Positions 1 to 64,000 of a stretch of DNA of 64,000 nt are shown here, in pieces. The stretch covers positions 18,170 through 82,169 of the forward strand of contig JANNFI010000089.1 in the NCBI GenBank assembly GCA_031379665.1. Direction: 5' to 3'. Positions within the stretch are counted from its first letter, which is position 1, and each line of letters starts with the position of its first letter. Source of the stretch: Ignavibacteria bacterium (GTDB lineage: Bacteria > Bacteroidota > Ignavibacteria > UBA10030 > SZUA-254). The position numbers and the translations under genes were made by a program. Below the pieces are notes generated by a model that was not told the origin of the DNA, ran no database searches, and was given only the letters and a program-made list of their open reading frames with translations.

Positions 1-1152
1 GCCCGATGTAAGCTCGACCGGGTCGCTGATTTCCCCCGTTTTGATGGAATCCGCCACTTTCACCAGCTCGGCGTCGAACTGGTCCGCGGTCAGGCGGCCG
101 ACCAGCCCCCCGAGCGCCCCCGACTCCTTGTCGTCGGAATGCCTCCTCGCGAGGTCGGTGAATGGGACGCCCGACTTCACGCTGTCCTTCAGCGAGAGGA
201 GGAGGGTGATCGCCTCCGCGGTTGAGGTCGAATCGACCTCCGCGCGGAAGAGGATGTGCCGGGCGTTGACCTTGTCGCCGCGACGCTCGACCACCTGGAT
301 GATGTGGAACCCCCGGGACGTCTCGACGATTCCCGAGAGCTGACCCTCCTTGAGGGAGAAGACGATCTCCTCGAAATCGGGAACGAATTCGCCGCGCTTC
401 CAGAAGCCGAGGTCGCCCCCGGACGATGCCGTTGCCTTGTCCTCCGAATACAGTTTGGCGAGCGCCCCGAAGTCGGCGCCGAGGATGATCGAGTCGCGCA
501 CCATCGTGGCCTTCTTCACGATCGCCTCGCGCATCGCCACACTCACCCGGGGGAAACGAAAGATGTGGTAAATTTCCAGCTCCTCGGGGACCTCAGGCAG
601 ACTGTCCTTGTACGTGGCGAAGAATTCTTCCACCTCCCGGCGCGACACCTTCACGCCGTCGAAGCGGACCTGCTGGAGCTGCTGCGCGAGGATCTGCTTC
701 CGCATCTCGTCGCGGAACTCCCGCTTCATCCGGCTGACCGGCATGCCATAGAGCTCCTCGAGTTTCAGCTGCGTGCCGACCTGCGGGTGTGCGATCCGCT
801 GGGCGATCAGCTCGTCGAGGCGGGTCGAGATCTGGTCTTCGGTGACCTTGAGCGCGGTATCGCGCAACGCCTGGGCCAGCAGCAGCTTCTCGTTAATCAT
901 CGCATCGAGGACCTGCTCCTTCAACCCCGGGGTCTCCGGGTTGATGCGATTCGAGAGGGCGTAGAAATCGGTTTGGGCCTTCAGGTCGGAGAGGAAGATC
1001 GCCTCCTTCCCGACGACTGCGATGATCCTGTCGAGGTATTCGTCTTGTCCCGTGGCCTGCGCCGGGGCCGGAGCCGGGGAAAGGAGCGTCATCGCCGCTG
1101 CGACGGCGAGGATTGCGGTGGCGGGCCCCCTGGAACTGTCACTCCTGGTCAT
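1..1152 (-). CDS. SurA-like periplasmic chaperone / parvulin-type peptidyl-prolyl isomerase (C-terminal end beyond window start)
   Basis: Manual reverse translation gives MTRSDSSRGPATAILAVAAAMTLLSPAPAPAQA (signal peptide), then a SurA N-domain-like region and a rotamase core (GDLGFWKRGEFVPDFEEIVFSLKEGQLSGIVETSRGFHIIQVVERRG). The ATG at 1152 is preceded by an in-frame TGA. There is no stop inside the window, so it is absent from the ORF track. Confidence 0.75.
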   Translation of the reverse strand, partial: MTRSDSSRGPATAILAVAAAMTLLSPAPAPAQATGQDEYLDRIIAVVGKEAIFLSDLKAQTDFYALSNRINPETPGLKEQVLDAMINEKLLLAQALRDTALKVTEDQISTRLDELIAQRIAHPQVGTQLKLEELYGMPVSRMKREFRDEMRKQILAQQLQQVRFDGVKVSRREVEEFFATYKDSLPEVPEELEIYHIFRFPRVSVAMREAIVKKATMVRDSIILGADFGALAKLYSEDKATASSGGDLGFWKRGEFVPDFEEIVFSLKEGQLSGIVETSRGFHIIQVVERRGDKVNARHILFRAEVDSTSTAEAITLLLSLKDSVKSGVPFTDLARRHSDDKESGALGGLVGRLTADQFDAELVKVADSIKTGEISDPVELTSG

Positions 1153-2011
1153 TGGTATCGGTGGATCCTTTCCGACGCCTGGCGTCATTCATGTTCAATT
1201 CAACACCGTATCTCTCACGGAGAGTTCCGAGCAGGGCTTCGAGCCGTGAGCGGCGGTTCTCGATCAACACCCGGTGGAGCACTTCGTCGCGCACGAGGTC
1301 GAATTCGTTTGTTTTCCCGGCGGGGGCCAGCGCGAGATACTGGAGTACGGTGTAACCGCCGACCGTCTTCACGGGAAAGGACACTTCACCGGGGCCGAGC
1401 GGTCCGGCCACTTTCCAGAGTTCCGGGGGATAGAGGGTGGATCGGGTGTACCACCCATCCGGGACCAATGAAATGAGCTCCTGCGACATTTTCGGGTCTT
1501 TCCTGACCGTATCGAGGACCGTCGTCCAGCCTCTGGCCGGCGTCACCGACACGGAAAACCTCCTGGCAAAATCCCTCCCGCGGAAGGTGACGAGCCGGAG
1601 TTTCAGGTGGTTCTCGGCGATCGTGAATTCGTCCGGGTGGGCGGTGAAATATGACCGGAGGGTGTCTTCGCCGAACGACGCCGTGTCGCCGTAGATCAGC
1701 CGGTCGAGGAGCTCCTGGTTGGCGAGCTGGCGTTGCACCACGTTCAGCCGGGCGCTGAAGCCGGGGTCGTCCTCGATCCCGAGCCGGAGCGCCTCCTGGT
1801 GCAGGAGTTCCGAGGTCACCCACGACGAGGCGTACCGCGTGACCCGCTCGTCCAGATCCGCGGCCGTTGTGTCGAGGTCGGCCCTGGCCGCTTCGAGCGT
1901 GAGCATTGCGTCGCCCACCCGCGCGATCACCGTAACCTCCGGCTCGGTGGTACAGCCGCCGGCGAGCAGGGCGATCACGATGATCAGGTAGGAGACCGGG
2001 ACGATGTTCAT
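1139..2011 (-). CDS. SurA N-terminal-domain lipoprotein chaperone (no rotamase domain)
   Basis: 290-aa ORF with a lipoprotein signal (LLAGGC). Similarity to SurA_N/PpiD-like chaperones is by eye. Its stop overlaps the downstream surA-like start, and its start overlaps the upstream PPIase stop (ATGA at 2008-2011). Confidence 0.6.
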   Translation of the reverse strand: MNIVPVSYLIIVIALLAGGCTTEPEVTVIARVGDAMLTLEAARADLDTTAADLDERVTRYASSWVTSELLHQEALRLGIEDDPGFSARLNVVQRQLANQELLDRLIYGDTASFGEDTLRSYFTAHPDEFTIAENHLKLRLVTFRGRDFARRFSVSVTPARGWTTVLDTVRKDPKMSQELISLVPDGWYTRSTLYPPELWKVAGPLGPGEVSFPVKTVGGYTVLQYLALAPAGKTNEFDLVRDEVLHRVLIENRRSRLEALLGTLRERYGVELNMNDARRRKGSTDTNDQE

Positions 2012-4023
2012 TTCATCGGCGGAAACGCGTGCTTGAGGAGTTCCCGGTGCTGGACCACCGGATGCTTCAGCTTGACCCTCTCGATCCAGAGGCCTTCGAG
2101 CCTCTTCGACTCGGCATCCTGGAAGGCGTTGGAGAGTTCGGCGCCCGCCTGTTCAAAGGTCTTCTGCTTCGGGGGATCCTTCGCTATCAATTTCACGATC
2201 ATCGTGATCCCGTCCCCCACCGACAGCGGCTCGGAGACATCGCCGACGTTCATCCCCGCGAGCATTTCCGTGACCTCGTCCTGGTTCGCCGGCTGCGGTG
2301 CGCTGAGGCCCCCGTTCGCCCTGATCGAATCGTCGAAGTTGTGCACACGGGCGAGCGTCGTAAAGTCCGCCCCGCGCGTGAGTGAATCGAGGATGATCAG
2401 CGCGAGTGTGTCGCTCTCGAAATTCATCTCGGCGTAGGTCACCTTCGCCGGGATATTGAAATCCGACATATGCGAGTACCAGTAGAGCTGGAGGGCCGAA
2501 TCGGAGACGCTGACGTTATTCCACACCTCGAGCTGTTCCGCCCTGTAGAGCACGATGCCGTCGCGGTAATCGCGCATCAGCGCGCCAAACTCCGGCGAGC
2601 GCTCCTCGAGCCCCCTCGACTGCGCGTCGAGGAGGATCGTTTCGGAGATTTTCCTGAACTGCTTCTCGAGATCGCCCCTGCGCAGGAGCGTGTTCTGGAG
2701 CTCGGGTCGGTTCAGGAGCATCGAGAGCGACGTGTCGACGCTGTACATCATGCTGTCCACCGTGAACAGGGGAGCGCTCCGGATCGACGCGGTCAGCTTG
2801 GCGTCCCAGCCGCTGTCCTGCGTGGTCGTGTTCGAATCGAGGACGTTGAGCAGCGATGAAAACGTCCCTTCCTGGAAGGCGTAATTGAATTTTTTCATCA
2901 ACCCGGCGATGTAGGAGTTGAAATCGTCGGTGAACCTGATCTGCTGGTACTGTTTCTTGAGGGGATCCCCCTGCTGCGAACGCATCTCGGCGTACGAAGG
3001 CAACGGCTTCGCGCTGTCGCACTTGATCAGGTGATACCCGTAGGGGGTCTTAACCAACGGTGAAACCTCACCCGGCTTCAGAAGGAACGACGCCTCGTCG
3101 AACGGCTGGACGTAGCGTTTCCGTTCGAACCATCCGAGGTCCCCGCCACGCGACGCGCTGCCCTGGTCCTCGGACGCGGCCGTCGCGAGCTGAGCGAAGT
3201 CGACTCCCTTCGCGAGGCTGTCCTGCCAGGCGCTGATCTTCGCGAGCGCCGAGGCCGTGTCGCCGGTGTCGGTCGGAGAGGTCTTCACGAGGGCCATGAT
3301 GTGGCGCACCTTAATCGACCCGCGGACGGGCTGCCGGGCCGTGATCTTCAGAACGTGGTAACCGAACGAGGTGCGCATAGGGACGGTCGAGATCTCATTC
3401 AATTTCATCGCGTATGCCCCGTTCTCGAACGGTATCACCATCTGTCCCCCGGTGAAGAAATAGAGGTCGCCACGGTTCGACTTCGCCGTCGGGTCTTCCG
3501 ATTCCGCCATCACGAGCGAATCGAAATCCGCGCCGGCCTTCAGCTTCGCGATCAGGTCCATCGCCTTGGCGTACGCCTTGAGGGTGTCGGCCGGCGAGGC
3601 CTCGGGCTTCACGGCGACGAGGATGTGTTTCCCGCGGATCTCTTCGGTCTTCCGGTCGTAGAGCAGTTTGATCCCCGGTTCCGTGATTTCCTTCTCGATG
3701 ATGTACGTGGCGGCGAGGCTCGCTCGATAGTCGCGTAGTTCGACCTCGACCTCGGGATCGGCGGCGATATCCCTGTCGGCCGCGTCCTGAAGTTTCAATC
3801 TGTACCGGGTCAGCAGGTCGAGGAAACGTTCGCGTTCCGCCATCGGGGTATTGGAGAGAGTATCCGCCGTGCTGCTGTTCCTGGCGAAGAAATTCTCATA
3901 CTCGTTGAGCGTGATCTTCGAGGACCCGACCTCGAGGAGGACCGATTCGCCGACCTTGGGGGAACAGGCGCCGAGCAGGAACGCAGCCAGAACCGCCGCG
4001 ATGGATGCGGATTTAACGACCAT
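2008..4023 (-). CDS. PpiC/parvulin-type peptidyl-prolyl cis-trans isomerase with two rotamase domains, lipoprotein
   Basis: 736-aa ORF with two parvulin cores (GKHILVAVK...FGYHVLKI and GGDLGWFERKRY...YGYHLIKC). The likely start is the ATG at 4023 (MVVKSASIAAVLAAFLLGAC lipobox). The upstream extension lacks a signal peptide. Confidence 0.75.
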   Translation of the reverse strand: MVVKSASIAAVLAAFLLGACSPKVGESVLLEVGSSKITLNEYENFFARNSSTADTLSNTPMAERERFLDLLTRYRLKLQDAADRDIAADPEVEVELRDYRASLAATYIIEKEITEPGIKLLYDRKTEEIRGKHILVAVKPEASPADTLKAYAKAMDLIAKLKAGADFDSLVMAESEDPTAKSNRGDLYFFTGGQMVIPFENGAYAMKLNEISTVPMRTSFGYHVLKITARQPVRGSIKVRHIMALVKTSPTDTGDTASALAKISAWQDSLAKGVDFAQLATAASEDQGSASRGGDLGWFERKRYVQPFDEASFLLKPGEVSPLVKTPYGYHLIKCDSAKPLPSYAEMRSQQGDPLKKQYQQIRFTDDFNSYIAGLMKKFNYAFQEGTFSSLLNVLDSNTTTQDSGWDAKLTASIRSAPLFTVDSMMYSVDTSLSMLLNRPELQNTLLRRGDLEKQFRKISETILLDAQSRGLEERSPEFGALMRDYRDGIVLYRAEQLEVWNNVSVSDSALQLYWYSHMSDFNIPAKVTYAEMNFESDTLALIILDSLTRGADFTTLARVHNFDDSIRANGGLSAPQPANQDEVTEMLAGMNVGDVSEPLSVGDGITMIVKLIAKDPPKQKTFEQAGAELSNAFQDAESKRLEGLWIERVKLKHPVVQHRELLKHAFPPMK

Positions 4024-4189
4024 TGGTGAAATTCCTTTCGTTGTGCGGATTAGGGGTGAAATGCCCTGAAATAGATATAAATAATAGCAAAATATAGGAA
4101 AAAATACAAGGTTTTGGGAGTCTGATCGTTGGATGGTGCGGCAGGATGTGGCAAAATCAACTGACTGAGGCGGAGCCAGTCCGACGGTC

Positions 4190-4232
4190 GTAAAAATAAA
4201 AAAGGCGGCCGCACCCAAAAAGGCGACCGCCC
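4190..4232 (-). terminator. Rho-independent terminator after the 4254-4961 gene
   Basis: On the minus strand GGCGGTCGCC/GCGGCCGCC form a GC-rich hairpin followed by TTTTTTATTTTT, about 20 nt past the stop. Confidence 0.55.
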
Positions 4233-4253
4233 GATATCAGGGGGAAGGACGTA

Positions 4254-4961
4254 TCAGTTGCAGAGCGCTCCGGACCAGGTCCCGCCCGGGTCCCCGAAAT
4301 ACTGGCCGCTCACGGTGTGGGCGGTCGGATTCAACACCCCCGTCGCTACGACGATGGCCGTGTTCTCGGGATTGTAGATCGAGATGACGTTCTCGGCGTT
4401 GATTGACCCGGTCGTGGCGAAGGCCGAGCCGCCGCCGTCGTCCGGATATACAAGCACGTAAATCGCAGTCCCGTTGACCGTCATGTTGAAATATCCGGTC
4501 TCGGTCCCCGGGGTATTGTCCTGGTACCGTCCGCAATACGACTGGGTGTTTGCCGAAGTTCCCTCTTCGCAATTGAAGATGCCGCCGCCGCCGGCGTAGG
4601 TGAAGGTGCCGGTGATCCCGTCAGCGGTGACAATGCCGTCGAAGGTGTACCCGCCGCCGGTGAGATGGATCGCGCCCGTGGCGACGATGTAGTGACCGGT
4701 GAGGGGGATGGTGGCCCCGCCGTTGATTTTCAACGTTGCGGTGACTTCGACCGTGTCGCCGGGCTCGGCAGATGGTGTGAAGACGCGCTTCGCGGTCGGT
4801 ATGACGATGCTGAGCGTACCGGAGACTCCGGTACCTGCCATCACGCCGACGTAACTCGTGGATGTTGGACCAGCCGGACCGGCCGGATTCTCCTCATCCT
4901 TGCATCCGCCGAGGATCAGCGCGAATATCGCAAGGAGGAGGAACAGGGATCGTAGCTTCAT
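4254..4961 (-). CDS. Gly/Thr-rich lipoprotein, hypothetical
   Basis: 235-aa ORF with MKLRSLFLLLAIFALILGGC lipobox. No recognisable domain. Confidence 0.6.
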   Translation of the reverse strand: MKLRSLFLLLAIFALILGGCKDEENPAGPAGPTSTSYVGVMAGTGVSGTLSIVIPTAKRVFTPSAEPGDTVEVTATLKINGGATIPLTGHYIVATGAIHLTGGGYTFDGIVTADGITGTFTYAGGGGIFNCEEGTSANTQSYCGRYQDNTPGTETGYFNMTVNGTAIYVLVYPDDGGGSAFATTGSINAENVISIYNPENTAIVVATGVLNPTAHTVSGQYFGDPGGTWSGALCN

Positions 4962-5127
4962 GTTGAAATTTCCTTATAGTGATGGTTGATGTGATAATGA
5001 CAACTCGCTGAATTTACAATTACCCCCGAATAATGTCAATATCTTCCGGCGGTGGGCGAAAAAAAATCGTCCGCCGCATCCTTCGCGATTCCTTGATTGA
5101 CTCTCCCCTTTTGGGTATATTTTTCAA

Positions 5128-5985
5128 TTGTCATCTGGAAATCAGCCCCCATTGAAGAAATTCGTCAATTTCGTCAAGATCGAGCATACGCTGTTCACCT
5201 TGCCGTTGATCTATTCCGGCGTCATCCTCGGCCTGGACGGGTCGCCCCGGTTTTCCCTCCTTCTCCTGGTCCTTCTCGCGGCGGTCGGCGCGCGCACCGC
5301 CGCGTTCGCCCTCAACCGGATCATCGACAGGAAGATCGACGCACAGAACCCCCGCACCGCCGGCCGCGAACTGCCGAGCGGCAGGATGTCCGTCCGGGAG
5401 GGGTACCTGGTACTCGCTCTCGGCTGCGCCGCCTACTTCGTTTCCGCCGCGGCGATCTCGACGTTCTGCCTCGCCCTTTCACCGATCCCGCTTGCGGTGT
5501 TCACTGTCTACCCCTACATGAAACGTTTCACCATCCTCGCGCATTTCGGCGTCGGGCTCGGAATGTCGATGGCGCCGCTGGGCGGCTACTTCGCCGCCGC
5601 GCAGTCGTTCAATAATATCATGCCGGCACTCTGGCTCTGCCTCTTCACGGTCTTCTGGGGCGCCGGGTTCGACATCATTTATGCCACGCTCGACGAGGAA
5701 TTCGACAGGCGCTTGAACCTTCGGTCGTTCGTCTCGCGCTTCGGCCGCGAGAAGGCGCTCCGCTGGTCGGCCGGCTTCCACCTCGCCGCGTTCGCGTTCC
5801 TCGCGATGCTCTTCGCCACCACGATCCGGTCGTGGTACGCCTCGCCGTTTCTCCTGCTCACCGGCGCGCTCCTCTGGGTCGAGCAGCGCCGCGCCGCAGA
5901 CGTCGACCTGGCGTTCTTCAGGATCAACGCCTGGCTTGGCTTCGTCGTCTTCGGGATGATCATCGCCGGCACGGTGATCCATTGA
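5128..5985 (+). CDS. UbiA-family aromatic prenyltransferase (MqnP-like candidate for menaquinone prenylation)
   Basis: Polytopic membrane protein with UbiA motifs (NRIIDRKIDAQNPRTAGR...YATLDEEFD). The TTG at 5128 is the track start. An in-frame TTG at 5152 gives MKKFVNFVKIEHTLF and is equally plausible. Confidence 0.8.
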   Translation: MSSGNQPPLKKFVNFVKIEHTLFTLPLIYSGVILGLDGSPRFSLLLLVLLAAVGARTAAFALNRIIDRKIDAQNPRTAGRELPSGRMSVREGYLVLALGCAAYFVSAAAISTFCLALSPIPLAVFTVYPYMKRFTILAHFGVGLGMSMAPLGGYFAAAQSFNNIMPALWLCLFTVFWGAGFDIIYATLDEEFDRRLNLRSFVSRFGREKALRWSAGFHLAAFAFLAMLFATTIRSWYASPFLLLTGALLWVEQRRAADVDLAFFRINAWLGFVVFGMIIAGTVIH

Positions 5986-6533
5986 GGATCGTCGTCGGCA
6001 TCACCGGATCGTCGGGCGCGGTCTACGCGCAGGACTTCCTGAAGCGCTGTCCGGGAGACAAGTTTTTAATTGTAAGCAAGTGGGGAAAAGCCTTGTTGAA
6101 AGACGAGCTGAAGATCAGCGAGAAGGACCTTCAGCCGTACGTGAAAAAGCAGTTCGCGGACGACGACCTCACCGCGCCGCTCGCCTCGGGCACGAACAGA
6201 TTCGACGCGTATGTCATCCTCCCCTGTTCAACCTCAACGCTGGGAAAGATCGCCTCCGGCATCGGAGACTCACTCATCACCAGGACCGCAGCCGTCGCCC
6301 TCAAGGAACGGTACAAACTCGTCCTCTGCATCCGCGAAACGCCCCTCTCGACCATCTCGCTCGAGCAGTGCGCGGCGCTTTCCCGGTCCGGCGTCGTCAT
6401 CATGCCGGTTTCACCGCCCCTCTATTATAAGCCGGACACGGTACAGGAATACGTCGCCGGGTTCGTGGACAGGGTCCTGCACGTCATCGGCGCCGGCAGC
6501 GGCAGGGGCTGGCGTTCCGAAGAGTTGGAGTAA
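5982..6533 (+). CDS. ubiX: UbiX-family flavin prenyltransferase
   Basis: RIVVGITGSSGAVYA...ILPCSTSTLGKIASGIGDSLITRTAAVALKE is the canonical UbiX/Pad1 fold. A TTG start at 5982 overlaps the UbiA stop (5983-5985). The longer track ORF from 5832 would overlap ubiA. Confidence 0.85.
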   Translation: MRIVVGITGSSGAVYAQDFLKRCPGDKFLIVSKWGKALLKDELKISEKDLQPYVKKQFADDDLTAPLASGTNRFDAYVILPCSTSTLGKIASGIGDSLITRTAAVALKERYKLVLCIRETPLSTISLEQCAALSRSGVVIMPVSPPLYYKPDTVQEYVAGFVDRVLHVIGAGSGRGWRSEELE

Positions 6534-6538
6534 CCCCG

Positions 6539-8377
6539 ATGGCGCTCAGGGAATACCTGCGGCTCCTCGAGTCGAAGGGGCAGCTCCACCGCACTTCCGT
6601 CGAAATCGATCCGGTCCTTGAACTCACTGAAATCTCCACCCGCGCGCTGAAGGAGGGGAAACCAGCCCTTCTGGTCGAACGACCGCGCGGGGCAGCGTTC
6701 CCTTTGGTCGTCAACCATTTTTCGAACGACGAGCGGATCCGGCTCGCCCTCGGCGAAGACCCGGACCCCCTCGGGGAGGCGCTCGTCCGGTTCGCCGAAC
6801 GAATCTTTCCCCCCTCATTGAAAATCGTCCGCAGCGAGTGGTCGATGGTCCGCCGGGCGTTGAACGCCAGACCGAAGGATTCATCGGGCCCCGCGCTCAG
6901 CCAGCAGAACGTCGTCTCCCCCGACCTCGGCCGGCTTCCGATACAACAATGCTGGCCCGGCGACGGCGGGAAATTCATCACCTACGGCCAGGTACACACC
7001 GCCGACCCGGAAAACGGAAAGAGAAACATCGGGATCTACCGGATGCACGTCTTCGATGCTCGCACCACCGGGATGCACTGGCAGATCCAGAAAGGCGGCG
7101 GTTTCCACTATTATAAATCCGAAAAGGCGGGGCGCGGCCTCGAGGTCGCTGTCGCACTCGGCACCGATCCGGCGCTCCTGTTCGCGACGATCGCCGCCCT
7201 TCCCGAGGGGATCGACGAGGCGATGTTCGCCGGCTTTTTAATGAACAAAAGGATTGAGTTTGCGCGGGGAAAGACCATCAACCTCCCGGTGCCGGCGTCT
7301 GCGGAGTTCATCCTGGAGGGGGTAGTCCCCACGGGCGAACGCCGGATGGAAGGACCGTTCGGCGACCACTTCGGGCATTATTCGGCCGCGTCCGAATTCC
7401 CGGTGTTCCATATCCGTACCATCACGCACCGCAACGACCCCGTGTATCCGGCGATCGTCGTTGGGAAGCCGCCGATGGAGGACAAATTCCTCGGCGACGC
7501 GACGCAGAAAATCCTCGGGCCGCTGATAAAGCTCATCCATAAGGAGGTCACGGGACTCTGGGCATACTACGAGGCGGGCTTTCACAATTTACTCGTCGTC
7601 TCGATCGAACAGCGCTATCAAAAAGAGGCGCTCAAAGCCGCGCTCGGCATCATGGGCACCGACCAGCTCTCCCTCACGAAGTGCATCGTCACGGTGTCGG
7701 CCGGCGTCGACCCGCGCGACTGGGATGGTGTGCTCCGTGAACTCCGCGAGCATTTCGATCCGCATCACGACTTCGTGATGATCCCGAAGGTCCCGCTCGA
7801 CACGCTCGACTTCACGAGTTTCACGATGAACCTCGGGAGTAAAATGATCATCGACGCGACCCGCAAGCCGGGTCGGACTGCGGCGGACAGGAGCGTGCCA
7901 GGCGGCGGTACCAGCGGGGAAGACCGTACGGGGGATCGCGGTGACGCTTCAAACCGGGGACACGGATCGGCATTTTCCGAAGCGATCGTTCGCGACGCCC
8001 GGTCGTTCGACTCCCGCATCGTCGACGCCGCGTTCCCCCAGTCGACCATTCTGCTCGTCAAGGTCTCCTCGGGTGGCAGGGAGATCGTCGAAAAGCTGGT
8101 TCGCGACCCGCGCTTCGCGATGATCCCGGTCATCGCCGCGGTGAGCGACGACGTGGACATTCACGACCGGGAGAGTTATATTTGGGGAGTTTTCACACGG
8201 TTCGACTGCGAAAGGGACGTCATTTTCACCGAAAGCCGGCTGATCGGCATTTCGCCGGTCTATAAAGGGGCGATGGGGATCGACGCGACGTGGAAGCCGG
8301 GCTATCCCAAACCCCTCGTGATGGACGACGACATCGTCCGCCGCGTGGACGAAATGTGGGGCAAGCTCTGGAAATGA
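6539..8377 (+). CDS. ubiD: UbiD-family (prFMN-dependent) aromatic decarboxylase
   Basis: 612 aa with UbiD-like N-terminal and central domains. A Gly/Arg/Asp-rich low-complexity insert (RKPGRTAADRSVPGGGTSGEDRTGDRGDASNRGHGS) precedes the C-terminal domain. Confidence 0.85.
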   Translation: MALREYLRLLESKGQLHRTSVEIDPVLELTEISTRALKEGKPALLVERPRGAAFPLVVNHFSNDERIRLALGEDPDPLGEALVRFAERIFPPSLKIVRSEWSMVRRALNARPKDSSGPALSQQNVVSPDLGRLPIQQCWPGDGGKFITYGQVHTADPENGKRNIGIYRMHVFDARTTGMHWQIQKGGGFHYYKSEKAGRGLEVAVALGTDPALLFATIAALPEGIDEAMFAGFLMNKRIEFARGKTINLPVPASAEFILEGVVPTGERRMEGPFGDHFGHYSAASEFPVFHIRTITHRNDPVYPAIVVGKPPMEDKFLGDATQKILGPLIKLIHKEVTGLWAYYEAGFHNLLVVSIEQRYQKEALKAALGIMGTDQLSLTKCIVTVSAGVDPRDWDGVLRELREHFDPHHDFVMIPKVPLDTLDFTSFTMNLGSKMIIDATRKPGRTAADRSVPGGGTSGEDRTGDRGDASNRGHGSAFSEAIVRDARSFDSRIVDAAFPQSTILLVKVSSGGREIVEKLVRDPRFAMIPVIAAVSDDVDIHDRESYIWGVFTRFDCERDVIFTESRLIGISPVYKGAMGIDATWKPGYPKPLVMDDDIVRRVDEMWGKLWK

Positions 8378-8447
8378 TCTGGAAGTAACCGCGGCCCCAC
8401 CGGCCTCGAGTCTCGACAGTATTTCGAAAGAAGAAACAGACGCACAG

Positions 8448-10310
8448 ATGACATTCAATTTCCGCGACACCGCGCTCATCCCGATCTGGGAGAAGGTCCG
8501 AAGTGGCGAACGCCTCTCGATGGCCGACGGCCTGGCCCTCTACGCGACGCCGGACCTCATCTCGCTCGGAAAGATGGCGCATTTCGCCAAGCAGCAGAAG
8601 AGCGGCGACGCCGTCTATTTCGTCCTCAATCAAAAAATCGAGCACACCAACATCTGTGTCCTGTCGTGCAAGTTCTGCGACTTCGCCGTGAAGAAGGGGG
8701 ACGCCGACGCCTACGAGATGACGACCGAAGAGATCGTCTCGAAGCTCACCCCCGAGATCGCGGAGGTGCACATCACCGGCGGCATGCCCGCCGACTGGCC
8801 CTGGGACCGGTATCTCGACATTGTCCGTACAATCTGTAAAAGATTCCCGAACACCGACGTCAAGGCGTTCACCGCGGTCGAGATCGACTTCTTCCACAAG
8901 AAGTTCAAAATGCCGATCGAGGAGGTCCTCCGGCAGTTGAAAGAGGCGGGACTCAAGACGATGCCGGGCGGTGGCGCGGAAGTATTCTCCGAGCGGGTGC
9001 GGAAACTCCTCTTCAACCAGAAGATCGGTGCGAAGGGATGGTTCGGCGTGCACAAGGCGGCGCACCGCCTCGGCATCCCGACCAACAGCACACTCCTCTA
9101 CGGCCACATCGAGACGCTCGAAGAGCGGCTCGACCACATGATTCAGCTGCGCGAGGCGCAGGATGAGACGGGCGGATTCCTGACGTTCATCCCCCTCGCC
9201 TTCCAGCCGGGCGACACCGGCATCAAGCCGCGCGAACGGTTCACATCGGCCATCGACGACTTGAAGACCATCGCGATTTCCCGGTTGATGCTCGACAACT
9301 TCCCTCACATCAAAGCCTACTGGGTGATGCTCACCGAGGAGGTGGCCTCGGTCGCGCTCAACTTCGGCGCCGACGACATGGACGGCACGGTGGGCCAGGA
9401 ACGCATCGCGCACGACGCCGGCGCCACGAGCCCGATGATGCTCGCGAAGGACCAGATCATTCGCATCATCAGGGATGCCGGCAAGATACCGGTCGAGAGG
9501 GACGTCTATTATAACCCCCTCAGGGTACACGCCGACAACGTCATCGGTAAAATCCCGTACCTCAACTCACTCCCGTTTTACAGCGGTTTCGAGAAGGGGC
9601 CGTTTAAGATCCTCCCGATCGTCCCGCGGAGGATGGGGATGCTCGCGGCGGACGGACAGTTGGTGGCGGGTTTGTTTTCACTGATGGATTACTACCGGAA
9701 TGAGTCGACGCTCGAGCCGCTCGACTGGGGCATCGCCACGCGCGACCAGGTGAAGAGCGTGATGCTCTTCTCGAACCACGGCTGGGCCGGCCTCGACGGG
9801 AAGCGGATCGGCGTCACCGACGAGACCGCCACGTCCATCCAGCTTCTGCGACTCCTGCTCGGGAAGAAGTACAACGTGAATGCCGAATTCGTCCGCCTCC
9901 ACGCCGGCGTGAACAGTTATGCCGACTTCGACGCGGTGCTCCTGATCGGCGACCAGGCGCTCTACCATAACAGGCGCGGCCTCGAGGGATTCGAACTCGT
10001 CTACGACCTCGCGGCCGAGTGGTACGACTGGAAGAAGATGCCGTTCGTCTTCGCGGTGTGGGCGGTGAAGAAGGACCTCCCGGCCGCGACGAAGGCCGCC
10101 CTCTCGGCCACAATCGCGGAATCACTCCGCAGGACAGAGGGCCGCTACCGGGCGATCGGTGAACTCCACGGCAGGGTCCTGGGCCTTGACCCGTCCTACG
10201 TCGAGGAATACCTCGAGGGGTTCAATTACACTCTCGGCGACAGGGAAAAAGAATCAATGCGGGAATTCAGGAAACTCACCGCCGCAGTGAACCCGGGGGT
10301 GATGATATGA
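8448..10310 (+). CDS. Radical-SAM MqnE/MqnC-family enzyme fused to a C-terminal MqnA-like (chorismate dehydratase fold) domain
   Basis: The N-terminal ~360 aa carry the CxxxCxxC motif (CVLSCKFCDF) and resemble aminofutalosine or cyclic-DHFL synthases. The C-terminal ~250 aa start IGKIPYLNSLPFYSGF, which is MqnA/MqnD-fold like. Confidence 0.8.
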   Translation: MTFNFRDTALIPIWEKVRSGERLSMADGLALYATPDLISLGKMAHFAKQQKSGDAVYFVLNQKIEHTNICVLSCKFCDFAVKKGDADAYEMTTEEIVSKLTPEIAEVHITGGMPADWPWDRYLDIVRTICKRFPNTDVKAFTAVEIDFFHKKFKMPIEEVLRQLKEAGLKTMPGGGAEVFSERVRKLLFNQKIGAKGWFGVHKAAHRLGIPTNSTLLYGHIETLEERLDHMIQLREAQDETGGFLTFIPLAFQPGDTGIKPRERFTSAIDDLKTIAISRLMLDNFPHIKAYWVMLTEEVASVALNFGADDMDGTVGQERIAHDAGATSPMMLAKDQIIRIIRDAGKIPVERDVYYNPLRVHADNVIGKIPYLNSLPFYSGFEKGPFKILPIVPRRMGMLAADGQLVAGLFSLMDYYRNESTLEPLDWGIATRDQVKSVMLFSNHGWAGLDGKRIGVTDETATSIQLLRLLLGKKYNVNAEFVRLHAGVNSYADFDAVLLIGDQALYHNRRGLEGFELVYDLAAEWYDWKKMPFVFAVWAVKKDLPAATKAALSATIAESLRRTEGRYRAIGELHGRVLGLDPSYVEEYLEGFNYTLGDREKESMREFRKLTAAVNPGVMI

Positions 10311-11404
10311 TCCAGCTCTCTTCGGTCTACGAAAAAGTGCGGGCCGGCGGGCGCCTGACGCCTGATGAGGCGGTCGTCCTCCTGAAGCACGGCGAACTTC
10401 TCGAGCTCGGCGACCTCGCAAACGGCGTCCGCGCCGAGAAGAACCCCGTGCCGAGGGTGACATTCGTGGTCGACACCAACCCGAACTACACCAACGTTTG
10501 CAACATCGATTGCATCTTCTGCGCCTTCTACCGGCACCCGGGGGACGAAGGCGAATACACCTACAGTGTCGATCATATGATCGGCGAGTTCAAGCGGTCG
10601 GCCGCCAGCGGGGTCACCACCATCCTCCTGCAGGGGGGCGTGAACCCGGCCCTGCCGTTTTCGTACTACCTCGAAATGGTGCGCCGCACGGTGGTGGAAG
10701 TTCCCGAAGTCCATCCGCACTTCTTCTCCACATCGGAGATCATCGGGATGGCGAACGTTTCGGGGCTGAGCGTGCCGGAAGTGCTGAAACAGTTGTGGGA
10801 GGCTGGGTTGCGGACCATTCCCGGCGGCGGCGCCGAGATCCTCAACGACCGGGTCAAGAAGAAAATCAGCCACCTGAAGGGGAGCTCCGACGACTGGCTG
10901 ATGGTGATGCGCGAGGCGCACAGGCTGGGTTATCGCTCGACCGCGACGATGATGTACGGCCACCTCGAAACCGACGAGGAGCTCGTAGAGCACCTCGACC
11001 GGATCCGTCGGTTACAGGACGAGACGGGCGGGTTCACGGCGTTCGTCCCGTGGAGCTTCAAGCCGGGGAACACGCCGCTCGAGAAGATCATCCCACACTA
11101 CGCCACGCCGGTGCGCTACCTCCAGGTGCTGGCGATATCAAGAATGTATCTCGACAACTTCGACCATATCCAGGCGTCGTGGTTCTCGGAAGGAAAGAAG
11201 ACGGGACAGATCGCGCTCCACTTCGGCGCCGACGATTTCGGGGGGACGCTCTTCGAGGAAAACGTACACGCGGCGGCCAACTTCGTCAATAAGAGCAACA
11301 CCGAAGAGGTCGTGAACCTCATCCGCGAGTCGGGGTTCATTCCCGCGCAGCGGGACACGCTCTATAACATTCTGAGAGTCTTCGACCCCGCGGCGGCGGC
11401 GTAG
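10307..11404 (+). CDS. Radical-SAM MqnC/MqnE paralog (futalosine pathway)
   Basis: 365 aa with CNIDCIFCAF motif. Its ATG overlaps the upstream stop (ATGATATGA). It is a paralog of the N-domain of 8448..10310. Confidence 0.8.
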   Translation: MIQLSSVYEKVRAGGRLTPDEAVVLLKHGELLELGDLANGVRAEKNPVPRVTFVVDTNPNYTNVCNIDCIFCAFYRHPGDEGEYTYSVDHMIGEFKRSAASGVTTILLQGGVNPALPFSYYLEMVRRTVVEVPEVHPHFFSTSEIIGMANVSGLSVPEVLKQLWEAGLRTIPGGGAEILNDRVKKKISHLKGSSDDWLMVMREAHRLGYRSTATMMYGHLETDEELVEHLDRIRRLQDETGGFTAFVPWSFKPGNTPLEKIIPHYATPVRYLQVLAISRMYLDNFDHIQASWFSEGKKTGQIALHFGADDFGGTLFEENVHAAANFVNKSNTEEVVNLIRESGFIPAQRDTLYNILRVFDPAAAA

Positions 11405-11408
11405 CCGC

Positions 11409-11903
11409 TCAGGGTGCGATCCGCTTGTATTCACCCGCCAGATCGCGGTCGAGCGCTTTCCCCAACGACCGCAGCCATTTCTCCAGGTAGGCGTCATCCA
11501 TTTTCGGCGACCGGGCGAGGATGCCGCGGATGTCTTCCAGGTCGCGCGGACGCCCCGCGACGATTTTATGGATGATCAGGTCTTCAACCGCAATGAATCG
11601 CACTTCTCCGGATCCAAGAGGAACTGACACAACCCGCTGCAGGGCCGATCGCTCGTATTCGCTGAATGAAAATATCAAGTCAACCCTGATGCCGGTGGCC
11701 GTTTCGATCAGGGGGAGAACGTGCGTTTCGGAAACAAACCGCCCGACGTCCTTCGTCGCAACGTCCAGCCCTGAGCCCTCAATCGGCCGAAGGACGGATT
11801 GCAACTTGTCGATGTCGACGCCCAGGGTGATGTCAATATCGCGCGTCAGCCTTGGTTCCCCGTAATAGAGCACGGCCTGGCCGCTGATCACCATATAGGG
11901 CAT
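11409..11903 (-). CDS. Minimal nucleotidyltransferase-fold protein (MNT-like, TA-module-like)
   Basis: 164 aa. N-terminus VISGQAVLYYGEPRLTRDIDITLGVDI matches the GS...DxD Pol-beta NTase signature. Confidence 0.55.
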   Translation of the reverse strand: MPYMVISGQAVLYYGEPRLTRDIDITLGVDIDKLQSVLRPIEGSGLDVATKDVGRFVSETHVLPLIETATGIRVDLIFSFSEYERSALQRVVSVPLGSGEVRFIAVEDLIIHKIVAGRPRDLEDIRGILARSPKMDDAYLEKWLRSLGKALDRDLAGEYKRIAP

Positions 11904-11944
11904 CGAGGCCGCTGTCGAGCAGGGAGGCGAGCAGGGAGGCGAGC

Positions 11945-12190
11945 TTAACGAGGAGGGCTTGAAACATCGATGTTCAACATCGCGGCCAGCCGGATGACAT
12001 CGTCGATACCCTCCAGGGGATCGTCGGATTTGAAGTGGCCGAAATGGCGCGCCTCCGCATAGAGTCCATCCAGGATCCGCAACTTCATTTCCAGAGTGAG
12101 ATGATCCGCGGCCCTGGAACGTCGATCGAAGTCCGCATATTTATCGGGGTTCGTGATCATCTGTAAATATACGCATCTCACCAACGACAA
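11945..12190 (-). CDS. Small hypothetical protein, upstream partner of the NTase gene
   Basis: 81-aa ORF, co-directional with and 41 bp upstream of the NTase gene. No recognised domain. A possible R-x3-H motif is not a canonical HEPN Rx4-6H. Confidence 0.4.
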   Translation of the reverse strand: MSLVRCVYLQMITNPDKYADFDRRSRAADHLTLEMKLRILDGLYAEARHFGHFKSDDPLEGIDDVIRLAAMLNIDVSSPPR

Positions 12191-12236
12191 TCTATCGTTG
12201 CAGGTGGTGCGCGGGTCCCGACCCCCCCCCTGCGGT

Positions 12237-13070
12237 TTACACCAGCCGGAATTCCTTCACCGCGGGCAGTCCGACCTTCTCGCTCGCCCTCCGGTAGAGC
12301 TCCTTCAGTCCCGCCTCTCCCCTTTCTCCCATGTCGATCGTCAACTCGTTGACATACATTTTCACGAACGTTTCGCCCTTTTGGGCGTCGATCCCGCGGC
12401 CCCACTCGAGCGCGTAAGGGATCGAGTCCTCCTGGTGCTTGTATCCGAAATCGATGCTGTCCCGGAGGCCGACAGACAGATCGTGCCCCATCTTTTCCCC
12501 GAGGTCCTTCCGGACCACATCGAGTCCGAGGGGAAGGGGAAGCCCGTTCGTCTCGTCGCGCCAGAGCTCGCCGAAGTCGAGGATTTTATGGTAGCCCTGT
12601 TCCTGGTAGGTAATTTGTCCTTCGTGGATCACGACGCCTGCGTCGATCCTCCCCTCGTCGATCATCGGCATCAACTGGTCGAATGGCCGGTCGACGTGCT
12701 CTATCCCTTCGGTGAACATCCTGAAGAGGAGGGTCGCGGTCGTCAGGGGTCCGGGCGTGCCGACGGTTTTTCCCTTCAGTTCGGCGAGGGTTGTGTATTT
12801 TTTCGAGATGAGGACCGGGCCGTACCCGTCTCCCATGCTTGCGCCGGTGCGCATGATCCAGTATTTGTCCTGGACGTAGGGAAAAGCGTGCGCCGAGATC
12901 GCCGTGACTTCCAGCTCCCCCTTCATCGCGCGGACGTTCAGCGATTGGATGTCCTCGAGCATATGCTCGATCCTGATCCCCTCGAGCTTGACCCTGCCGC
13001 TGGCGAGGCCGTAGAACATGAACGCGTCGTCGGGGTCCGGGCTGTGCCCCACGCGGATGATTTTTTCCAT
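12237..13070 (-). CDS. mqnD: MqnD (1,4-dihydroxy-6-naphthoate synthase), futalosine pathway
   Basis: 277 aa with the VGHSPDPDDAFMFYGL motif typical of MqnD/MqnA-fold proteins. Confidence 0.8.
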   Translation of the reverse strand: MEKIIRVGHSPDPDDAFMFYGLASGRVKLEGIRIEHMLEDIQSLNVRAMKGELEVTAISAHAFPYVQDKYWIMRTGASMGDGYGPVLISKKYTTLAELKGKTVGTPGPLTTATLLFRMFTEGIEHVDRPFDQLMPMIDEGRIDAGVVIHEGQITYQEQGYHKILDFGELWRDETNGLPLPLGLDVVRKDLGEKMGHDLSVGLRDSIDFGYKHQEDSIPYALEWGRGIDAQKGETFVKMYVNELTIDMGERGEAGLKELYRRASEKVGLPAVKEFRLV

Positions 13071-13148
13071 CGGGATTCGATTGAGGTGGTGAACGAGCCA
13101 CCAATATAAATAATCAGCGGGTGATTTCCACGCCTCCGGACGCGCGGT

Positions 13149-14687
13149 TCAGGCCTCTTCGGCCTGCTTCTTCTCGATCCGCTTGATGGTGAGGTAGAGT
13201 GCGATCGCCACGATCGTGATGATCAGCGTGGCCACTCCCAGCCCATACCGGCGGAAGTAGAACTCGTCGATGCTCTCCTGCCCCTGCACCGCCACCACGC
13301 CGGCCACGGCGATCCCCTGGTTCACCACTTCGGCAAATTTCGGCTCGTTGAAGGCGTGCACCGCTGTGCGCGACAACAGGCGCGATTGCCGGATTTCGCG
13401 GAGTCGGAACTTCGCCTCCGAGATTTCCATCCCCTTCTGCTCGGCGTTCGTCACGAGCGAATCGGCCCGCCGTTCAGAGCGCTCGAGCGAGTCGATCATC
13501 GTCCGCATCAGCGCGGCCGCCTGGTAGCCTTTCGGGTTGTCGGCCGGCGAGTGGCAGCGGGAGCAGACCGCCTCGTCGGAAGTCCCGAGGAGGGCGTCGG
13601 TGGCGTTGATGATCGCGTGGTTGCCATGGCACGTCTCACACTCCGGCAGCCCGAGTTCGTCGTACGCCTTCTTGTGGGGGCTCTCGGCGAACAGCGATGC
13701 GTTCATCGCGTGGCAGGTCCCGCACACTTTCGAGATGGAGGCCACTTCCGGCGGCGCCGCGCCGTGGTTGCCGTGACAGTCGTTGCACGAGGGGGCTCCG
13801 AGGTCGTGTTTTTCCAGAAGAGCTTTGCCGTGGACGCTGGTGCGGAACTCGGCGAGCTGGTCGGTCCCGATGGAATACTCCTTCATATACTCGGCGTTCG
13901 CGTGGCAGGTGCCGCAGGTGTTGGGCAGGTTGATCGCGTTGACGCTCGATTTCGCGTCGACGGCCCTGAGGATGTCGTGGCTGCCGTGGCAACTGGAGCA
14001 GACGGCCACATTTGAGTCTCCCTTCGCGAGCCTCATCCCGTGGACGCTCGTTTTGTATTTCTCCTCCTGGTCGATCGGCAGGGCCTGGTTGTACGACCGC
14101 ATGAAGACAGCGCTGGAGTGACAGGTCGCGCAGGTCTTGTTGACGTTCAGGTGATTGACGGGGGACCGGGGATCCTTGACGCTTTTGATGTCGTGGACGC
14201 CGTGGCAGGTGACGCACTGGACCATTTTCTCCACCCCCGAGACGGCCATTTTCCCGTGGACGCTGGCCGCGAGGTTTTCCATCTGGTTCAGACTGAGCGA
14301 CGACTTGAAGTTCGTCTTCATCACTTGCGCGTCGGAGTGGCACCGCTGGCAACTCTTCGAGATGTCGTCGCCCTTCGGGACGCCGATGAATCCGTGGTCG
14401 GCCGACATCGACTTTTCCTGGTCGTCGGAAGATGGATCACCGCCGTGGCACCCCGCGCACGATATCCCTTTCTGATAATGTATGTCGGCCGCGTATTTCA
14501 TCCCTACCGCTTCTCCAAGGGCCTTGTGGCAGGTGAGGCAATTGTCCGGCTTCGCGGTCGCGGTCCTGAACAGGGCGTCGGCGGATTGCGCGTGGAGCGC
14601 GCCGGCGAGGATGAGCTGGATAGCGGCGATGACGATCGGTAGCGACGGCGCGATGCGGATGACCGTTCGTGTTTTCATGAGAGCCAT
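13149..14687 (-). CDS. Undecahaem c-type cytochrome with C-terminal transmembrane anchor
   Basis: 11 CxxCH motifs counted (CLTCH, CAGCH, CQRCH, CVTCH, CATCH, CSSCH, CGTCH, CNDCH, CGTCH, CETCH, CSRCH). Signal peptide [37 protein letters not shown]-terminal helix [18 protein letters not shown]. The alternative ATG at 14678 overlaps the cyt b stop (ATGA). The track extension to 14969 is an antisense overlap. Confidence 0.8.
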
Positions 14688-15769
14688 CCGATGATGGTCA
14701 TGACGATGATGAACATGACGGCGATGAGGCCGCCGTAGGTGACGAGCCGGCTCTTCTTCCCCCTCGCGCTGCTCCTGTCCCAGAACGGCACCAGCGTCCA
14801 GAGCAGCCCGGCGAGGCCGAAGAACATGATGCCGAGCACCTCCCCTTCGAAGACGAGGATGTTCGCCGGAAGGTACTTGAGCGTCTGGAACATGAACATG
14901 AAGTACCACTCCGGTTTGATCCCCGCCGGGGCCGACGCGAAGGGGTCGGCCTTCACGCCGAGCTCCCACGGGAAGAGCACCGCGAGCACGGCCAGAAGGT
15001 TCAGGACGATGAGCCAGAGCAGGAGGTCCCGGTAGAGGAAGTTCGGGAAGAAGGGCATCTTCTTCATTGGGATGGGCGGCGCCGCGCCCGGGGCCGCGAC
15101 ATCGGAGCCCAATGGCTCGCTCATCCCCTGCCGCTGGACCAGAACGAGGTGGATCCCGAGGAGGACGGTGAAGAGGCCGGGAAAGACCGCCACGTGGAAC
15201 CCGAAGAACCTCGAGAGGGTCGCGCCGGTGACGTCGGGGCCGCTCCGGAGGAATTCCAGGATCGGCTCGCCGATGAACGGCACCACGCCGGCGATGTCGG
15301 TGCCCACCTTGGTGGCGAAGAACGCCAGCTCGTTCCAGGGAAGCAGGTATCCGCTGAACCCGAAGCCCATCCCGAGGAAGAGCATCAGCATCCCGGTGAG
15401 CCAGGTGATCTCGCGCGGTTTGCGGTAAGTCCGTTCGAAGAAGACGCTGAACATGTGGATCATCGCCGACAGGATGAAGAGGTTCGCCGCCCAGCTGTGG
15501 ATCGACCGGATCAGCCAGCCGAACTCCACCTTCGACATGATATATTGAATGCTCTCGTACGCCAGGTCCTCGCTGCCTTTATAGTAGAGGAGCAGCATGA
15601 TCCCGGTGACGACCTGGATGATGAAGAGGAAGAGCGTCACACCGCCGAAGTAGTACCAGATGGAGTGGCGGTGCACGGGCACGTACTTCTTCCCCATGAA
15701 GTTCACCAGGTCCTCGAGGTGGACCCGCTCGTTGACCCAGCCGTAGGCCTTTTCGAGGGCCTTCTTCAT
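14675..15769 (-). CDS. Cytochrome b of a bc/b6f-type complex
   Basis: [21 protein letters not shown]..., polytopic with conserved His-containing helices. Start ATG at 15769 overlaps the Rieske stop (ATGA). Confidence 0.85.
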
Positions 15770-16227
15770 ACAATTTTCGCGATCACGATTTCGTCCCCCT
15801 GGACGACGACCTTGTACGGTTCGAGCGGTCTTGGCGGCGGTCCCGCGACGTTCCGGCCGGTCAGGTCGTACTTGCCGTTGTGGCAGGCGCACCAGATCAT
15901 CCCGATCTCCTTGTTGAACTGAACGGTGCAGTCGAGGTGCGTGCAGGTGGCGTCGAACGCCTTGAGCTCGTCGTCGGCCGTGCGCACGAGGATCACCGGC
16001 TTGTTGCCGAACTTGATGATCTTTCCTGAATCGCGCGCAAGGTCGTCCTTCTTCCCCGCGTTCACCGACTTCACCTCCACCTCCGCCTGCACCGGCGGCT
16101 TCAGGTACGCGAGGATGGGGTAGAAGATCGAGGCGAAGAAGGCGAGAAGGCCGCCCGAGAGGACGTACCGTAAAAAGTTTCGTTTTCCCTCATCGGGCGC
16201 CGGCCGGGAGCTGGTTGCGTTCATCAT
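15766..16227 (-). CDS. Rieske 2Fe-2S protein
   Basis: CTHLDC...CACHNGKY Rieske boxes, N-terminal TM helix, 153 aa. Confidence 0.9.
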
Positions 16228-16260
16228 TCCATGTGCTCAGTCGTTACGGGGTCGTCCGGG

Positions 16261-17760
16261 CTATTGCGCGCCCGGCGCGTGACACTCGCTGCAGTTCATT
16301 TCCATCCAGGCGTCGCCGATGTCGACCGGGTGTTTGTAATCGATCCCCCCGAGCGAAATTCTCAGTGTGTCCTCCTCGAATTTCTGCGCGAGGATCGTAT
16401 GGCAGGTGTTGCAGTCCTTCGAGAGAACCTTCCCCTGCTCGTTGACGTGCTTGCCGTCGTGGCAGCGGAAACAGCCGTTATAATAGAGGTGCCCCAGGTT
16501 GTCGGGAAACTTCCTCCAGTCGGTCTTCATCTCGGGGAAGTAATTCCGGTTGTAAATCTTCTGGACCTCCGCGATGGCGCTGTCGAGCGTCGGCTTCCCC
16601 GACGCGAAAACCTCCGGGTGGTTGTCCCGGTAATAGCCTTCCATCGTGAGCCGGATGGTGTCGAGCGCGCCCTCCCTGGTGGAGTAGTCTGCCTCGAGCG
16701 CCTCGACGCTCACCGACTTCACCGACGGCAGCGACGGGCTGATCCAGCCGAGCGACATCACGTGGTTCACCGAGCGGGCTGGTGGATGGTAGATGTGCGA
16801 CGGGCGGTTGTGGCAATCGATGCAGTCCATCCGGCGCGTGAAGGCGGTCTCGAGCGAATCCTCCGTGACCTCGACCTCGGTGCTCCGGTAGATCGTCTCC
16901 GCGCCGTCCGGTGTCCTCGACCTGACCCACGGGATCACCTGGCGCCCGCGGTCGAGCGCCTTGTAGGTTACCTCGTGCGCGATGTTCATGTGCCAGTGGA
17001 TGCCGGAGGTGGGCCCCGCCTCTGCGTTTCCTCCCCCGATTTTCATCAGCAAATTAATGTCCCACCGGGTGTTTTTGTCGTCGGCGAGGTAGTAGGTGTT
17101 CGTCCGCTGTTTCTCACTGAAGAAGTGCTTCGGCCAGTGACACTGTTCGCACGTCCCCTGCGCCGGACGGAGGTTTTCGATCGGGGTGGGGATCGGCTTC
17201 GGGTATTTGTCGAAGGCGACTGCGTAAAGCTGGTAACTACCGGAGATCTTCGCCTTCACGAACCAGTCCGCCCCCGACCCGATGTGGCACTGCACGCAGC
17301 CCACCCTCGCGTGGGGGGAGAACTGGTAGGCGGTGTACTCGGGCTCCATCACCGTATGGCACGTTTCCCCGCAGAACTCGTCGGACTCCGTGTACTCGTA
17401 CGCCTTGAAGCTGCCGAACGCCGAGAAGAGAAGGAGCGCGAGGCCGCCGGCCGAAATGCTCACGAACGCGGTCCGGTGCCTCGGGTTGTTCAGGTCGATC
17501 TGCGGGAGGTGCAGACCGTGGGGCTTGCCGAGCCGCTCGCGGCGATTTTCGCGCATCACGCCGTAGGTCATCAGCGCGATCCCCAGGAGGAGGAACACCG
17601 GCATGATCACGAACGTGATGATGCCGACGTAGGGATTCTCGACGGCGGCCATCAACTCGAGGATCGTCAGGAACAGGATCAGGCCGAAACTGATGCCTGC
17701 GATGGCCGCCCCGATGAGCGTGACAAGGTTGTAGAACGATTGGGGGAAGATGCGTTTCAT
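16261..17760 (-). CDS. Heptahaem membrane cytochrome c with three N-terminal TM helices (ImcH-like architecture)
   Basis: 7 CxxCH (CGETCH, CVQCH, CEQCH, CIDCH, CFRCH, CNTCH, CSECH). Three hydrophobic helices precede the first haem. The ATG at 17760 (MKRIFPQSFYNL) is preferred. Confidence 0.75.
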   Translation of the reverse strand: MKRIFPQSFYNLVTLIGAAIAGISFGLILFLTILELMAAVENPYVGIITFVIMPVFLLLGIALMTYGVMRENRRERLGKPHGLHLPQIDLNNPRHRTAFVSISAGGLALLLFSAFGSFKAYEYTESDEFCGETCHTVMEPEYTAYQFSPHARVGCVQCHIGSGADWFVKAKISGSYQLYAVAFDKYPKPIPTPIENLRPAQGTCEQCHWPKHFFSEKQRTNTYYLADDKNTRWDINLLMKIGGGNAEAGPTSGIHWHMNIAHEVTYKALDRGRQVIPWVRSRTPDGAETIYRSTEVEVTEDSLETAFTRRMDCIDCHNRPSHIYHPPARSVNHVMSLGWISPSLPSVKSVSVEALEADYSTREGALDTIRLTMEGYYRDNHPEVFASGKPTLDSAIAEVQKIYNRNYFPEMKTDWRKFPDNLGHLYYNGCFRCHDGKHVNEQGKVLSKDCNTCHTILAQKFEEDTLRISLGGIDYKHPVDIGDAWMEMNCSECHAPGAQ

Positions 17761-17875
17761 TCTGGCGTCGTTGGCTGGAAACAGCTGGCAATGTAATGAT
17801 TCCAGCGGTGAATGCAAATCTCAGCGGCGTTCGCGGCGGGGCTGGAGGCCCCCGTGAGCACACGATTCGTCCGGT

Positions 17876-20125
17876 TCATCGACCGTCGCCCGGCGGCTTT
17901 TCGGGTTCCTGTTCCGTCCCGTCCCCGGCCGCGAGCTCTTCCCTCGTCCTGTCGGCCACGATCCGTTGCAGCTCGAGCGGATGGTCCTCTTCCATCTCTT
18001 CCTCGGTCAGCGTCCCCTTCCAGAACGCCACGTTCAGGGGATACACGTCCGGGTTGAAGATCACGAAGTAGAAGTGCCACACGACGATGGCGAGCGTCGC
18101 CAGCCACGCCTCGTAGTAGTGTATGGTTCGGGCCACGTCATATCCCATTTTCGTGAGGAGGCCGATGAACGTGTTGTCGAACCACATGACGACGCCTGTT
18201 ACGCCCATGATGAAGGTGCCCCATATGAGAGCCCAGTATTCGGCTTTCTCGATGTAGGAAAACCGGTCGAAGAGCGGGCGCTCCGCTTTGAGGCCGAGGT
18301 TGTACCTCACCATCGCGACGGCGTCCCTGGCGTCACGGAGCCGCGGGAGCATGTCGTTGATAAGGCGTCGCCCCGGATGGGTGAAGAGGACGTACCAGAC
18401 GTGGTAGAAGCTCGCCCCCAGCATCACCACCCCGGCGACGCGGTGGATGACGCTGCGGGTGTCGAACACCGATCCGCTCAGCGACCTGATCCACTGCACC
18501 CACCACGCCTCGGGGAAGCGGAGCATGAACCCGGTAACGACCAGCGTCGTGAAGCTCAAAAGGAGCGCTGCGTGCTGGAACCTTTCGTTGGCCCCCATCC
18601 TCGGGTAGAGCTCGTGGCTCGTATGGGGGTGGGGGATGAGGCCGCGCCGGACCATCAGTTTCCGGCGTGATTTCCTCACGAAGTCGAGCGCGTTGTGGAC
18701 GAGCATCCCCCCGATAATGACCACGATCAACGCGATGTAGGCCGTCGAGATCCAGTAGAGCGTCGGCTCTTCCGCGCGGGAGGTCTCGTCGACGTGGACC
18801 TTGCCGACGGTAAACCGTTCGTTCGCCCCGGGATGGCAGCTGCCGCAGGTCTTTGCGAGGTTCGCGTGGTTGATCGTGGAGGTGGAATCGTCCGACGACC
18901 TGATGTTGTGCGTCCCGTGGCAGCTCGCGCAGTTGGCGACCTCGATCGAGCCGCCGCGGATGGCGAGGCCGTGGTAGCTGTCGGAGAAAGTGCGGAAACG
19001 GTCGCTCGCGATGCCGTACTTGGTCGAGAGGGCGGCGGAGCTGTGGCACGGCGAGCAGACCTGTGCCGAGAGGTTTTTCTTCGAGACGGGCGAGTTCGGG
19101 TCGTCGTGCCTGAGAATCGTATGTTCCCCGTGGCAGTCGGTACAGGTCGGCGCGTCGACAACCCCCTTCCGCACGGCCTCGCCGTGTACGCTCCCGTTGT
19201 AAACGTTCGCGATCTCCTCGTGACACTTGGAGCAGGTTTCGGAGATGTTCATCTTGCTGACTTTCGCCGTCGGGTCGTACCCCTTCGCCATCTCGTGGCT
19301 GCCGTGGCAATCGACGCAGTTGGGCGCGTCACCGTTACCGTTGACCAGCGCCCGCCCGTGGACGCTCTGTTCGTACGCGGCGATGAAGCCCGCCGACGGC
19401 GAGGACCTTTCCCTGACATCGGGGTTGTCGAGGTGGCAACTCAGGCAGAGGTGTTCCTGCGCCAGCTTCAAACCGACGGCGTCGTCGGGGTGGCTCGCAG
19501 ACGTGATGTCGTGGTCGTGACAGCTTATGCATTCCGGCGCGCCCTTCACCCCTGCGGAAAACGCCACGCCGTGCGCCGATGCGGCAAACTGCCCGACCAC
19601 ATCGTCGTGGCACCGGCTGCAGCCGTCGGAAATGTTCGCGCGGTTGAACGGCGATTCCTTCGTGTCGGGTGAAATGACGTCGTGGGTACCGTGACAGTCC
19701 TTGCACGAGACCGTGGGTTCTTCCTTCGCGGCGATTGCCCTCGCCATCCCGGGATGGAACGAGTGTTTCAATTCGACGCCCCTGTGGCAGGTGAGGCACT
19801 CCACCGGCCGTATGGTTTTCTTGTGCGGGAGCTCGTTGATGTCGAAGCCCGCGTGACAGGCCGAACAGACCAGTTTCCGATGCGGCGACCTGTCGAGGAC
19901 TGCGGCGTCGACGTGGAGCGACACCGGCGACCCGTTTCTCTCGGTCGCGAGCGATGCGTCGGAGTGGCAGGCCAGGCAGTCGTCCTTCGACTGGGCCCTC
20001 GCGGGACCGTTCAACATCCAGAACGCGGCCAGGAGGAACGCCACGGCCGCGAGGGCCACCACGAGCATCAGCCGCGCGAGCGGACTGCGTGCGGTGTATC
20101 CGGCGGATTGATCGTTGGTGTTCAT
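17876..20125 (-). CDS. 13-haem cytochrome c fused to a C-terminal dihaem b-type membrane domain (CbcL-like architecture)
   Basis: 13 CxxCH in the N-terminal ~450 aa. The C-terminal ~280 aa has 4-5 TM helices with conserved His pairs (HRVAGV...YHVWY, HYYEAW...WHFYF), resembling FdnI/HydC Ni_hydr_CYTB domains. Confidence 0.8.
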   Translation of the reverse strand: MNTNDQSAGYTARSPLARLMLVVALAAVAFLLAAFWMLNGPARAQSKDDCLACHSDASLATERNGSPVSLHVDAAVLDRSPHRKLVCSACHAGFDINELPHKKTIRPVECLTCHRGVELKHSFHPGMARAIAAKEEPTVSCKDCHGTHDVISPDTKESPFNRANISDGCSRCHDDVVGQFAASAHGVAFSAGVKGAPECISCHDHDITSASHPDDAVGLKLAQEHLCLSCHLDNPDVRERSSPSAGFIAAYEQSVHGRALVNGNGDAPNCVDCHGSHEMAKGYDPTAKVSKMNISETCSKCHEEIANVYNGSVHGEAVRKGVVDAPTCTDCHGEHTILRHDDPNSPVSKKNLSAQVCSPCHSSAALSTKYGIASDRFRTFSDSYHGLAIRGGSIEVANCASCHGTHNIRSSDDSTSTINHANLAKTCGSCHPGANERFTVGKVHVDETSRAEEPTLYWISTAYIALIVVIIGGMLVHNALDFVRKSRRKLMVRRGLIPHPHTSHELYPRMGANERFQHAALLLSFTTLVVTGFMLRFPEAWWVQWIRSLSGSVFDTRSVIHRVAGVVMLGASFYHVWYVLFTHPGRRLINDMLPRLRDARDAVAMVRYNLGLKAERPLFDRFSYIEKAEYWALIWGTFIMGVTGVVMWFDNTFIGLLTKMGYDVARTIHYYEAWLATLAIVVWHFYFVIFNPDVYPLNVAFWKGTLTEEEMEEDHPLELQRIVADRTREELAAGDGTEQEPEKPPGDGR

Positions 20126-20132
20126 ATTGGCC

Positions 20133-20972
20133 TCAGCGCGCGAGTTTCACGTCGTTGATCGCCTCGACCACGAGGGGAAAATACCGGTCGAGGGCGCATT
20201 CGACGTCGTCGCGCAGGTTGCAGCTTCCGCCCGGAGACTGGTGCACGCAGACCGAACAGACTTTTTCCCTCAGCCGTGCGACGAATGGCCCGATGTCGTC
20301 GCCTCCGGTGGTGAGCACGATGTCGATGATCTCAGGCAGGTAACGGTTGATGGCACACTCGTCAAAGGTGGAGGTGACGCAAAGCCCCGTCGGGGTGCGG
20401 TCGAGGCATTTCGCGCACACCCTCTGCCGGATCTCCCGGAGATACAGTTCTTCGTGCGACATGGAGTTCTCCCCTTCCATTTCCCAGTTTGTGGTTTCGG
20501 CAGGCTTCCGCGCGGTCCGTCCGGGCTTCACGACCATCACCGGTATGGAGGCGCCTCGCAGGATCTCCCCGGCGATTCCACCGGTGCGGACAGGATCACC
20601 CGCCGGCTCCCCTCCGGCCGGAAGCGGGAGCACGATGATGTCCATCCCTTCCTCCCGCGCGAACCTCAGGATCTCCGCGGCGGGCACCCCCCTGCGGACG
20701 ATACAGGCAAGCCGGGAATTCGGCCTGACCTTCTTCAGGAAGAACTCTTCCATCGCGTGGTATTTTTTCCGGAGATCCGGATCATCCTCCGCCGGTGATG
20801 CGTGATTTCCCGGGGCGAACCTCTCTTCGGGCGGGGTGATGACGTGAATCAGGTATATCTGTGATTTTTTTCCGTCGGAGAGGGCCAGGGCGGCATCGAG
20901 CGCGCATAATGAGGTGTCGGTGAGGTCGACCGGTACCAGAATCTTGTCGATATGTGCGGCTTTCTTCGACAT
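20133..20972 (-). CDS. Universal stress protein domain fused to a duplicated 4-Cys C-terminal module
   Basis: UspA-like N-terminus (KILVPVDLTDTSLCALDAALAL...VLPLPAGG). C-terminal repeats are VCAKCLDRTPTGLC..ECAINRYLP and VCSVCVHQSPGGSC..ECALDRYFP. Lies 7 bp upstream of the CbcL-like gene. Confidence 0.7.
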   Translation of the reverse strand: MSKKAAHIDKILVPVDLTDTSLCALDAALALSDGKKSQIYLIHVITPPEERFAPGNHASPAEDDPDLRKKYHAMEEFFLKKVRPNSRLACIVRRGVPAAEILRFAREEGMDIIVLPLPAGGEPAGDPVRTGGIAGEILRGASIPVMVVKPGRTARKPAETTNWEMEGENSMSHEELYLREIRQRVCAKCLDRTPTGLCVTSTFDECAINRYLPEIIDIVLTTGGDDIGPFVARLREKVCSVCVHQSPGGSCNLRDDVECALDRYFPLVVEAINDVKLAR

Positions 20973-21033
20973 ACCTGTATGAATAATAGACATCCGCGGA
21001 CACACGGGGTATGACCTCTGAAAGGTTCCGATA

Positions 21034-21045
21034 TGATTTTTATCA
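21034..21045. promoter_or_regulatory. Candidate FNR/CRP-family operator (TGAT-TTTT-ATCA) in the usp/respiratory-operon promoter
   Basis: A perfect TGATnnnnATCA palindrome sits about 60-75 bp upstream of the USP start, in the gap between the Crp/Fnr gene end and the USP gene. Confidence 0.35.
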
Positions 21046-21139
21046 GGTTCCGGGATTGATCTTGCGAATCGGAGGGAATTTCAAGGCGCCGGCGAGGGAG
21101 CGTGGCGGCTGACGGATGTCGTGTGGAGGGTTGCCGGGG

Positions 21140-21853
21140 CTAGTCGGGAATGCGTGCCGCCTCTCGAAGGGCGCGCAGGTTCACAATGCTGATCTTTTTC
21201 CCCTCGAGAACGATCGTCCCCTCCCTCGCGAGTTCGGAGAGCACTCGGATGACCGTCTCCGACACCGTGCCGATGTAGCTGGCGATTTCTTCCCTGGTGA
21301 GCCTGCTGCGCAGCGTGTGCCCGTCGTCCTCGGTGCCGTAGAATTCCTTCAGCATCAGGAGCGTCTCGGCCAGACGCTCCCTCACCTGTTTCTGGGCGAG
21401 TGACACCTGCTTCTGTTCGGCCCTGGCGAGGTCCTGCGTCAGTTGACGCATGATGCCTGCGGTGAGCGCGGGGTTTTCTTTCAACAATAGTTGGAAGGTC
21501 TGGCGTGGAATGAAGCAGATCGACGCGTCCTCCAGCACGGTGGCGGTGAGTTCGTACGGCGTCCCGCTCACGAGCGCCCGGTACCCGACCACGTCCCCCT
21601 CGCGCGCCAGGCGGACGATCTGTTCACGCCCCGCCTCGCCGACTTTCGTCAGCTTGACCTTGCCCTGATTGAGGCAATAGAGTCCCGACGGGTAATCGCC
21701 CTCGTAGAAGAGGACCTGGCCGCTCCTGTGGAAGTTGCATCCTTTGTGGAGTTGGAGTTTTCCGAGTTCCTCCTGGGAGAGGACGCTGAACATCGAATGG
21801 AGCCGCGGCAGGCAGGTCTCGCAGTGCGGTATCTCGAAAAGATTTTTCATCAC
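21140..21853 (-). CDS. Crp/Fnr-family transcriptional regulator with N-terminal Cys cluster
   Basis: cNMP-binding domain plus C-terminal HTH (EIASYIGTVSETVIRVLSELAREG). The N-terminal HCETC...C pattern is reminiscent of Fnr. Confidence 0.8.
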   Translation of the reverse strand: MMKNLFEIPHCETCLPRLHSMFSVLSQEELGKLQLHKGCNFHRSGQVLFYEGDYPSGLYCLNQGKVKLTKVGEAGREQIVRLAREGDVVGYRALVSGTPYELTATVLEDASICFIPRQTFQLLLKENPALTAGIMRQLTQDLARAEQKQVSLAQKQVRERLAETLLMLKEFYGTEDDGHTLRSRLTREEIASYIGTVSETVIRVLSELAREGTIVLEGKKISIVNLRALREAARIPD

Positions 21854-21854
21854 G

Positions 21855-22790
21855 CTATAAAATCTCGGAGATCTCGTGAAGGGTGAAGCGCGTGCGTTTC
21901 CCCTTGAGCGCGACGTCGTTGAACGTTTCCCTTGGGCGCACCCGCCCGAAGACCTCGCGCAGCGCCGCGTCGGAAATGAGCATCGACGTGCCGGTCTGTT
22001 TGTTGGCCTCCTCGATTCGCTCGGCCACGTTCACCGCATCGCCAATGACGGCCATTTTTTCCATGTTGGCCATGCCAATGGTGCCGATCACCACAGGGCC
22101 GTAATGGATCCCGATGCGGACACGGAACTTCCGCCGGTACATCGCCTGCAGGTAGGGGTTCAGCGAATCGACCTCCCAGAGCATCTCGAGTCCGGCGCGG
22201 ATCGCGCGGTAGACCGGATCAGGAGCGTCGTCGATCCCGAAGAGCGCCATGATGCCGTCGCCGATGTAGTCGTTGATCCGGCCGCCGTGAGAGTCGATCA
22301 CCCGCCCCATTGTGATGAAGTACCTCCGGAGCGCGTGGATGACATCGTACGCCGGGAGCGACTCCGCGAACGATGTGTAATCGCCGATGTCCGCGAAGAG
22401 GATGGCCAGGTGTTTCTCCTCTCCGACCGACCCTAGCTTGAGACCATGGCCCGTCTGGTCGGCGAGCTGAATGTCGAGCGTGTCGAGGACCGTACGCCGG
22501 ACGGTGACGTCGCCGTTGACCCTGGTCTGACAGGCGAGGCGCACCTGGGGATCGAAGTTGAGCCTGCCCGCAATTTTCTCTTCGGCGCCCTGGCGCGGCG
22601 AGCAACGGTCGAGGCCGGCGATTACCACGACACGGCAGGTGGAGCACCTGGCCTTCCCGCCGCAAACGTGGACGTGGGGGATCCCGGAATCGAGGGAGGC
22701 CTCGAGGATGGTGGTCTCTCCGGATGCCTCCATCTCTTTCTCGTCGGGGAGCATCAAGATCTTGTTCATCGCCTCACCGTCAGTTGCCAT
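21855..22790 (-). CDS. 2Fe-2S ferredoxin domain fused to class III adenylate/guanylate cyclase catalytic domain
   Basis: N-terminus has CGGKARCSTCRV...C (plant-type ferredoxin). The C-terminal CHD has FADIGDYTSF...RIGIHYGPVVIGTIG...GDAVNVAERIE. An alternative start at 22769 (MNKILMLPDEK) also fits. Confidence 0.8.
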   Translation of the reverse strand: MATDGEAMNKILMLPDEKEMEASGETTILEASLDSGIPHVHVCGGKARCSTCRVVVIAGLDRCSPRQGAEEKIAGRLNFDPQVRLACQTRVNGDVTVRRTVLDTLDIQLADQTGHGLKLGSVGEEKHLAILFADIGDYTSFAESLPAYDVIHALRRYFITMGRVIDSHGGRINDYIGDGIMALFGIDDAPDPVYRAIRAGLEMLWEVDSLNPYLQAMYRRKFRVRIGIHYGPVVIGTIGMANMEKMAVIGDAVNVAERIEEANKQTGTSMLISDAALREVFGRVRPRETFNDVALKGKRTRFTLHEISEIL

Positions 22791-22814
22791 CCCTGATACC
22801 CGGTACGGGCTGAA

Positions 22815-23414
22815 TTATTCCTTCTTCTCCGGCTGGACCTTCTTCATCTCCACCCTGATGGTGAGCCTGACATCCTTCGAGACAACGAGACCGCCGGCTT
22901 CGAGCGCCTTGTTCCATTTGACGCCAAAATCGAACCGGTCGATGGTGGTTTCAGCTTTCCAGCCCATCCTCACGCCGCCTCGCGAATCGGTCATGCTGCC
23001 GAAGTAGATCGCGTCGAGCACGACCGGCTTCGTCGTATCGCGGATTGTGAGATTCCCGGTAATTTTGTACTTGCCATCCGGGGTCTTCTCGAACTTGGTG
23101 CTCTTGAAGGTCGCCTCAGGGTGCTTCGTCGCGTCGAAGAAGTCAGGGCCGAGCAGGTCGTTGTCGCGGTATTCGTTGTCGGTCGCGATGGTGCCGGTCT
23201 TGATGACGGCTTCGATGGTCGCAGCCGAGAAATCCTCACCCGCGGAGGTCATCTTGACGTCGAAGTCCTTGAACCGTCCGGTGGCTTCGGCGATGATCAT
23301 ATGGGTGACGGCGAATTCGACCGAACTGTGCGACCGGTCGACCTGCCAGGCGTCCTGGCCGGCGAGCGGTCCCGCGGCGAGGATGAGACCGAAGAGAACT
23401 GAGAGTATCTTCAT
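22815..23414 (-). CDS. YceI-family periplasmic protein
   Basis: MKILSVLFGLILAAGPLAGQ signal peptide plus the YceI-like HSSVEFAVTHMIIAEATGRF motif. The ATG at 23414 was chosen over the extended track ORF. Confidence 0.75.
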   Translation of the reverse strand: MKILSVLFGLILAAGPLAGQDAWQVDRSHSSVEFAVTHMIIAEATGRFKDFDVKMTSAGEDFSAATIEAVIKTGTIATDNEYRDNDLLGPDFFDATKHPEATFKSTKFEKTPDGKYKITGNLTIRDTTKPVVLDAIYFGSMTDSRGGVRMGWKAETTIDRFDFGVKWNKALEAGGLVVSKDVRLTIRVEMKKVQPEKKE

Positions 23415-23562
23415 GATGGTTGTACCCCGGTATAAGTGTTTGTGATTGGAATCGATCATTTTAGCCCAAGGGAAGGAATTGCAAGATAACAACGGCGGAG
23501 GGTAAATACAAGTTCCGCGCGACAGGCCGGGGACAACAGTCCTTAAAAATGAGGGGATTACC

Positions 23563-23931
23563 CTATTGTAGCAGTACTGTTCCATTAAAGCGTGAATAAT
23601 GACAACTGGTTACAGGATCTGTGGGGACCAGGGCCCCATTGGCATGAGCCAGCGTGTTCCGTGCGACGACGCCGCGTAAACTACAATGGTAAAGTTTCTT
23701 CCGGAGCGCACCAAGACATGTTTCGATATCCCGGAGACTTTTTCTGAGGGTAATCTGGGCAAATGCCAGAGCTACGAACTGACTGCGCCGCGAGAACCGT
23801 TTGACGTAACGATCCCCCTGATATCGTCTGACGCACCGGCGGAACTCCGGCATCGGGAGGAAGTCCCTGAGTTGAGCGAAGACCGTTTTTCCCCTGTGTT
23901 CATCTACCCATCCTAACCCGAGGAGAAACAT
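23563..23931 (-). mobile_element. IS4-family (DUF4372-type) transposase N-terminal fragment, truncated remnant
   Basis: MFLLGLGWVDEHRGKTVFAQLRDFLPMPEFRRCVRRYQGDRYVKRFSRRSQFVALAFAQITLRKSLRDIETCLGA matches the N-terminal region of IS4/ISPg1-like transposases. The ORF stops after 122 aa and the DDE catalytic part is absent. Confidence 0.6.
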
Positions 23932-24205
23932 CAGAATAGGTGGGGAATTGACACTGTCAAAGTTCTAATCTATTGCTCTCTTTTAATGTCGTAACGCGGT
24001 CACGTACAATGTGTTACAAGGATTTATGAAAAGTTTTTTGAGACAGTATTGCTATTGTATCTCAAGATAATCGTTCCTACCTTACGGTATGTTACAACAT
24101 TCAGCGATTTACATATCGGAAGTTCGGGACGCACGTGAACGATTATTAAGGTAGGCGTCAAGCTTCAATTCTCGCTTAGAAACTCGGTGGAGATTTAATC
24201 AAGCG

Positions 24206-24709
24206 ATGCGAATAACAAAAGTACTTGGCATTCGCATATTTGGGGTCGTTATATTTTGCATCCTAATGCTTGATGTAATTTTTCTCACGTTGGAAAATAG
24301 AGAACTTAAAACCGCTCTCGATGCCGTTGCCCAGCGCGACGAAAGCCCTCAGCTTCCCGGGATGGTTATACCTACTTTTGGTGCTTTGACTCTGGGAAGA
24401 AACGCAGTCACACTTAATCTTGCTGATTCAGGTAAGCATTATCTTCTTTTTTTACTCTCCGCAGACTGTCACGCGTGTGAATCCACGTTAGGCTCATGGA
24501 ACTCCTTTAAGACCGAGGGTAACGTCGAGATACTGGGTGTATCGCTCAGTAATTACGAGGAGACCGTCCGATATGTGGGTTCTAATAGTGTCGAGTTTGA
24601 TGTCTTGACGCTGTCAGATCCGAATTTTATCCCCACAATCAAAATTAGAAGTATCCCATTAACCATCCTCATAAACCCGAGAGGGGTCGTCGTTAAATCG
24701 TGGGGGTGA
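24206..24709 (+). CDS. Membrane-anchored thioredoxin-fold (TlpA/ResA-like) protein with CHAC active-site motif
   Basis: N-terminal TM helix. YLLFLLSADCHACES is a CxxC motif in a thioredoxin-like context, and IPLTILINPRGVVV is a cis-Pro region. Confidence 0.55.
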   Translation: MRITKVLGIRIFGVVIFCILMLDVIFLTLENRELKTALDAVAQRDESPQLPGMVIPTFGALTLGRNAVTLNLADSGKHYLLFLLSADCHACESTLGSWNSFKTEGNVEILGVSLSNYEETVRYVGSNSVEFDVLTLSDPNFIPTIKIRSIPLTILINPRGVVVKSWG

Positions 24710-24825
24710 ATACTGTCACCAAGCGATCTACAAGATATTCGATCCCTCCTCATATCGGAGAATATTTCAGATAATTCCAAGCCATAAATAATTATCAACT
24801 CAATCAACCAACCTAGGAGGGAGTC

Positions 24826-25047
24826 ATGAATGCTTTTCCGAAATCCAGCCTGCTTTATGTTATTGGATTCGTCATTGCCATGGCGGGTTTAATTCAGCTA
24901 AATGTTACCGTAGCCAAAGCGGACCTCCCTCCATGTCCCACAGTGTGTTCTTGTGATGACCCGAGGCCGGGTGGGTGTGCGTGGAACTGTAACGGACAAA
25001 TCATCTCAAATTGTGGGGCATACTACAGTTTCTGCTGTCATTCTTGA
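24826..25047 (+). CDS. Secreted cysteine-rich small peptide (10 Cys in the C-terminal 42 aa)
   Basis: AGGAGG lies 7 nt upstream of the ATG. Signal peptide ends ...VTVAKA, followed by DLPPCPTVCSCDDPRPGGCAWNCNGQIISNCGAYYSFCCHS. Confidence 0.55.
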   Translation: MNAFPKSSLLYVIGFVIAMAGLIQLNVTVAKADLPPCPTVCSCDDPRPGGCAWNCNGQIISNCGAYYSFCCHS

Positions 25048-25179
25048 TGTTCCAGGGGAGTGAGGGTCACGCTCTCTCGTCCTGAATGAACAGCGGATTG
25101 CTGTCCTTTGACAAACATCACCCCTAAGTTATCATTAAAAATAAAAGATAGTGCATTGATAACATAGGGGTGAAATATT

Positions 25180-25938
25180 ATGATGAAAGTATGCTTGGGA
25201 CTAGCATTATTCTTACTCGGCTGTGTGCCGTGGGGATTTGATAAATCGGATGCTATTGTTGCACGCTCAATGACATCATGGTCTGATCGCGATTGTTTGA
25301 CAATCATGCTTTCAGCGATGCAGCATAATTATTACGATCCTGAGAAACCGCCGATTTTGGCTTGTGTGACACCGTACACACCGAGAGTTGTCATGGCATT
25401 GAACCGAATGTCTCAGCTTAAACATCGATGGTCAGATGAGACACTCCAGCACCACGCGGATGCGCTCCTCAAAGACGCGTCAGGGCTGTATGCGGATTGG
25501 GAGCATAATGCTCAGATCTATGATTCAAAGTTAAATCGACTTCGGGATCCAACACAGATGGATTCGATAACATTTCTCGTTACCCTTTCGAATCGGACAT
25601 GGCCGTGCGCTCCGCCGGTACTACTTACGTTGGACAACCTGACTGGTGACAAAACCCCACAGTTCATGCAGTTGTCAGACTGGCCGTGCGAGGTTCCCGA
25701 TCTCACTAATATTGAGTCGAATATATTTTTGATCAACGATCGCGGTGATACCGTGAGACCGAGGTATGTCTGGGGACGGAAAGATGACCAACTCAGAACC
25801 GACGAGACGTTACTAGTGATGTTTCCACTTCGGTCTGAAAATACACATTTATTCGAAAATTCAACTCAGATAACCATCGCATTCGCCGAGTTCACACCTA
25901 AACTCCAGCTGACGTTTCCTTTGGCCTCCTTGCGATAA
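25180..25938 (+). CDS. Lipoprotein, hypothetical (island cargo)
   Basis: 252-aa ORF with MMKVCLGLALFLLGC lipobox. No recognised domain. Confidence 0.5.
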   Translation: MMKVCLGLALFLLGCVPWGFDKSDAIVARSMTSWSDRDCLTIMLSAMQHNYYDPEKPPILACVTPYTPRVVMALNRMSQLKHRWSDETLQHHADALLKDASGLYADWEHNAQIYDSKLNRLRDPTQMDSITFLVTLSNRTWPCAPPVLLTLDNLTGDKTPQFMQLSDWPCEVPDLTNIESNIFLINDRGDTVRPRYVWGRKDDQLRTDETLLVMFPLRSENTHLFENSTQITIAFAEFTPKLQLTFPLASLR

Positions 25939-26213
25939 CTGTAGGTCAACCCCATCAGATTAGGCAAAAGCATTGGCCCAACAATTGTTGGACATTTTTT
26001 TATTATAGAACATTTCAATAGTTATCTCTGCTCTTTGGGGTCGTAGATACTAATTTCCGAGGTGGATCACTTTGAGGGGAGCCGGTCATTCATCGAGACG
26101 CCGCTAATTTTTCAACAAAGCCATTGCGCTTCTCACCGAATATCCCTTTACACCTATGTCGATTCGTTACCAATCACCAGCATTGCTCCCAATAAAATCT
26201 GACCGGAACGGAG

Positions 26214-26396
26214 TCACGAGCAAAATTGATTCTTCAAATTTCCATATGTAGGCGAAATAGCTTTTGATGGATCGTACCCTAAAAATTCGACAATTTTGGA
26301 AGACCGGCACTTTCCAGGATTCTCCCTTCCACTTTCCCACCCCAAGTACGTATTTCGATTGACACCTAGAAGTGCCGATGCTTGATAGGCAGTCAA
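26214..26396 (-). pseudogene. XRE-family HTH regulator, 5'-truncated at the island/host junction
   Basis: LTAYQASALLGVNRNTYLGWESGRENP is a canonical HTH_XRE second half. Upstream in frame the HTH continues as LRQRRVDLNL into GC-rich sequence with no ATG/GTG before a stop, so the ORF-track start is a TTG. Confidence 0.45.
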
Positions 26397-26481
26397 GTTG
26401 AGGTCAACCCGCCTCTGCCTCAGGTGATCCGGGGGCGACAGGCTGGGGATGGGGCGGGGGGAACACGGTGCGGCGCGGCCC

Positions 26482-28056
26482 CTATTTCATCAGGTTCATT
26501 TTTCGCACCATCTGGTGGGACCCGCTCCGCATCCTGCAAAAATAGATGCCGGAGGGGAGCGCCGAAGCGTCGAAGGTGACGCTGAACCGGCCCGTCCCCG
26601 GGTTGCCGTCCACCAGGGTTGCGACCTCGGCGCCGAGCGTGTCGTACACCCTGATGTTCACCGGTCCGCCGTCGGACAGAAACGAAATGACGGTCGAGGG
26701 ATTGAACGGGTTGGGATAGTTCTGGCTGAGGCTGATGGTCTCAGGGAGGCCGTCCGCGGCGGCCGCGGTCGGATCGACGATCGGGAGCACCTGGAAATTC
26801 TGCAGCAGGACCGCGTCGAGGACATCCTGCGGCACGCCGAACCACTGCCGGAGCACCGATGCGTACACCTGACGGAAGTCGTATTGCATCTCCAGGTTGT
26901 CGTTGTTCGAGACCAGATCGGGAATCACCGGATTCGCGCCCGTGATGCCGTGGTTGATCGCTTTGCCAAAGAGGATGACGGGCGCCGCCTCGCCGTGGTC
27001 CGTCCCGAAGCTGGAGTTCGACTTGATCCTGCGACCGAACTCAGAGAAGGTCATCCCGATCACGCGGTGGTCCGCCCTCAGCAATCGGAGGTCCTCCTGG
27101 AACGCGAAGATCGCCTCTGAGAGTTTGCCGAGGAGGTCGGCGTGGTTTCCGAACTCCGTCCCGAGCGTGCCGTCGACCTGGCCGGCGTGGGTGTCGAATC
27201 CCCCGATGTTGGTGACGTAAATGCGTGTCTTCAGCCCGCCCGCGATGAGTTTGGCGACGATCTTGAGCTGGTCGGCGAGCCTGTTCGACCCGGACGGCGG
27301 ATAGACCGGCGACTGCGACGGCACTCTTTCTGCGGCCGCCTTGATCCTGTCGGTGTAGACCGACGTCTGATTTACGACCTGCCGGATGAACGTCAGCTCG
27401 TGGCCGGCGGGCGTGTCTGGGGCGGTATCGACGCCGCCGGTGAGCAGCTGGTAGAACGACGTGGGGCTGGTGATGGCCATTCCGAGCGAGCCGTTTGGTC
27501 CCTGGAGCCCCGTCGAGACCACCGAACCGATCTGGATCGCCAGTGGGTCAGGCATGATTTCATTCGGATACCCGATGGGAAAATCGGCGTAGGTCTGGTC
27601 CAGCCACCTGCCGAGCCATCCCGAGTTCAACGTCTCGTCAGCGTCCGAACCCGTCAACCAGATGTCCATGCCGCGGAAATGCGATTTGTTCGGGTTCGGA
27701 TAACTCACTCCCTGGACGATGTTCAGCCGGCCGTCGGTGTAGAGGTTCTGCAGCCCCGACATCGAGGGGTGGAGCCCCGTCTCGTCGGTGAGCTTCAGTA
27801 CCTTGTTCTCGGGGATCACGATGTTTCCACGGGCGTTCATGAGGGCAGGGTACTGGTCGAGCGGGATCACCGTGTTGAGCCCGTCGTTGCCGCCGTTGAG
27901 CTGGATCAATACGAGGACTCGGTCGCTCGGCGTTCCCGCGCTGATCAGGCTCTCGAGGACCTTTGACCGCCCGTAGGTTTTGATGTTGAAGCCCCCGAGG
28001 AGGAACGGGAGGAGGGCGACGGGGGCGGAATTCCTGATGAATGACCTTCTTCTCAT
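26482..28056 (-). CDS. DUF1501-family (alkaline-phosphatase-like superfamily) protein with Tat-like signal and T9SS C-terminal sorting domain (copy A)
   Basis: MRRRSFIRNSAPVALLPFLLGGF is a twin-arginine-like motif. The C-terminus NYPNPFNPSTVISF...VYDTLGAEVATLVDG...GIYFCRM...KMNLMK matches the Por_Secre_tail pattern. Confidence 0.75.
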   Translation of the reverse strand: MRRRSFIRNSAPVALLPFLLGGFNIKTYGRSKVLESLISAGTPSDRVLVLIQLNGGNDGLNTVIPLDQYPALMNARGNIVIPENKVLKLTDETGLHPSMSGLQNLYTDGRLNIVQGVSYPNPNKSHFRGMDIWLTGSDADETLNSGWLGRWLDQTYADFPIGYPNEIMPDPLAIQIGSVVSTGLQGPNGSLGMAITSPTSFYQLLTGGVDTAPDTPAGHELTFIRQVVNQTSVYTDRIKAAAERVPSQSPVYPPSGSNRLADQLKIVAKLIAGGLKTRIYVTNIGGFDTHAGQVDGTLGTEFGNHADLLGKLSEAIFAFQEDLRLLRADHRVIGMTFSEFGRRIKSNSSFGTDHGEAAPVILFGKAINHGITGANPVIPDLVSNNDNLEMQYDFRQVYASVLRQWFGVPQDVLDAVLLQNFQVLPIVDPTAAAADGLPETISLSQNYPNPFNPSTVISFLSDGGPVNIRVYDTLGAEVATLVDGNPGTGRFSVTFDASALPSGIYFCRMRSGSHQMVRKMNLMK

Positions 28057-28063
28057 GGCATCC

Positions 28064-29767
28064 TCACGTCAGCTGGTATTCGGGCATCGAGAGCATCACC
28101 GAGAGGAGTTCACGGAGCTTTGTGGTGATGGCGGCGGCCTTCCCGGGATCCGTGGGATCCGACACGTAATCGGACCATTCGATCGTCCACTCGTAATCGG
28201 GCAGGCCCGGGAGCAACGCGTCCTTGAGGAACTCCTTCTGCACCGGGGTGATCGCGATGGGGTAGAGGAATTCGGCCCACTCGTCGATGAGCCCGTTCGG
28301 ATCGGCCGGGTTTGAGCAGAGATTTGCGAACGCGATCGGGTCGATGGACTGCCTGAACCCGTTCTGGAAGTACCCGGTCCCGGACAATCTGTCGGTGAAC
28401 TCCGTCCTCCCGGCGAGCGTGTCGGCGTTGATCCACATTTCATAATACAGCGGGTCCTGGTGGTACGCCGGCCACCCGGCCACGCCGGGCGGATCGAGCA
28501 GCTCCTGCTGCATGGCCGTGGCCCGCGTGGAGAGGTACCGCCAGTGATTGTACTGTGCGAGGAGCGCCGGGTTGTCGACGGCCACGGGATACGAAACAGA
28601 ATGGGTGCGCGCCGTGCCCACGGTCAATTCGACCGGGCTCTTGATCACGCATCCGACGTTGACGTTGTCGTAGAAATGGGCGCTCTTGAGGAGGGCGGCG
28701 AGCGCCGGCTTGATCTCGTAATTGCTGTTCCGGAGGATGTCGGCCATCGGTGCGATGACGTTGGCCTCCGCCGCGGCGTCGATCACATAGTAGACGAACC
28801 AGCGGTAGAACTTTCTGCATATGTACCTGGCGGTCTCGGCCTGCAGGAAAATCATGTTCAGGAGGTCGTCCACTTCGTTGGCGCCGGCCGCGCCCTCCTG
28901 TCCCGCGATCACGGTGTTGCCGTACGCCTGCGAAAACTGCTTGTTCCCCGCGTCGTGCCTGCTGGCGGTGAAATAGGATACGAAGGTCGCGCTGCTGTCC
29001 CTCCACCCGCTCAGCACGCGAGCGGCCTCCTGGACGTCGAGTTCCGTGTAATTGGTGTAATTCCCGGGACCGATCTCGGCGCCCTTCCCGATGGTGAAGA
29101 GCTCCTGCAGCTCTCGCGCGTAATTTTCGTTCTGGTTGTTATCCGTGTTCGAGTTCCCGTTGAGGAACCGGAGCATCGCGCCGTCGAGTGTGACGAGCTT
29201 CGTCAGGTCCCGAAAATTCCCGAGGGCGTGCTGACGCAGGAGGACGTGGTTCCTGTAGGTGTGGCGGGCGTCCCCAATCACCGCGGATTCGGTGGCGAAA
29301 TGGTTGTGCCAGAAGAGCGTCATTTTTTCGCGCAGCGAAGGACCCTGGCCGAGCATCAGGCTGACCCACCACGACCGGAGCGAGTTGTGGCGCAATCCGC
29401 CGGATGCGGACGTCGGCGCGTTGATCCAGGTCGTGCCCGCCGGCGCCTCGGGGTCGCTGTCGTTGTAACTCACCGGAGGATCGGGGACGGCCGGCTCGGT
29501 GAGGAGGAGGTCCACGAGGTCGCCGACACTCAGGGCGGACAAGGTCGCCACCTCCTGTGGCTTCAGCCCGAACATCGTTCGGCGAAGGAGGTGCCTGACC
29601 TGCCCGACTCCCCAGGGCCCGCCGTAAGGCTCCAACCCTGCGACGCTCCTCGGGACTGCCGGGATCGATTTATTGGCGAAATCGCTCGGCTCGAATTTCC
29701 TGCGCTCGCGCCGCTCGACCGGCCGGTCCGTTTCGGCGACGGTTGAGATGAATTCCCTGCGTTTCAT
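28064..29767 (-). CDS. DUF1800-family protein (copy A)
   Basis: HLLRRTMFGLKPQEV... is DUF1800-like. It pairs with the DUF1501 gene in the widespread pairing seen in other genomes. The ATG at 29767 (MKRREFIST) was chosen by alignment with copy B. Confidence 0.7.
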   Translation of the reverse strand: MKRREFISTVAETDRPVERRERRKFEPSDFANKSIPAVPRSVAGLEPYGGPWGVGQVRHLLRRTMFGLKPQEVATLSALSVGDLVDLLLTEPAVPDPPVSYNDSDPEAPAGTTWINAPTSASGGLRHNSLRSWWVSLMLGQGPSLREKMTLFWHNHFATESAVIGDARHTYRNHVLLRQHALGNFRDLTKLVTLDGAMLRFLNGNSNTDNNQNENYARELQELFTIGKGAEIGPGNYTNYTELDVQEAARVLSGWRDSSATFVSYFTASRHDAGNKQFSQAYGNTVIAGQEGAAGANEVDDLLNMIFLQAETARYICRKFYRWFVYYVIDAAAEANVIAPMADILRNSNYEIKPALAALLKSAHFYDNVNVGCVIKSPVELTVGTARTHSVSYPVAVDNPALLAQYNHWRYLSTRATAMQQELLDPPGVAGWPAYHQDPLYYEMWINADTLAGRTEFTDRLSGTGYFQNGFRQSIDPIAFANLCSNPADPNGLIDEWAEFLYPIAITPVQKEFLKDALLPGLPDYEWTIEWSDYVSDPTDPGKAAAITTKLRELLSVMLSMPEYQLT

Positions 29768-29969
29768 CGTTTGATCCTTATTTCGTGCGGTCTTCATAGG
29801 TAGGGAAAACCCGCCGGCGAAACAAGATTTCGCGGAGAGAGTGTGTCGGGGATCACTTTAAAACAGGAGGGGAACGCCACCTTCACGAACGAAGATGCGC
29901 GCCGTCACCTTTTTCGAAGGGGAGCGAGCAAGAAAAAAATCGTCCCGGTGGGGGGATTGTCGGGGTGGG

Positions 29970-31577
29970 TTACTTCACGAGGATCATTTTCCGGACTTCC
30001 TCGTGGGCACCGCTCCGCATCCTGTAATAATAGATACCCGCCGGAAGCGACGAGGCGTCGAACGTGACGCTGAATCGGCCCGCCCCCCGGTCGCCGTCGA
30101 CGAGCGTCGCCACCTCAGCGCCCAGCGTGTCGTACACCCTGATGCTCACCGGGCCGCCGGCGGACGTGAAAGAGATGGTCGTCGATGGGTTGAACGGGTT
30201 CGGATAGTTCTGGTCGAGCGCACCATTCACCGGAATGCCGGCGGCGAGCGCACCCTCTCCGCTGACGATCGGAAGTCGCGGCTGGGGCAGCGGCCCGATC
30301 AGCGGCAGCGCCTGGAAGTTCTGCATCAGCACGGCGTCGAGCACGCCCTGTGGCACGCCGAACCATTGTTGAAGGACGGACGCATACACCTGTCTGAAGT
30401 CGTACTGCATTGCCAGGTTGTCGGTGTTCGTCACGACGGCCGGGATCAGCGGGTTCGTGCCGGTGATGCCGTGTTTGATCGCCTTGCCGAACAGGATGAC
30501 GGGCGCGGCCTCCCCGTGGTCGGTCCCGAAGCTGGCGTTCGACTTGATCCGCCGGCCAAACTCCGAGAAGGTCATCCCGATGACGCGGTGGTCAGCCCGC
30601 AGGACGCGAAGATCTTCCTGGAACGCGAGGATCGCCTGGGAGAGTTTTCCGAGGAGGTCCGCGTGATCGCCGTACTCGGCGCCGAGCGCCTGGTCGATCT
30701 GCCCCGCGTGCGTGTCGAACCCCCCCAGGTTCGTGATGTAGATTCGGGTCTTGAGGCCCCCCGCGATGAGTTGGGCGACGATCTTCAGCTGGTCGGCGAG
30801 CTTGTTGGTCCCGGGAGCCGGGTAGAGAGACGACTGCGCCGGCACCTTGGCGGCCGCATCCTTGATCCGTTGGGCATAGACCGACGTCTGTTGTGCGACC
30901 TGCCGGATGAACGTCAGCTCGTGGCCGGCGGGCGTGTCGGGCGCCGCGTCCACACCGCCGGTGAGTAGCTGGTAGAACGAGGTGGGGCTGGTGATGGCCA
31001 TTCCGAGCGAACCGGCAGGCCCCTGAAGTCCGGTCGAGACGACCGACCCGATCTGGATCGCGAGCGGGTCGGGGGCTATCTCGTTGGGGTACCCGTTCGG
31101 GAAATCGGGGTACGTCTGGTCGAGGTACCGTCCGAGCCAGCCGGTGCTCAGCGTCTGGTTTGCGTCCGAGGCGGTCAACCAGATGTCCGTGCCGCGGAAG
31201 TGTGACTTGTTCGGGTTCGGGTAGGTCACCCCCTGCACGATGTTCACCCGTCCGGCCGTATAGAGATCCCGCAACCCTGTCATCGAGGGGTGGATCCCCG
31301 TCGCGTCGGTGAGTTTCAGGACCTTGTTCTCCGGGATGACGATGTTTCCGCGGGCGCTGACCAGGGCCGGGTATTGGTCGAGCGGGATCACCATGTTCAG
31401 CCCGTCGTTCCCGCCGTTGAGCTGGATGAGGACCAACACGCGGTCGCCGGGCGTGCCTGCGCCGATCATCCCCTCGAGGACCTTCGAACGGCCGTACGTC
31501 CTCACGTTGAAACCGCCGAGGAGGAACGGGAGGACGGCGACGGGTACGGAATTCCTGATGAAAGCTCTTCGTTTCAT
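29970..31577 (-). CDS. DUF1501-family protein with Tat-like signal and T9SS C-terminal domain (copy B)
   Basis: MKRRAFIRNSVPVAVLPFLLGGF, and high identity to copy A along its full length. C-terminal Por_Secre_tail-like domain. Confidence 0.75.
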   Translation of the reverse strand: MKRRAFIRNSVPVAVLPFLLGGFNVRTYGRSKVLEGMIGAGTPGDRVLVLIQLNGGNDGLNMVIPLDQYPALVSARGNIVIPENKVLKLTDATGIHPSMTGLRDLYTAGRVNIVQGVTYPNPNKSHFRGTDIWLTASDANQTLSTGWLGRYLDQTYPDFPNGYPNEIAPDPLAIQIGSVVSTGLQGPAGSLGMAITSPTSFYQLLTGGVDAAPDTPAGHELTFIRQVAQQTSVYAQRIKDAAAKVPAQSSLYPAPGTNKLADQLKIVAQLIAGGLKTRIYITNLGGFDTHAGQIDQALGAEYGDHADLLGKLSQAILAFQEDLRVLRADHRVIGMTFSEFGRRIKSNASFGTDHGEAAPVILFGKAIKHGITGTNPLIPAVVTNTDNLAMQYDFRQVYASVLQQWFGVPQGVLDAVLMQNFQALPLIGPLPQPRLPIVSGEGALAAGIPVNGALDQNYPNPFNPSTTISFTSAGGPVSIRVYDTLGAEVATLVDGDRGAGRFSVTFDASSLPAGIYYYRMRSGAHEEVRKMILVK

Positions 31578-31584
31578 GTCGTCC

Positions 31585-33291
31585 TCACGTCAACTGGTAT
31601 TCGGGCATCGCGAGCATCACCGAGAGCAGTTCGCGGAGCTTCGTGGTGATCGCGGCGGCTTTCCCCGCGTCGCCCGGATCGGACACGTAGTCCGACCACT
31701 CGATCGTCCATTCGTAATCGGGCAGTCCCGGGAGGAGCGCATCCTTCAGGAACTCCTTCTGCGCCGCCGTGATGGCGATCGGGTAGAGGAAATCCGCCCA
31801 CTCGTCGATCAGGACGTTCGGGTCCGCGGGGTTGGAGGAGAGGTTCGCGAACGCCACAGGGTCGATGATCTGGGTGAAGGCGTTCTGCTTGTACCCCGGC
31901 CCGGCCAGGACGTCGGTGAACTCGGTCCTGTTGGCGAGCGTATCGGCATTGATCCACAATTCGTAGAAGATCGGGTCCTGGTAGTACGCCGGCCATCCGG
32001 CGACGCCCGGGGGGTCGAGCAGCAGCTGCTGCATCGCCGACGCCTGGGTCGACAGGTACCTCCAATGGTTGTACTGCGCGCTCAGGTTCGTCCCGTTGGG
32101 CAGCGCCACCGGATAGACGACGGAGAACGTCCGCGCGGCGCCGACCGTCAGGTCGGCCGGACTCTTGATCACGCAGCCGGTGTTTACGGGGTCGAAGAAA
32201 TGGGCGCTCTTGAAGAGGGCCGCGAGCGCGGGTTTCACGTCGTAGTTGTTGTTCCTGAAGATGTCGGCCATCGGCGTGATGACGTTGGTTTCAGCCGCAG
32301 CGTCGATGACGTAGTACACGAACCAGCGGTAGAGCTTGCGGCAGATATACTTCGCCGTTTCGGGCTGCGCGAAGATCATCGTGATGAGGTCGTCGATCTC
32401 GTTGGCGCCCGCGGCGCCGGCCTGCCCCGTGATGATCGTGTTGCCGTAGGCCGCGGAGAACTGCTTGTTCCCGGCGTCGTGCCGGCTCGCGGTGAAGTAC
32501 GACACGAAGGTGGCGTTGCTCTCCCTCCAGCCGCTCAGCACCCGGGCGGCCTGCTGGACGTCCACCTCGGTGTAGTTGGTGTAGTTGCCCGGGCCGATTT
32601 CCGGGCCCTTGCCGATGGTGAAGAGCTCCTGCAGCTCGCGCCCGTAATTTTCGTTCGGGTTCGCGGCGGTGTTGGTGTCGCCGTTGAGGAACCGGAGCAT
32701 CGCGCCGTCGAGGGTGACGAGCTTCGTCAGGTCCCTGAAGTTTCCGAGGGCGTATTGCCGGAGCAGCGCGTTGTTCCGGTAGGTGAACCGGGCGTCGCTG
32801 ATGATGGCGGCCTCGGTGGCGAAATGGTTGTGCCAGAAGAGTGTCATTTTTTCCCGCAGGGACGCGCCCTGCGCGAGCATCAGGCCCACCCACCACGAAC
32901 GGATAGAGTTGTGCCTCGAGCCGTTCGAGGTGGACGTCGGTGCGTTGATCCAGGTCGTTCCCACGACCGAGCCGGTGTCGGCGGCATTGATGTTCAGCGG
33001 GGGATCGGGAAGCGCGGGTTCGGTGAGCAGGAGGTCCACAAGCGCGTTGACGCCCAGACCGGATAGCGCCGTCACGTCCTCGGGTTTCACACCGAACATC
33101 GTCCGGCGCAGGAGGTGCCTCACCTGCGCGGCGCCCCAGGGCCCGGCGTACGGTTCGAGTCCGGAGGCGCTCCGCGGAACACTCGGCAGCGACTTGTTGG
33201 CGAAATCGCTTGCCTCGAACGCACGCCGCGCTCGCCGCTGAACCGGCCGGTCGGCCTCGCCGACGGTCGAGATGAATTCCCTGCGTTTCAT
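31585..33291 (-). CDS. DUF1800-family protein (copy B)
   Basis: Paralog of 28064..29767. Begins MKRREFISTVGEADRP. Confidence 0.7.
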   Translation of the reverse strand: MKRREFISTVGEADRPVQRRARRAFEASDFANKSLPSVPRSASGLEPYAGPWGAAQVRHLLRRTMFGVKPEDVTALSGLGVNALVDLLLTEPALPDPPLNINAADTGSVVGTTWINAPTSTSNGSRHNSIRSWWVGLMLAQGASLREKMTLFWHNHFATEAAIISDARFTYRNNALLRQYALGNFRDLTKLVTLDGAMLRFLNGDTNTAANPNENYGRELQELFTIGKGPEIGPGNYTNYTEVDVQQAARVLSGWRESNATFVSYFTASRHDAGNKQFSAAYGNTIITGQAGAAGANEIDDLITMIFAQPETAKYICRKLYRWFVYYVIDAAAETNVITPMADIFRNNNYDVKPALAALFKSAHFFDPVNTGCVIKSPADLTVGAARTFSVVYPVALPNGTNLSAQYNHWRYLSTQASAMQQLLLDPPGVAGWPAYYQDPIFYELWINADTLANRTEFTDVLAGPGYKQNAFTQIIDPVAFANLSSNPADPNVLIDEWADFLYPIAITAAQKEFLKDALLPGLPDYEWTIEWSDYVSDPGDAGKAAAITTKLRELLSVMLAMPEYQLT

Positions 33292-33608
33292 CGTTCAATC
33301 CTTGTCAATGGTACATATGACCTTGCCCGGCCCCACTGGAAAGGGACTATTCCCCCGAATAGTAACCTGTGGGATTGATCCGGAAGGGACGGGTTCCCCG
33401 AAACCCGCGTACAGAGTGATGTTAATATATAGAGAAAAACCCCGAGCGAATCAAGCTCCCCCTCAGTGAAAACTGTTATCTGGGGGATAAAAACGGGTAG
33501 AAATGCCCGTTTTCGGAACGATTCCCCGCCAGGCCCCCTTTACCTTCATCGGTCCTCTGGCTATATTGGGGCGTCCATAACCGTACACAACCTCGGAAGG
33601 AATCACTA

Positions 33609-34205
33609 ATGAAAAAGATCGTCTTCGCCAGCATCGTCGGGGGTGTCATACTTTGGGTTTGGGGATTCATTTCGTGGGTCGTCCTCCCGCTCCACGTCTC
33701 CGCCCTGCACCCGATTCCGAATGAAACTGAAGTCCTCGCTTCGCTCGGGGGCGCACTCACCGAAAAAGGCGTCTACAGGTTTCCCACGATGCCGGAAGGC
33801 GCAGCCGACCTTCCACCCGCCGAACAGGAGGCCGCGATGGCCGCGTACATGGCAAAGGTCCAGGCTGGCCCCAATGGGATGATATTCTTCGACCCGGCGG
33901 GAAAGGACCCTCTCATGGCCGACCGGATGATCCCCGGATTGCTGATCTTCATGGTCTCGGCGGGCATCGTCGCGTGGCTGCTCTCGAGGAGCACGGCCGT
34001 CGGGGAGTCGTTCCTGTCGAGGGTGATGTACTGCGGGATGATCGGGACGCTCATCGCCGTCGGGTGTTACCTCTCCGACTGGAACTGGATGGGGTGGTCG
34101 TTCGACTGGACGAGGGCCCTGATGCTCGACAGTATCGTGGCGTGGCTTCTGGCAGGCGTCGGCATCTCGGCCATCGTCAAACAGAAACCAGTCGCGGCAA
34201 TGTGA
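33609..34205 (+). CDS. Integral membrane protein, hypothetical (4 TM)
   Basis: 198-aa ORF with four hydrophobic helices. Confidence 0.55.
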   Translation: MKKIVFASIVGGVILWVWGFISWVVLPLHVSALHPIPNETEVLASLGGALTEKGVYRFPTMPEGAADLPPAEQEAAMAAYMAKVQAGPNGMIFFDPAGKDPLMADRMIPGLLIFMVSAGIVAWLLSRSTAVGESFLSRVMYCGMIGTLIAVGCYLSDWNWMGWSFDWTRALMLDSIVAWLLAGVGISAIVKQKPVAAM

Positions 34206-34300
34206 TCGGGTCCCGGCGCCACGGAATGTGTCAGGGGCGCGGACTCCGGACGGAAAAAGTTGAATCCGAAGCCGGAATTTAATACCATTTCCTCACCCGG

Positions 34301-34748
34301 ATGCGGGCCAAAACGAATGATGTGAATAAATTCTGGAATGTCCATATAAAAAACCGCACTTCTGATCGTCCTCCTCGCCGCCTGTCTCAGCGTCACCGCA
34401 CAGGCGCAGAACACCTTCACACCATCCTGGCTCTGGGGGATCGTTCCACTGCTCGGCGGTGTCAAGGTATACTTCAACGAGGGCGATACGCGGTTTTATG
34501 CCGCGGGCGAGGCGGGGATGTTCTTCCTCTCGGCCACCTACGACGTGAAGAACAGCCTCGGGGGAGCGGTCACCAGCGGCAGCGACAGCGATTCGAGATT
34601 CGGCTATGCGCCGGCCGTGGGCGCGCAGTTCAGGGCGGGCCGCACGATGATGGTCGACGCGCACGTCGATTACACCGCCATCCCTGACGATACGGGTGAC
34701 CTCAGCTGGGTCACGTTCGCCATCGGAATGGAGTGGACGCTGGAGTGA
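34301..34748 (+). pseudogene. Outer-membrane beta-barrel (OmpW/OMP_b-brl-like) gene interrupted by a frameshift at an A6 homopolymer
   Basis: The frame-0 ORF (from 34350 to 34748) encodes KTALLIVLLAACLSVTAQAQ... with beta-barrel-like alternating segments but has no start. The only ATG (34301) is in another frame and joins it if the A6 run at 34348-34353 changes by one base. A strong terminator follows at 34807-34842. Confidence 0.5.
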
Positions 34749-34806
34749 TATCCTCCATCGAACCCGCGCAGGCCTGAACGACCGGCTGGAGGTTGATGTT
34801 TCAAGT

Positions 34807-34842
34807 GCTGCCCCGAATTTTTTCCGGGGCAGCCTTTTTTTT
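34807..34842 (+). terminator. Rho-independent terminator after the OMP gene
   Basis: GCTGCCCCG-aattttttc-CGGGGCAGC hairpin followed by T8. Confidence 0.75.
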
Positions 34843-34856
34843 GTACCTTACCACTG

Positions 34857-36815
34857 ATGAACCTCCCGCACAAGCCCCTCCTCCTCTACGACGGACAGTG
34901 CGCATTCTGCCGGATGTGGATCGACCGGTGGAAGGCAATGACGGGCGACCGCGTGGAGTACGCGACCTCCGCCGATTATACCGCTGCGGCGAAGGTCTCA
35001 TCCCCGGCCGGCGCCTCCGCTACCACATCTGCATCTGATAATCCCGCGGTTGGTCCCCGCGTCCCCATACCCCGTGAAGAATTCAAGAAGAGCGTCGTCC
35101 TCATCCTCCCTGACGGGTCCCGCCAGAGCGGGGCGCAGGCGGTGCTCACGGCGATCGGGACATCGCCCGTCGCCTGGATGCTCCTTTTCCTCTATCGAAA
35201 GTTTTCCATTTTTAGGGATGGGGCCGAGGCCGCGTACCGGATCGTCGCCGGACACCGGGAAGAGATGTACCTGTTGACGCGCGTCCTCTGGGGGAAATCT
35301 GTGGTGCCACCCGGCTTCGCGGCCGGTCGCTGGCTGTTCCTGAGGGGAATGGCGCTGGTGTACGGCGTCGCCTTTGCATCACTCGGCTCACAGATCCTTG
35401 GTCTGGTGGGCTCACGGGGCATTTCACCGGCAACGATGTTCCTCGACGCGGTGCACGAACGGATGGGGAGCGCAGGGGCACTCCTCTATCCCACGCTTGC
35501 CTGGCTTGATCCGGGCGACGGCTTCCTCGGCGGCCTCTGCGTCGCGGGAATGGTGGCATCGGGCCTGCTCCTGCTGGGGCTCGCCCCGCGGGTGGCCGCG
35601 TTCGCCTGCTGGGTGCTTTACTTTTCGCTCGTCGTCGTGGGACAGGTCTTCCTCCAGTTCCAGTGGGACGTGTTGTTGCTCGAAGCAGGCTTCCTCACGA
35701 TCTTCTACGCTCCGTCCGGATTCCTCCGCGCGCTCCCCGACGCCGCCGAACCGCCGCGGTTCGTCCGCTGGCTTCTCTGGTTGCTCGTGTTCCGGCTTAT
35801 GTTCATGTCCGGCGTGGTGAAGCTCGCGGCGGGAGACCCGAACTGGTGGAACCTCTCGGCGCTCTCGTTCCACTACCAGACCCAGTGCCTCCCGACCCCC
35901 CTGGCGTGGTACGCCCACCAACTGCCGGCCTGGCTCCACCAGGCGTCTGCGTTCGTGATGTTCACGATCGAGATCGGGGCGCCGCTCCTCCTGTTCACGC
36001 CCAGGCGACTCCGGCACCTCGGGGTATTCCTCCTGCTGGGCCTGCAGGTCCTCATCCTGCTCACCGGAAATTTTGCGTTCTTCAACTGGCTCTCGATCGT
36101 GCTCTGCCTGAGCGTGCTCGACGACGCACTGACGAAAAAACTGATCCCGGGGTTTCTCACCGTGAAGACGGGGAAGCCCGCCATCGCGGGCGACAGCGCG
36201 CTTCGACGACCGGCCGGCTCCGTCCCGCCGACAAGACTCCGGCGCCTGCGAAGCGCCGTCGTCATCGGGGCGTTCTCCCTGATGCTCGCCCTGAATTTCA
36301 ACCAACTCGCAGGCCTCGTGATCCCCCGCTCCTGGTGGCCCGGGACGGTGGCATCGTTGTCGGCTTGGGCCTCCCATTACCACGTCGTGAACGGTTATGG
36401 CCTCTTCCGCGTGATGACGACGAAACGTCCGGAGATCGTGGTCGAGGGGAGTAACGACCGGGCGAACTGGACGCCGTACGAATTCCGCTTCAAGCCGGGC
36501 GACGTCTCGCGGGAACTGCCCTGGGTGGCCCCTCACCAGCCGCGCCTCGATTGGCAGACATGGTTCGCCGCGCTCGGGCGTTACCAGGACAACGGATGGC
36601 TCGTCAATCTTGCTATCAGGCTGATGGAGGCATCGCCCGAGGCGACGGACCTGCTCGTCGCAAACCCGTTTCCGGACCGGCCACCCGCTTTCGTTCGCGC
36701 CCTCCTGTACGAATACAGGTTTTCCACGACCGCCGAACGCGAGGCCACCGGCGCAATCTGGGTGAGAACGCTGAACTCCGTCTACCTCCCGCCGTTTTCA
36801 CTCGACGGGCGATGA
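34857..36815 (+). CDS. DCC-family thiol-disulfide oxidoreductase (DUF393) fused to lipase-maturation-factor-like (LMF/DUF1222) polytopic membrane domain
   Basis: N-terminus LLLYDGQCAFCRMWIDRW matches DCC1-like proteins. The remainder is a multi-TM domain with WYAHQLPAWLHQASAFVMFTIEIGAPLLLF, as in LMF1-like proteins. Confidence 0.65.
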   Translation: MNLPHKPLLLYDGQCAFCRMWIDRWKAMTGDRVEYATSADYTAAAKVSSPAGASATTSASDNPAVGPRVPIPREEFKKSVVLILPDGSRQSGAQAVLTAIGTSPVAWMLLFLYRKFSIFRDGAEAAYRIVAGHREEMYLLTRVLWGKSVVPPGFAAGRWLFLRGMALVYGVAFASLGSQILGLVGSRGISPATMFLDAVHERMGSAGALLYPTLAWLDPGDGFLGGLCVAGMVASGLLLLGLAPRVAAFACWVLYFSLVVVGQVFLQFQWDVLLLEAGFLTIFYAPSGFLRALPDAAEPPRFVRWLLWLLVFRLMFMSGVVKLAAGDPNWWNLSALSFHYQTQCLPTPLAWYAHQLPAWLHQASAFVMFTIEIGAPLLLFTPRRLRHLGVFLLLGLQVLILLTGNFAFFNWLSIVLCLSVLDDALTKKLIPGFLTVKTGKPAIAGDSALRRPAGSVPPTRLRRLRSAVVIGAFSLMLALNFNQLAGLVIPRSWWPGTVASLSAWASHYHVVNGYGLFRVMTTKRPEIVVEGSNDRANWTPYEFRFKPGDVSRELPWVAPHQPRLDWQTWFAALGRYQDNGWLVNLAIRLMEASPEATDLLVANPFPDRPPAFVRALLYEYRFSTTAEREATGAIWVRTLNSVYLPPFSLDGR

Positions 36816-36847
36816 CGGCCGGTGCGTCTCCGCGGGTCGGGGTTGTG

Positions 36848-36882
36848 CCGCGGGACCGGGTTGCGCCCCGCCCGGATTTTTT
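36848..36882 (+). terminator. Candidate rho-independent terminator after the DCC::LMF gene
   Basis: GCCGCGGGACCGGGTTGCGCCCCGCCCGG hairpin followed by T6. Confidence 0.45.
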
Positions 36883-36960
36883 GTAATTTTTCAGATCATC
36901 AACCGCACGCTCCTTCAACTCCATCCATCAACCGGACATTCAACATTCAAGGACATCGCC

Positions 36961-37572
36961 ATGAAACTGACCGCCGTTCTCGCCGCCGCCGCACTCATCG
37001 TCACGACAAGCGCCTTCCCCCAGGATACGCCGCCCCCGCCGCCCCCGGCGATGGACGACGCGATGATGAAATTCATCGAAGCGGCGTCACCCAACGACAA
37101 CCACAAGAAGATCGAGGCCTTCGCCGGTACGTGGGACACCGAGACGTCGTTCTGGACGGAGGGTCCGGACAAACCCCCGATGGTCAGCAAGGGGACGGCG
37201 AGGAACACCCCGGCGTTCGGCGGCCGGTTCCTCAAACAGGATTTCAAGGGATATTTCATGGGGATGCCGATGGACGGGCTCGGGTTCACCGGATACGATA
37301 ACATGAAAAAACATTACACGATGTTCTGGATGGACAACACCTCGACAGCCATGTTCCTCGGTACCGGGACCTTCGACGCGACAGGCACGGCCCTGACGAT
37401 AACAGGGAAGACAGACGATCCAATGACCGGACAGATGGACAAGACGGCAAAATTCATCGTCCGGCTGACCGGCAAGGACCGATATGTGTTTGAAATGTAC
37501 GAGGTGTCGGAGAAAGTCCCGGACATCAAGGTCGGGGAGATCGTCTACACGAGGGCACAGGAACACCATTAA
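36961..37572 (+). CDS. DUF1579-like secreted protein, hypothetical
   Basis: Signal peptide MKLTAVLAAAALIVTTSAFPQ. Family resemblance is by eye. Confidence 0.5.
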   Translation: MKLTAVLAAAALIVTTSAFPQDTPPPPPPAMDDAMMKFIEAASPNDNHKKIEAFAGTWDTETSFWTEGPDKPPMVSKGTARNTPAFGGRFLKQDFKGYFMGMPMDGLGFTGYDNMKKHYTMFWMDNTSTAMFLGTGTFDATGTALTITGKTDDPMTGQMDKTAKFIVRLTGKDRYVFEMYEVSEKVPDIKVGEIVYTRAQEHH

Positions 37573-37599
37573 CTTCCCGCGCCCCCAACGAGCCCCCCG

Positions 37600-38547
37600 A
37601 TGAACGCGGACCCCACCCTCACCGGAATTGCATCGGCCGGGGAACAGAAGTTCGCGATGCGGATTTCGCTGGCCGTCGGGGTACTGATGCTCCTCGGGAA
37701 GTCGTACGCCTACCTCATCACCAATTCCGCCGCCATCCTCTCGGACGCGGCGGAATCGGTCGTTCACGTACTGGCCGTCGGTTTCGCGGCCTTCAGCCTC
37801 TGGCTCAGCTTCAAGCCCGCCGACAGCGATCACCCCTACGGACACGACAAGGTCAGCTTCTTCTCGGCGGGGATCGAGGGCGGGCTGATCGTCGTCGCGG
37901 CCCTCTTCATCATCTTCGAATCGGTCGCCAAGTGGGCGCAAGGCCTTCGGATCGAAAACCTCGACGATGGTACCGTGATCGTCGCGGCCGCCTCAGCGGT
38001 GAACGCCGTGCTCGGCTTCTATCTCGTCTGGAAGGGTAAGCGGCACGGTTCCCTCATCCTCGTCGCCAACGGCAGGCACGTCCTGACGGATTCCTGGACC
38101 AGCTTCGGCATCGTGGGAGGCCTGGGGCTGGTTCTCCTGACCGACCGGCTGGAGTTCGACCCGATCCTCGCGATCGCCGTGGCGCTGAACATTCTCTGGT
38201 CGGGGGGGAAACTGATCCGCATCTCGATCGGAGGACTGATGGATGAGGTGGACCCGGACGTGGACCGGGACGTCCACGCGATCCTCGACGCCGAGACGAA
38301 GGCCCGATCGCTGAAGTACCACGAGTTGCGGCACCGGAGGAGCGGCAACGCCGTCTGGATCGATTTCCACCTTCTCTTCCCTTCGGGGACGAGCCTCGAG
38401 GATGCGCACGCCCAAACCACGGAGATCGAGGCGATCCTCCTCCGGGGCCTGAAAGTACCCTGCACCGTGACCACCCACATGGAACCGATCGAGGACCACG
38501 AGGGGACGCACAGGATTCTCAATCCCTCCCGCCCCCCATCCCCCTGA
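37600..38547 (+). CDS. Cation diffusion facilitator (CDF) family metal efflux transporter
   Basis: HVLAVGFAAFSLWLSFKPADSDHPYGHDKV is the CDF signature. Six TM helices plus a C-terminal cytoplasmic domain. Confidence 0.85.
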   Translation: MNADPTLTGIASAGEQKFAMRISLAVGVLMLLGKSYAYLITNSAAILSDAAESVVHVLAVGFAAFSLWLSFKPADSDHPYGHDKVSFFSAGIEGGLIVVAALFIIFESVAKWAQGLRIENLDDGTVIVAAASAVNAVLGFYLVWKGKRHGSLILVANGRHVLTDSWTSFGIVGGLGLVLLTDRLEFDPILAIAVALNILWSGGKLIRISIGGLMDEVDPDVDRDVHAILDAETKARSLKYHELRHRRSGNAVWIDFHLLFPSGTSLEDAHAQTTEIEAILLRGLKVPCTVTTHMEPIEDHEGTHRILNPSRPPSP

Positions 38548-38549
38548 CG

Positions 38550-39161
38550 ATGTCCCCTGAGCCGAAGCGTTGCGGCTGGGCCGGCACGGACCCGCTCTAC
38601 GTTCGATACCACGATAACGAGTGGGGCATCCCGCTCCACGACGACCGGCGGTTGTTCGAGATGCTCTGCCTCGAAGGCGCGCAGGCCGGCCTCAGCTGGA
38701 TCACGATCCTGAGGAAGAGGGAGAACTACCGAAAGGCGTTCGACGATTTCAACCCGAAGAAAATCGCGAGGTACGACCGGCGGAAGATCGAACGATTGCT
38801 GAAGGACGAGGGGATCGTGCGGAACAGGCTCAAGGTGGAGGGGGCCGTGAAGAACGCTCTCGCGTACCTGCGCGTCGTGGAGGAATTCGGTTCCTTCGAC
38901 CGCTACATCTGGGGGTTCACACTCGGGAGGCCGATTGTCAACCGGCGCCGGACGATGAAGAACGTCCCCGCCGCGACGCCGGAGTCCGGGGCGATGAGCA
39001 AGGACCTGAAGAAGCGGGGGTTCACGTTCGTCGGTCCGACCATCTGTTACGCGTTCATGCAGGCCTGCGGGATGGTCGATGACCATCTCGTCTCCTGCTT
39101 CCGGTACAAGGCACGCCCGGGCGCGGTACGACAGGTCCCCGGGGCGGCAGGGTTCCGTTAA
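38550..39161 (+). CDS. tag: DNA-3-methyladenine glycosylase I
   Basis: KRCGWAGTDPLYVRYHDNEWGIPLHDDRRLFEMLCLEGAQAGLSWITIL is the canonical Tag N-terminus. Confidence 0.9.
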   Translation: MSPEPKRCGWAGTDPLYVRYHDNEWGIPLHDDRRLFEMLCLEGAQAGLSWITILRKRENYRKAFDDFNPKKIARYDRRKIERLLKDEGIVRNRLKVEGAVKNALAYLRVVEEFGSFDRYIWGFTLGRPIVNRRRTMKNVPAATPESGAMSKDLKKRGFTFVGPTICYAFMQACGMVDDHLVSCFRYKARPGAVRQVPGAAGFR

Positions 39162-39169
39162 GCGGAGCG

Positions 39170-39205
39170 GTGCCTCCCCCCGTCCCCGACGGGTCACCGC
39201 CTCAG
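39170..39205. terminator. Possible bidirectional hairpin between convergent tag and ybgA-like genes
   Basis: GCGGTG...CACCGC stem enclosing CCGTCcccGACGG. No flanking T-runs. Confidence 0.25.
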
Positions 39206-40164
39206 ACGTGGTTGCGGAGCATCAGCTCCTTCGGGTGTGGATTGAGGTAGACCTGGTCCCGGATGTACTCAATCGAATGCGCCCTGACGTAGTGGCGCAG
39301 GAGCGTCACCGGAACGACCAGCGGTACGAACCCCTTCCGGTAATCCTCGATCACCCCGAGAATTTCCTTCTTCTCCCCCGCCGGGACCGCGTCCGGCAGA
39401 TAGCCTATGATGTGCTGGAGCACGTTGACGTTATTTTTGACCGTGCTCTTCACCTTCAGGCACTCCATGAAGAGTGTGGTATATTTTTCCTTCAGTTCGG
39501 CGACCGGCATCTTCTTCGCGTTGGCGACGAGCGGACCAAGTTCACGGTAATGCCTGGGGCTGTGCGCGAGGAGCAGGTATTTTTCCGCGGTGTGGAATTC
39601 GACCAGTTTCCTGAGGGAGAATTTTCCGACCATCAATTTTGACAGCCGGTGGTACGCGAAGACCCTCACGATGAAATTGTCCCTCAGGTGCGGATCGTTG
39701 AGCCTCCCTTCCTCCTCGACCGGGATGAGAGGATGGCCCTTGATCAGGACACGGGCGAAGAGACCGATTCCATCCTTTTCCGCCATCCCCTTCGGATTGT
39801 AGACCTTTACCCGCTCCATCCCGCACGACGGCGACTTGCTCTTCAGGACATACCCGGAGAGGTTCATCTTTCCGAGCTGGGCCACGCGGCGCGCGGAGTA
39901 GGCGAGCATCCTCTCCGTCCAGTCCTCGGCCGAATCGATGCCGACCATTTTCGGGGCGGACGACGGCCCGACCAGCCGCACCGCTTCCCTCGGCACGCCC
40001 ATACCCACTTCGAGCTCCGGGCAGACGGAGACCCACTCGACGTACGGGCCGAAGACGTCGGTGAGAAAATGGTCGTGCTTGTGGCCGCCGTCGTAGCGTA
40101 CGTTCTCGCCGAGGAGGCAGGTGCTGATGCCGATCCGGATTTGTTCTTTCATCTCTTCAGACAT
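39202..40164 (-). CDS. DUF523/DUF1722 (YbgA-like) protein
   Basis: IGISTCLLGENVRYDGGHK matches DUF523. The C-terminal half resembles YbgA/DUF1722. Confidence 0.7.
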   Translation of the reverse strand: MSEEMKEQIRIGISTCLLGENVRYDGGHKHDHFLTDVFGPYVEWVSVCPELEVGMGVPREAVRLVGPSSAPKMVGIDSAEDWTERMLAYSARRVAQLGKMNLSGYVLKSKSPSCGMERVKVYNPKGMAEKDGIGLFARVLIKGHPLIPVEEEGRLNDPHLRDNFIVRVFAYHRLSKLMVGKFSLRKLVEFHTAEKYLLLAHSPRHYRELGPLVANAKKMPVAELKEKYTTLFMECLKVKSTVKNNVNVLQHIIGYLPDAVPAGEKKEILGVIEDYRKGFVPLVVPVTLLRHYVRAHSIEYIRDQVYLNPHPKELMLRNHV

Positions 40165-40167
40165 TCT

Positions 40168-41085
40168 TCAGGTATTTTTCAGGGCATCATCGAGGGCGTT
40201 TGGTAATTCAGGATACCGGAAGCCGTACCCGGCCTTCAACAGGGCCGACGGGACCACCTTCTGCCCGCCCAGGACCATGTCCGCCAGCTCGCCGAGGAGC
40301 AATCGGACAACGAACCCCGGGACCGGCGCCCACGAAGGCCGTCCCAGCGCGGCGCCCAGCGCGGCGCAGAATTCCCGCATCCGCGCCTGTTGGGGCGCGA
40401 CGACGTTCACCGGTCCGCGCAATTGTTCCGCGGTCAGGGCGTAGCGCGCGACGCCGGTGACGTCCGAGACGTGCACCCAGGGGAGCCATTGCTTCCCCGT
40501 GCCGATGGGTCCGCCGACGAACATCCGGAACGGCAGCGCCATCTTACCGAGAGCGCTCCCCTTCCCGCCGACCACGAACCCGATGCGCAGCGCCACGACA
40601 CGGACGCCGAGCGTCCCCGCTTTGTTCGCCGCGCTCTCCCACTCCGCGCAGAGGGACGCAAGGAACCCTTCGCCGGCAGGACGGCCTTCCGGCACGTCAC
40701 CTTCGTCAACGTTCCCATAGTAGCCGACGGCCGACGCGTTTACCAGCACACGCGGCTTCGATGCCGCCTTCGCGATCGCCCCAACGATCGCCGCCGTCGG
40801 CCCGACACGGCTCGAGACCAGCGATTTCTTCCGTGTTTCGTTCCATCGTCCGTTCGCGATCGACTCGCCGGCAAGGTTGATGACGGCATCCGCCCCGTCC
40901 ACGAGGCTCAGGAGCGGGCCGGCGTCACGGCCGTCCCACGTCACGTACCTGACGTTCTTCGCCGGGAAAAACCCTGAATGGTCCTTCCTTCTCGTCAGGG
41001 AGACGATGTCGTGGCCTTCAAGGGCCAGTTCCTTCGTCAGCCGGCCTCCGATAAATCCGGTGCATCCGCACAAGAGGATCTTCAT
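40168..41085 (-). CDS. TIGR01777 (YfcH-like) NAD-dependent epimerase/dehydratase family protein
   Basis: MKILLCGCTGFIGGRL Rossmann motif plus a DUF1731-like C-terminus. Confidence 0.8.
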   Translation of the reverse strand: MKILLCGCTGFIGGRLTKELALEGHDIVSLTRRKDHSGFFPAKNVRYVTWDGRDAGPLLSLVDGADAVINLAGESIANGRWNETRKKSLVSSRVGPTAAIVGAIAKAASKPRVLVNASAVGYYGNVDEGDVPEGRPAGEGFLASLCAEWESAANKAGTLGVRVVALRIGFVVGGKGSALGKMALPFRMFVGGPIGTGKQWLPWVHVSDVTGVARYALTAEQLRGPVNVVAPQQARMREFCAALGAALGRPSWAPVPGFVVRLLLGELADMVLGGQKVVPSALLKAGYGFRYPELPNALDDALKNT

Positions 41086-41597
41086 CGCGAGCGCCTCCCC
41101 CCGGCCAATTCCGTTTTTGCATCGACCGCGACGGCCTGTCCCCCCTCCTGGAATATTCCAACGATCACCCGCGCCCTGAAGTCGAAAACCTCTTCAAGCT
41201 GATCTCTGACCGTCAGAGAATGGACGAATCGACCGACCGGCCCGAAGGGGAGCGCGTACCGGATCTCGTCCCGCACGAGGGTCCCGCCCGGCGCGGATTC
41301 AAAGACGTGCGTGTGGTGCCAGAACGAGTAGGGCCCCTTCAATTGTTCGTCGACGAAGGACCGCCCCGGTTCGTAGGCCGTGATGAGCGTCGTCCACCGC
41401 ACCCTGATCCCGAGGAGGCGGATCGTGTAATCGATCAGCGCGCCCGGTTTCATTTCGATCGGTGAGGGCGTGAGGATGACGAAACCCAGGCCGGGAGGGG
41501 TCAGCTTCGAGAGGTTTTCGGGCCGCGAAAAGAAGTCGAACACCGTTTCGAGGGGCGCCGGCACGAACTGTTCCTTCTTGAGGGTATGGATGGTCAT
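41082..41597 (-). CDS. SRPBCC (START/Bet v1-like, polyketide cyclase/dehydrase-type) protein
   Basis: 171 aa. Fold-family similarity by eye. Overlaps the downstream gene start. Confidence 0.55.
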   Translation of the reverse strand: MTIHTLKKEQFVPAPLETVFDFFSRPENLSKLTPPGLGFVILTPSPIEMKPGALIDYTIRLLGIRVRWTTLITAYEPGRSFVDEQLKGPYSFWHHTHVFESAPGGTLVRDEIRYALPFGPVGRFVHSLTVRDQLEEVFDFRARVIVGIFQEGGQAVAVDAKTELAGGRRSR

Positions 41598-41625
41598 CGC
41601 CTGAATGTTGGAATAATTTCACAAA

Positions 41626-41668
41626 TAAAAAAACCGGCCCCCGGCGGAACGCTCCTCCGGAAGCCGGC
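41626..41668 (-). terminator. Rho-independent terminator after the 41689-42195 OMP gene
   Basis: On the minus strand a GC-rich hairpin (GCCGGC...GGGGGCCGG) is followed by T7, about 20 nt past the stop. Confidence 0.55.
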
Positions 41669-41688
41669 TGTCTCGGTCCGCCAGTGCG

Positions 41689-42195
41689 TCAGTCGAAGTA
41701 AAAATGGAACCCGACGTTCTCGAACGAGAGAGCGCGAAGTGCCGTGATGCCCCAGTCATCCGAACCTGAGATCTGGTAGACCTGCAGGCCGTGTCCGACG
41801 CTGAGCGAGAACTGCTCGGATACGAACCATTCGGCGCCAAGGTCGGCGGTGATGTAGGTCGTGCCGGTCAGTTCGCCCGCCGCATCGTTGCGCGAGTTGG
41901 TCTGGAATTCCACGCCGGGACGGATGAAGAAGTTCACCTTTTCGGTCGTGACGACGTTGACCGGGAACCCGACGTTGATGTGGACCCTGGAGTCCGACGT
42001 GCCGAGCGCCTTGTCGTTGGCGAAGCCGAGGCCGAGGTCGAGCCCGATCTGCGGCGAGAGCCATACCCTGCCACCGATCGGTGCAGTAGACGAGTACCAG
42101 CCGAGGCCGAAGGTCCCGGGTTTCGGCTCGCCGGCGAACACGGACGGGACCGCGGTGAACAGGAGGAGCATTGAAAGGACGATGGAGCGTTTCAT
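41689..42195 (-). CDS. Outer-membrane beta-barrel protein (porin-family small barrel)
   Basis: Signal peptide MKRSIVLSMLLLFTAVPSVFA, alternating beta-strand pattern, and C-terminal ...FHFYFD ending in aromatic residues. Confidence 0.7.
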   Translation of the reverse strand: MKRSIVLSMLLLFTAVPSVFAGEPKPGTFGLGWYSSTAPIGGRVWLSPQIGLDLGLGFANDKALGTSDSRVHINVGFPVNVVTTEKVNFFIRPGVEFQTNSRNDAAGELTGTTYITADLGAEWFVSEQFSLSVGHGLQVYQISGSDDWGITALRALSFENVGFHFYFD

Positions 42196-42276
42196 GGTAA
42201 TATTCCTTGTTTATCGTTTATGGTTGATGGTTTGTTGTTCGATACTGTTACGTTTGACTATTCAATTTTTCGTCGC

Positions 42277-43749
42277 TCACCCGGCCAGCGCCGCGACAAT
42301 ACTTTCCCTCACCAAGTTCTTCGTTTTCGCACCCGGCCTGTACCGTCCGAGGGCATTTTTCCTCTCCTCGGAGTGGTCAACGACTGGCGAGGGATAGTCC
42401 CGGCCAATCCGCACCCCGGATTCCCGCGCCGCCGATTCAGGCATCTCCCACGGGGCGTGTACGTATCGCGCCGGGACCCCCGAGAGTTCGGGAACATATT
42501 TTTTTACGTATGCTCCCTCGGGATCGAATTTCCTTCCCTGCAGGACCGGGTTGAAGATCCTGTACCAGGGCTGGGCGTCGGTGCCGGTGCCGGCGCACCA
42601 CTGCCAACCGCCGTTGTTCAGCGCGAGGTCCCCGTCGACCAGCCATTCCATGAAGTGGCGCTCCCCCATCCGCCAGTCCACGTGCAGGTCCTTCGTGAGG
42701 AAACTCGCCACGATCATCCGGCCACGGTTGTGCATCCACCCTTCCGTCCTGAGCTGGCGCATCGCCGCGTCGACGATCGGGTAACCGGTGATCCCGTCGC
42801 GCCACGCGTTGAAAAGGCCGACGTTCGTCCTCCAGGGGATCTCGTCCAGTTTCCTTTTGAAAGATTTTCCGTCGACGTGCGGATAGTTCGCCAGGATCTG
42901 CTTGTAGAACTCCCTCCAGATGACCTGGTTCAGGAAGGTGTTGAGTCCTTCCAGACCGTCGACATCGGCGCCCTCCCGGTTTTCAAGATGCGCGACGATG
43001 GATTTGTACGCCCTCCTCACGCTCAGCGAACCGAGGGCGAAGTGGTGCGAGAGACGCGACGTTCCGTCCCCGGCCATCATGTCGCGATTCGCCCTGTATG
43101 CCCCCGCGCGATTCGTCAGGAAGCTGTTGAGTGTCACCAGTGCGGATGCTTCTCCAGCCTCCGGCACGGTCAGCTTCGGCGAGAGTCCGAGTTCGTGGAG
43201 TTGCGGTATTTCCCCCGGATCGATGGACGGACTCTCCAGCTCGCGCAGCGTGGGAAGGGGAGGAGCAATGTCGTCGCGCCGGCCGAGCCAGGCCCTTCGG
43301 TACGCGGTGTACACTTTGAACGGCTCACCTGATGAATTCAGCAGTTCTGACTTTTCGAAGATCACATCGTCCTTGAACTCGCGGAAGATTCTCCCCTCGG
43401 CTTCGAGAGCGGCCCTGAGTCGCGCGTCCGATTTCACGATCTCCGGCTCGTACGACCTGGTGAGGTAGAGGCCGGCTGAGGCCGTTTCCCGCGCCAGCCG
43501 GACGAGGACTTCGTGCGGTTCCCCGCTCCGGACGAAGAGATTGCCGCCGAGTTTATTCAGTTCGTCGCGCAGGAGACGCAGCGACTTGAGGATGACGACC
43601 TGCTTTGCAGGAGCGGACGAAAGAAAAGCCCTGTCAAGTATGTAGAGAGGGAGTACCGAAGAGGAGTCCTGGGTGGCCGACCAGAGCGCAAGGTGGTCCT
43701 GTACGCGAAGCTCGCGCCTGATCCAGACAATAAGCCTGGCCTTGCCCAT
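42277..43749 (-). CDS. phr: Deoxyribodipyrimidine photolyase/cryptochrome family protein
   Basis: FAD-binding C-terminal domain motifs (WREFY, GWMHNRGRMIVASFL, DGDLALNNGGWQW). The ATG at 43749 (MGKARLIVWIRREL) is preferred. Confidence 0.9.
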   Translation of the reverse strand: MGKARLIVWIRRELRVQDHLALWSATQDSSSVLPLYILDRAFLSSAPAKQVVILKSLRLLRDELNKLGGNLFVRSGEPHEVLVRLARETASAGLYLTRSYEPEIVKSDARLRAALEAEGRIFREFKDDVIFEKSELLNSSGEPFKVYTAYRRAWLGRRDDIAPPLPTLRELESPSIDPGEIPQLHELGLSPKLTVPEAGEASALVTLNSFLTNRAGAYRANRDMMAGDGTSRLSHHFALGSLSVRRAYKSIVAHLENREGADVDGLEGLNTFLNQVIWREFYKQILANYPHVDGKSFKRKLDEIPWRTNVGLFNAWRDGITGYPIVDAAMRQLRTEGWMHNRGRMIVASFLTKDLHVDWRMGERHFMEWLVDGDLALNNGGWQWCAGTGTDAQPWYRIFNPVLQGRKFDPEGAYVKKYVPELSGVPARYVHAPWEMPESAARESGVRIGRDYPSPVVDHSEERKNALGRYRPGAKTKNLVRESIVAALAG

Positions 43750-44321
43750 TCTTATGACGGGACTTTTTCCGGGTAGTATCACGGACGTCGCGCCACCGGC
43801 TGACGTAGAATTTTGACCTCTGGAACGCATCTAAGTGATATAGACGTAATGTATGTTTTGGACGATTTAATATAAGGAAGGTAATTCACATTGTCAAGGA
43901 AAAAGTGACGATGAGTGACTATAATTCTTTTAACTCCTTATATTATATCATTTTATCGACCACTCATGATCGACCGCGCATCCTCCGGCATCACCCTGCC
44001 TTCTGAGCAAAACCCCGCGTCCAGGGCAAAACTCTGGGGCACGTCGAACCCTGCATTTTGGTACATTGTTGTTCGAGTTCGTCGTGAAAAATCCCGGTCA
44101 TCGTGATCCACGCCCCCGGCATAGAAGCCGTGACAGCGGCCGGGAGTTACAGGGAAAAACATTCGGTCGATAATCCCAACCTGAGCATCATCCGGGACCT
44201 GGAAAACGCGGTGGCATAGTTCATCGTCTACCGTCAGGCCATGGCATATTTTGACGTCGCTCGCTGTCGCACGGATAATTTCGATACCATCTCCAACGGA
44301 AAAATGACAACGGTAACTCAT

Positions 44322-47300
44322 ATGAAATCCCTTTCGACGATCCTCGCCCTCCTGTTCTGCTTCCAGGTTCCGGACGTTTTCGCTCAGGGGAAAAAAACCG
44401 ACGGCGCAGCGCAGGCCGACACGGGTTCGTCGGTATTCAGCGGCCTGAAGTTCCGCTCCATCGGCCCGGCGGTGACCTCGGGCCGCGTGGTCGACTTCGC
44501 CGTCCACCCGGAGGACAGGTCGCAGTATTACGTCGCGGTCGCGTCCGGCGGTGTGTGGAAGACTACGAACGCCGGCACGAACTGGATCCCCGTCTTCGAC
44601 GACCAGGCGTCGTATTCCATTGGCTGCATCGCGATGGACCCGCGGAACCCCTCGGTCGTCTGGGTGGGCAGCGGCGAGAACAACAGCCAGCGGAGCGTGT
44701 CGTATGGCGACGGCGTCTACCGTTCGGAGGACGGGGGAAAGAGCTGGCAGAACATGGGGCTTAAGGCGTCGGAGCACATCGGAAAGATCGTCATCGACCC
44801 TCGGAACTCGAACATCGTGTATGTCGCCGCGCAGGGTCCGCTCTGGTCGGCCGGCGGAGACCGCGGGCTCTACAAGACGACCGACGGCGGGAAAACCTGG
44901 GACACCGTCCTCTCGATCAGCAAGTATACCGGCGTGTCGGACCTGGCGATGGACCCCAGGAACCCCGACGTCCTCTACGCGACGTCGTACCAGCGCGCCC
45001 GGCGCGTCTGGACGCTGATCGACGGCGGCCCGGAGTCCGCGATCCACAAATCCACCGACGGCGGCGCGACCTGGAAGAAGCTGACGAGCGGCCTGCCCAA
45101 GGACGACGTCGGCAGGATCGGACTGACGCTCTCACCGGTGAACCCCGACGTCGTCTACGCCGTCATCGAGCTGCCGAACCGGAAGGGCGGGTTCTACCGC
45201 TCCACCGACCGCGGCGCGACCTGGGAGAAACGCAGCGACCACGTCAGTGGCAGTCCCCAGTACTACCAGGAGATCGTTGCGGACCCGAAGGAGGTCGACC
45301 GCGTCTACTCGATGGACACCTATTTGAAGGTGACCGTCGACGGCGGCAAGACGTTCCGGAACCTCGGCGAGAAGAACAAGCACGTCGACAACCACGCGAT
45401 CTGGATCGATCCGGAGAACACGAATTATTATCTGGTCGGCGGCGACGGCGGGGTGTACGAGAGCTTCGACCGCGCGGCGACGTGGGTGTTCAAGAGCAAT
45501 CTCCCGATCACGCAGTTCTACCGGGTCGCGCTCGACAATGCGCTGCCGTTCTACACGGTCTACGGGGGGACCCAGGACAACAATACCCTGGGCGGCCCGT
45601 CGAGGACCATCAGCGCGAGCGGCATCACCAACGCCGACTGGTTCGTCACCACGGGGGGAGACGGGTTCTACACGCAGATCGACCCGGAGGACCACAACAT
45701 CGTCTACTCCGAATCACAGTACGGTGGACTGGTTCGCTTCGACCGCCGGAGCGGCGAAACGGCAGGCATCAGGCCGCAGGAAGGGAAGGGGGAAGCCGCA
45801 TACCGCTGGAACTGGGATTCCCCGCTGCTCATCAGCCCGCACTCGCGCACGCGCCTCTACTTCGCGGCGAACATCCTCTTCCGGAGCGACGACAGGGGCG
45901 ATTCGTGGAAGGCGGTCAGCGGCGACCTCACGCGCTCCCTCGACCGCAACAGGCTGCCCGTAATGGACAAGGTCTGGGGCGCCGATGCCGTCGCGAAGAA
46001 CGCCTCGACATCCCTCTACGGCAACATCACGGCGCTATCGGAGTCGCCGATGAAAGCGGGGTTGATCTATGCCGGTACCGACGACGGCCTGATCCAGGCG
46101 ACCGGGGACGGCGGCGGGAGCTGGCGGAAGATCGACCGTTTCCCCGGCGTTCCGGAAATGACCTACCTGAGCAGGGTCCTTGCTTCGCAACACGACGTGA
46201 ACACGGTCTACGCGGCGTTCGACAACCACAAGAGCGGCGATTTCAAACCGTACATCCTGAAAAGCACCGATGCGGGAAAGAGCTGGACCTCCCTGACCGC
46301 CAACCTGCCGGCGAACGGGCCCGTGTACGCGCTCGCCGAAGACCACGTCCAGGCCGGGCTCCTTTTTCTTGGGACGGAATTTGGCGCCTATGTCTCCACC
46401 AACGGGGGAGAGCGCTGGCTGCCGCTCAAGGGTGGACTCCCGACGATCGCCGTCCGGGACATCGCCATCCAAAAAAGGGAGAACGACCTGGTGCTCGGGA
46501 CGTTCGGACGCGGGTTTTACATCCTCGACAACTACTCCCCCCTGAGAGACGGGGGTAGGGACGCGCTGGCGCAGGAGAGCCGTCTCTTCCCGGTGAAAGA
46601 CGCGTTGATATACGTCCCGTCGAGCCCGTACGGCGGCCGTGGAAAGTCCTTCCAGGGGGAGGCTTTCTATACGGCGGACAACCCGCCCTTCGGCGCCACA
46701 TTCACCTATTACCTGAAGGAAACCATCAAGACGAAGAAGGCGATCCGTCAGGACGCGGAGAAGGAGGCCGTGAAGAAGGGCGGGACGCCCCCCTACCCGT
46801 CCTTCGACGAACTCCGGATCGAGGATGATGAGGAGGCGCCGGCGATCATCCTCACGGTGAAGGACGAATCGGGAAGCGTCGTCCGTCGGCTGACCGGCCC
46901 CGTTTCGAAGGGATTCAGCCGCGTGGCGTGGAACCTGCGCTATTCCGCCTTGAACCCGGCGTCACTCGCTCCTCCCGATGAAGACGATCCGTCGGCGGAG
47001 GGCCCCCAGGGACCACTGGCTCTCCCGGGAACATACTCGGTCTCCATCGCGAAACGCGTGGGCGGTGTCGAGACCGAGCTCGCGGGTCCCCAGGCGTTTT
47101 CCGCGGCGCCGCTGGCCAACACGACGTTGCCGGCCGCCGACCGGAGTGCCCTGCTCGCGTTTCAGAAACAAGTCGCCGAATTGCAGCGGGCTGTGCTTGG
47201 GGCGTCGAGGGTCGCGGACGACGTGAAAGGCCGGATCGCTCTCATCAAGAAGGCGCTGCACGACGCGCCGGCCGCGCCGGCTCAACTGAGAACCGACGTG

Positions 47301-47615
47301 CTCACGCTCGAAACTCAAATGAACGAAATCGTCCGGGCGTTGCGCGGCGATAACGCGCTCCGCAACCGCAACGAAGGGACGCCCCCCTCCATCAACGAGA
47401 GGGTGAACGGCATCGTGGACGACCTGTGGCAAACCACCTCGGCGCCGACGCAGACACAGCTTCGCGCATACGACATCGCCGGCGGGGAATTCACTCCCCA
47501 ACTGGCGAACCTGAAAGCGCTCGTCGAAATCGATCTGAAGCGGATCGAAGCCTCGATGGAGGACGCCGGCGCCCCCTGGACGCCGGGGCGGATCCCCGAT
47601 TGGAAACAGAAGTGA
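44322..47615 (+). CDS. Large secreted BNR/Asp-box repeat protein (sortilin/VPS10-like beta-propellers)
   Basis: About 10 SxDxGxTW Asp-box motifs (SEDGGKSW, TTDGGKTW, STDGGATW, ...). Signal peptide MKSLSTILALLFCFQVPDVFAQG from the ATG at 44322. Confidence 0.8.
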   Translation: MKSLSTILALLFCFQVPDVFAQGKKTDGAAQADTGSSVFSGLKFRSIGPAVTSGRVVDFAVHPEDRSQYYVAVASGGVWKTTNAGTNWIPVFDDQASYSIGCIAMDPRNPSVVWVGSGENNSQRSVSYGDGVYRSEDGGKSWQNMGLKASEHIGKIVIDPRNSNIVYVAAQGPLWSAGGDRGLYKTTDGGKTWDTVLSISKYTGVSDLAMDPRNPDVLYATSYQRARRVWTLIDGGPESAIHKSTDGGATWKKLTSGLPKDDVGRIGLTLSPVNPDVVYAVIELPNRKGGFYRSTDRGATWEKRSDHVSGSPQYYQEIVADPKEVDRVYSMDTYLKVTVDGGKTFRNLGEKNKHVDNHAIWIDPENTNYYLVGGDGGVYESFDRAATWVFKSNLPITQFYRVALDNALPFYTVYGGTQDNNTLGGPSRTISASGITNADWFVTTGGDGFYTQIDPEDHNIVYSESQYGGLVRFDRRSGETAGIRPQEGKGEAAYRWNWDSPLLISPHSRTRLYFAANILFRSDDRGDSWKAVSGDLTRSLDRNRLPVMDKVWGADAVAKNASTSLYGNITALSESPMKAGLIYAGTDDGLIQATGDGGGSWRKIDRFPGVPEMTYLSRVLASQHDVNTVYAAFDNHKSGDFKPYILKSTDAGKSWTSLTANLPANGPVYALAEDHVQAGLLFLGTEFGAYVSTNGGERWLPLKGGLPTIAVRDIAIQKRENDLVLGTFGRGFYILDNYSPLRDGGRDALAQESRLFPVKDALIYVPSSPYGGRGKSFQGEAFYTADNPPFGATFTYYLKETIKTKKAIRQDAEKEAVKKGGTPPYPSFDELRIEDDEEAPAIILTVKDESGSVVRRLTGPVSKGFSRVAWNLRYSALNPASLAPPDEDDPSAEGPQGPLALPGTYSVSIAKRVGGVETELAGPQAFSAAPLANTTLPAADRSALLAFQKQVAELQRAVLGASRVADDVKGRIALIKKALHDAPAAPAQLRTDVLTLETQMNEIVRALRGDNALRNRNEGTPPSINERVNGIVDDLWQTTSAPTQTQLRAYDIAGGEFTPQLANLKALVEIDLKRIEASMEDAGAPWTPGRIPDWKQK

Positions 47616-47641
47616 TCTCGTCGGTCAAGAACATCTTCAGG

Positions 47642-48199
47642 ATGCTCTATTTCCGCTCGGCGTGGTACAGCGACGACCACGTCGAACTCGAAAGGATCTT
47701 CAAGACCCTGAAGGACCCCTGGAACTTCGAAAGCTCCCCCTACGAAAAGGAACGGCTGAAGCTCCTCCTCGCCGAGGTCGGACAATACCCGCACGGCTCG
47801 GTCCTCGAAGTCGGATGCGCCGAGGGCGTCTTCAGTTCGATGCTCTCGACGATCTCGGACCGAGTCGTGGGTATCGACGTCAGCCCGACCGCCGTCGCGC
47901 GCGCCACGGAACGGTGCCCCGGATTGACCTTCATGACGTCCAGTCTGGACGCGTTCAACCCCGGCGAAAAATTCGACGTCGTCGTCTGCGCGGAAACGCT
48001 CTATTACATTCAGGACGTTTCGGAAGCAATTCGGAAAATCTCCACCCTCGGCCGGCGCTGCATCGTGAGTTACATCCAGCGCGAATCGGGACGCCTCGAC
48101 GCCGAGATCGGGAAGATCCCCGGGGTCGAGATCCGGCGATACGACATCGGCGCGGCCATCCTCGGGCGCGGCATGGTCGTCGCGTCGTGGAAAACCTGA
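47642..48199 (+). CDS. Class I SAM-dependent methyltransferase (NodS-like)
   Basis: VLEVGCAEGVFSSML is SAM motif I and VVCAETLYYI is a post-I motif. A GTG at 47612 overlapping the upstream stop is an alternative start. Confidence 0.75.
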   Translation: MLYFRSAWYSDDHVELERIFKTLKDPWNFESSPYEKERLKLLLAEVGQYPHGSVLEVGCAEGVFSSMLSTISDRVVGIDVSPTAVARATERCPGLTFMTSSLDAFNPGEKFDVVVCAETLYYIQDVSEAIRKISTLGRRCIVSYIQRESGRLDAEIGKIPGVEIRRYDIGAAILGRGMVVASWKT

Positions 48200-48232
48200 C
48201 CGGCTCCCCTCATCCCACCGGAGAGACATCCA

Positions 48233-48850
48233 ATGGAACGCTCCTGCAACTTACGTCCGCCCTTCAATCCCGCCCCATCCACGCATTCCGTGGTCCTCCC
48301 TTTCCTTCAACTTCTTTGCCTGATGCTCATATTCGGATGTGGACCGGCCCGGGATGGATTCCGCTTTCAGGGCCGCTACGAGGCCGCGATCTCCGGATTT
48401 GACCTTCAGATCGTGTCTGAAGGGTACATCGAAGAGGGCCGCGACACCGCGCGGGCGGCATTCGCCGTCGTCCGGATCTGTCCGGCGGGACGATCAAACG
48501 CCCGCGCGATCAGGATGACGCTGATGTCAGTCCCGGGACGTCCGATCGAGATGGAGGCGGAGGAACTCGGGCCCGTGTTCATGGAATGGAATTCGAAGAC
48601 GGCGGAAGGGCTGTTGAGGGGACTCCTCTCGGCGGCGAATTTCAGGAACATCCAACCCGACGAACTCCGGGGCAGCGTCGCTGTGATCGACCGCTCGCTG
48701 GCAGGACCGAATGCGGCGATGCGCTCAGACCAGCCCGGGTCTCTCCGGGTTCTCAGCGCCGGCATCGAAGATGCTTTCCCGCTGGACAAAGACGCACCGC
48801 CGAGGGAGTGGATTTCACCCTCCGAAGTTCCGGCCTGCGTCATCCATTGA
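48233..48850 (+). CDS. Hypothetical lipoprotein
   Basis: 205-aa ORF with LLCLMLIFGC lipobox-like N-terminus. Confidence 0.45.
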   Translation: MERSCNLRPPFNPAPSTHSVVLPFLQLLCLMLIFGCGPARDGFRFQGRYEAAISGFDLQIVSEGYIEEGRDTARAAFAVVRICPAGRSNARAIRMTLMSVPGRPIEMEAEELGPVFMEWNSKTAEGLLRGLLSAANFRNIQPDELRGSVAVIDRSLAGPNAAMRSDQPGSLRVLSAGIEDAFPLDKDAPPREWISPSEVPACVIH

Positions 48851-48873
48851 GTTGACCACTACTGCCCGGCCCG

Positions 48874-49611
48874 ATGGACCCCGTATCAGTCGCATTCCTC
48901 ACCCTGTTGATCTTTGCTGCGGCGTTGCTCTATTCTTCGGTGGGACACGCGGGGGCGTCGGGATATCTTGCGGCTTTGGCCCTTTTCGGGGTATCACCGG
49001 CCGTGATGAAACCGACCGCCCTCTCGCTGAACATCCTCGTAGCGGCGATCGCGTTCGCGATGTTCTACAGGGCCGGATGTTTTTCGTGGCCGCTTCTGCG
49101 GCCCTTCGCCCTCGGCGCTGTCCCGTTCGCATTCATCGGGGGGGCGGTGACGCTGCCCGGGGCAGCTTACAGGGTCCTCGTGGGGGTGGTGCTGATCTAC
49201 GCCGCGGCCAGGATGTTCCTCACGATCAGGCGCCCCCAGCCGGCCATCGGACCAGTGCCCTTCATTCCGGCGGTCGGACTCGGGATGGTGATCGGGCTCT
49301 TGTCAGGCCTGGTCGGTGTGGGCGGGGGCATCTTCCTCAGCCCGATACTGCTTTTCATGGGATGGGCGGATGCGAAGACCACCTCCGGCACATCGGCGGC
49401 GTTTATCCTCGTCAACTCCGTCGCCGGACTGCTCGGCCACGCGTCGTCGGTGGCGAGTGTACCGGGGGAGATTCCATTCTGGGCGGCGGCCGCCGCGGCG
49501 GGTGGATTGATCGGCTCGAGATACGGGAGCGCGCGGTTCACCGGCCCGACGATCAGGCGGCTGCTCTCCCTCGTTCTCCTCATCGCCGGACTGAAAATGA
49601 TGTTCACGTGA
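48874..49611 (+). CDS. TauE/SafE (DUF81) family membrane transporter
   Basis: Two-repeat polytopic topology with Gly-rich helices (GVGGGIFLSPILLF). Confidence 0.8.
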   Translation: MDPVSVAFLTLLIFAAALLYSSVGHAGASGYLAALALFGVSPAVMKPTALSLNILVAAIAFAMFYRAGCFSWPLLRPFALGAVPFAFIGGAVTLPGAAYRVLVGVVLIYAAARMFLTIRRPQPAIGPVPFIPAVGLGMVIGLLSGLVGVGGGIFLSPILLFMGWADAKTTSGTSAAFILVNSVAGLLGHASSVASVPGEIPFWAAAAAAGGLIGSRYGSARFTGPTIRRLLSLVLLIAGLKMMFT

Positions 49612-49634
49612 ACACCGCCTGAGCGGCGCGCCTC

Positions 49635-50846
49635 TCAGGCGGCCGCGGCTCGCAGCGTGATCACCGTGATCTCGGACCTGGCCCCAAGCCGTACCGGCGG
49701 TCCCCAGTATCCCGTTCCCTTGCTGACGTAAATCCAGGTGCCGGCGTGCCGGTGCAACCCCTTGATGTAGGGCTGCGCGAGCGTCGCCACCAGATTCCAG
49801 GGGAAGAATTGCCCACCGTGGGTGTGGCCGGAGAGCACCAGGTCCACGCCGAGCGAGCCGGTCTGGAGGATGGTGCGCGGCTGGTGCGCGAGCAGGATTT
49901 TCACGGTGTGGGCGGGGGCGCCGCGCAATGCGACCGCCGGATCGGATTCGTGGCCGGGGAGGAATTGTCCTCCCGACGGATCGGTCACGCCCGCCAGCAC
50001 GATCGACGCTCCGTTCCTGCTGACGATCCGGTGCTCGTTGAGCAGCACGTCATAACCGAGGCGCCTGGCTTCGTCCACCCAGGGAAGGACGCCGGAATAA
50101 TATTCGTGGTTTCCCGTCACGAAGAATTTTCCGTGGGGCGCGGTGAGCCCGCCGAGGGGCGCGACGTCGTTGCGGAGGTGTGCGACCGTGCCGTCGGCCA
50201 GATCGCCGGTGAACGCGATCAGGTCGGGACGAAGTGCGTCGACCTCGCGCGCGATTGTTTCGATCCAATCCCGCTTGACGGTGAGCCCTGCGTGGATGTC
50301 CGTGATCTGCACGATCCTGAATCCGGCGAACTCCGCCGGAAGATTTGCGATGTCGACCGAGACTTCGACGATCCCCGGCTTCCTCCGGGCTTCGTAGACC
50401 CCGTAGGCGGTGAGCAGGCCCGCGGCCCCGAGAACGCCGAGGCCGGTCATTTCGAGGAGCATCCGCCGTCGCGACGGATCGGCCGGCACCGGTTCAGCGT
50501 CCGAGAAAAGCCCCTGGGCGAACGCAACGATCTTCGCCGCGGCGAGCGTGCCGAACCAGGCGAGGTCGCGAAAGAGCAGGAGCGTGAACACCAGGGAGAG
50601 GAACCCGAGACCCACGTACGCGATCCAGGCGAACGGGTCCATCAGGCCCTCTGCAGTTCGCATCAGGATCGAGGAGAGGAAGGGCAGCACGACGAGGAGG
50701 GCGAGCCCCGACCAGGCGACGAGGTTCCAGGGCGGGCCGAGGCGGAGCGGCGCGATGAGCCTCCACCCGATATAGGCGTAACCGCCACCGAGAACCCCGA
50801 GAACGATCGCAAACCAGAGGATGTACATCGACACTTTATTCTCCAT
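49635..50846 (-). CDS. Membrane-anchored calcineurin-like metallophosphoesterase
   Basis: N-terminal TM helices. Motifs DIHAG, GDLADG and GNHEY. Confidence 0.8.
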   Translation of the reverse strand: MENKVSMYILWFAIVLGVLGGGYAYIGWRLIAPLRLGPPWNLVAWSGLALLVVLPFLSSILMRTAEGLMDPFAWIAYVGLGFLSLVFTLLLFRDLAWFGTLAAAKIVAFAQGLFSDAEPVPADPSRRRMLLEMTGLGVLGAAGLLTAYGVYEARRKPGIVEVSVDIANLPAEFAGFRIVQITDIHAGLTVKRDWIETIAREVDALRPDLIAFTGDLADGTVAHLRNDVAPLGGLTAPHGKFFVTGNHEYYSGVLPWVDEARRLGYDVLLNEHRIVSRNGASIVLAGVTDPSGGQFLPGHESDPAVALRGAPAHTVKILLAHQPRTILQTGSLGVDLVLSGHTHGGQFFPWNLVATLAQPYIKGLHRHAGTWIYVSKGTGYWGPPVRLGARSEITVITLRAAAA

Positions 50847-50923
50847 TTCCCTGTCCGAATATTTGCTAATATATGGATAGTCCGTTACCTTTGCGAATCG
50901 AAATAACGTTCACCCCGACGCCC

Positions 50924-51232
50924 ATGAAACCCACTCGCGTTCAACTGCGCCTCGCCACGTTCGCCGCGATCGCCGTGGTCACGATGACCCTGGCCGGCTG
51001 TTTTCCCGGCGGCGATTCCTTCTCCGTCCTGGAACCGGCCGGCTTCTTCACCGGTGTCTGGCACGGCTGGATCGCGCCGCTTTCGCTCATCGTAGGCATC
51101 TTCAGCGACGGGGTCAGGATCTACGAACCTTTCAATACCGGCTGGTGGTACGACGCCGGATTTTACATGGCGATCATCTCGGGGTTCGGCGGCCTCGCGT
51201 TGTCGCGAAAGAAAAAACCGAACGATCGTTGA
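50924..51232 (+). CDS. Small membrane lipoprotein, hypothetical
   Basis: MKPTRVQLRLATFAAIAVVTMTLAGC plus two further hydrophobic helices. The track ORF starts at 50873. Confidence 0.45.
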   Translation: MKPTRVQLRLATFAAIAVVTMTLAGCFPGGDSFSVLEPAGFFTGVWHGWIAPLSLIVGIFSDGVRIYEPFNTGWWYDAGFYMAIISGFGGLALSRKKKPNDR

Positions 51233-51316
51233 GGCGGCATCGGTACCGGGCGTGCAAGCCCGGGGTGTCCTTCGGATCATCCCCACAGCGCACCACCAAT
51301 CATCAGGAGTCACACA

Positions 51317-53425
51317 ATGAGATCGCTCCTCTGCTCCATCCTCTCGTTCCTTTTCCTCGTCGCGTGCGCGACGGCGTCCGCCCAGCCCGGATGGGAGTGG
51401 CAACAGCCCCATCCGCAGGGAAGCGACCTCTTGTCCGTCGCCGTCCTTGGCGTGAACACCGCCGTCGCGGTCGGGTCCTTCAACACGATCCTCCGCACCA
51501 CCGACGGGGGCGCCTCCTGGACGGAGCAGTCCGACGGCGGCGAGTACGGCCTCAATGACGTTTCCTTTTCGGACGCGCTCAACGGCACGGCCGTGGGCGA
51601 TCTCGGCGTGATCTTCCGGACCATCAACGGCGGAGCGACGTGGACCGAACAATTCAGCGGCGCCACGCCCTGGTTTCCCTCGGCCGTCCATTTCACCGAC
51701 GCGAACACCGGGACGGTGGTGGGCAGCAACGGAAAGATCCTTCGCACCACCGACGGCGGCGTCTCCTGGAACCCGCAGACGAGCGGTACGAGCCAGCGGT
51801 TGTTCGGACTCTGGTTCCTCGACGCGGACACCGGTGTGGCCGTCGGGGCGGGAGGGACGATCATTCGTACGACCGACGGCGGGGCGAATTGGGTCCCCCA
51901 GGTGAGCGGATTGTCCAGCACCCTCAACGCCGTCTTTTTCACGGGCGGATCGACGGGGACGGCGGTCGGGTGGAGCGGGAAGATCCTCCGGACCACCGAC
52001 GGCGGCACGAACTGGAACCCCCAGACGAGCGGATCGATCGGGATGCTCGCCGACGTCCACTTCGCCGACCCGTCCAATGGCGTCATCGTCGGGCTCGACC
52101 CGGGCGGCAACCACGTCTTCACGACGACCGACGGCGGGACGAACTGGACGCCGGTGAATCCCGGCTCAATGTGGTCGCTGACCAGCGTGCGGCTCCTCAA
52201 CGCGAACGACGGAGTCGCGGTCGGACAGCTGGGCACGATCCTGCGCACCAGCGACGGTGGTACCACGTGGACTCCCGAATCCGCCGGTCCGTACGGTAGC
52301 CTCAACGGGGTCGCATTCACCGACGCGAACAACGGGACGGCCGTCGGCGCCGGCGGAATCCTCGGCACGACCGACGGGGGGACGACGTGGCTCCCGGAAG
52401 GGGGGGTCGGCGGCGGGTTCAACGCCGTTTCGTTCGGCGACGCCGATCACGGCACGGCGGTCGGCCAGTCGGGACTGATCCGAAGGACGACCAACGGCGG
52501 GACGTCGTGGATCTTCCAGCTCGGGGCCGGGACGACGACGCTCAGTTCCGTCTGGTTCACCGACGCGAATACCGGGACCGCGGTCGGGGTGGGCGGAACG
52601 ATCCTCCGGACCACGAACGGCGGGGCGAACTGGAACCCGCAGACGAGCGGGGTCAACCAGTGGCTTTACGGCGTGCATTTCATCAATTCCGACACCGGTA
52701 CGATCGTCGGGTCGAACACGTCAACCGGCACGATCCTGCGCACGACCGACGGGGGTGCGAACTGGATCCCCCAGGCGAGCGGCACCCCGTTTGCGTTGCA
52801 CGCGGTTTTTTTCACCGACGCGAACAACGGCTGGGCGGTCGGCGACGCCGGGGTCGTGCGACGCACCACCGACGGCGGAGCGAACTGGACGGTGCAGACG
52901 GGCGGCACGGCGTATTCACTCCGCGGCGTCGCCTTCGTCGACCAGAATAACGGGCTCATCGTGGGCGAAGGAGGTTTCGTCGCCGGCACCACCGACGGCG
53001 GGGTGACGTGGACGAAACAGGTCGGCCGCACCGCGAACACGTTCAGGTCTGTGTCGATGATCGACGCCGTCACCGCCACGATCGTCGCGGACAACGGGTG
53101 CATTCTCCGGACGTCAACCGGAGGCGTGACGGCAGTGGAGGGACCGGTCGACGGAAGCCCGTCCGGGTTCCGCCTGGCCCAAAACTATCCCAACCCGTTC
53201 AATCCGGTGACGACGATCCGGTTTGACCTGCGGCGGCAGGGATTCGTTTCGCTCAAGGTGTACGACCTGTTGGGACGTGAAGTGGCGACGATCCTCGGCG
53301 CCTCGATGGAGCCGGGCAGCCACGAGGTCGCGTGGGCGGCGCCCGGAATCCCGAGCGGCGTCTATTTTTACCGGCTGCAGGCAGAAGGCCTGAGCGAGAC
53401 TCGAAAAATGGTGCTGGCGAAGTGA
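51317..53425 (+). CDS. Ycf48/BNR-like tandem-repeat beta-propeller protein with T9SS C-terminal sorting domain
   Basis: About 15 consecutive ~43-aa repeats of the form ILRTTDGGxxWxxQxSGxxxxLxxVxFxDxxxGxAVG. C-terminus NYPNPFNPVTTIRF...VYDLLGREVATIL...GVYFYRL...KMVLAK. Confidence 0.8.
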   Translation: MRSLLCSILSFLFLVACATASAQPGWEWQQPHPQGSDLLSVAVLGVNTAVAVGSFNTILRTTDGGASWTEQSDGGEYGLNDVSFSDALNGTAVGDLGVIFRTINGGATWTEQFSGATPWFPSAVHFTDANTGTVVGSNGKILRTTDGGVSWNPQTSGTSQRLFGLWFLDADTGVAVGAGGTIIRTTDGGANWVPQVSGLSSTLNAVFFTGGSTGTAVGWSGKILRTTDGGTNWNPQTSGSIGMLADVHFADPSNGVIVGLDPGGNHVFTTTDGGTNWTPVNPGSMWSLTSVRLLNANDGVAVGQLGTILRTSDGGTTWTPESAGPYGSLNGVAFTDANNGTAVGAGGILGTTDGGTTWLPEGGVGGGFNAVSFGDADHGTAVGQSGLIRRTTNGGTSWIFQLGAGTTTLSSVWFTDANTGTAVGVGGTILRTTNGGANWNPQTSGVNQWLYGVHFINSDTGTIVGSNTSTGTILRTTDGGANWIPQASGTPFALHAVFFTDANNGWAVGDAGVVRRTTDGGANWTVQTGGTAYSLRGVAFVDQNNGLIVGEGGFVAGTTDGGVTWTKQVGRTANTFRSVSMIDAVTATIVADNGCILRTSTGGVTAVEGPVDGSPSGFRLAQNYPNPFNPVTTIRFDLRRQGFVSLKVYDLLGREVATILGASMEPGSHEVAWAAPGIPSGVYFYRLQAEGLSETRKMVLAK

Positions 53426-53472
53426 CCCGGGGATCCGGGCCTACCCAAGGACTGGCTGCGTCGGACAACCGG

Positions 53473-54435
53473 ATGGGCGCGAGACTCGTCCCCCTCTTGA
53501 TACTCCTGCAGCTCCTCATCCCCGCGGCCGTTTTCGGTTCAGGCGACGGGGACATCGTCGACCGACTGGCCGTGGCGCTCCCCGAATCGACGATCGCGTC
53601 GCTCGAACGAACCTCACCCGACATCCGGCAGACGCTCGCCGGCGTCGAACTGCAGTCGATCACGTATATGTCCGACGGGCTCAGAGTGAAAGGATATATT
53701 GCGTTCCCGAAGAGCGCCGGCCCGCATCCGTGCGTCGTCTATAACCGCGGGGGAAACAGGGAGTTCGGTTCCTGGACCGACGCTCGGGCCGCGAGGATCC
53801 TTGCAAAGATCGCGTCGTGGGGGTATGTCGTCGTGGCGAGCCAGTACCGCGGGAACGGCGGAGGCGAGGGGAAGGAAGAATTTGGCGGGAGCGATGTGAA
53901 CGACGTCCTGAACCTGGTGCCTCTCCTCGCCGGTGAACCCCGCGCCGATACGTCACGGATCGGTATCTATGGCTGGAGCCGCGGCGGGATGATGACCTAC
54001 CTCGCCTTGAAGCGCACCTCTCGGTTTCGCGCCGCAGTGGTGGGATCGGGGATGGCTGACCTCGCCGAGACGCTCGTCGCGCGCCCCGAAATGGACACCG
54101 CCGTTTTTGCGCAGCTCATTCCGGAGTACGTCCTGGCCCGCGACTCGGTCGTGGCCGCACGATCGGCTGTGGCGTGGCCGGAGAGCATCTGCAAGACCAC
54201 ACCGCTCCTCATCATGCACGGGAGCGCTGACTGGAGGGTGTCGCCGTCACAGGCGCTCGACCTCGTGGGTAAACTCCACCGCGTGAAACATCCGGTCCGC
54301 TTCGCGTTCCTCGAGGGCGGGGACCACGCCCTCTCGGAGCACCGCGCCGAAGTCGACAGACTCGCCAGGGATTTTCTCGACCGGTACGTACGGGACCGGA
54401 AACCGTGGCCCGACCTCGCGCCGCACGGCGAATGA
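53473..54435 (+). CDS. S9/dienelactone-hydrolase-type alpha/beta hydrolase (prolyl oligopeptidase family)
   Basis: GWSRGGMMT nucleophile elbow and signal peptide MGARLVPLLILLQLLIPAAVFG. The ATG at 53473 was chosen over the 53332 extension. Confidence 0.7.
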   Translation: MGARLVPLLILLQLLIPAAVFGSGDGDIVDRLAVALPESTIASLERTSPDIRQTLAGVELQSITYMSDGLRVKGYIAFPKSAGPHPCVVYNRGGNREFGSWTDARAARILAKIASWGYVVVASQYRGNGGGEGKEEFGGSDVNDVLNLVPLLAGEPRADTSRIGIYGWSRGGMMTYLALKRTSRFRAAVVGSGMADLAETLVARPEMDTAVFAQLIPEYVLARDSVVAARSAVAWPESICKTTPLLIMHGSADWRVSPSQALDLVGKLHRVKHPVRFAFLEGGDHALSEHRAEVDRLARDFLDRYVRDRKPWPDLAPHGE

Positions 54436-55292
54436 TGCGCCTCCTGACCGGGATCCTTCTCCTTCTCACGTCGCAGGCCGTCGTGCTCGCCCATCCGGGT
54501 ATCGGCATCGTCTCGGATTCCCGGGGGGTCATCTATTATACGGACCTCAGCCGGGTGTGGCGTATTTCTCCTGACGGCAAAAAGACTATCGCCGTTCCGG
54601 AGGTCCACACTCACGAACTCTGGTTCGATTCGCTCGACAACCTCTACGGCGAACACCTCTGGTACGAGGGCGACGCCACGGGGAAGTGGGGCCACCGGAT
54701 TTGGAAACGCTCCCCCGACGGCGCCGTTACTGACGTCATTCCTTCCCGCACCGGTTTCCGCGACGACTACGACGACTTTCACTTCGCGTGGGATCGGTCG
54801 GAAAATATGTACTGGACGGACGGGGACAGCGTGACCGTGATCCGGAAACGCGCGCCCGGCGGCACGGCGACAGACCTCGCACGGAGGACGATCCGGCGCG
54901 CCGGCTGGATGACGATCTCGCGGTCGGGTACGGTGTTCCTGGTCGACGGCGCCGACCTCATCGCCGTTTCGGCGGACGGGGCGGTGAGGACGGTGGCTCG
55001 GGGCGTCACCGCAGACGAGAGCGGGCGCGCCCCCGCAGACGAGAGACACTCAGTGATGGGTCTCTGGATGGACCGGCAGGAAAACATCTACGTCGCCCTG
55101 CCGGTGCGTGGATGCGTGAAGCGGATCTCCCCCGACGGCGCGGTGACGGTCCCGGACCGGAGCGCATCCCCCTGGAAACCCTCAGGAGGCCTCTTCGCGG
55201 CTAATGGCGACCTCTGGATCCTCGAATTCTCACCCGCCAACGCCGTCCGCGCACGCCAGGTGGGGCCGAACGGCGTCCCCCGGATCCACTGA
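54432..55292 (+). CDS. Secreted hypothetical protein (beta-propeller-like)
   Basis: Signal peptide MMRLLTGILLLLTSQAVVLA. The ATG overlaps the upstream stop (ATGA). Confidence 0.5.
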   Translation: MMRLLTGILLLLTSQAVVLAHPGIGIVSDSRGVIYYTDLSRVWRISPDGKKTIAVPEVHTHELWFDSLDNLYGEHLWYEGDATGKWGHRIWKRSPDGAVTDVIPSRTGFRDDYDDFHFAWDRSENMYWTDGDSVTVIRKRAPGGTATDLARRTIRRAGWMTISRSGTVFLVDGADLIAVSADGAVRTVARGVTADESGRAPADERHSVMGLWMDRQENIYVALPVRGCVKRISPDGAVTVPDRSASPWKPSGGLFAANGDLWILEFSPANAVRARQVGPNGVPRIH

Positions 55293-55375
55293 CCGCAACG
55301 ATTCCGGAACTTTATCGCCGGCGATTTCGTATTTTCCTGCAACAGGTTCGACTCACCTTCAACCACGATCAATCA

Positions 55376-56551
55376 ATGAAAACCCAGATTGTCCTCCCGC
55401 TCCTGGCCGCCTTCCTGGCCCTGGCCCCGTCGGCATCCTCCGCCCAATCAAACAGCCAGACGAACGCCATCTCCGGCGCGGGCGACGGCCTCTACTTCAT
55501 GTACTACGACTCGTCGCAGTCGAAGAGCACGATCGTCGAGTTCGACGATTTCGTCGTGCTGATCGAGGTGCCGGTCAAGGACCAGGGCGGAAGCGCGACG
55601 GTGCTCGAGGAGCACGCGGATGGTGGAGAAAAAGTCCTCCGCACGCTGAAGGAGCATTTCCCCACGAAACCGCTCCGCTACGTCATCCACAGCCACTGGC
55701 ATCCACACAGCATCTCCTCGGTTCTTCCCTTCATCACGAACGGCGTGACGCTGGTCTCGACGAGGAAGAATTTCGAGCGGCTGAAGGAGTTCGTCAGCCC
55801 CGACGATGTCGCGCGGTACGGCCAGTACATTGCGTTCGTGGACGGCGACTCCCTCGTCATCGGCGATCCCGGCAACCGGATCGTCGTCCATCGGTTCACG
55901 CAGGAGGAGTACCCGAACACGCCGTCGGCGGACTATCTCTACTGTTACCTTCCGAAGTACAACTACCTCCATTGCGCGTGCATGTACAACAAGTGGACGG
56001 GTGAGCCGGTCGACGGGAAGGAACTGCTGACCGGGCGGGAAGAGGACCTGAACCGGTTCCTCGCGGTGAGGAACATCAGGCCGGAGTACCTGATCCGGCT
56101 CAACAAGGAAAAAACAGAGACGAACGACATGCAGCCCTACGACGGTTTACGGGACGTCATGGAGAACGGCATCAGCGCGACCGCGCTGTCCGACGGCTAC
56201 CTCGCCCTCGACGAATCGACCCTTCGCGTCTCGCGCGACAGTCTCGTCCGCACTGTCGTCCGCGACCATATCCCGGTCTCTGTCATCAACCGGGCGGTCT
56301 ATTCGGCGATCGGAAGGAACGCGTATTCGAAGGCCGCGCAGCTGGCCCACCTCCAGGCGGCCGCGAACCCCTCCGACCCGAACGTGTGGGACACGCTCGG
56401 AGAGGTGCACTATTTCATCGGCGACACCCTGATGGCGCGGTCGTTCGGTAAACAGGCGAAGCTCATCTCCCCCTCGTTCGAGGGTGGAGGGGAAAACACA
56501 TGGCGGAAGAACCTCGCGGAACACCAGAAGAAAACGGGTGCAGGGAAATAA
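55376..56551 (+). CDS. Secreted MBL-fold-like hydrolase, hypothetical
   Basis: Signal peptide plus HSHWHPH, which resembles the HxHxDH motif. Confidence 0.45.
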   Translation: MKTQIVLPLLAAFLALAPSASSAQSNSQTNAISGAGDGLYFMYYDSSQSKSTIVEFDDFVVLIEVPVKDQGGSATVLEEHADGGEKVLRTLKEHFPTKPLRYVIHSHWHPHSISSVLPFITNGVTLVSTRKNFERLKEFVSPDDVARYGQYIAFVDGDSLVIGDPGNRIVVHRFTQEEYPNTPSADYLYCYLPKYNYLHCACMYNKWTGEPVDGKELLTGREEDLNRFLAVRNIRPEYLIRLNKEKTETNDMQPYDGLRDVMENGISATALSDGYLALDESTLRVSRDSLVRTVVRDHIPVSVINRAVYSAIGRNAYSKAAQLAHLQAAANPSDPNVWDTLGEVHYFIGDTLMARSFGKQAKLISPSFEGGGENTWRKNLAEHQKKTGAGK

Positions 56552-56572
56552 CGAACCGAAGGATCACCCCCG

Positions 56573-57577
56573 ATGCTCAAAAAATTCGCCATCGTCAATA
56601 ACGCGCTCGTCCCGGCCGAGTCGTCGGACTCGCCGGTACTCGTGTTCATCAACCCCGACGCTACAGAGGCGGAGCTGATTCGTAGCGGGTTCGACATCGA
56701 CGAACATTCCCTCCTGTCGGCCCTTGACCCGGACGAGGAATCCCGCATCGAGTCCCACGGTGAGAACATCACGATGATCTGGAAGCGCCCGATGAACTAT
56801 TCGGGTCAGGATAATTTTTATTTCAACGTCGCCTCCGTCGGGCTCTTTCTCGCCGGCGGCCGCCTCGCCGTGGTGCTCACCGAGGACGTCTCCATCGCGC
56901 CGACCGGCGCGCGCAAGTCCCAGAAACTCGGCTCCCCGCTCGACGTGCTACTCGCCTTCCTCACTGAGAACATCCACCACTATCTGGAACACCTGAAGGC
57001 GATCAAGTTGATCGGCCGGGACCTCCAGCAGAAGATCAACACCTCGATGGAGAACAGGCACCTGATCCAGATGTTCAACCTCACCGAGAGCCTGGTGTAT
57101 TACACGAACGCGATCAACGGCAACCACGCGGTCCTCGCGAAGCTGAAATCCCACGCCGAGAAGACCTTGCTCCCCGAACGGATGCGCGACCTCCTCGACG
57201 ACCTCATTATCGAGAACAACCAGTGCTTCCGCCAGACGGAAATCTACGCGACGGTCTTCTCGGGGTTGATGGACGCCCGCAGTGGGCTGGTCAACAACAA
57301 CATGAACGTCCTCCTGAGGAATCTCACGATCATCAACATCGTCTTCCTCCCCCTCAACCTCGTCGCCGGCATCGGCGGGATGAGCGAATTTACGATGTGG
57401 ACCAACGGCATCGACTGGAGGGTTTCATACTCCGTTCTCTTCGTGGCGATGCTTCTGATCGGTTGGTTGACGGCATTCTTACTCGGGAGGATGGGATTCG
57501 CGCAACAGGGAACCCAAAAACGCGTACACCGGCGAAAGCCCTCTTCACCTCAACAATCATCAGGAGTCAAACATTGA
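56573..57577 (+). CDS. corA: CorA-family divalent cation transporter
   Basis: Cytoplasmic N-domain plus two C-terminal TM helices. The GMN-like motif is GIGGMSEF. Confidence 0.7.
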   Translation: MLKKFAIVNNALVPAESSDSPVLVFINPDATEAELIRSGFDIDEHSLLSALDPDEESRIESHGENITMIWKRPMNYSGQDNFYFNVASVGLFLAGGRLAVVLTEDVSIAPTGARKSQKLGSPLDVLLAFLTENIHHYLEHLKAIKLIGRDLQQKINTSMENRHLIQMFNLTESLVYYTNAINGNHAVLAKLKSHAEKTLLPERMRDLLDDLIIENNQCFRQTEIYATVFSGLMDARSGLVNNNMNVLLRNLTIINIVFLPLNLVAGIGGMSEFTMWTNGIDWRVSYSVLFVAMLLIGWLTAFLLGRMGFAQQGTQKRVHRRKPSSPQQSSGVKH

Positions 57578-57810
57578 AACCACCCGTCACCGCAACACTC
57601 CTGCTCCTTGCGCTCATCCTGTTCGCCTCCTGCGGGCCCCGGAAGCCGGAAGCGCCAAATAGCATACCCCAGTATTCCATCGGGCAATTCTATAAGAACG
57701 CCCGAATCTTCGCCGGGGCCTTCTCGCCGGACGAGACGCGGCTCCTCGTGACGAGCGACCAGTCCGGCATTTTCAATCTCCGCGAGATCGCCATATTCAG
57801 AACGCCATGA
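57574..57810 (+). CDS. Small lipoprotein ORF resembling the N-terminus of a PD40/TolB-type beta-propeller protein (possible gene remnant)
   Basis: TTG start with AGGAG 8 nt upstream. Sequence is MKPPVTATLLLLALILFASCG...FSPDETRLLVTSDQSGIFNL. Start overlaps the corA stop and stop overlaps the channel start. Not listed as a separate ORF in the track. Confidence 0.35.
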   Translation: MKPPVTATLLLLALILFASCGPRKPEAPNSIPQYSIGQFYKNARIFAGAFSPDETRLLVTSDQSGIFNLREIAIFRTP

Positions 57811-58610
57811 GGGAGAACCTTCGTCGTTTCATCGAGAGCGGCCGCGTCCAGAACGGCATCGTCGCTCTCATCGTGCTGAACTCGGTCACGATCGGACTGG
57901 AGACGTCGGCGCCGGTCATGGAATCGTGGGGCGGCCTCCTCCTGACGATTGACGCCGTGATCCTCGCGGTCTTCGTCGCTGAAATGACGTTGAAACTCTT
58001 CACGTACGGGCTGTCGTATTTCCGCAGCGGATGGAACGTCTTCGACTTTCTCGTTATCTGCGTCGCCCTGCTGCCGACGTCCAATGGCTTGTCGGTCATG
58101 CGTGCCCTGCGGATATTTCGGTCGCTCCGCCTCATCAAGAACATCCCGAAGCTCCGGTTCATCGTGGAGGCGCTGCTGCATTCGATCCCCAGCCTGGGCT
58201 GGATCTTCCTCCTGCTGATCCTCGTGTTCTACGTCTTTGCGGTGGTCGGCACCAAGGCATTCGGGGCGGACTTCCCCCAATGGTTCGGCACGCTCGGTGC
58301 AAGCATGTACACGCTCTTCCAGATTATGACCCTCGAGGGGTGGGCCGAGATCGCCCGCGCAGTCCAGGTGCTCTACCCCGCCGCATACATCTTCTTCACC
58401 TCGTTCATCCTGATCTCCTCCTACACGACCCTGAACATCTTCATCGCGATCATCGTCAACACCATGAGCGAGATCCAGGCCGAGGCCGGGAGCAAAAACG
58501 TCCGTTCGATCGGGAGCATGATCGAGGGTGAAAAGGCGGAATTGAAGGAAGACCTCCTCGCGTTGAAGGACGCGATCAGCCGGATCGAGCAGAAGATCGT
58601 CGGACGCTGA
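57807..58610 (+). CDS. Bacterial voltage-gated ion channel (NaChBac/NavBac family)
   Basis: S4 with regularly spaced Arg (RALRIFRSLRLIKNIPKLR). Pore FQIMTLEGWAE resembles NaChBac TLESWAS. Six TM helices. Confidence 0.8.
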   Translation: MRENLRRFIESGRVQNGIVALIVLNSVTIGLETSAPVMESWGGLLLTIDAVILAVFVAEMTLKLFTYGLSYFRSGWNVFDFLVICVALLPTSNGLSVMRALRIFRSLRLIKNIPKLRFIVEALLHSIPSLGWIFLLLILVFYVFAVVGTKAFGADFPQWFGTLGASMYTLFQIMTLEGWAEIARAVQVLYPAAYIFFTSFILISSYTTLNIFIAIIVNTMSEIQAEAGSKNVRSIGSMIEGEKAELKEDLLALKDAISRIEQKIVGR

Positions 58611-58695
58611 TGATCCCCGGGGTCCAGCTCCTGTTTGAATTGCAGCGACCGACCCGTATATTTCTCAATTCCATCAACTAACCAAAAGACCCAAC

Positions 58696-59763
58696 GTGAC
58701 ACTGATCTGGTTCGGCTTCACCCTTTTCGTTCTTCTCCTCCTCGCGCTCGACCTCGGCGTCCTCCACCGCAAGGCCCACAGGGTGTCGATGAAAGAGGCG
58801 TTATGGATGTCCGCCCTCTGGATCGCGCTCGGGCTGGGTTTCACCGTCTTCGTCTACCACGGCTACGAGAACCACTGGCTCGGGCTCGGCGACACGATCG
58901 ACTCCGTCGACGGCGTGATCAACGACGGCGAATCGGCGGCGGTGAAATACCTCACGGGATACGTGGTGGAGAAATCGCTGAGCGTCGACAACATCTTCGT
59001 GATCGCGATGCTCTTCGGGTTCTTCGCCGTCCCCGACATCTACCAGCACAGGGTCCTCTTCTGGGGCATCATCGGCGCGCTGGCCATGCGGGCCGTGATG
59101 ATCGTCGTCGGCGCCGCCCTCATCGCGCAGTTCCACTGGATCCTCTACGTCTTCGGCGGATTCCTGATACTCACGGGATTGAAGATGTTCTTCATCGAAT
59201 CGGAGAATACCGACCCGAACCAGAATATCGTGGTCCGCACGACCCGAAAATTCTTTCCCGTCACGTCCCGCTATCACGGCGAGCATTTCATCGTCAGGGC
59301 GGGCGCCCCTGCTTCGCTCGAGGACGCATACCCCGGCGCGGCGCATCTCACGGACGAAATCGTCGACAGGACAAAGCCGGGGACGCTGATGCTCACCCCC
59401 CTCGCGATCGCGCTCATCATGGTTGAGACAACCGACCTGATCTTCGCCGTCGACTCGATACCGGCCATCTTCGCCATCACCGCAGACCCGTTCCTCGTCT
59501 TCACGAGCAACGTCTTCGCGGTGCTCGGCCTCCGTTCGCTCTATTTTGCTCTTGCGGGGATGATAACGAAATTCAGGTTCCTGAAGCCCGCGCTTGCGAT
59601 GGTGCTCCTGGTGGTCGGGGTCAAGATGCTCATCGCGCCATGGCTGAAAGAGGTGCTGGGCGAACATTTCAATTTCTACCTCCTGGGCGCGGTGCTCTTC
59701 ATCATTGCCGCCGGCGTCGCGGCGTCGATGCTCGTCCCCGCGAGGGAGGACCACCCCCGATGA
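58696..59763 (+). CDS. TerC-family integral membrane protein
   Basis: KSLSVDNIFVIAMLF and TDLIFAVDSIPAIFAIT are TerC signature repeats. Confidence 0.85.
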   Translation: MTLIWFGFTLFVLLLLALDLGVLHRKAHRVSMKEALWMSALWIALGLGFTVFVYHGYENHWLGLGDTIDSVDGVINDGESAAVKYLTGYVVEKSLSVDNIFVIAMLFGFFAVPDIYQHRVLFWGIIGALAMRAVMIVVGAALIAQFHWILYVFGGFLILTGLKMFFIESENTDPNQNIVVRTTRKFFPVTSRYHGEHFIVRAGAPASLEDAYPGAAHLTDEIVDRTKPGTLMLTPLAIALIMVETTDLIFAVDSIPAIFAITADPFLVFTSNVFAVLGLRSLYFALAGMITKFRFLKPALAMVLLVVGVKMLIAPWLKEVLGEHFNFYLLGAVLFIIAAGVAASMLVPAREDHPR

Positions 59764-60053
59764 CACTCCGTTCGTCCGGCTCGATGGTGAAGGGGCTGAC
59801 CGTCATCCCCGGTGTCGGTCCGTCGATTGCGAAGGACCTCGCCGACATCGGGATCCGGAAGGTCTCCGATCTGCGGGACAAAAACCCCGAGATCCTCTAC
59901 CGGAAGTCGAACCGCATCGCCGGCCAGGTCCAGGACCGGTGCCTCCTCTACGTCTTCCGGTGCGCCGTGTACTTCGCTGAGACGGATGGGAAGAAGCGCG
60001 ATCCCGAAAAATTGAAGTGGTGGAACTGGAAGGACGGTCGACTCCGTCGATGA
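59760..60053 (+). CDS. Small helix-hairpin-helix domain protein
   Basis: LTVIPGVGPSIAKDLADIGIRKVSDL is an HhH motif. The ATG overlaps the terC stop. Confidence 0.55.
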   Translation: MTLRSSGSMVKGLTVIPGVGPSIAKDLADIGIRKVSDLRDKNPEILYRKSNRIAGQVQDRCLLYVFRCAVYFAETDGKKRDPEKLKWWNWKDGRLRR

Positions 60054-60096
60054 GCAGACGCACCACACGACACGTACGATCATCCGGAGGTACTAC

Positions 60097-61029
60097 TTGA
60101 AATTCGCGATAGCCCTCTCGTTCCTCGCCATTGTCTTCACACTCACATTTCCGGAGACCCTCCACGCACAACAGGTCGCGGATTCCGCGTACAACCCTCC
60201 CCTCAGCGCGCCCTCCCACCGGCCGGGGGAAGGCCCGACGGTGATGATCGACGAGGCCCACCATAATTTTCATACCGCGTCGGAGCGATTTCTGGCGTTC
60301 GCGCGGCTCCTGGAGCGGGACGGATACGAGGTCGTCGCAAATGGTTCGAAGTTCACGCGCGAGGGTCTCGCCGGCGCGAGCATTCTCGTGATTTCGAACG
60401 CGCTCGCGGCGAAGAACACTGAGGAGTGGAGCCTGCCGACCCCGTCGGCGTTCGACTCCGCTGAGATCGCAGCCGTGCGAGACTGGGTGCACGACGGCGG
60501 TTCCCTCTGGCTCATCGCTGACCATATGCCCTTTCCCGGGGCCGCGGCCGGCCTCGCCCGGGAATTCGGGATCCTGATGTCGAACGGGTTCGCTCTCGAC
60601 GAAGGCGAACAGGACGGACGGATGCGATTCACCAGGGGAGACGGGTCCCTCGCCGACCACCCCATCACGCGGGGCGCGAACGGGTCGGGACCGATCGACA
60701 CCGTCATCTCGTTCACCGGCCAGGGGTTCCGGCTGGACGCGCCGGGACATCCGTTGATGACCCTCGGCCGCAACGTTGTCGTCCTGCTCCCCGAAGTCGC
60801 GTGGCAATTTTCGACGTTGACCCAGCGCATTTCGGGCTCCGGGTTGCTCCAGGGGGCCACTCTCGAACCGGGGAAGGGCCGCGTCGCGGTCTTCGGCGAG
60901 GCGGCGATGTTTTCAGCCCAGCTCGGCGGCCCCAACAGGGCGCCGATGGGGATGAACGATCCAACCGCCGGGCAGAACCACCAGTTTCTCCTCAACGTGG
61001 CGCACTGGCTCGACGGGACACTGAAATAA
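60097..61029 (+). CDS. Secreted hypothetical protein (DUF4350-like)
   Basis: Signal peptide MKFAIALSFLAIVFTLTFPETLHAQ. Family assignment is by eye only. Confidence 0.45.
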   Translation: MKFAIALSFLAIVFTLTFPETLHAQQVADSAYNPPLSAPSHRPGEGPTVMIDEAHHNFHTASERFLAFARLLERDGYEVVANGSKFTREGLAGASILVISNALAAKNTEEWSLPTPSAFDSAEIAAVRDWVHDGGSLWLIADHMPFPGAAAGLAREFGILMSNGFALDEGEQDGRMRFTRGDGSLADHPITRGANGSGPIDTVISFTGQGFRLDAPGHPLMTLGRNVVVLLPEVAWQFSTLTQRISGSGLLQGATLEPGKGRVAVFGEAAMFSAQLGGPNRAPMGMNDPTAGQNHQFLLNVAHWLDGTLK

Positions 61030-61073
61030 ACGGTCCCTCGGCCCATCGCCCGATCCATCAACGACAACGACCA

Positions 61074-61436
61074 ATGGCAAACATCTCACTCTACATCCTC
61101 CTCGGCCTCGTCGCCGGCGCCCTCAGCGGTCTGGTGGGAATCGGCGGCGGGATCGTCATCATCCCGGCGCTGATCTACTTCTTCGGGTTCACGCAGCACC
61201 AGGCGCAGGGTACCACGCTTGCGCTGATGGTGCCGCCGATCGGACTTCTCGCGGCGTGGACCTATTACGCTCAGGGGCACGTCGACCTGAAAATCGCGGG
61301 TTTCATCTGCCTCGGTTTCCTCGTCGGCGGCTATTTCGGGGGCAAACTCGCCGTCACGATACCTGCCGCATTGATGCAGAAGGTCTTCGGCGGATTCCTG
61401 CTGCTGATCTCGCTGAAGATGCTCTTCGCGAAATAA
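61074..61436 (+). CDS. Half-size TauE/SafE (DUF81)-like membrane protein
   Basis: MANISLYILLGLVAGALSGLVGIGGGIVIIPALIYFFG, about 120 aa, four TM helices. Confidence 0.65.
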   Translation: MANISLYILLGLVAGALSGLVGIGGGIVIIPALIYFFGFTQHQAQGTTLALMVPPIGLLAAWTYYAQGHVDLKIAGFICLGFLVGGYFGGKLAVTIPAALMQKVFGGFLLLISLKMLFAK

Positions 61437-61472
61437 GGCATACGCCTCATTACCGACATCCTGACACCACGC

Positions 61473-63683
61473 GTGAAAGCAATGCCGCACCCTCACCGCC
61501 TGCTCAGGACGATCCAGCTCCTGCTCCTCGCCGCGTCCACGCTCAGCGCCCAGGATCCGTCACCGACTCCGTATCTCGATGAACGGCTCGCCCCCTGGGA
61601 CCGGGCCACGGACCTCCTCTCACGCCTGACGACCGAAGAAAAGATTTCACTCCTCCAGTACAAACAGCCCGCCATAGCGCGACTCGGGATGCACGCCTAT
61701 AGCTGGTGGAACGAGGCGCTCCACGGCGTCGCGAGGAATGGACTCGCGACGGTGTTTCCGCAGGCGATCGGGATGGCCGCGACGTGGGATACGGCCCTCA
61801 TCAGGCGACAGGGCGACGCGGTCGCGGCGGAGGCGCGGGTGAAGTACGACCGGGCGCTCTTGGAGAAAGGAGCCACCGATACCTACCAGGGGCTGACATT
61901 CTGGTCACCCAACATCAACATCTTCAGGGACCCCCGCTGGGGACGGGGACAGGAAACGTTCGGTGAGGACCCGTTCCTCACCGCGTCGATCGGCGCCGCG
62001 TACGTCCGCGGCCTCCAGGGCGACGACCCGGTCTACCTGAAAACGGCGGCTACCGCGAAACATTTCGCGGTGCACAGCGGGCCGGAACATTCGCGTCACA
62101 GTTTCGACGCGGCCGCGCCCCCTCGGGACCTTCGCGAAACGTATCTCCCGGCGTTCGAACACCTGGTGAAATCTGCCCGCGTTGAGGCGGTGATGTGCGC
62201 TTATAATAGTATCGACGAACAGCCGTGTTGCGCGAACGATTCGCTGCTCAACGGCATCCTTCGGCGTGAGTGGGGATTTCGCGGGCACGTGGTCAGCGAC
62301 TGCTGGGCGATTTCGGATATGGTCGACGGGCATAAAACGCATTCCTCGGAAAAAGATGCCGCCGTCGCATCGCTGGCGGCCGGGTGTGACCTCTCCTGCG
62401 GACCGGAGATGTCCGCTATCACCGTCGCCCTTCAGGAAGGGCTCGTCACGATGGCCGCGATCGACAACGCCGTCCACCGGCTCCTCGTAAGCCGCGTCCG
62501 CCTTGGAATGTTCAGCGACCGATCGGTCCGCCCCTGGTTCAACACCAACGACCGGGAGCTGAATTCCCCGGAACACGACAGCCTCGCATTGCTCGTCGCC
62601 TCCGGGAGTATGGTCCTTCTCCGTAACGAAGACGGGATTCTTCCGCTGCCGTCCGGCATCGGCCGGATCGGCATCGTCGGACCGATCGCCTCCGACACCC
62701 TGGTCCTGCTGGGGAACTACAACGGCACGCCGGCCGACCCCGAGACCTTCCTCCGCGGGATTACCGATCACATCGCACCCGGATCAGAGATCGTATATAC
62801 GGCTGGCTACGCGATCCCCTGGGATTCCGCGTGGAAGGACGGAACCTCCGCGTCGCTGACGACATTTGCCTACACCGACCTCTTCGGCATCGACACGGTG
62901 ATCGTATTCGCCGGGATATCCGCGGCGCTCGAGGGCGAAGACGGCGATACCCGGAACCGGATCGGGGGATTCCATCGTGGCGACAGGACGACACTCGACC
63001 TCCCCTCAGACCAGAAGCGCCTGATCCGGGCGCTTCGTGATGCCGGTAAAAAGATCATCCTCGTCGTCACATCGGGGGGTCCGATATCACTCACCGAGGA
63101 GGTCGATCTGGTCGATGCCATCGTGCAGGCGTGGTACCCGGGACAGCGCGGCGGAACGGCGCTCGCCCGGTTGCTCTTTGGACTCGAAAGTCCTTCGGGG
63201 AGGCTGCCCGTCACCGTGTACCGGTCCGTCGCGGACCTCCCGGAATTCGAAAATTATTCCATGGAAGGAAGGACCTACCGGTATTTTCGCGGTGAGCCGC
63301 TCTTCGCGTTCGGCCACGGTCTGAGCTACGCGTCGTTTCGGTACGAGGACCTCCGCGTCGGGCCGGAATCGGTGGATCCAGGCGACACCGTGCGGTTGAC
63401 CGTCCGCGTCACCAACACGAGCGACCTCGACGGTGTCGAGGTCGTGCAGGCGTACGTGAACAAACCGGCCGACGACCGGACGAATCGGAGCCTCTGTGCG
63501 TACGCGATGGTGTTCATCCCCGCCGGCGGGAGCATCGACGTGGAGATGGCAATTTCCCCCGAACAATTGCGGTCGTTCGACCAGCGCGCCGGCGTGCTGG
63601 TCATCCGTCCGGGAGAGTACCGGCTGGGCGTCGGGCGCTCTTCCGGCGACATCCTGATCGAATCCCATTTATCCGTACATTGA
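61473..63683 (+). CDS. Glycoside hydrolase family 3 (BglX-like beta-glucosidase/xylosidase), secreted
   Basis: WNEALHGVARNGLATVFPQAIGMAATWD and the C-terminal domains are typical of GH3. Signal peptide present. Confidence 0.9.
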   Translation: MKAMPHPHRLLRTIQLLLLAASTLSAQDPSPTPYLDERLAPWDRATDLLSRLTTEEKISLLQYKQPAIARLGMHAYSWWNEALHGVARNGLATVFPQAIGMAATWDTALIRRQGDAVAAEARVKYDRALLEKGATDTYQGLTFWSPNINIFRDPRWGRGQETFGEDPFLTASIGAAYVRGLQGDDPVYLKTAATAKHFAVHSGPEHSRHSFDAAAPPRDLRETYLPAFEHLVKSARVEAVMCAYNSIDEQPCCANDSLLNGILRREWGFRGHVVSDCWAISDMVDGHKTHSSEKDAAVASLAAGCDLSCGPEMSAITVALQEGLVTMAAIDNAVHRLLVSRVRLGMFSDRSVRPWFNTNDRELNSPEHDSLALLVASGSMVLLRNEDGILPLPSGIGRIGIVGPIASDTLVLLGNYNGTPADPETFLRGITDHIAPGSEIVYTAGYAIPWDSAWKDGTSASLTTFAYTDLFGIDTVIVFAGISAALEGEDGDTRNRIGGFHRGDRTTLDLPSDQKRLIRALRDAGKKIILVVTSGGPISLTEEVDLVDAIVQAWYPGQRGGTALARLLFGLESPSGRLPVTVYRSVADLPEFENYSMEGRTYRYFRGEPLFAFGHGLSYASFRYEDLRVGPESVDPGDTVRLTVRVTNTSDLDGVEVVQAYVNKPADDRTNRSLCAYAMVFIPAGGSIDVEMAISPEQLRSFDQRAGVLVIRPGEYRLGVGRSSGDILIESHLSVH

Positions 63684-63703
63684 CCGCGACAACAGGGGAC
63701 CTC

Positions 63704-64000
63704 GTGAACATCGACGTACTCGACGGGAGCAACTACTTCAAGGGCCTGCTCCTCCTGGTCCGGAAAGACTTCTCGATCGACGGAAAGGAGGCGGCGCTGA
63801 TGAAATCGATCGGCCATTCGCTCGGCCTTGAGCCACGCTTCTGCGAAGAGGCGGTCCGGGACATCCTCGACAACCGCTACATCGACGACGCACCGCCGAA
63901 ATTCTCCACCGACGAACTGGCCAGGAAATTCCTCCGGGACGGATTGCGGCTCGCCACCGTCGACGGGGAGGTTCATCCTCTCGAGGAGGAATGGCTCATC
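63704..64000 (+). CDS. Hypothetical protein (5' part; continues beyond window)
   Basis: Open frame from the GTG at 63704 to the window end. No assignable domain. Confidence 0.35.
   Translation, partial: MNIDVLDGSNYFKGLLLLVRKDFSIDGKEAALMKSIGHSLGLEPRFCEEAVRDILDNRYIDDAPPKFSTDELARKFLRDGLRLATVDGEVHPLEEEWLI

Follow-up and report, generated by a model that had tools for sequence, protein, structure and literature searches.

Two inner-membrane cytochromes of Geobacter are the closest described counterparts to a pair of proteins considered here. ImcH (GSU3259 of Geobacter sulfurreducens), along with its family (Levar 2014; Zhong & Shi 2018), consists of ~500 aa with three N-terminal transmembrane (TM) segments. 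ImcH itself is a demonstrated electroneutral menaquinol oxidase which reduces periplasmic cytochromes. Its gene in Geobacter is monocistronic and without known partners. In CbcL (GSU0274) a multihaem c domain, N-terminal and periplasmic, is followed in the same chain by a dihaem-b membrane domain of the FdnI/HydC type.

Described as well are Rieske/cytochrome b cores that have multihaem cytochromes as partners. Geobacter GSU2930-2937 (extKLMNOPQS) encodes the Rieske protein ExtO, the cytochromes b ExtP and ExtQ, and 4-, 5-, 10- and 12-haem cytochromes, all beside the porin ExtI. In the anammox complexes Kuste4569-4574 and Kustd1480-1485 the core is b6f-like, and a hexa- or octahaem cytochrome anchored in the membrane stands in for cytochrome f, with one such anchored subunit having long helices that wrap the complex. 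Ignavibacterium album, lastly, carries the porin-cytochrome (Pcc) cluster IALB_1837-1840 (Shi 2014); the periplasmic cytochrome in it is IALB_1838, 400 aa long and with 14 haems.

The locus of interest is found at 13149-20972 of the window, i.e., of the whole 64 kb stretch of DNA that was analysed, from an uncultured Ignavibacteria-class bacterium. It consists of six co-directional ORFs, all on the minus strand, and is listed here along with its flanks, from upstream to downstream:

21855..22790, minus strand: fusion of a 2Fe-2S ferredoxin domain with an adenylate/guanylate cyclase domain (PF00111 + PF00211)
21140..21853, minus strand: Crp/Fnr-family regulator, with cNMP-binding domain and HTH_Crp_2, immediately upstream of the operon (Pfam listing of an identical public contig)
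21034..21045, no strand: FNR/CRP-type palindrome TGAT-N4-ATCA, a candidate operator (pattern scan plus conservation)
20133..20972, minus strand: first operon gene, a USP domain protein whose C-terminal domain has 8 Cys in two CxxC...C...C repeats (Pfam Usp)
17876..20125, minus strand: CbcL/MtoC/MtrH-like inner-membrane cytochrome, with signal anchor, 13 c-haems and a 5-TM, FdnI/HydC-type dihaem-b domain (motifs, Pfam, NCBIfam, hydropathy)
16261..17760, minus strand: ImcH-family inner-membrane cytochrome, with 3 TM, a CX3CH haem 1 and six CXXCH (motif pattern, TM, residues)
15766..16227, minus strand: Rieske 2Fe-2S subunit, anchored by an N-terminal TM segment and bearing a KR (Tat-like) motif (PF00355, E 1e-13)
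14675..15769, minus strand: b6-type cytochrome b whose chain continues into a subunit-IV-like C-terminal part, ~7 TM (PF00033 + PF00032)
13149..14678, minus strand: 11-haem cytochrome; it has a signal peptide, a helical stalk and, at its C-terminus, a TM anchor (motifs, hydropathy)
12237..13070, minus strand: MqnD-like gene for menaquinone synthesis by the futalosine pathway, directly downstream (PF02621, E 3e-72)

ATGA overlaps join the Rieske gene to that for cytochrome b and the latter to the 11-haem gene, while the remaining junctions are gaps of 7, 115 and 33 nt; no terminator-like site was found within the 115-nt gap by a simple scan. The operon-like packing proposed by an earlier, sequence-only reading of this DNA is borne out, that is, and co-transcription of the six genes is suggested by their spacing. 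Motif counting likewise returns the 31 haems which that reading had claimed (13 + 7 + 11), with these three ORFs the only ones within the 64 kb to possess two or more CXXCH motifs, and the domain architectures are as had been described (Pfam, NCBIfam, hydropathy). Where two inner-membrane cytochromes were said to be ‘fused’ into one operon with a bc core, the one operon stands, but the ImcH-like and CbcL-like proteins are products of separate genes, joined neither to each other nor to the core. Our preferred reading, to which we assign a probability of roughly 55%, is of a single operon, likely Crp/Fnr-regulated, that encodes three parallel menaquinol:multihaem-cytochrome oxidoreductases, with an extracellular or periplasmic sink for electrons.

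The first of these candidate enzymes, the 13-haem protein, has 13 CXXCH motifs over 749 aa. A C-terminal b-type domain, the earlier reading's own test of its CbcL-like assignment, is detected: residues 511-692 match Ni_hydr_CYTB (PF01292; E 2e-17), and the protein matches as well TIGR01583 of NCBIfam (E 2e-11). Hydropathy places five TM segments C-terminal to the 13-haem domain (458, 519, 563, 631, 672), and all of 49 orthologues keep His518, 561, 575, 669 and 684, with conserved His ligands in this domain being common to the CbcL/MtoC/MtrH family. The protein aligns over its full length with fused 19-haem proteins (E 1e-82 to 1e-94), whose motif spacing is that of a published CbcL homologue. 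At the level of sequence the CbcL/MtoC/MtrH architecture holds, that is, with the tie to Geobacter CbcL a transitive one, via these 19-haem paralogues. In the enzyme, 13 c-haems on the periplasmic side would be wired to the dihaem-b membrane domain, with electrons, by family analogy, moved outward from an N-side quinol site.

The 7-haem protein has six CXXCH motifs plus one CX3CH (CGETCH), at positions 130, 155, 204, 313, 430, 450 and 490, these following TM segments at 15-33, 45-63 and 98-116 (hydropathy). Its matches are to the NapC/NirT N-terminal region (E 1e-9) and to NrfH (E 1e-14) in Pfam/NCBIfam, and to NrfH only among PDB sequences. Both properties upon which its ImcH-like assignment had been staked, i.e., TM helices and NapC/NirT-type homology, are present, and the motif and TM pattern is that of published ImcH. 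The spacings of E125, H135, K171, Q177 and Y186 are as reported for GSU3259, with the Glu near the proposed menaquinol site replaced by Asp in 60 of 80 ImcH-like orthologues. The assignment to ImcH holds by every sequence test, with the function putative: an NrfH-like quinol site at a His/Gln-ligated haem 1 would be followed by six further haems.

The Rieske/cytochrome b core, as had been claimed, comes without a conventional c1 or f subunit, and it is the 11-haem gene which occupies the c1/f gene position. The Rieske boxes CTHLDC and CACHNGKY are invariant across 64 orthologues. Cytochrome b matches, in a single chain, both Cytochrome_B (PF00033; E 9e-49) and Cytochrom_B_C (PF00032), with cytochrome b6 providing its top PDB matches (E 1.5e-57). 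Invariant in its orthologues are His91/105 (spacing 13), His192/207 (spacing 14) and the PEWY at 286, while the cysteine for haem ci is absent from it, the sequence there being IWYYFGG. In the putative third enzyme, the anchored, 11-haem cytochrome (NrfA/HAO-like fold) would replace cytochrome f or c1 within a b6-type Rieske/cytochrome b complex.

That protein has 11 CXXCH motifs and a long helical stalk, with hydropathy indicating an N-terminal signal sequence and one C-terminal TM segment (480-498). Aligned orthologues share 10 invariant non-motif His for 11 haems, along with invariant Met91, 120, 265 and 417; ten of the haems, that is, appear to be bis-His, with the eleventh lacking a conserved distal His. 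Bis-His haems usually are low-potential. A mostly bis-His partner would be an awkward match for a Rieske centre as donor, and Q-cycle energetics then would be questionable.

The 11-haem protein could be seen as catalytic rather than as a wire, such that it and the Rieske/cytochrome b core would serve as a quinol-dependent reductase of a soluble periplasmic substrate, e.g., nitrite, NO, hydroxylamine, sulfite or selenite. The best structural matches to its AF2 model indeed are NrfA, HAO, HAO-like proteins and octahaem nitrite reductases, which together with a possibly five-coordinate haem (10 His for 11 haems) leaves room for catalysis. Precedents exist, too, in the Caldithrix Rieske/cytochrome b found beside an epsilon-Hao, in the HAO-like subunit of the anammox Kuste4569-4574 complex, and in the tying of the Geobacter ext cluster to selenite and tellurite reduction. 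We nonetheless view this as unlikely, as the structural resemblance is modest (TM-score 0.36-0.40, identity 11-21%) and to be expected from general multihaem packing, no CXXCK motif is present in the protein, the invariant Met residues could supply a His/Met haem instead, and in half of the testable relatives a porin-cytochrome conduit continues straight on from this gene.

Relatives were sought in a one-genome-per-species collection, in which the ImcH-like gene has at least 592 matched stretches. Rarity cannot be claimed for the cluster, that is, widespread as it is in public metagenome-assembled genomes, which all of its close relatives are. Loci were compared for the best 80 of these at least 592 matches, mostly from Ignavibacteria-class genomes, with 62 testable downstream of imcH, 49 upstream, and 37 for a conduit. 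Observed directly are the genes present, the features of their families, their conservation, and their linkage in relatives. The imcH, Rieske, cytochrome b and 11-haem genes are kept together in 50 of 62 loci, bearing out the co-occurrence in related genomes that had been named as a check: the latter three directly follow imcH in 42, and in 8 more do so after a ~2.7 kb insert. The 13-haem gene is present in 46 of the 49 loci testable upstream. Haem counts of 13, 6+1 and 11 are held in complete orthologues down to 51-60% identity, and predicted cofactor ligands are invariant across 49-80 orthologues.

That the CbcL-like, ImcH-like, Rieske, cytochrome b and 11-haem proteins might form one stoichiometric menaquinol:acceptor machine, as the sequence-only reading suggested, is consistent with the tight packing and with those 42 loci in which Rieske directly follows imcH; since Geobacter imcH is monocistronic and has no known partners, it is reasonable to consider such a conserved neighbour as a candidate partner of ImcH. 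The modules come and go independently, however. No Rieske/cytochrome b is found in the fetched flank downstream of imcH in 12 of 62 loci, most of which retain the CbcL-like gene. The 8 inserts each consist of a complete quinol-oxidase-type module (8-haem, NrfC, NrfD) placed between imcH and Rieske. Most loci (28) carry, in between the CbcL-like gene and imcH, an extra 19-haem protein paired with a cytochrome b, the two being either separate or fused, and the CbcL-like gene itself is divergent in 2 loci and separated from imcH by other genes in 35. Such adding, removing and inserting of modules favours parallel quinol oxidases over one supercomplex, and as each protein has its own predicted quinol-interacting membrane domain, none requires the others. 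The supercomplex is unsupported in consequence, and we regard it as quite improbable.

Differing module content might instead be taken to imply no functional unit at all, only a cytochrome gene island made up of respiratory genes that accumulated next to one another without being related, and the window indeed lacks the 19-haem plus cytochrome b pair of its closest relative, read here as a loss. Starts and stops that overlap, a gene order held in most of the 80 species-level genomes down to ~60% identity, a conserved operator-like site upstream, and a substrate class common to all modules make this very doubtful.

Regulation of the preferred, three-enzyme operon is suggested by that one conserved palindrome beside a Crp/Fnr gene. 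The TGAT-N4-ATCA precedes the USP start codon by 62-73 nt, is the sole match in 64 kb (chance expectation 0.76 over the whole window), and is kept in place in two relative loci (L002, L003) amid otherwise diverged spacer. The regulator (83-88% identity), the ferredoxin-cyclase gene, and the USP-Cys gene (59-70% identity) have orthologues in these same loci, the first and last at the same positions. The Crp/Fnr-family protein is the likely regulator, probably switching the operon on, with the ferredoxin-cyclase a possible redox input to it. Usp matches residues 8-149 of the first protein (E 2e-15), while its Cys-rich part is without Pfam or NCBIfam match. This type of Cys domain stands alone as a ~110-aa ORF in the relative loci L024 and L035, and lies inside a 164-aa ORF in L031.

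Menaquinol for all three enzymes would come from the neighbouring futalosine-pathway genes, with electrons delivered to the periplasm. The menaquinone cluster spans 5128-13070, starts, as read from the operon, with the MqnD-like gene, and includes radical-SAM MqnC/E-like, UbiD and UbiA genes; several proteins near the operon bear T9SS sorting tails. The FCB-type (Ignavibacteria) origin, adjoining menaquinone biosynthesis and T9SS proteins reported earlier are confirmed. We infer as well the direction of electron flow, the acceptor, and an energetic division of labour: by family analogy the Q cycle would be electrogenic and ImcH electroneutral, and the three modules together could allow respiration of acceptors across a wide range of redox potentials.

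Electrons would finally reach an acceptor outside the cell or in the periplasm by way of a porin-cytochrome conduit. Such an acceptor had been proposed previously and is plausible: 19 of the 37 loci testable for it have a conduit of this kind (c554-like 4-haem, porin, 14-haem and lipoprotein cytochromes) directly after the 11-haem gene. The window's 64 kb hold no porin-cytochrome, c554-like or CcmF-like genes, nor are any of these present within the 21.5 kb fetched for the closest relative, L002.

Rieske/cytochrome b complexes are reversible, and electrons could enter through the multihaem cytochromes, whether Fe(II), a cathode or some partner cell supplies them, with a pmf-driven Rieske/cytochrome b raising them uphill as far as menaquinone, a scheme put forward for acidophilic iron oxidisers, and with the CbcL/MtoC-type protein a quinone reductase. 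CbcL/MtoC/MtrH homologues are found in metal reducers and Fe(II) oxidisers both, with direction unmarked by any sequence feature. Such reversed flow seems hardly probable given that ImcH homologues so far are implicated in quinol oxidation only and have not been found in known metal oxidisers, that no carbon-fixation or Fe-oxidation markers are among the window genes scanned against Pfam, and that the reported physiology of Ignavibacteria is reduction of Fe(III), arsenate and nitrate.

With known enzyme families, a common cluster and a frequently neighbouring outer-membrane conduit, the operon is a plausible, predicted route for mineral respiration rather than a new type of machine. ‘Undescribed’ may hold for the combination of genes, on which a literature search found no paper, but not for the Rieske/cytochrome b core, multihaem-partnered versions of which are known from Geobacter GSU2930-2937 and anammox bacteria. 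GSU2930-2937 shares the b6-like core, the multihaem cytochromes for c1/f, and an adjoining outer-membrane porin. It differs in that here cytochrome b and subunit IV are fused, the 11-haem partner is single, and imcH- and cbcL-like genes are in the same operon; the window cytochrome b, scoring 201 bits on the NCBIfam ExtP model vs a cutoff of 290, is not an ExtP equivalog. The porin module of the relatives, in turn, is of the I. album Pcc type vs ExtI in Geobacter. By published description I. album Pcc matches the relatives' modules in composition (14-haem protein of ~410 aa), though it is absent from this window, and adjoining Rieske/cytochrome b, imcH or cbcL go unmentioned in that description.

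Anammox complexes offer, in their long-helixed subunit, a likeness to the anchored, long-stalked 11-haem protein, and one has an HAO-like partner. They belong to another phylum and genomic context; the context here is one of extracellular-electron-transfer modules, and here there are no NAD(P) oxidoreductase subunit, no haem-ci cysteine, and 11 haems. Cytochrome b6f and menaquinol:cytochrome c reductases, the closest solved relatives of the window cytochrome b, share the 13/14 His spacing, the PEWY Qo motif, and Rieske boxes with disulfide cysteines, but here there is no cytochrome f/c1 or haem-ci ligand, b6 and subunit IV are one chain, and cytochrome b and Rieske score below the NCBIfam b6 and PetC cutoffs. 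Geobacter CbcL has 9 haems, 619 aa and six post-haem TM vs 13, 749 and five here. The ImcH family shares the membrane-adjacent CX3CH first haem and then six CXXCH at near-identical spacing, the NapC/NirT/NrfH-like region, the conserved His/Gln haem-1 ligands, and, near where menaquinol is proposed to bind, the Glu/Asp, Lys and Tyr; the context differs, with imcH, monocistronic in Geobacter, found directly upstream of a Rieske/cytochrome b/11-haem unit both here and in most Ignavibacteria relatives examined.

Six consecutive, co-directional ORFs lie on the minus strand at 13149-20972, as the sequence-only reading had described them, and their haem-c motifs add up to the 31 which that reading had claimed, i.e., 13, plus seven (six CXXCH and one CX3CH), plus 11. 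The packing is indeed compact, with ATGA overlaps at the Rieske/cytochrome b and cytochrome b/11-haem junctions, the other junctions being 7, 115, and 33 nt. No other ORF of the 64 kb window has even two CXXCH motifs, and the same genes are present on an identical, 10.5 kb public contig. The features, in descending order of coordinates, are these:

21855-22790, 2Fe-2S-ferredoxin/nucleotide-cyclase fusion, preceding the Crp/Fnr gene
21140-21853, Crp/Fnr-family regulator, upstream of the operon
21034-21045, candidate operator TGAT-N4-ATCA (TGATTTTTATCA), an FNR/CRP-type palindrome
20133-20972, minus strand, gene 1, USP-Cys (USP domain plus Cys-rich tail)
20133-20500, 8-Cys domain, i.e., the last ~120 aa of the USP protein
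17876-20125, minus strand, gene 2, 13-haem CbcL-like protein (13 CXXCH)
17761-17875, site of the 19-haem pair of relatives (6749-9943 in L002, the closest relative of the window)
16261-17760, minus strand, gene 3, 7-haem ImcH-like protein (six CXXCH plus one CX3CH)
13149-14678, minus strand, gene 6, 11-haem cytochrome (11 CXXCH), which follows Rieske (gene 4) and cytochrome b (gene 5)

Gene 3 had been described as ImcH-like, and length, transmembrane helices, haem spacing, NapC/NirT/NrfH-type homology, and haem-1 ligand residues all fit with that description. Members of the ImcH family are about 495-519 aa long with three N-terminal transmembrane helices; gene 3 encodes 499 aa, with hydrophobic segments at 15-33, 45-63, and 98-116, as compared with 13-35, 45-67, and 100-122 in GSU3259. 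Its haem motifs start at 130 (CGETCH, right after the third helix), 155, 204, 313, 430, 450, and 490, which is nearly the spacing of G. sulfurreducens ImcH (GSU3259, tabulated at 132, 156, 205, 311, 428, 448, and 486), and all seven motifs are invariant among 80 orthologues. Homology of the NapC/NirT/NrfH type around haems 1-4 is a mark of the family, and gene 3 matches PF03264 (E 1.2e-9) and TIGR03153 (E 1e-14), the latter with a score under the equivalog cutoff, as one would expect of a protein other than NrfH. Its sole PDB sequence match is NrfH (2j7a_C; E 4e-4 in a single-sequence search, 1.7e-4 in a profile search). The AF2 model places helices at 12-37, 43-77, and 93-123, mostly with pLDDT 66-90; its mean pLDDT nevertheless is 56, and less than 50 over the haem domain, as the alignment was shallow (at least 69% identity), and this model was left out of the fold search.

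A preprint assigns His and Gln as ligands to ImcH haem 1, with neighbouring Glu, Lys, and Tyr conserved, these haem-1 or proposed menaquinol-site residues being H137, Q179, E127, K173, and Y188 in GSU3259. The corresponding gene 3 residues, H135, Q177, E125, K171, and Y186, are spaced just as they are in GSU3259, the distances to the His being 10 (Glu), 36 (Lys), 42 (Gln), and 51 residues (Tyr). Over the 80 orthologues there is no variation at the His, Lys, and Gln positions, the Glu alternates with Asp, and the Tyr is kept in 61, with Phe in 16 and Ile in three. Gene 3 is, in addition, ~60% identical to each of two tandem imcH copies of Bacterium BMS3Abin03 (locus L081), one of which (497 aa) shares its motif pattern with GBD86519.1, an ImcH homologue per Zhong & Shi. 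Those two paralogues are found at L081 7941-9434 and 10001-11497, ~570 bp apart. Homologues of the ImcH-like protein number in the thousands; the top 120 are at least 70% identical to it, and the named sources among these are Ignavibacteriae or Bacteroidota MAGs. In a MAG labelled Nitrospiraceae (L058, 10001-12382), an imcH-like gene is extended to 13 CXXCH and 793 aa.

For gene 2, described as CbcL-like, the multihaem c/dihaem-b architecture stood, but the link to GSU0274 is transitive only, with five predicted transmembrane segments versus six. The CbcL/MtoC/MtrH family is defined by an N-terminal periplasmic c domain with 3-23 CX2CH motifs; in gene 2 a signal anchor is followed by 13 CXXCH between residues 50 and 431, a count which is maintained in complete orthologous ORFs. 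The predicted b-type domain at the C-terminus is there as well, a HydC/FdnI-type dihaem-b domain matching PF01292 (Ni_hydr_CYTB) at E 2.2e-17 over residues 511-692, along with TIGR01583 (E 2e-11) and TIGR02125 (E 3e-7), each under its equivalog cutoff. All of 49 orthologues keep the membrane histidines 518, 561, 575, 669, and 684. By a crude hydropathy scan there are five segments past the haem domain, the TM6-equivalent region being absent; GSU0274 has six, and the defining paper of the family admits members with four or five.

A representative search with gene 2 returned 6021 related clusters, typically of 600-700 aa and 9-11 haems, with 36-45% identity across residues ~248-725. One protein, P0344 (606 aa, nine haems, GSU0274-like motif positions), was considered as a Geobacter CbcL anchor, and was set aside upon a homologue search that returned Marinimicrobia, Ignavibacteria, and Melioribacter rather than Geobacter. 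As P0344 is not of Geobacter, a transitive link via 19-haem paralogues was used instead. That is, gene 2 aligns over its full length to fused 19-haem proteins (E 1e-82 to 1e-94), and the motif spacing of these is the same, within one residue, as that of OGU58019.1 at 18 of 18 intervals, OGU58019.1 being a CbcL homologue in the list of Zhong & Shi. By this transitive route the 13-haem protein appears to belong with the CbcL family. As a PDB sequence query it gave no matches.

The Rieske/cytochrome b core also is much as had been claimed, with the third gene being that of an 11-haem cytochrome and with no monohaem cytochrome c1 or f gene at the operon. The Rieske protein has an N-terminal transmembrane helix (22-40), a PF00355 match (E 1e-13), and the boxes CTHLDC and CACHNGKY, of which CTHLDC and CACHNG do not vary among 64 orthologues. 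In cytochrome b, His91/105, His192/207, and PEWY at 286-289 are invariant (59 orthologues). Its His spacing, of 13 and 14 residues, is b6-type, and its closest solved protein is cytochrome b6 (best PDB match, E 1.5e-57), with the subunit-IV-like part found C-terminally in what is a single 364-aa chain, b6 and subunit IV being two chains in b6f proper. Scores nonetheless fall short of strict b6f assignment, cytochrome b reaching 233 bits versus an NCBIfam cutoff of 325, and Rieske 67 bits versus cutoffs of 154 and 250. Against NCBIfam ExtP, of the Geobacter selenite/tellurite operon, cytochrome b scores 201 bits versus a cutoff of 290. The haem-ci Cys, found near the N-terminus of b6 (...YCLGG), is absent from the window's cytochrome b, which reads IWYYFGG at that position. 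Membership in the ‘GPWY’ clade of Ignavibacteria cytochrome b (Kao & Hunte) is ruled out by the PEWY Qo motif. As the third gene encodes an 11-haem protein rather than c1 or f, the complex is best described as a multihaem-type Rieske/cytochrome b complex, i.e., not a strict bc1 or b6f.

The 11-haem gene occupies the cytochrome c1/f position, it is translationally coupled to cytochrome b, and its product shares the C-terminal-anchor topology of cytochromes c1 and f, with a signal peptide, a long helical stalk, and a C-terminal transmembrane helix. It resembles in this the anchored multihaem subunits found in place of cytochrome f in anammox complexes. Among 53-61 orthologues there are only ten invariant non-motif His for the eleven haems, along with four invariant Met (residues 91, 120, 265, and 417), implying that one haem is His/Met-ligated or five-coordinate. 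The ten other haems apparently are bis-His, which is odd in that such haems are a poor fit as acceptor for a Rieske centre. A catalytic rather than wire-like role for this protein is the less likely reading, though one with some footing in its NrfA/HAO-like fold and in the one haem that lacks a distal His. Among the invariant His, His441 is found within the helical stalk.

Relatives were sought by scanning one genome per species, with at least 592 matched stretches encoding an ImcH-like relative, of which the best 80 loci were examined. Nearly all of these come from MAGs of the Ignavibacteria class, with a few labelled Gemmatimonadota, and none of these 80 closest genomes is that of a cultured carrier. 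The nearest relative, MAG MFD02809.bin.2.75, has 83-95% identity over the five redox proteins. Co-occurrence of the gene order in related MAGs, as the sequence-only reading had proposed checking, is widespread:

Gene order in related loci, counted where enough sequence is available
Downstream of imcH (62 loci)
Rieske, cytochrome b, 11-haem directly after imcH: 42/62
Rieske, cytochrome b, 11-haem after a ~2.7 kb insert: 8/62
none of these three within the flank: 12/62
Upstream of imcH (49 loci)
13-haem gene adjacent, as in the window: 9/49
13-haem gene apart, with other genes between: 35/49
13-haem gene divergent: 2/49
13-haem gene missing: 3/49
Downstream of the 11-haem gene (37 loci)
c554-like 4-haem, beta-barrel porin, ~410-aa 14-haem, and lipoprotein cytochrome: 19/37
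CcmF-like haem lyase: 8/37
neither conduit nor CcmF-like gene: 10/37

The ~2.7 kb insert holds genes for an 8-haem cytochrome, for an NrfC-like 4Fe-4S protein, and for an NrfD-like membrane protein, which together make up a fourth quinol-oxidase-type module of the cluster. This module is found between imcH and Rieske in L013, L014, L015 (11516-14210), L018, L026, and L034, and just after imcH in L038 and L047. In 28 of the 35 loci with a separated 13-haem gene, the intervening genes are those of a 19-haem cytochrome and a second dihaem cytochrome b, a pair that is fused to one ORF in ten loci (~920-945 aa, though 1118 aa as called in L003, the other of the window's two closest relatives). The window cleanly lacks this pair, having 108 bp where the nearest relative, L002, has 3.2 kb, a segment that most other relatives carry as well.

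It had been proposed that all of these redox proteins form a single menaquinol:acceptor supercomplex. The compact packing and the widely conserved gene order are what that proposal has to build on. As relatives add, drop, and shuffle modules freely, however, parallel enzymes are instead favoured, at least as judged from gene content. The observation behind the sequence-only reading is confirmed, and its interpretation is partly supported. With parallel enzymes, the operon would encode three self-sufficient menaquinol oxidases feeding periplasmic haem chains, each with its own predicted quinol-interacting membrane part, i.e., an FdnI-type dihaem-b domain in the first, an NrfH-like haem-1 pocket in the second, and the Qo/Qi sites of the Rieske/cytochrome b pair in the third. 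A Q cycle is electrogenic. The Geobacter ImcH has been shown to be electroneutral, and a CbcL-type route could, by analogy, serve low-potential acceptors. The three modules may, going by what is known of their families, represent different energetic gears.

As to where the electrons would go, the conduit genes linked to the operon in relatives make extracellular electron transfer the probable usual sink. Such a conduit has an outer-membrane beta-barrel gene with genes of periplasmic and lipoprotein multihaem cytochromes on its flanks. The four-gene arrangement downstream of the 11-haem gene in those relatives has the same composition as the published porin-cytochrome conduit of I. album. The window itself, queried by tblastn over its whole length with the porin and the 14-haem, 4-haem, and lipoprotein cytochromes of the relatives, gave no matches, nor any match to their CcmF-like gene, and a conduit likewise is absent beside the operon in the 21.5 kb fetched from the closest relative. 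A bolder possibility is that the imcH-Rieske-cytochrome b-11-haem string, continuing into the conduit in relatives, constitutes a Q-cycle-coupled, proton-motive route of extracellular electron transfer, with the Rieske/cytochrome b complex passing electrons directly to a membrane-anchored haem wire of its own and with ImcH as physical or functional partner. We consider this unlikely, giving it roughly one chance in five.

Gene 1 carries, after its USP domain, a tail of two repeats, CxxC-x6-8-C-x7-8-C-A-[IL]-[ND]-[RK]-[YF]-[FL]-P, for a total of eight Cys, which no Pfam or NCBIfam model matches and which could be a metal or redox sensor. The 8-Cys domain occurs also as a stand-alone ORF of ~110 aa (L024 452-787; L035 18329-18670) and within a 164-aa ORF (L031 380-874). 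The candidate operator lies in the 135-nt spacer before this gene and is the sole TGAT-N4-ATCA palindrome of the window. It is found at the same position in the two closest relatives (3652 in L002, 3790 in L003), the rest of the spacer having diverged. This conserved palindrome suggests regulation of the operon by the neighbouring Crp/Fnr protein, possibly as fed by the ferredoxin-cyclase fusion, that is, a putative circuit in which redox state would act through cNMP on the regulator. A sigma-70 promoter scan is uninformative for this lineage and a terminator scan was at background level. YceI lies beyond the ferredoxin/cyclase fusion on the upstream side.

Directly downstream of the operon there is, as had been noted, a futalosine-type menaquinone cluster, with MqnD-like, MqnC/E-like radical-SAM, UbiD, and UbiA genes. 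One 620-aa ORF (8448-10310) has a radical-SAM, MqnC/E-like part and an MqnD-like (VitK2_biosynth) domain in the same chain, over and above the MqnC/E-like and MqnD-like genes that stand by themselves, and an AbiEii/DUF6036-type, toxin-like nucleotidyltransferase is found on the opposite strand within the cluster (11409-11903). No other respiratory enzymes were found among the window ORFs scanned against Pfam. T9SS sorting tails are present on several window proteins, consistent with the T9SS that had been attributed to this genome, including both DUF1501 proteins of two tandem DUF1800/DUF1501 pairs (26482-33291). Over 24001-26000 the GC content drops to 45%, versus about 61% elsewhere in the window, and this region may be a foreign insertion. 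It adjoins a 122-aa ORF (23563-23931) with, by eye only, the look of a truncated transposase, and a 252-aa ORF there (25180-25938) has no Pfam match.

Most of what is understood about the exit of electrons from the quinone pool, when minerals or electrodes are respired, comes from Geobacter and Shewanella. The genes for ImcH, CbcL, and CbcBA lie apart from one another in Geobacter, each enzyme serving a different acceptor-potential range, and we know of no role yet assigned to the conserved Geobacter cluster of Rieske/cytochrome b plus multihaem cytochromes. Here, by comparison, a large, environmentally common FCB lineage has ImcH-, CbcL-, and Rieske/cytochrome b-type quinol oxidases in one inferred transcription unit which, in many species, continues into an outer-membrane conduit. 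The locus as a result is a compact genetic marker for predicting such metabolism in metagenomes, a source of candidate ImcH partners, and a natural setting in which to ask whether extracellular electron transfer can be coupled to a Q cycle. Were the modules merely parallel alternatives, this would be an informative yet incremental extension of known biology. The significance would rise were the Rieske/cytochrome b unit found to link a Q cycle with extracellular electron transfer, or to be a partner of ImcH. Were that Q-cycle reading to be true, then the ImcH partner gap would be filled, the unexplained Rieske/cytochrome b clusters of metal reducers would gain a role, and Ignavibacteria respiring minerals would conserve more energy per electron than is allowed by the Geobacter paradigm.

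Much of this has precedent, in parts. ImcH and CbcL homologues of Ignavibacteriae have been catalogued, the I. album conduit has been described, and Rieske/cytochrome b cores with multihaem partners have been noted in Geobacter (2010, 2018) and in anammox bacteria, with the Rieske/cytochrome b pair of Caldithrix adjoining an epsilon-Hao. No description was found in the literature of an operon of imcH, a cbcL-like gene, and Rieske/cytochrome b/11-haem, nor of its continuation into a conduit, the gene combination not being described in papers on I. album, M. roseus, Caldithrix, or Deferribacter. The Geobacter imcH, for its part, is monocistronic, with its partners called unknown in published work, versus an imcH that here stands within an operon. 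The locus, in sum, brings together known families in an arrangement that is new and widely conserved.

Follow-up and report, generated by a model that had tools for sequence, protein, structure and literature searches.

Organization of the locus

The window, the whole 64-kb stretch of Ignavibacteria DNA that we analysed, carries an imcH-like gene on its minus strand (16261..17760). The gene runs from an ATG at 17760 to a stop codon at 16263..16261 and encodes an inner-membrane cytochrome c of the heptahaem type, 499 aa long, with three TM helices, seven haem motifs (one CX3CH, six CXXCH) and a quinol-oxidising core resembling that of NrfH. Re-checking the open reading frame returned exactly the coordinates given in an earlier note on this DNA. 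A TTG at 17817 extends the frame upstream; we dropped this start and prefer the ATG at 17760, because homologues are 497–499 aa long and align from residue 1. GC3 of imcH is 0.88, similar to that of the adjoining genes. A plus-strand frame (16231..17796, 521 aa; GC1 0.87, GC3 0.55) was rejected as a shadow ORF.

In an operon of six cistrons, imcH is the third; the operon encodes, in order, a Usp protein, a CbcL-like protein, ImcH, a Rieske subunit, a cytochrome b and an 11-haem cytochrome c, all on the minus strand. The first gene (20133..20993, start codon uncertain) encodes a Usp domain (PF00582, E=2e-15) and holds the same place in loci L001, L002, L008, L023 and L030. The second (17876..20125), on whose nature as a CbcL-like cytochrome c/b fusion the earlier note was silent, encodes a 749-aa protein in which a signal anchor at the N-terminus is followed by 13 CXXCH motifs (residues 50–431) and then by five hydrophobic helices, with a C-terminal cytochrome b561/FdnI-type domain (PF01292, E=2e-17 at 511–692).

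Downstream of imcH, the Rieske [2Fe-2S] subunit (15766..16227, 153 aa; PF00355, E=1.3e-13) has one N-terminal TM helix, the cluster-ligand motifs CTHLDC...CACH and, as read from its translation, a KR-type Tat-like N-terminus; its matches to b6f PetC-like NCBIfam models fall below cut-off. The cytochrome b (14675..15769, 364 aa; PF00033, E=9e-49) is a fusion of b6-like and subunit-IV-like parts, with the His pairs Hx13H and Hx14H and the PEWY Qo motif and without a haem-ci cysteine. We filed it neither as cytochrome b6 (233 bits) nor as ExtP (201 bits, cut-off 290), since both scores are below the equivalog cut-offs. The last gene (13149..14678) encodes an 11-haem cytochrome c that has a signal peptide and is anchored by a C-terminal TM helix. 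Counted from the ATG at 14678 it is 509 aa long, like its orthologue in L001; a start at 14687 would give 512 aa. It belongs to the Rieske/cytochrome b module as its cytochrome c subunit. Cluster ligands, four haem-ligand histidines, PEWY and a cytochrome c subunit, the features of a Rieske/cytochrome b complex, are all present downstream of imcH.

The spacing of these genes is uneven. The Rieske and cytochrome b genes overlap by 4 nt (ATGA), as do the cytochrome b and 11-haem cytochrome c genes, whereas 115 nt separate the CbcL-like stop (17876) from the imcH ATG, and 33 nt separate the imcH stop from the Rieske ATG (16227). These gaps argue that imcH is a module of its own. The earlier note had described imcH as translationally adjacent to the Rieske and cytochrome b genes: it does lie directly beside the Rieske gene, but translational overlap occurs instead among the Rieske, cytochrome b and cytochrome c genes.

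Two candidate regulators lie upstream on the same strand (21140..22790), a protein with Fer2 and adenylate/guanylate cyclase domains (22790..21855) and a cNMP-binding Crp-family regulator (21853..21140). This pair, 88–90% identical, is also found upstream of the operon in L001. Genes of the futalosine pathway of menaquinone biosynthesis flank the operon. Neither an outer-membrane porin-cytochrome conduit nor a terminal reductase is encoded within the 64-kb window, and Rfam and tRNA scans of the window gave no matches. A promoter and terminator scan of the operon was uninformative, with one promoter-like site (1.5 expected) and 10 terminator-like sites (6.6 expected) under a sigma-70 consensus that is unsuited to this phylum.

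The gene product is a member of the ImcH family

The 499-aa protein contains seven haem motifs. The first, C130-GET-C134-H135, is a CXXXCH motif placed right after the membrane domain, and six CXXCH motifs follow at C155, C204, C313, C430, C450 and C490. All 14 cysteines of the protein sit within these motifs; when its residues were shuffled 20,000 times, the mean was 0.03 haem motifs and the maximum two. The earlier note had thus counted correctly, but had read all seven as CxxCH. Its three N-terminal hydrophobic helices were borne out both by a Kyte-Doolittle scan (15–33, 45–63 and 98–116) and by an AlphaFold2 model (12–37, 43–76 and 93–124). The model also contains a beta-rich insert of ~100 residues (216–310).

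By sequence or by fold, NrfH is the sole solved relative of this protein. Residues 98–186 match PF03264 (NapC/NirT) above the Pfam gathering score (E=1.2e-9), a PDB sequence search returned NrfH 2j7a_C (E=4e-4), and Foldseek matched 2vr0_F with a TM-score of 0.61 over 113 columns; in the fold search, 2vr0_F and 2j7a_C had a probability of 1.00 and an rmsd of 2.7–2.8 Å. The haem-1 TM helix, the first four haems and K171, the counterpart of NrfH K82, superpose on those of the NrfH/NapC/CymA group (NrfH structures 2J7A and 2VR0). Unlike that group, ImcH adds two TM helices, three haems and the beta-rich insert, binds haem 1 through CX3CH instead of CXXCHxM, and lacks the gene for a dedicated reductase partner.

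A CX3CH first motif is the hallmark of the ImcH family (Levar 2014, PMC4251993; Zhong & Shi 2018, PMC6295460). The prototype, ImcH of G. sulfurreducens (GSU3259), is an inner-membrane heptahaem menaquinol dehydrogenase needed for acceptors above ~−0.1 V. Its length is tabulated as 507 aa, its motifs at 132/156/205/311/428/448/486 and its TM helices at 13–35/45–67/100–122 (Zhong & Shi 2018, Table S3, PMC6295460). Judged by these tabulated positions and a residue list, the window protein is closely alike: it has three N-terminal TM helices, CX3CH followed by six CXXCH and an NrfH-like core, with motif and helix positions that differ by at most 4 residues. The quinol-site residues reported for GSU3259, E127, H137, K173, Q179 and Y188 (preprint 10.1101/2023.05.03.539133), correspond at a constant offset to E125, H135, K171, Q177 and Y186, so that the E/H/K/Q/Y set around haem 1 has identical spacing in the two proteins. 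This spacing is kept in 23 representatives of the family, and H135 and K171 are invariant in alignment A1.

Homology searches led to the same family. We obtained 3444 cluster representatives at E<=1e-3, the full-length ones numbering in the thousands, and the best homologues are full-length and colinear and carry the CX3CH motif. A homologue from a Desulfuromonadales MAG is 44% identical over 488 aa (E=1e-154); the published range between Geobacter-group ImcH and other phyla is 31.5–49% (PMC6295460). No Geobacter-labelled sequence turned up among 421 homologues screened for the published residue numbering, or in a second search seeded with a Desulfuromonadales member. Ignavibacteria ImcH proteins have been catalogued since 2018 (PIU45462.1, PIP78050.1, GBD86519.1 and Melioribacter roseus WP_014855859.1; PMC6295460, Table S3). 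They resemble the window protein in length (496–498 aa), motif positions (~130/154/203/312/429/449/489) and their three TM helices, and the 499 aa of the window protein, with seven haems at conserved positions, fit the family size of ~495–519 aa. Because all published architectural features are present, including the diagnostic CX3CH first motif, its sequence strongly supports the gene as an ordinary member of the known ImcH family, in line with the ImcH-like reading of the earlier note.

The homology to NapC/NirT raises the question of whether the protein is instead an anchor of the NapC/NirT/NrfH type that feeds a dedicated periplasmic reductase for nitrite, nitrate, TMAO or DMSO. The N-terminal PF03264 match and an NCBIfam NrfH match (E=1e-14) point this way, as do automated annotations such as "nitrate/TMAO reductase-like tetraheme cytochrome c subunit". 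However, the NrfH match reaches 54.6 bits against a cut-off of 134.2 and covers residues 108–209 only, TorC scores far below its cut-off, and three TM helices with seven haems replace the one helix and 4–5 haems of such anchors. Genes for nrfA, napA, torA and dorA are also absent from the operon, from the window and from the called genes of L001 and L002–L005. We therefore rejected an NrfH/NapC identity on score, coverage and architecture, and consider a reductase anchor exceedingly improbable. Best homologues of the one-helix tetrahaem NrfH/NapC type, which the earlier note had named as what would refute its reading, are not what the searches gave.

Gene neighbourhoods of imcH

The earlier note held that imcH normally stands alone. 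This is so in G. sulfurreducens, where the gene is monocistronic (PMC4251993). A published neighbourhood survey covered c-type cytochrome genes only, and neither "Rieske" nor "cytochrome b" was found in a text search of that paper (Zhong & Shi 2018, PMC6295460). We examined 83 loci outside Desulfuromonadota, with a genome-collection scan that gave the best 80 relatives (at least 42% identity). In 43 of 73 evaluable loci, imcH is preceded by a b561-type gene, CbcL-like or CbcB-like, that has the same orientation and ends no more than 800 nt away; this arrangement spans Ignavibacteriota, Acidobacteriota, Binatia, Dadabacteria, Thermoanaerobaculia and others. Of the 83 loci, 24 have Rieske and cytochrome b genes within 10 kb of imcH, and in 23 of these the strand is the same; ~1% would be expected if the genes were unlinked. 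Thus, the stand-alone description holds for Geobacter and not for the family. The position of imcH in the window, between the CbcL-like and the Rieske/cytochrome b genes, is real and conserved; this synteny was observed directly, like the sequence architecture and the homology. In the searchable open-access literature we found no description of imcH synteny with Rieske/cytochrome b or b561-type genes, which may be published elsewhere.

A short spacer and recurrent co-location are also what a real functional partnership would produce. ImcH could be an obligate partner of the Rieske/cytochrome b complex or one of its physical subunits, perhaps serving as an additional haem wire or giving a supercomplex a second quinol site. 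About a dozen species (the window, L001, L005–L009, L011–L013, L015 and L071) have imcH 16–47 nt upstream of the Rieske gene, and co-location within 10 kb exceeds the ~1% expected. The same Rieske/cytochrome b/multihaem c module occurs within 10 kb of imcH in Acidobacteriota, KSB1, Calditrichota, Melioribacteraceae and Verrucomicrobia, with cytochrome b 57–61% identical. Against this, the Rieske gene is directly 3' of imcH in 14 of 74 evaluable loci, and this direct adjacency is limited to a close Ignavibacteriota clade (ImcH at least 61% identical) and one other MAG, L026, while 50 of the 74 have no Rieske gene nearby.

Order and spacing also vary. Gene order differs in Acidobacteriota, KSB1, Calditrichota and Verrucomicrobia; in Acidobacteriota the Rieske/cytochrome b module lies upstream of cbcL-imcH, and in L061, L081 and L049 1.2–3.2 kb of other genes separate imcH from the module. 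In L002, a complete cytochrome c/FeS/NrfD module is inserted between imcH and the Rieske gene. Upstream of imcH, L001 has an additional cytochrome c/b561 pair, and L005 has genes for ETF and an acyl-CoA dehydrogenase. Moreover, the bc module possesses a translationally coupled, C-terminally anchored 11-haem cytochrome c of its own, and a scan of 10 long representatives showed no fusion of ImcH to a Rieske protein or cytochrome b6. We regard this partnership as improbable. The earlier note had taken adjacency to imply that ImcH and the bc complex are coupled, physically or functionally. Conservation of the operon, and the recurrence of the association in several phyla, make functional co-regulation plausible. 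A physical link is unsupported: direct adjacency is clade-specific, gene order varies elsewhere, and whole modules can be inserted, as in L002.

The fusions that we saw join ImcH to b561-type cytochromes or to extra haem domains only. Two representatives, P0130 (734 aa) and P0175 (771 aa), are of the PF01292::ImcH type, and their layout is topologically consistent; in L086 a b561::ImcH fusion gene follows a gene for a 511-aa multihaem cytochrome. Together with the b561-type genes upstream of imcH in many phyla, these fusions are what one would expect if ImcH and the b561-type dihaem cytochrome encoded upstream (CbcL-like or CbcB-like) act in physical contact, with the two extra N-terminal helices of ImcH docking to form a joint quinol-oxidising unit. 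Each fusion, however, is a singleton on one contig and may be an assembly or gene-calling artefact, and in the window the CbcL-like gene and imcH are 115 nt apart. The imcH and cbcL genes of G. sulfurreducens are unlinked, and deleting one or the other gives distinct potential-dependent phenotypes, which argues for independent function. A physical b561 partnership is a possibility that we rate as unlikely.

The same doubt attaches to a broader form of this proposal, in which ImcH outside Geobacter would be non-autonomous and belong to a multi-phylum menaquinol-oxidase island whose core is a b561-type cytochrome physically partnered with ImcH. Besides the adjacency of the two genes in 43 of 73 loci and the rare b561::ImcH fusions, it draws on the Rieske/cytochrome b/11-haem module, which is added, under putative cNMP/Crp control, in Ignavibacteriota and some Acidobacteriota. 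If this were true, ImcH would dock through its two extra helices, and its pathway would be tied mechanistically to that of CbcL instead of being an alternative to it.

Proposed function of the operon

We infer as follows what the window protein oxidises, which way its electrons flow, with which partners it works and what part it plays in extracellular or periplasmic electron transfer. In the prototype, menaquinol is oxidised, protons are released to the P side and electrons pass to PpcA. By analogy, menaquinol would bind at the periplasmic face of the membrane next to haem 1, which is predicted to be held by the CX3CH motif with H135 as proximal ligand and Q177 as distal residue, and with E125, K171 and Y186 close by. 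The two menaquinol protons would be released to the periplasm, and the two electrons would pass down the seven-haem chain to a solvent-exposed last haem, which may hand them to periplasmic or membrane-anchored multihaem cytochromes. Menaquinol oxidation by ImcH would thus be an electroneutral step.

The direction could also be the opposite, with ImcH reducing menaquinone at the expense of Fe(II), a cathode or another extracellular donor, and the Rieske/cytochrome b complex aiding uphill flow. CymA and CbcL/MtoC homologues have been implicated in both directions elsewhere, and multihaem chains are reversible in principle. ImcH, however, has so far been tied to quinol oxidation only, with no homologue found in known metal oxidisers (PMC6295460); its haem potentials of −350 to −150 mV overlap those of its periplasmic acceptor PpcA, and the window holds no pointer to lithotrophic electron uptake. 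We consider reverse operation very unlikely.

In the forward direction, the operon would comprise three separate menaquinol:cytochrome c oxidoreductase modules, namely the CbcL-like 13-haem/b561 fusion, ImcH, and the Rieske/cytochrome b6-like/11-haem cytochrome c complex, the last of which may be capable of a Q cycle. They lie behind the Usp gene and the cyclase/Crp regulator pair and beside the menaquinone biosynthesis genes. Each module has an architectural counterpart in Geobacter. The CbcL-like protein resembles CbcL (Cbc1, GSU0274) in architecture, a multihaem c fused to a HydC/FdnI-type dihaem cytochrome b membrane domain, but has 13 haems instead of nine; GSU0274 has 619 aa, 9 haems and 6 TM helices, and catalogued CbcL/MtoC/MtrH homologues have 9–19 haems. 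The Rieske/cytochrome b/multihaem c module is the counterpart of ExtMNOPQS/Cbc6 (Rieske ExtO, cytochrome b ExtP and multihaem cytochromes), although the window cytochrome b is a single fused polypeptide and scores 201 bits against the 290-bit ExtP cut-off. The split multihaem c and b561 pair in L001 resembles CbcBA (Cbc5) in architecture.

The settings differ. The Geobacter Cbc and ImcH modules lie at separate loci, whereas those of the window form one operon; GSU3259 is monocistronic, and the window gene lies between a cbcL-like gene and a Rieske/cytochrome b module. The hosts are also distant, Desulfuromonadota on the one hand and Ignavibacteriota/Bacteroidota on the other, with ~44% identity to the Desulfuromonadales branch. 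Within the window we saw neither a triheme partner of the Ppc type nor an outer-membrane conduit.

The three modules are most likely parallel, co-regulated exits from the menaquinol pool and not subunits of one complex. They may differ in energy yield and working potential, as Geobacter ImcH, CbcL and CbcBA do; that they would be used in parallel according to acceptor potential is an extrapolation from Geobacter genetics. We conclude that the window gene probably encodes an ImcH-family menaquinol dehydrogenase that, as third cistron of a three-module operon, provides one of several co-regulated routes in parallel.

Implications

ImcH is among the few sequence markers for predicting extracellular electron transfer from genomes, and those who discovered it pointed out that such predictions would gain from knowing what it interacts with (PMC4251993). 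The window protein brings nothing new to the ImcH family. According to the census, however, the Geobacter pattern, in which three alternative quinol oxidases are unlinked, is not typical. The gene directly before imcH in most other phyla is CbcL-like or CbcB-like, and in one Ignavibacteriota clade the genes of a Rieske/cytochrome b/11-haem complex follow as well, the whole forming a single operon next to menaquinone biosynthesis genes. The census thus yields concrete candidates for co-regulated or interacting partners of ImcH, and it suggests a compact, transferable respiratory island in the Ignavibacteriota and Acidobacteriota of soil and sediment.

An ImcH-family gene on the minus strand

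Long open reading frames overlap on both strands at 16261..17817 of the window, whose G+C content is ~61%. The GC3 of imcH (minus strand, 17760..16261) is 0.88, similar to that of neighbouring genes, and its product has >8000 homologues, the top one 89% identical. A 521-aa frame on the plus strand was rejected as a real gene, its inverted codon-position GC pattern being that of a shadow frame. Because the homologues are 497-499 aa long and their alignments begin at residue 1, we take the start to be the ATG at 17760, exactly where the earlier note had placed it, giving a product of 499 aa.

This protein has three hydrophobic helices (residues 15-33, 45-63 and 98-116) and seven haem c motifs, as the note had read; the motifs, however, are not all CXXCH, the first being CX3CH (C130-GET-C134-H135) and the remaining six CXXCH. 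All 14 cysteines lie within the seven motifs, and residue shuffles average 0.03 motifs. The loop RENRRERLGKPH behind helix 2 carries positive charge, so the C-terminal domain is predicted to be periplasmic.

These are exactly the features that define ImcH in the literature (Levar et al., PMC4251993; Zhong & Shi 2018, PMC6295460): three TM motifs, an atypical CX3CH beside the membrane domain and six CX2CH within 495-519 aa (Zhong & Shi 2018). The prototype, GSU3259 of Geobacter sulfurreducens, has 507 aa, helices at 13-35, 45-67 and 100-122, and motifs at 132, 156, 205, 311, 428, 448 and 486 (Table S3 of the same paper); the shorter window protein has as many of both, its motifs at the near-equal positions 130, 155, 204, 313, 430, 450 and 490. 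Around the presumed menaquinol site of ImcH, H137, Q179, E127, K173 and Y188 are conserved, Q179 being the unusual distal residue of haem 1 (preprint 10.1101/2023.05.03.539133). Their counterparts here are H135, Q177, E125, K171 and Y186, at a constant offset of 2 from GSU3259 numbering, and this spacing was found again across ImcH-family representatives. Identity to a Desulfuromonadales MAG protein, the nearest proxy for GSU3259, is 44% over 488 colinear residues, inside the 31.5-49% published for Geobacter-group ImcH against other phyla (Zhong & Shi 2018).

A one-helix tetrahaem NrfH/NapC protein was the alternative that the note had named as its refutation. Pfam places a NapC/NirT N-terminal domain at residues 98-186 and, C-terminally, c7/c3-type haem domains, and the sole solved relative is Desulfovibrio NrfH, matched by sequence (2j7a_C, E=4e-4, residues 100-209). 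An AF2 model of the protein (mean pLDDT 82.8, pTM 0.73) retrieved the same protein in Foldseek (2vr0_F/2j7a_C, TM 0.61, rmsd 2.7-2.8 A, probability 1.00) and no other significant match. The NCBIfam NrfH match is nevertheless partial and well under cut-off, and with three helices and seven haems this alternative is excluded. Since architecture, the GSU3259 position table, pocket residues and proxy identity agree, we assign the window protein with high confidence to the ImcH family, GSU3259 being compared by tabulated positions and residues; the reading "ImcH-like" is thus borne out. At E<=1e-3 the family has 3444 representatives, 778 of them also reaching E<=1e-30.

The cytochrome operon and its surroundings

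The minus-strand operon begins with a Usp-domain protein (20993..20133) and a 749-aa protein of CbcL architecture (20125..17876). The latter carries 13 CXXCH and a C-terminal cytochrome b561/FdnI-type domain, whereas CbcL of G. sulfurreducens (GSU0274) has 9 haems with a like kind of membrane domain. Behind imcH follow the genes of a bc module: a Rieske protein (16227..15766; CTHLDC...CACH), a cytochrome b with fused b6-like and subunit-IV-like parts (15769..14675; Hx13H, Hx14H, PEWY) and an 11-haem cytochrome c that has a signal peptide and is anchored at its C-terminus (14678..13149). The Rieske and cytochrome b genes overlap by 4 nt (ATGA), as do those for cytochromes b and c; imcH lies 33 nt from the Rieske gene and 115 nt from the CbcL-like gene. 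Of the translational adjacency to Rieske and cytochrome b claimed earlier, the adjacency to the Rieske gene stands, but tight translational coupling is found only among the bc genes.

The operon is preceded by genes for a cNMP-binding regulator of the Crp family and for an adenylate/guanylate cyclase with a ferredoxin domain (21140-22790). Many Acidobacteriota loci (L039, L041-L043, L046, L050, L051 and L055) also have Crp-like genes upstream of cbcL-imcH, a hint of conserved cNMP/Crp control. Just upstream of these regulator genes, a low-GC islet (23600-26400; GC 0.37-0.52 versus ~0.61 window-wide) looks like a horizontally acquired insertion. It holds a transposase-like fragment (23931..23563, minus), a TlpA/redoxin-like protein (24206-24709, plus), a 73-aa Cys-rich peptide (24826-25047, plus), a 252-aa protein with no Pfam match (25180-25938, plus) and a small XRE-like HTH protein (26396..26214, minus). 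Beyond it are two tandem DUF1800/DUF1501 gene pairs (26482-33291, minus), the DUF1501 members with T9SS C-terminal sorting domains, and more T9SS-tailed proteins of BNR/sortilin type (44241-47615 and 51317-53425). These sorting domains and the names of best homologues assign the organism to Ignavibacteriota/Bacteroidota.

The 3' end of the operon adjoins a futalosine-pathway menaquinone biosynthesis cluster (5128-13070), downstream on the other strand, with UbiA (5128-5985), UbiD (6539-8377), a radical-SAM MqnC/E-like and MqnA-like fusion (8448-10310), a second radical-SAM gene (10307-11404) and an MqnA-like gene (13070..12237). A small AbiEii/DUF6036-type nucleotidyltransferase, toxin-antitoxin-like, sits between menaquinone genes (11409-11903, minus). 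Neither an outer-membrane conduit nor a terminal reductase was seen within the window.

Conservation of the locus

A family alignment was used to scan GTDB at one genome per species; of the 598 relatives found, the best 80 were kept, and these come from Ignavibacteriota, Acidobacteriota, Bacteroidales, Gemmatimonadota, KSB1, Calditrichota, Verrucomicrobiota, Dadabacteria, Binatia and others. Neighbourhoods at 83 loci were searched by tblastn with the window's proteins as queries. Of 74 evaluable loci, 14 have a Rieske gene <=700 nt downstream of imcH; apart from one Cytophagia-labelled MAG, all belong to a close clade (ImcH >=61% identical). Rieske and same-subfamily cytochrome b genes occur together within 10 kb of imcH at 24 of the 83 loci, sharing its strand in 23 cases. 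In Acidobacteriota and KSB1 this module precedes cbcL-imcH; in Calditrichota, Melioribacteraceae and Verrucomicrobia, other genes separate it from imcH. Of 73 evaluable loci, 43, drawn from many phyla, have a b561-type gene (CbcL-like fusion or CbcB-like) ending <=800 nt upstream of imcH.

The earlier note held ImcH to be normally stand-alone. This is so in G. sulfurreducens, where imcH is monocistronic (Levar 2014, PMC4251993), but outside that species imcH is usually clustered, its commonest neighbour being a b561-type cytochrome and not the bc complex. The premise, which had made the context of imcH here look surprising, thus fails for the family as a whole.

Contig look-ups for three close homologues revealed the island again, varying in its modules. 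L001 (ImcH 89% identical), which shares the window's menaquinone-gene neighbourhood, carries two extra genes between the CbcL-like gene and imcH, for a 672-aa multihaem cytochrome and a stand-alone b561 protein, a pair resembling CbcBA by architecture. In L002 a complete multihaem c/4Fe-4S/NrfD module separates imcH from Rieske, and in L005 ETF and acyl-CoA dehydrogenase genes are inserted upstream of imcH. In L002 (17252-19504), L004 (8516-10768) and L005 (14529-16772), the gene immediately after that of the bc-module cytochrome c encodes a CcmF-like haem lyase (~750 aa), which the window's cluster lacks; this enzyme could be reserved for an atypical motif, CX3CH for instance. Between imcH and Rieske, L081 (2127-3782) and L049 (12126-13766), from Melioribacteraceae and Calditrichota, carry a ~550-aa protein without assigned function, and a KAP-NTPase-like 598-aa gene follows imcH in L010 (4735-6531), at the expected Rieske position.

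Probable functional rather than physical coupling

The bc module is co-located with imcH in ~29% of loci; were the locus unlinked, ~1% would be expected, given a 4-Mb genome. Being far above chance, this supports a functional link, e.g. co-regulation or a common electron-acceptor pool. Co-location might also suggest that ImcH is a subunit of the Rieske/cytochrome b complex, but gene order and spacing vary among loci, whole modules can be inserted, only the three bc genes are tightly coupled in translation, and the bc module has a dedicated membrane-anchored cytochrome c. Of the "physical or functional coupling" proposed earlier, the functional part is therefore supported and the physical part argued against.

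Gene fusions were surveyed with Pfam in ten ImcH-family representatives that are unusually long. C-terminal extensions are extra haem domains, one protein has an N-terminal Macro domain, and no Rieske or cytochrome b6 fusion was found among the ten. In P0130 and P0175, a PF01292 b561 domain is fused ahead of a complete ImcH; the P0130 gene (L086, 4261-6465) directly follows that of a 511-aa multihaem cytochrome, start and stop overlapping. As each fusion is a singleton, they point weakly to b561, rather than the bc complex, as a possible ImcH partner.

Proposed role and significance

Beyond the observed architecture, homology and synteny, we infer a substrate, a direction, partners and a physiological acceptor. 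By homology with characterised ImcH and NrfH, menaquinol would be oxidised at the periplasmic face beside haem 1, its protons going to the periplasm, and electrons would pass along the seven haems to multihaem cytochromes that are either periplasmic or anchored. The operon most likely provides three parallel, co-regulated menaquinol exits differing in energetics: the Rieske/cytochrome b complex would conserve energy via a Q cycle, ImcH would be electroneutral, and the CbcL-like protein may be dissipative. Geobacter, which uses ImcH, CbcL and CbcBA according to potential, offers an analogy.

The window protein is a further member of a known family already recorded in Ignavibacteria, where ImcH of 496-498 aa shows the same pattern (Zhong & Shi 2018, Table S3). 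Within the searchable open-access literature, neither the wide spread of the cbcL-imcH pairing nor its joining with a Rieske/cytochrome b/11-haem module in one operon seems to have been described; the M. roseus genome paper reports bc1 genes to be absent from that organism. The finding is not of a new kind of system; its value is for genome-based prediction of extracellular electron transfer and for the search for ImcH partners.

Follow-up and report, generated by a model that had tools for sequence, protein, structure and literature searches.

Three gateways are known in Geobacter that lead from the quinol pool to minerals and electrodes, namely CbcL, ImcH and CbcBA, each tuned to its own potential window. 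FdnI, the cytochrome b of formate dehydrogenase-N, has the same fold as the membrane domain considered here and runs in reverse, with periplasmic electrons reducing quinone at the cytoplasmic (N) side. CbcL has nine bis-His haems with a midpoint of about -194 mV and reduces PpcA (PMC9129911); it is described as needed for acceptors at or below -0.1 V (PMC9129911; PMC5322298), and oxidation of quinol on the N side has been proposed for it (bioRxiv 10.1101/2023.05.03.539133). Members of the published CbcL cluster are 57.6-100% identical, and in the wider CbcL/MtrH/MtoC family the number of haems varies from 3 to 23 (Zhong & Shi 2018, PMC6295460). The hallmarks of ImcH are three transmembrane helices at the N-terminus, a region resembling NapC/NirT and seven haem motifs, the first of which is CxxxCH (PMC4251993).

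The gene examined here comes from an Ignavibacteria bacterium that is known as a MAG, and lies in a window (the whole stretch of DNA analysed) of 64 kb; its parts and its neighbours are listed in Table 1. Judged from its sequence, the product is an inner-membrane fusion of a 13-haem periplasmic cytochrome c with a formate-dehydrogenase-type dihaem cytochrome b. It is a genuine yet fairly ordinary relative of Geobacter CbcL, and 13 haems are the norm of its own widespread branch.

Table 1. Features of the 13-haem fusion gene and of its neighbours, in positions of the window.
Feature	Position	Strand	Basis
Universal-stress-protein gene	20133..21005	-	ORF, PF00582; ends 7 nt before the cytochrome gene start
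Whole gene, 13-haem c + dihaem b fusion (CbcL-like)	17876..20125	-	ORF, motif count, Pfam, CbcL homology
N-terminal signal sequence or anchor, residues 1-44	19994..20125	-	hydropathy segment 12-43, AlphaFold helix 15-38
Periplasmic multihaem domain, residues 45-450	18776..19993	-	motifs, invariant columns, Pfam, pLDDT 80-95
Linker transmembrane helix TM0, residues about 453-493	18647..18769	-	hydropathy, AlphaFold helix 454-493, invariant columns
FdnI-type four-helix dihaem cytochrome b domain, residues 511-692	18050..18595	-	PF01292, 1kqf_C profile alignment, Foldseek
Acidic cytoplasmic tail, residues 693-749	17879..18049	-	hydropathy
Inner-membrane cytochrome of ImcH type (499 aa); adjacent gene, 58 nt downstream	16261..17760	-	motifs, TM helices, Pfam
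Rieske protein	15766-16227	-	Pfam, NCBIfam, public gene calls
Fused cytochrome b6/subunit IV	14675-15769	-	Pfam, NCBIfam, public gene calls
11-haem cytochrome c with C-terminal membrane anchor	13149-14678	-	motif and TM counts, public gene calls

The open reading frame encodes 749 aa from an ATG start and is the same as the public gene call. The first-pass annotation had counted thirteen CxxCH sites in a periplasmic N-terminal domain, and our motif count returned the same number, all of them after the signal sequence (residues 50, 87, 110, 141, 169, 199, 227, 270, 298, 328, 357, 399 and 427). All 26 cysteines of the protein sit within these motifs. Among 20,000 shuffles of the protein, chance CxxCH motifs averaged 0.05 per protein with a maximum of 2, and the other five frames over 17876-20125 contain none. 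A six-frame count across the window gave 31 CxxCH, 30 of which belong to the fusion gene and two neighbouring genes.

The signal sequence has a hydrophobic stretch at about residues 15-38, followed by P-A-R-A and Q, between which cleavage may take place. Within the multihaem domain, which has Pfam matches to Cytochrome_C7, c3_2 and Paired_CXXCH, an alignment of 60 sequences contains 13 additional invariant histidines (H82, 101, 121, 124, 148, 185, 256, 277, 314, 335, 385, 406 and 444). Five hydrophobic helices lie C-terminal to the haem domain by both hydropathy and AlphaFold. The linker helix TM0 has conserved residues M474, H477, N478, D481 and F482, and the loop that follows it contains 7 K+R, which fits the cytoplasmic side; hydropathy identified no further hydrophobic segment beyond residue 693, where the tail of about 56 residues includes 15 D+E. 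Model confidence was high in the multihaem domain and moderate in the transmembrane part (pLDDT 60-78). A Foldseek search with the multihaem domain gave no significant match, as is to be expected because the model is haem-free.

The first-pass annotation had described the C-terminal domain as one with paired histidines on transmembrane helices, of the FdnI/HydC dihaem type, and had suggested a Pfam scan. That scan placed PF01292 (Ni_hydr_CYTB) on residues 511-692 at 63.8 bits, above the gathering threshold of 30.1. E. coli FdnI (1kqf_C) was matched by a family profile (E = 3e-12), and the family profile alone reached it, as a single-sequence phmmer search of the PDB returned no match. In Foldseek 1kqf_C was the sole significant match (probability 1.00, TM (target) 0.80, rmsd 3.8 Å). 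The transmembrane histidines are H518 on helix I, H561 and H575 on helix II, and H669 and H684 on helix IV; four of them (H518, H561, H669 and H684) are invariant in alignments of 20 diverse and of 60 close homologues. The paired histidines are therefore real, both by their helix positions and by their invariance among homologues. In the profile alignment these four stand opposite FdnI H18, H57, H155 and H169, which we take to be the haem ligands in 1KQF, helices I and II contributing one each and helix IV two. By this alignment H518/H684 would bind the cytoplasmic-side haem and H561/H669 the periplasmic-side haem. A conserved cytoplasmic loop (F622, Y624, E626, K627, E629, Y630) sits where FdnI has its quinone site, and the positive-inside distribution of charge fits the FdnI topology. 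Identity of this domain as a non-haem transporter, the outcome that the first-pass annotation had named as counting against its reading, is ruled out by the PF01292 match, the FdnI profile match and the Foldseek superposition, because the domain is of the FdnI/HydC type.

Alignment to CbcL homologues, also suggested in the first-pass annotation, bears out its view of the gene as a CbcL-like fusion. BLASTP against G. sulfurreducens CbcL (GSU0274) gave 227 bits and E = 3e-69 over 582 collinear residues at 27% identity, and hhalign gave a probability of 100% and E = 6.5e-65 over 522 columns, the homology spanning nine haems and the whole b domain. (The CbcL sequence, P0369, was retrieved with a hand-stitched, frameshifted CbcL orthologue as query; this orthologue comes from a Geobacterales-like MAG, L081, which was reached via the short protein P0278.) In the b domain identity to CbcL is 25%, as against 75-87% among CbcL orthologues, and this domain clusters in a sister clade of CbcL. 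By these comparisons the fusion is a homologue of CbcL and not an orthologue. The hhalign alignment stops short of CbcL residues 589-611; the transmembrane positions given for CbcL are 285, 351, 399, 477, 511 and 589 (Table S2, PMC6295460), and the sixth of these C-terminal helices is absent from the fusion, in which five helices are followed by the acidic tail.

CbcL does have fewer c-haems, as had been stated, with nine motifs in its orthologues (positions 34 to 257) against 13 here. BLASTP, hhalign and pairwise MAFFT all set CbcL haems 1-9 opposite fusion haems 5-13, whereas a ten-sequence MAFFT alignment gave a different register. The domain also contains internal repeats, in which the stretch of haems 1-4 is similar to that of haems 9-12 (E = 1e-7). 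Because it is repeat-built, only the last five haems can be placed confidently against CbcL; their spacing is alike (28-30-29-42-28 in the fusion, 29-28-43-28 in CbcL). The idea that CbcL is a demonstrably truncated form was dropped, since the repeats and the conflicting registers leave the four extra haems unassigned. A search of related genomes for 13-haem versions, likewise suggested at the outset, showed that, of the 120 closest homologues, 115 have 13 haems as well; these homologues come from MAGs of Ignavibacteria, Bacteroidota, Gemmatimonadota and Acidobacteriota. By motif count, then, 13 haems are not exceptional and are the standard number within the sister clade, which numbers over 5,000 proteins in databases and no fewer than 260 genomes at species level. 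The description of the protein as an expanded variant of the family thus stands as arithmetic (13 against 9) and not as a demonstrated direction of evolution, because 13 is standard in the sister clade and variation in haem number is already published (PMC6295460).

Genes on the same strand are tightly packed around the fusion, with spacings of 7, 58 and 33 nt as well as overlaps, and the universal-stress-protein gene is probably co-transcribed with it. The product of the next gene downstream has three N-terminal transmembrane helices, one CxxxCH (CGETCH, 129), six CxxCH (154, 203, 312, 429, 449 and 489) and a NapC/NirT Pfam match, a motif pattern that is also that of GSU3259 and of the Ignavibacteria ImcH homologues in Table S3; on these features it is an ImcH-type cytochrome. 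The cluster of fusion, ImcH-like, Rieske, cytochrome b and 11-haem genes is conserved in many Ignavibacteria and Bacteroidota genomes, and here it is flanked by genes of the futalosine pathway of menaquinone synthesis. An ImcH-like gene lies within 6 kb downstream of the fusion in 35 of 58 informative loci, and Rieske/cytochrome b genes are absent at 37 of the 58; many homologues are without ImcH-like neighbours too. At 29 of the 58 loci the fusion adjoins a split pair, a separate 672-aa multihaem cytochrome and a 342-aa CbcL-type cytochrome b (for example at 10355-13355 of locus L001), which carries the same two functional parts on two polypeptides instead of one. The b subunit of this pair falls in the CbcL clade, sharing 46% identity with the b domain of CbcL and 28% with that of the fusion. 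No split pair was found in the window, and neither was a gene for a periplasmic shuttle, an outer-membrane conduit or a terminal reductase. In the blastn comparison of the operon with L001 we used two long collinear blocks and set aside many off-diagonal GC-rich matches. Scans for promoter and terminator consensus sequences, with a set that held no Bacteroidota-type promoters, did no better than on shuffles.

We think it somewhat probable that the protein, which would be built like CbcL, is a gate in the inner membrane through which electrons pass between the menaquinone pool and the periplasm, with quinol oxidation as its likeliest direction. By sequence and model, a Sec signal sequence exports the N-terminal domain, which carries 13 covalently bound haems in a chain, a second conserved histidine serving each of them (bis-His, low-spin); the single linker helix brings the polypeptide back to the cytoplasm, and the FdnI-type bundle binds two b haems stacked across the membrane, with H561/H669 as the outer and H518/H684 as the inner pair. 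A quinone site may lie at the cytoplasmic side beside the inner b haem, as in FdnI, because the loop that forms that site is strongly conserved in the fusion. There menaquinol would be oxidised, with release of protons to the N side, and two electrons would cross the membrane via the b haems and go out through the 13-haem chain to acceptors in the periplasm or outside the cell. Such an exit would add nothing to the proton-motive force but would reach low-potential acceptors; other exits from this quinol pool, which would conserve energy, would be open through the neighbouring ImcH-type and Rieske/cytochrome b modules. Direction is not readable from the sequence, and the one given here is that demonstrated genetically for CbcL; as the b domain is 25% identical and the sixth helix is absent, transfer of function from CbcL is an extrapolation.

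Electrons could also flow the other way. Cultured Ignavibacteria are organoheterotrophs, which counts against that direction, as does the fact that CbcL, the sole genetically characterised homologue, is a quinol oxidase, and neither a hydrogenase nor a formate dehydrogenase nor an Fe(II) oxidase (Cyc2, MtoAB) was found nearby. Even so, CbcL relatives (MtoC) are found in Fe(II) oxidisers, so that flow in either direction is possible, and the CbcL/MtrH/MtoC family has been published as bidirectional (PMC6295460). The fusion would then be a periplasmic-cytochrome:menaquinone reductase, like FdnI in formate dehydrogenase-N and as proposed for MtoC, in which low-potential donors feed the 13-haem chain and menaquinone is reduced at the cytoplasmic side with uptake of protons, a half-loop that would make proton-motive force. 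The domain is nearer to canonical FdnI/Ni_hydr_CYTB than is that of CbcL, which has no PF01292 match, and FdnI topology and ligands are conserved; two co-encoded quinol oxidisers (ImcH-like and Rieske/cytochrome b) would be sensible if the fusion filled the pool that they empty. We regard this reversal as unlikely, though not far-fetched.

The packing of the genes and the synteny kept across phyla could also mean that the fusion is no independent quinone enzyme and has a structural and electron-storage role within a single supercomplex that also comprises the ImcH-like, Rieske/cytochrome b and 11-haem proteins, its b and c haems acting only as relay or capacitor. This is distinctly improbable in our judgement: the invariance of the quinone-site loop and of every b-haem ligand speaks for catalytic use, many homologues are without the Rieske/cytochrome b or ImcH-like neighbours, and in Geobacter CbcL and ImcH each work alone, imcH being monocistronic there (PMC4251993). 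Very improbable is a role in which it anchors a periplasmic dehydrogenase of the classical kind (such as formate dehydrogenase, hydrogenase or thiosulfate reductase) to the membrane, with the multihaem domain replacing the iron-sulfur subunit. Some sources do label relatives 'cytochrome b subunit of formate dehydrogenase', and there are weak matches to the NCBIfam equivalogs TIGR01583 (formate dehydrogenase gamma) and TIGR02125 (hydrogenase cytochrome b), but these score far under cut-off (44 vs 116 and 30 vs 122). Moreover, neither dehydrogenase partner genes (FdnGH, NiFe hydrogenase) nor a gene for a molybdopterin or NiFe catalytic subunit were found in the window or the conserved neighbourhood.

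It is conceivable, if improbable, that the conserved operon makes up a complete all-cytochrome redox loop in which the fusion reduces menaquinone. Its parts would be the 13-haem FdnI-topology fusion, the ImcH-type cytochrome, the Rieske/cytochrome b complex and the anchored 11-haem cytochrome, often with a split CbcL-type pair in relatives. Low-potential donors in the periplasm or outside the cell would supply the fusion with electrons for the reduction of menaquinone on the cytoplasmic face, a step that would make proton-motive force as in FdnI. The quinol would in turn be oxidised again, on the periplasmic face, by the ImcH-like and Rieske/cytochrome b modules, from which the electrons would travel via the 11-haem protein to an acceptor of higher potential. 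Energy would then be conserved from purely periplasm-to-periplasm electron flow, without a cytoplasmic dehydrogenase.

The protein itself will not surprise a specialist, and its gene context and synteny are of more interest than its haem count. The analysis reveals a large, uncharacterised sister branch of CbcL in Ignavibacteria, Bacteroidota, Gemmatimonadota and Acidobacteriota, whose membrane domain is closer to canonical FdnI; its members have 13 haems, lack a sixth helix and are habitually encoded next to an ImcH homologue, and often next to a Rieske/cytochrome b complex as well. Should they act as quinol:cytochrome gates, phyla that are common in soil and sediment would have a Geobacter-like multi-exit apparatus for electron export (or import) in a single operon, which would bear on the prediction of extracellular electron transfer from metagenomes.

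Compared with FdnI (1KQF chain C), the fusion has the same four-helix fold, all four haem histidines, the N-in/C-in topology and the cytoplasmic quinone-site loop; it differs in that the two are 15-17% identical and that it carries an extra helix and the 13-haem domain, whereas FdnI docks onto FdnH/FdnG. The fusion shows the marks of the CbcL/MtrH/MtoC superfamily, being similar over its full length, carrying CX2CH motifs and keeping the conserved histidines in its transmembrane b domain. Like the Zhong & Shi set, the fusion has BLAST similarity to CbcL, CX2CH and transmembrane helices, and its haem number lies inside their range; the phyla overlap as well (Ignavibacteriae, Bacteroidetes, Gemmatimonadetes and Acidobacteria; PMC6295460). 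Unlike the fusion, none of the 138 entries in that set has 13 motifs and all but five have the sixth C-terminal helix, and b-domain identity to CbcL is 43-100% for their type against 19-28% for the fusion type. With CbcL and its Desulfuromonadales orthologues the fusion shares its arrangement (a signal sequence, then the periplasmic multihaem c domain, the linker helix and the FdnI-like dihaem b domain), distal haem ligands that are all histidine and the four b-haem histidines; it is the longer protein (749 aa against 619) and, unlike cbcL in G. sulfurreducens, its gene adjoins imcH-like and Rieske/cytochrome b genes.

The 749-residue 13-haem fusion carries thirteen CxxCH motifs (residues 50, 87, 110, 141, 169, 199, 227, 270, 298, 328, 357, 399 and 427), and all 26 of its cysteines lie within them. 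The direct count agrees with the thirteen sites that the first-pass annotation had reported in the N-terminal domain. Shuffled versions of the protein contain on average 0.05 motifs and never more than two, and none occurs in the remaining five frames of this DNA. Of the 31 motifs in the six frames of the 64-kb window, the fusion gene and two genes downstream of it account for 30; the count is genuine, and chance is ruled out. Public data contain the same gene call: one contig of a Logan assembly and one from NCBI encode an identical protein.

Features of the cytochrome operon, the genes upstream of it, the menaquinone genes and the fusion protein (window positions for genes, residues for protein segments)
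Feature	Position	Strand	Remarks
Crp-family regulator	21140-21853	-	
Universal stress protein	20133-21005	-	stop codon 7 nt ahead of the fusion ATG
13-haem fusion	17876-20125	-	
ImcH-type cytochrome	16261-17760	-	499 aa; three transmembrane helices; CGETCH, then six CxxCH
Rieske protein	15766-16227	-	
Fused cytochrome b6/subunit IV	14675-15769	-	
11-haem cytochrome c	13149-14678	-	C-terminal membrane anchor
MqnD/MqnA-type menaquinone synthesis gene	12237-13070	-	directly after the 11-haem gene, 78 nt on
UbiA prenyltransferase, UbiX-like flavoprotein, UbiD-like decarboxylase	within 5128-11404	+	
Radical-SAM/VitK2_biosynth fusion (MqnE/C-MqnA)	within 5128-11404	+	
Second radical-SAM MqnC/E-type protein	within 5128-11404	+	
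Fusion protein: signal sequence	residues 1-44		hydrophobic stretch 15-38, then PARA|QS
Fusion protein: haem domain	residues 45-450		13 CxxCH and 13 invariant extra histidines
Fusion protein: long helix	residues 454-493		directly after the haem domain
Fusion protein: strongly basic loop	after helix 454-493		7 K+R
Fusion protein: four helices of b domain	residues 512-536, 551-581, 624-652, 659-690		
Fusion protein: acidic C-terminal tail	last 56 residues		no further hydrophobic segment

Across 60 aligned homologues (56-85% identical), 12 of the 13 motifs show no variation at all, and in the third motif the sole shortfall is the first cysteine (C110), which is kept in at least 90%. Exactly 13 additional histidines of the haem domain are likewise invariant, which would be enough for bis-histidine ligation of every haem; in CbcL, such ligation of all nine haems has been shown spectroscopically (PMC9129911). 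The haem domain is modular: a spacing of 28-30-28/29-42/43 recurs, and haems 1-4 are similar to haems 9-12 (E = 1e-7).

Thirteen haems are not unusual among the relatives of this protein. A search for 13-haem versions, as the first-pass annotation had proposed, found 13 motifs in 115 of the 120 nearest clusters in the database (55-100% identity), and counts among 150 representatives at 50% clustering range from 3 to 22, most commonly 11 (62 representatives), then 13 (13) and 9 (9). The haem count is of low surprise, because variable haem number in the family was already known from a 2018 survey (3-23 motifs across 15 phyla; PMC6295460). More than 5,000 of the candidates scored are homologues at E ≤ 1e-5, cluster representatives at E ≤ 1e-3 number 6,021, and the source annotation of these proteins is generic only (e.g. 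'cytochrome b/b6 domain-containing protein'). In a one-genome-per-species collection, 260 stretches encode a relative; the best 80 of these are all MAGs, labelled Ignavibacteria, Bacteroidota, Chlorobiaceae, Gemmatimonadota, Acidobacteriota and a few others, and the nearest is an Ignavibacteria MAG (83% identity). Sorting tails for type-IX secretion in other parts of the window are consistent with Ignavibacteria; such C-terminal domains are borne by the DUF1501 proteins of a DUF1800 + DUF1501 gene pair present in two tandem copies (26482-33291, minus strand).

The C-terminal domain had been read as a dihaem b domain of the FdnI/HydC type with paired transmembrane histidines, and this reading stands. 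A Pfam scan places PF01292 (Ni_hydr_CYTB) on residues 511-692 (63.8 bits, cut-off 30.1), and a profile built from 20 diverse b domains retrieves E. coli FdnI (1KQF chain C) over nearly its full length (E = 3e-12), aligning H518, H561, H669 and H684 with FdnI H18, H57, H155 and H169. These four histidines are invariant both among the 20 b domains and among the 60 homologues. The AlphaFold2 model has a mean pLDDT of 74, with values of 80-95 for the haem domain and 60-78 for the membrane part. Of all PDB entries, FdnI alone gives it a significant Foldseek match (probability 1.00, target-normalised TM-score 0.80, rmsd 3.8 Å). Given these matches and the invariant haem histidines, a non-haem transporter identity is ruled out. 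Loop charges agree with the FdnI topology and thus place H518 and H684 on the cytoplasmic side and H561 and H669 on the periplasmic side. In FdnI a cytoplasmic loop contributes to the quinone site, and the equivalent loop here is nearly invariant (F622, Y624, E626, K627, E629, Y630).

CbcL (GSU0274) is 619 residues long, with nine CxxCH motifs between 34 and 257 and six transmembrane helices, of which the sixth spans 589-611 (PMC9129911; PMC6295460 Table S2). BLASTP against the G. sulfurreducens protein (P0369, 619 aa) gave 27% identity over 582 collinear residues (227 bits, E = 3e-69), from haem 5 of the fusion (haem 1 of CbcL) to just before the sixth CbcL helix, and profile-profile comparison of 60 sequences of its clade with 18 CbcL orthologues gave a probability of 100% (E = 6.5e-65, 522 columns). 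Because of these two results, homology to CbcL is secure, and the earlier description as CbcL-like was correct; orthology is not secure. Most alignments set the nine CbcL haems opposite haems 5-13, with the common 11-haem forms lacking haems 6-7; the multiple alignment yields a different register, and only the last five haems can be placed with confidence.

A trimmed alignment of 141 b domains separates relatives with 30-88% identity to the fusion and 19-28% to CbcL, whose post-haem tail is about 300 residues, from a second group with 43-100% identity to CbcL and 25-31% to the fusion, whose tail of 337-363 residues includes an extra helix. The 138 CbcL/MtrH/MtoC homologues in the tables of Zhong & Shi (2018) are all of the second (CbcL) architectural type; a C-terminal sixth helix is predicted in all but five, and none of the 138 has 13 motifs. 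The fusion thus differs from CbcL in having 13 rather than nine motifs and no sixth helix, and also in PF01292, which it matches well above cut-off whereas G. sulfurreducens CbcL gives no match at E-values up to 0.01. A recorded PF01292 match is found in almost none of the true CbcL orthologues (P0279-P0398) and always in the 13-haem clade, so that domain-based annotation pipelines will label the clades differently. The fusion is a member of the CbcL/MtrH/MtoC superfamily, within a sister clade that is uncharacterised, resembles FdnI more closely in its b domain, lacks the sixth helix and has 13 haems as its standard count.

Sequence comparison and model together show an exported chain of 13 bis-histidine haems, which a single helix joins to an FdnI-type bundle able to accommodate two b haems across the membrane. 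If the fusion works as CbcL does, menaquinol would be oxidised at a putative quinone site on the N side and electrons exported to periplasmic or extracellular acceptors, a route that would make no contribution to proton-motive force; oxidation of quinol at the N side is the proposal made for both CbcL and CbcBA in the ImcH preprint (bioRxiv 10.1101/2023.05.03.539133). We favour this direction only modestly, because FdnI, with the same fold, works the opposite way and conserves energy, and because CbcL/MtrH/MtoC members are found in Fe(II) oxidisers (PMC6295460); operation as a quinone reductase is accordingly unlikely yet a serious alternative to the CbcL analogy. A periplasm-to-periplasm redox loop, permitted because two P-side quinol oxidisers are co-encoded, seems improbable beside quinol oxidation with electron export.

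The Crp-family regulator, the universal stress protein and the cytochrome operon, which ends with the Rieske, cytochrome b6/subunit IV and 11-haem genes, are encoded close together on the minus strand (13149-21853), and no multihaem genes occur in the window beyond the fusion, the ImcH-type and the 11-haem cytochromes. Motif positions in the ImcH-type cytochrome (as defined in PMC4251993) are those of GSU3259 and of Ignavibacteria ImcH homologues. A near-complete futalosine-type menaquinone set flanks the operon, and menaquinone is therefore the plausible quinone. The cytochrome b6/subunit IV protein also scores 201 bits, under the cut-off of 290, with the model for ExtP of the Geobacter selenite/tellurite operon. 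Upstream of the cytochrome operon, within 20133-22790 on the minus strand, are encoded a fusion of a 2Fe-2S ferredoxin domain with an adenylate/guanylate cyclase, the Crp regulator and the universal stress protein, which bears a Cys-rich C-terminal extension; the three could act together as a module for redox-sensing control by cyclic nucleotides. The three closest relatives (contig stretches L001-L003) retain the cyclase, Crp and a YceI-like gene; L004 keeps Crp and YceI and has no cyclase. The 24-26 kb bin has a GC content of 0.45, down from about 0.60-0.63, and the 122-aa ORF beside it (23563-23931, minus strand) looks by eye like a transposase fragment; a short insertion or piece of foreign DNA may lie at 23563-26000.

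Downstream sequence is long enough for comparison in 58 related loci. In 35 of them an ImcH-like gene lies downstream of the fusion, on the same strand and at most 6 kb away (directly adjacent in 13, as in the window), and in 21 Rieske and cytochrome b genes follow downstream. In 29 loci (L001 at 10355-13355, L002-L005, L010, L016 and others) two additional genes separate the fusion from imcH. This split pair encodes a 672-aa multihaem cytochrome that is anchored at its C-terminus and a 342-aa protein, a CbcL-clade cytochrome b with 46% identity to the b domain of CbcL. The pair is missing from the window, where the boundaries are clean in the intergenic region between 17817 and 17876 and the flanking DNA is 83-88% identical to L001; in Acidobacteriaceae the pair lies upstream of the fusion, with imcH directly downstream. 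No description of this synteny was found within the literature library searched, and the conservation of the operon with ImcH-type and Rieske/cytochrome b modules is the lead worth pursuing.

In L081 (2635-6524), from a Geobacterales-like MAG, a nine-haem CbcL orthologue broken by several frameshifts, probably long-read assembly errors, is followed by a 482-aa ImcH-like gene (39% identity to the ImcH-like protein of the window); CbcL-ImcH adjacency may therefore extend to Desulfuromonadota. Whereas imcH and cbcL are unlinked in Geobacter, their counterparts are neighbours in the window and in the 35 related loci. Geobacter imcH is monocistronic (PMC4251993).
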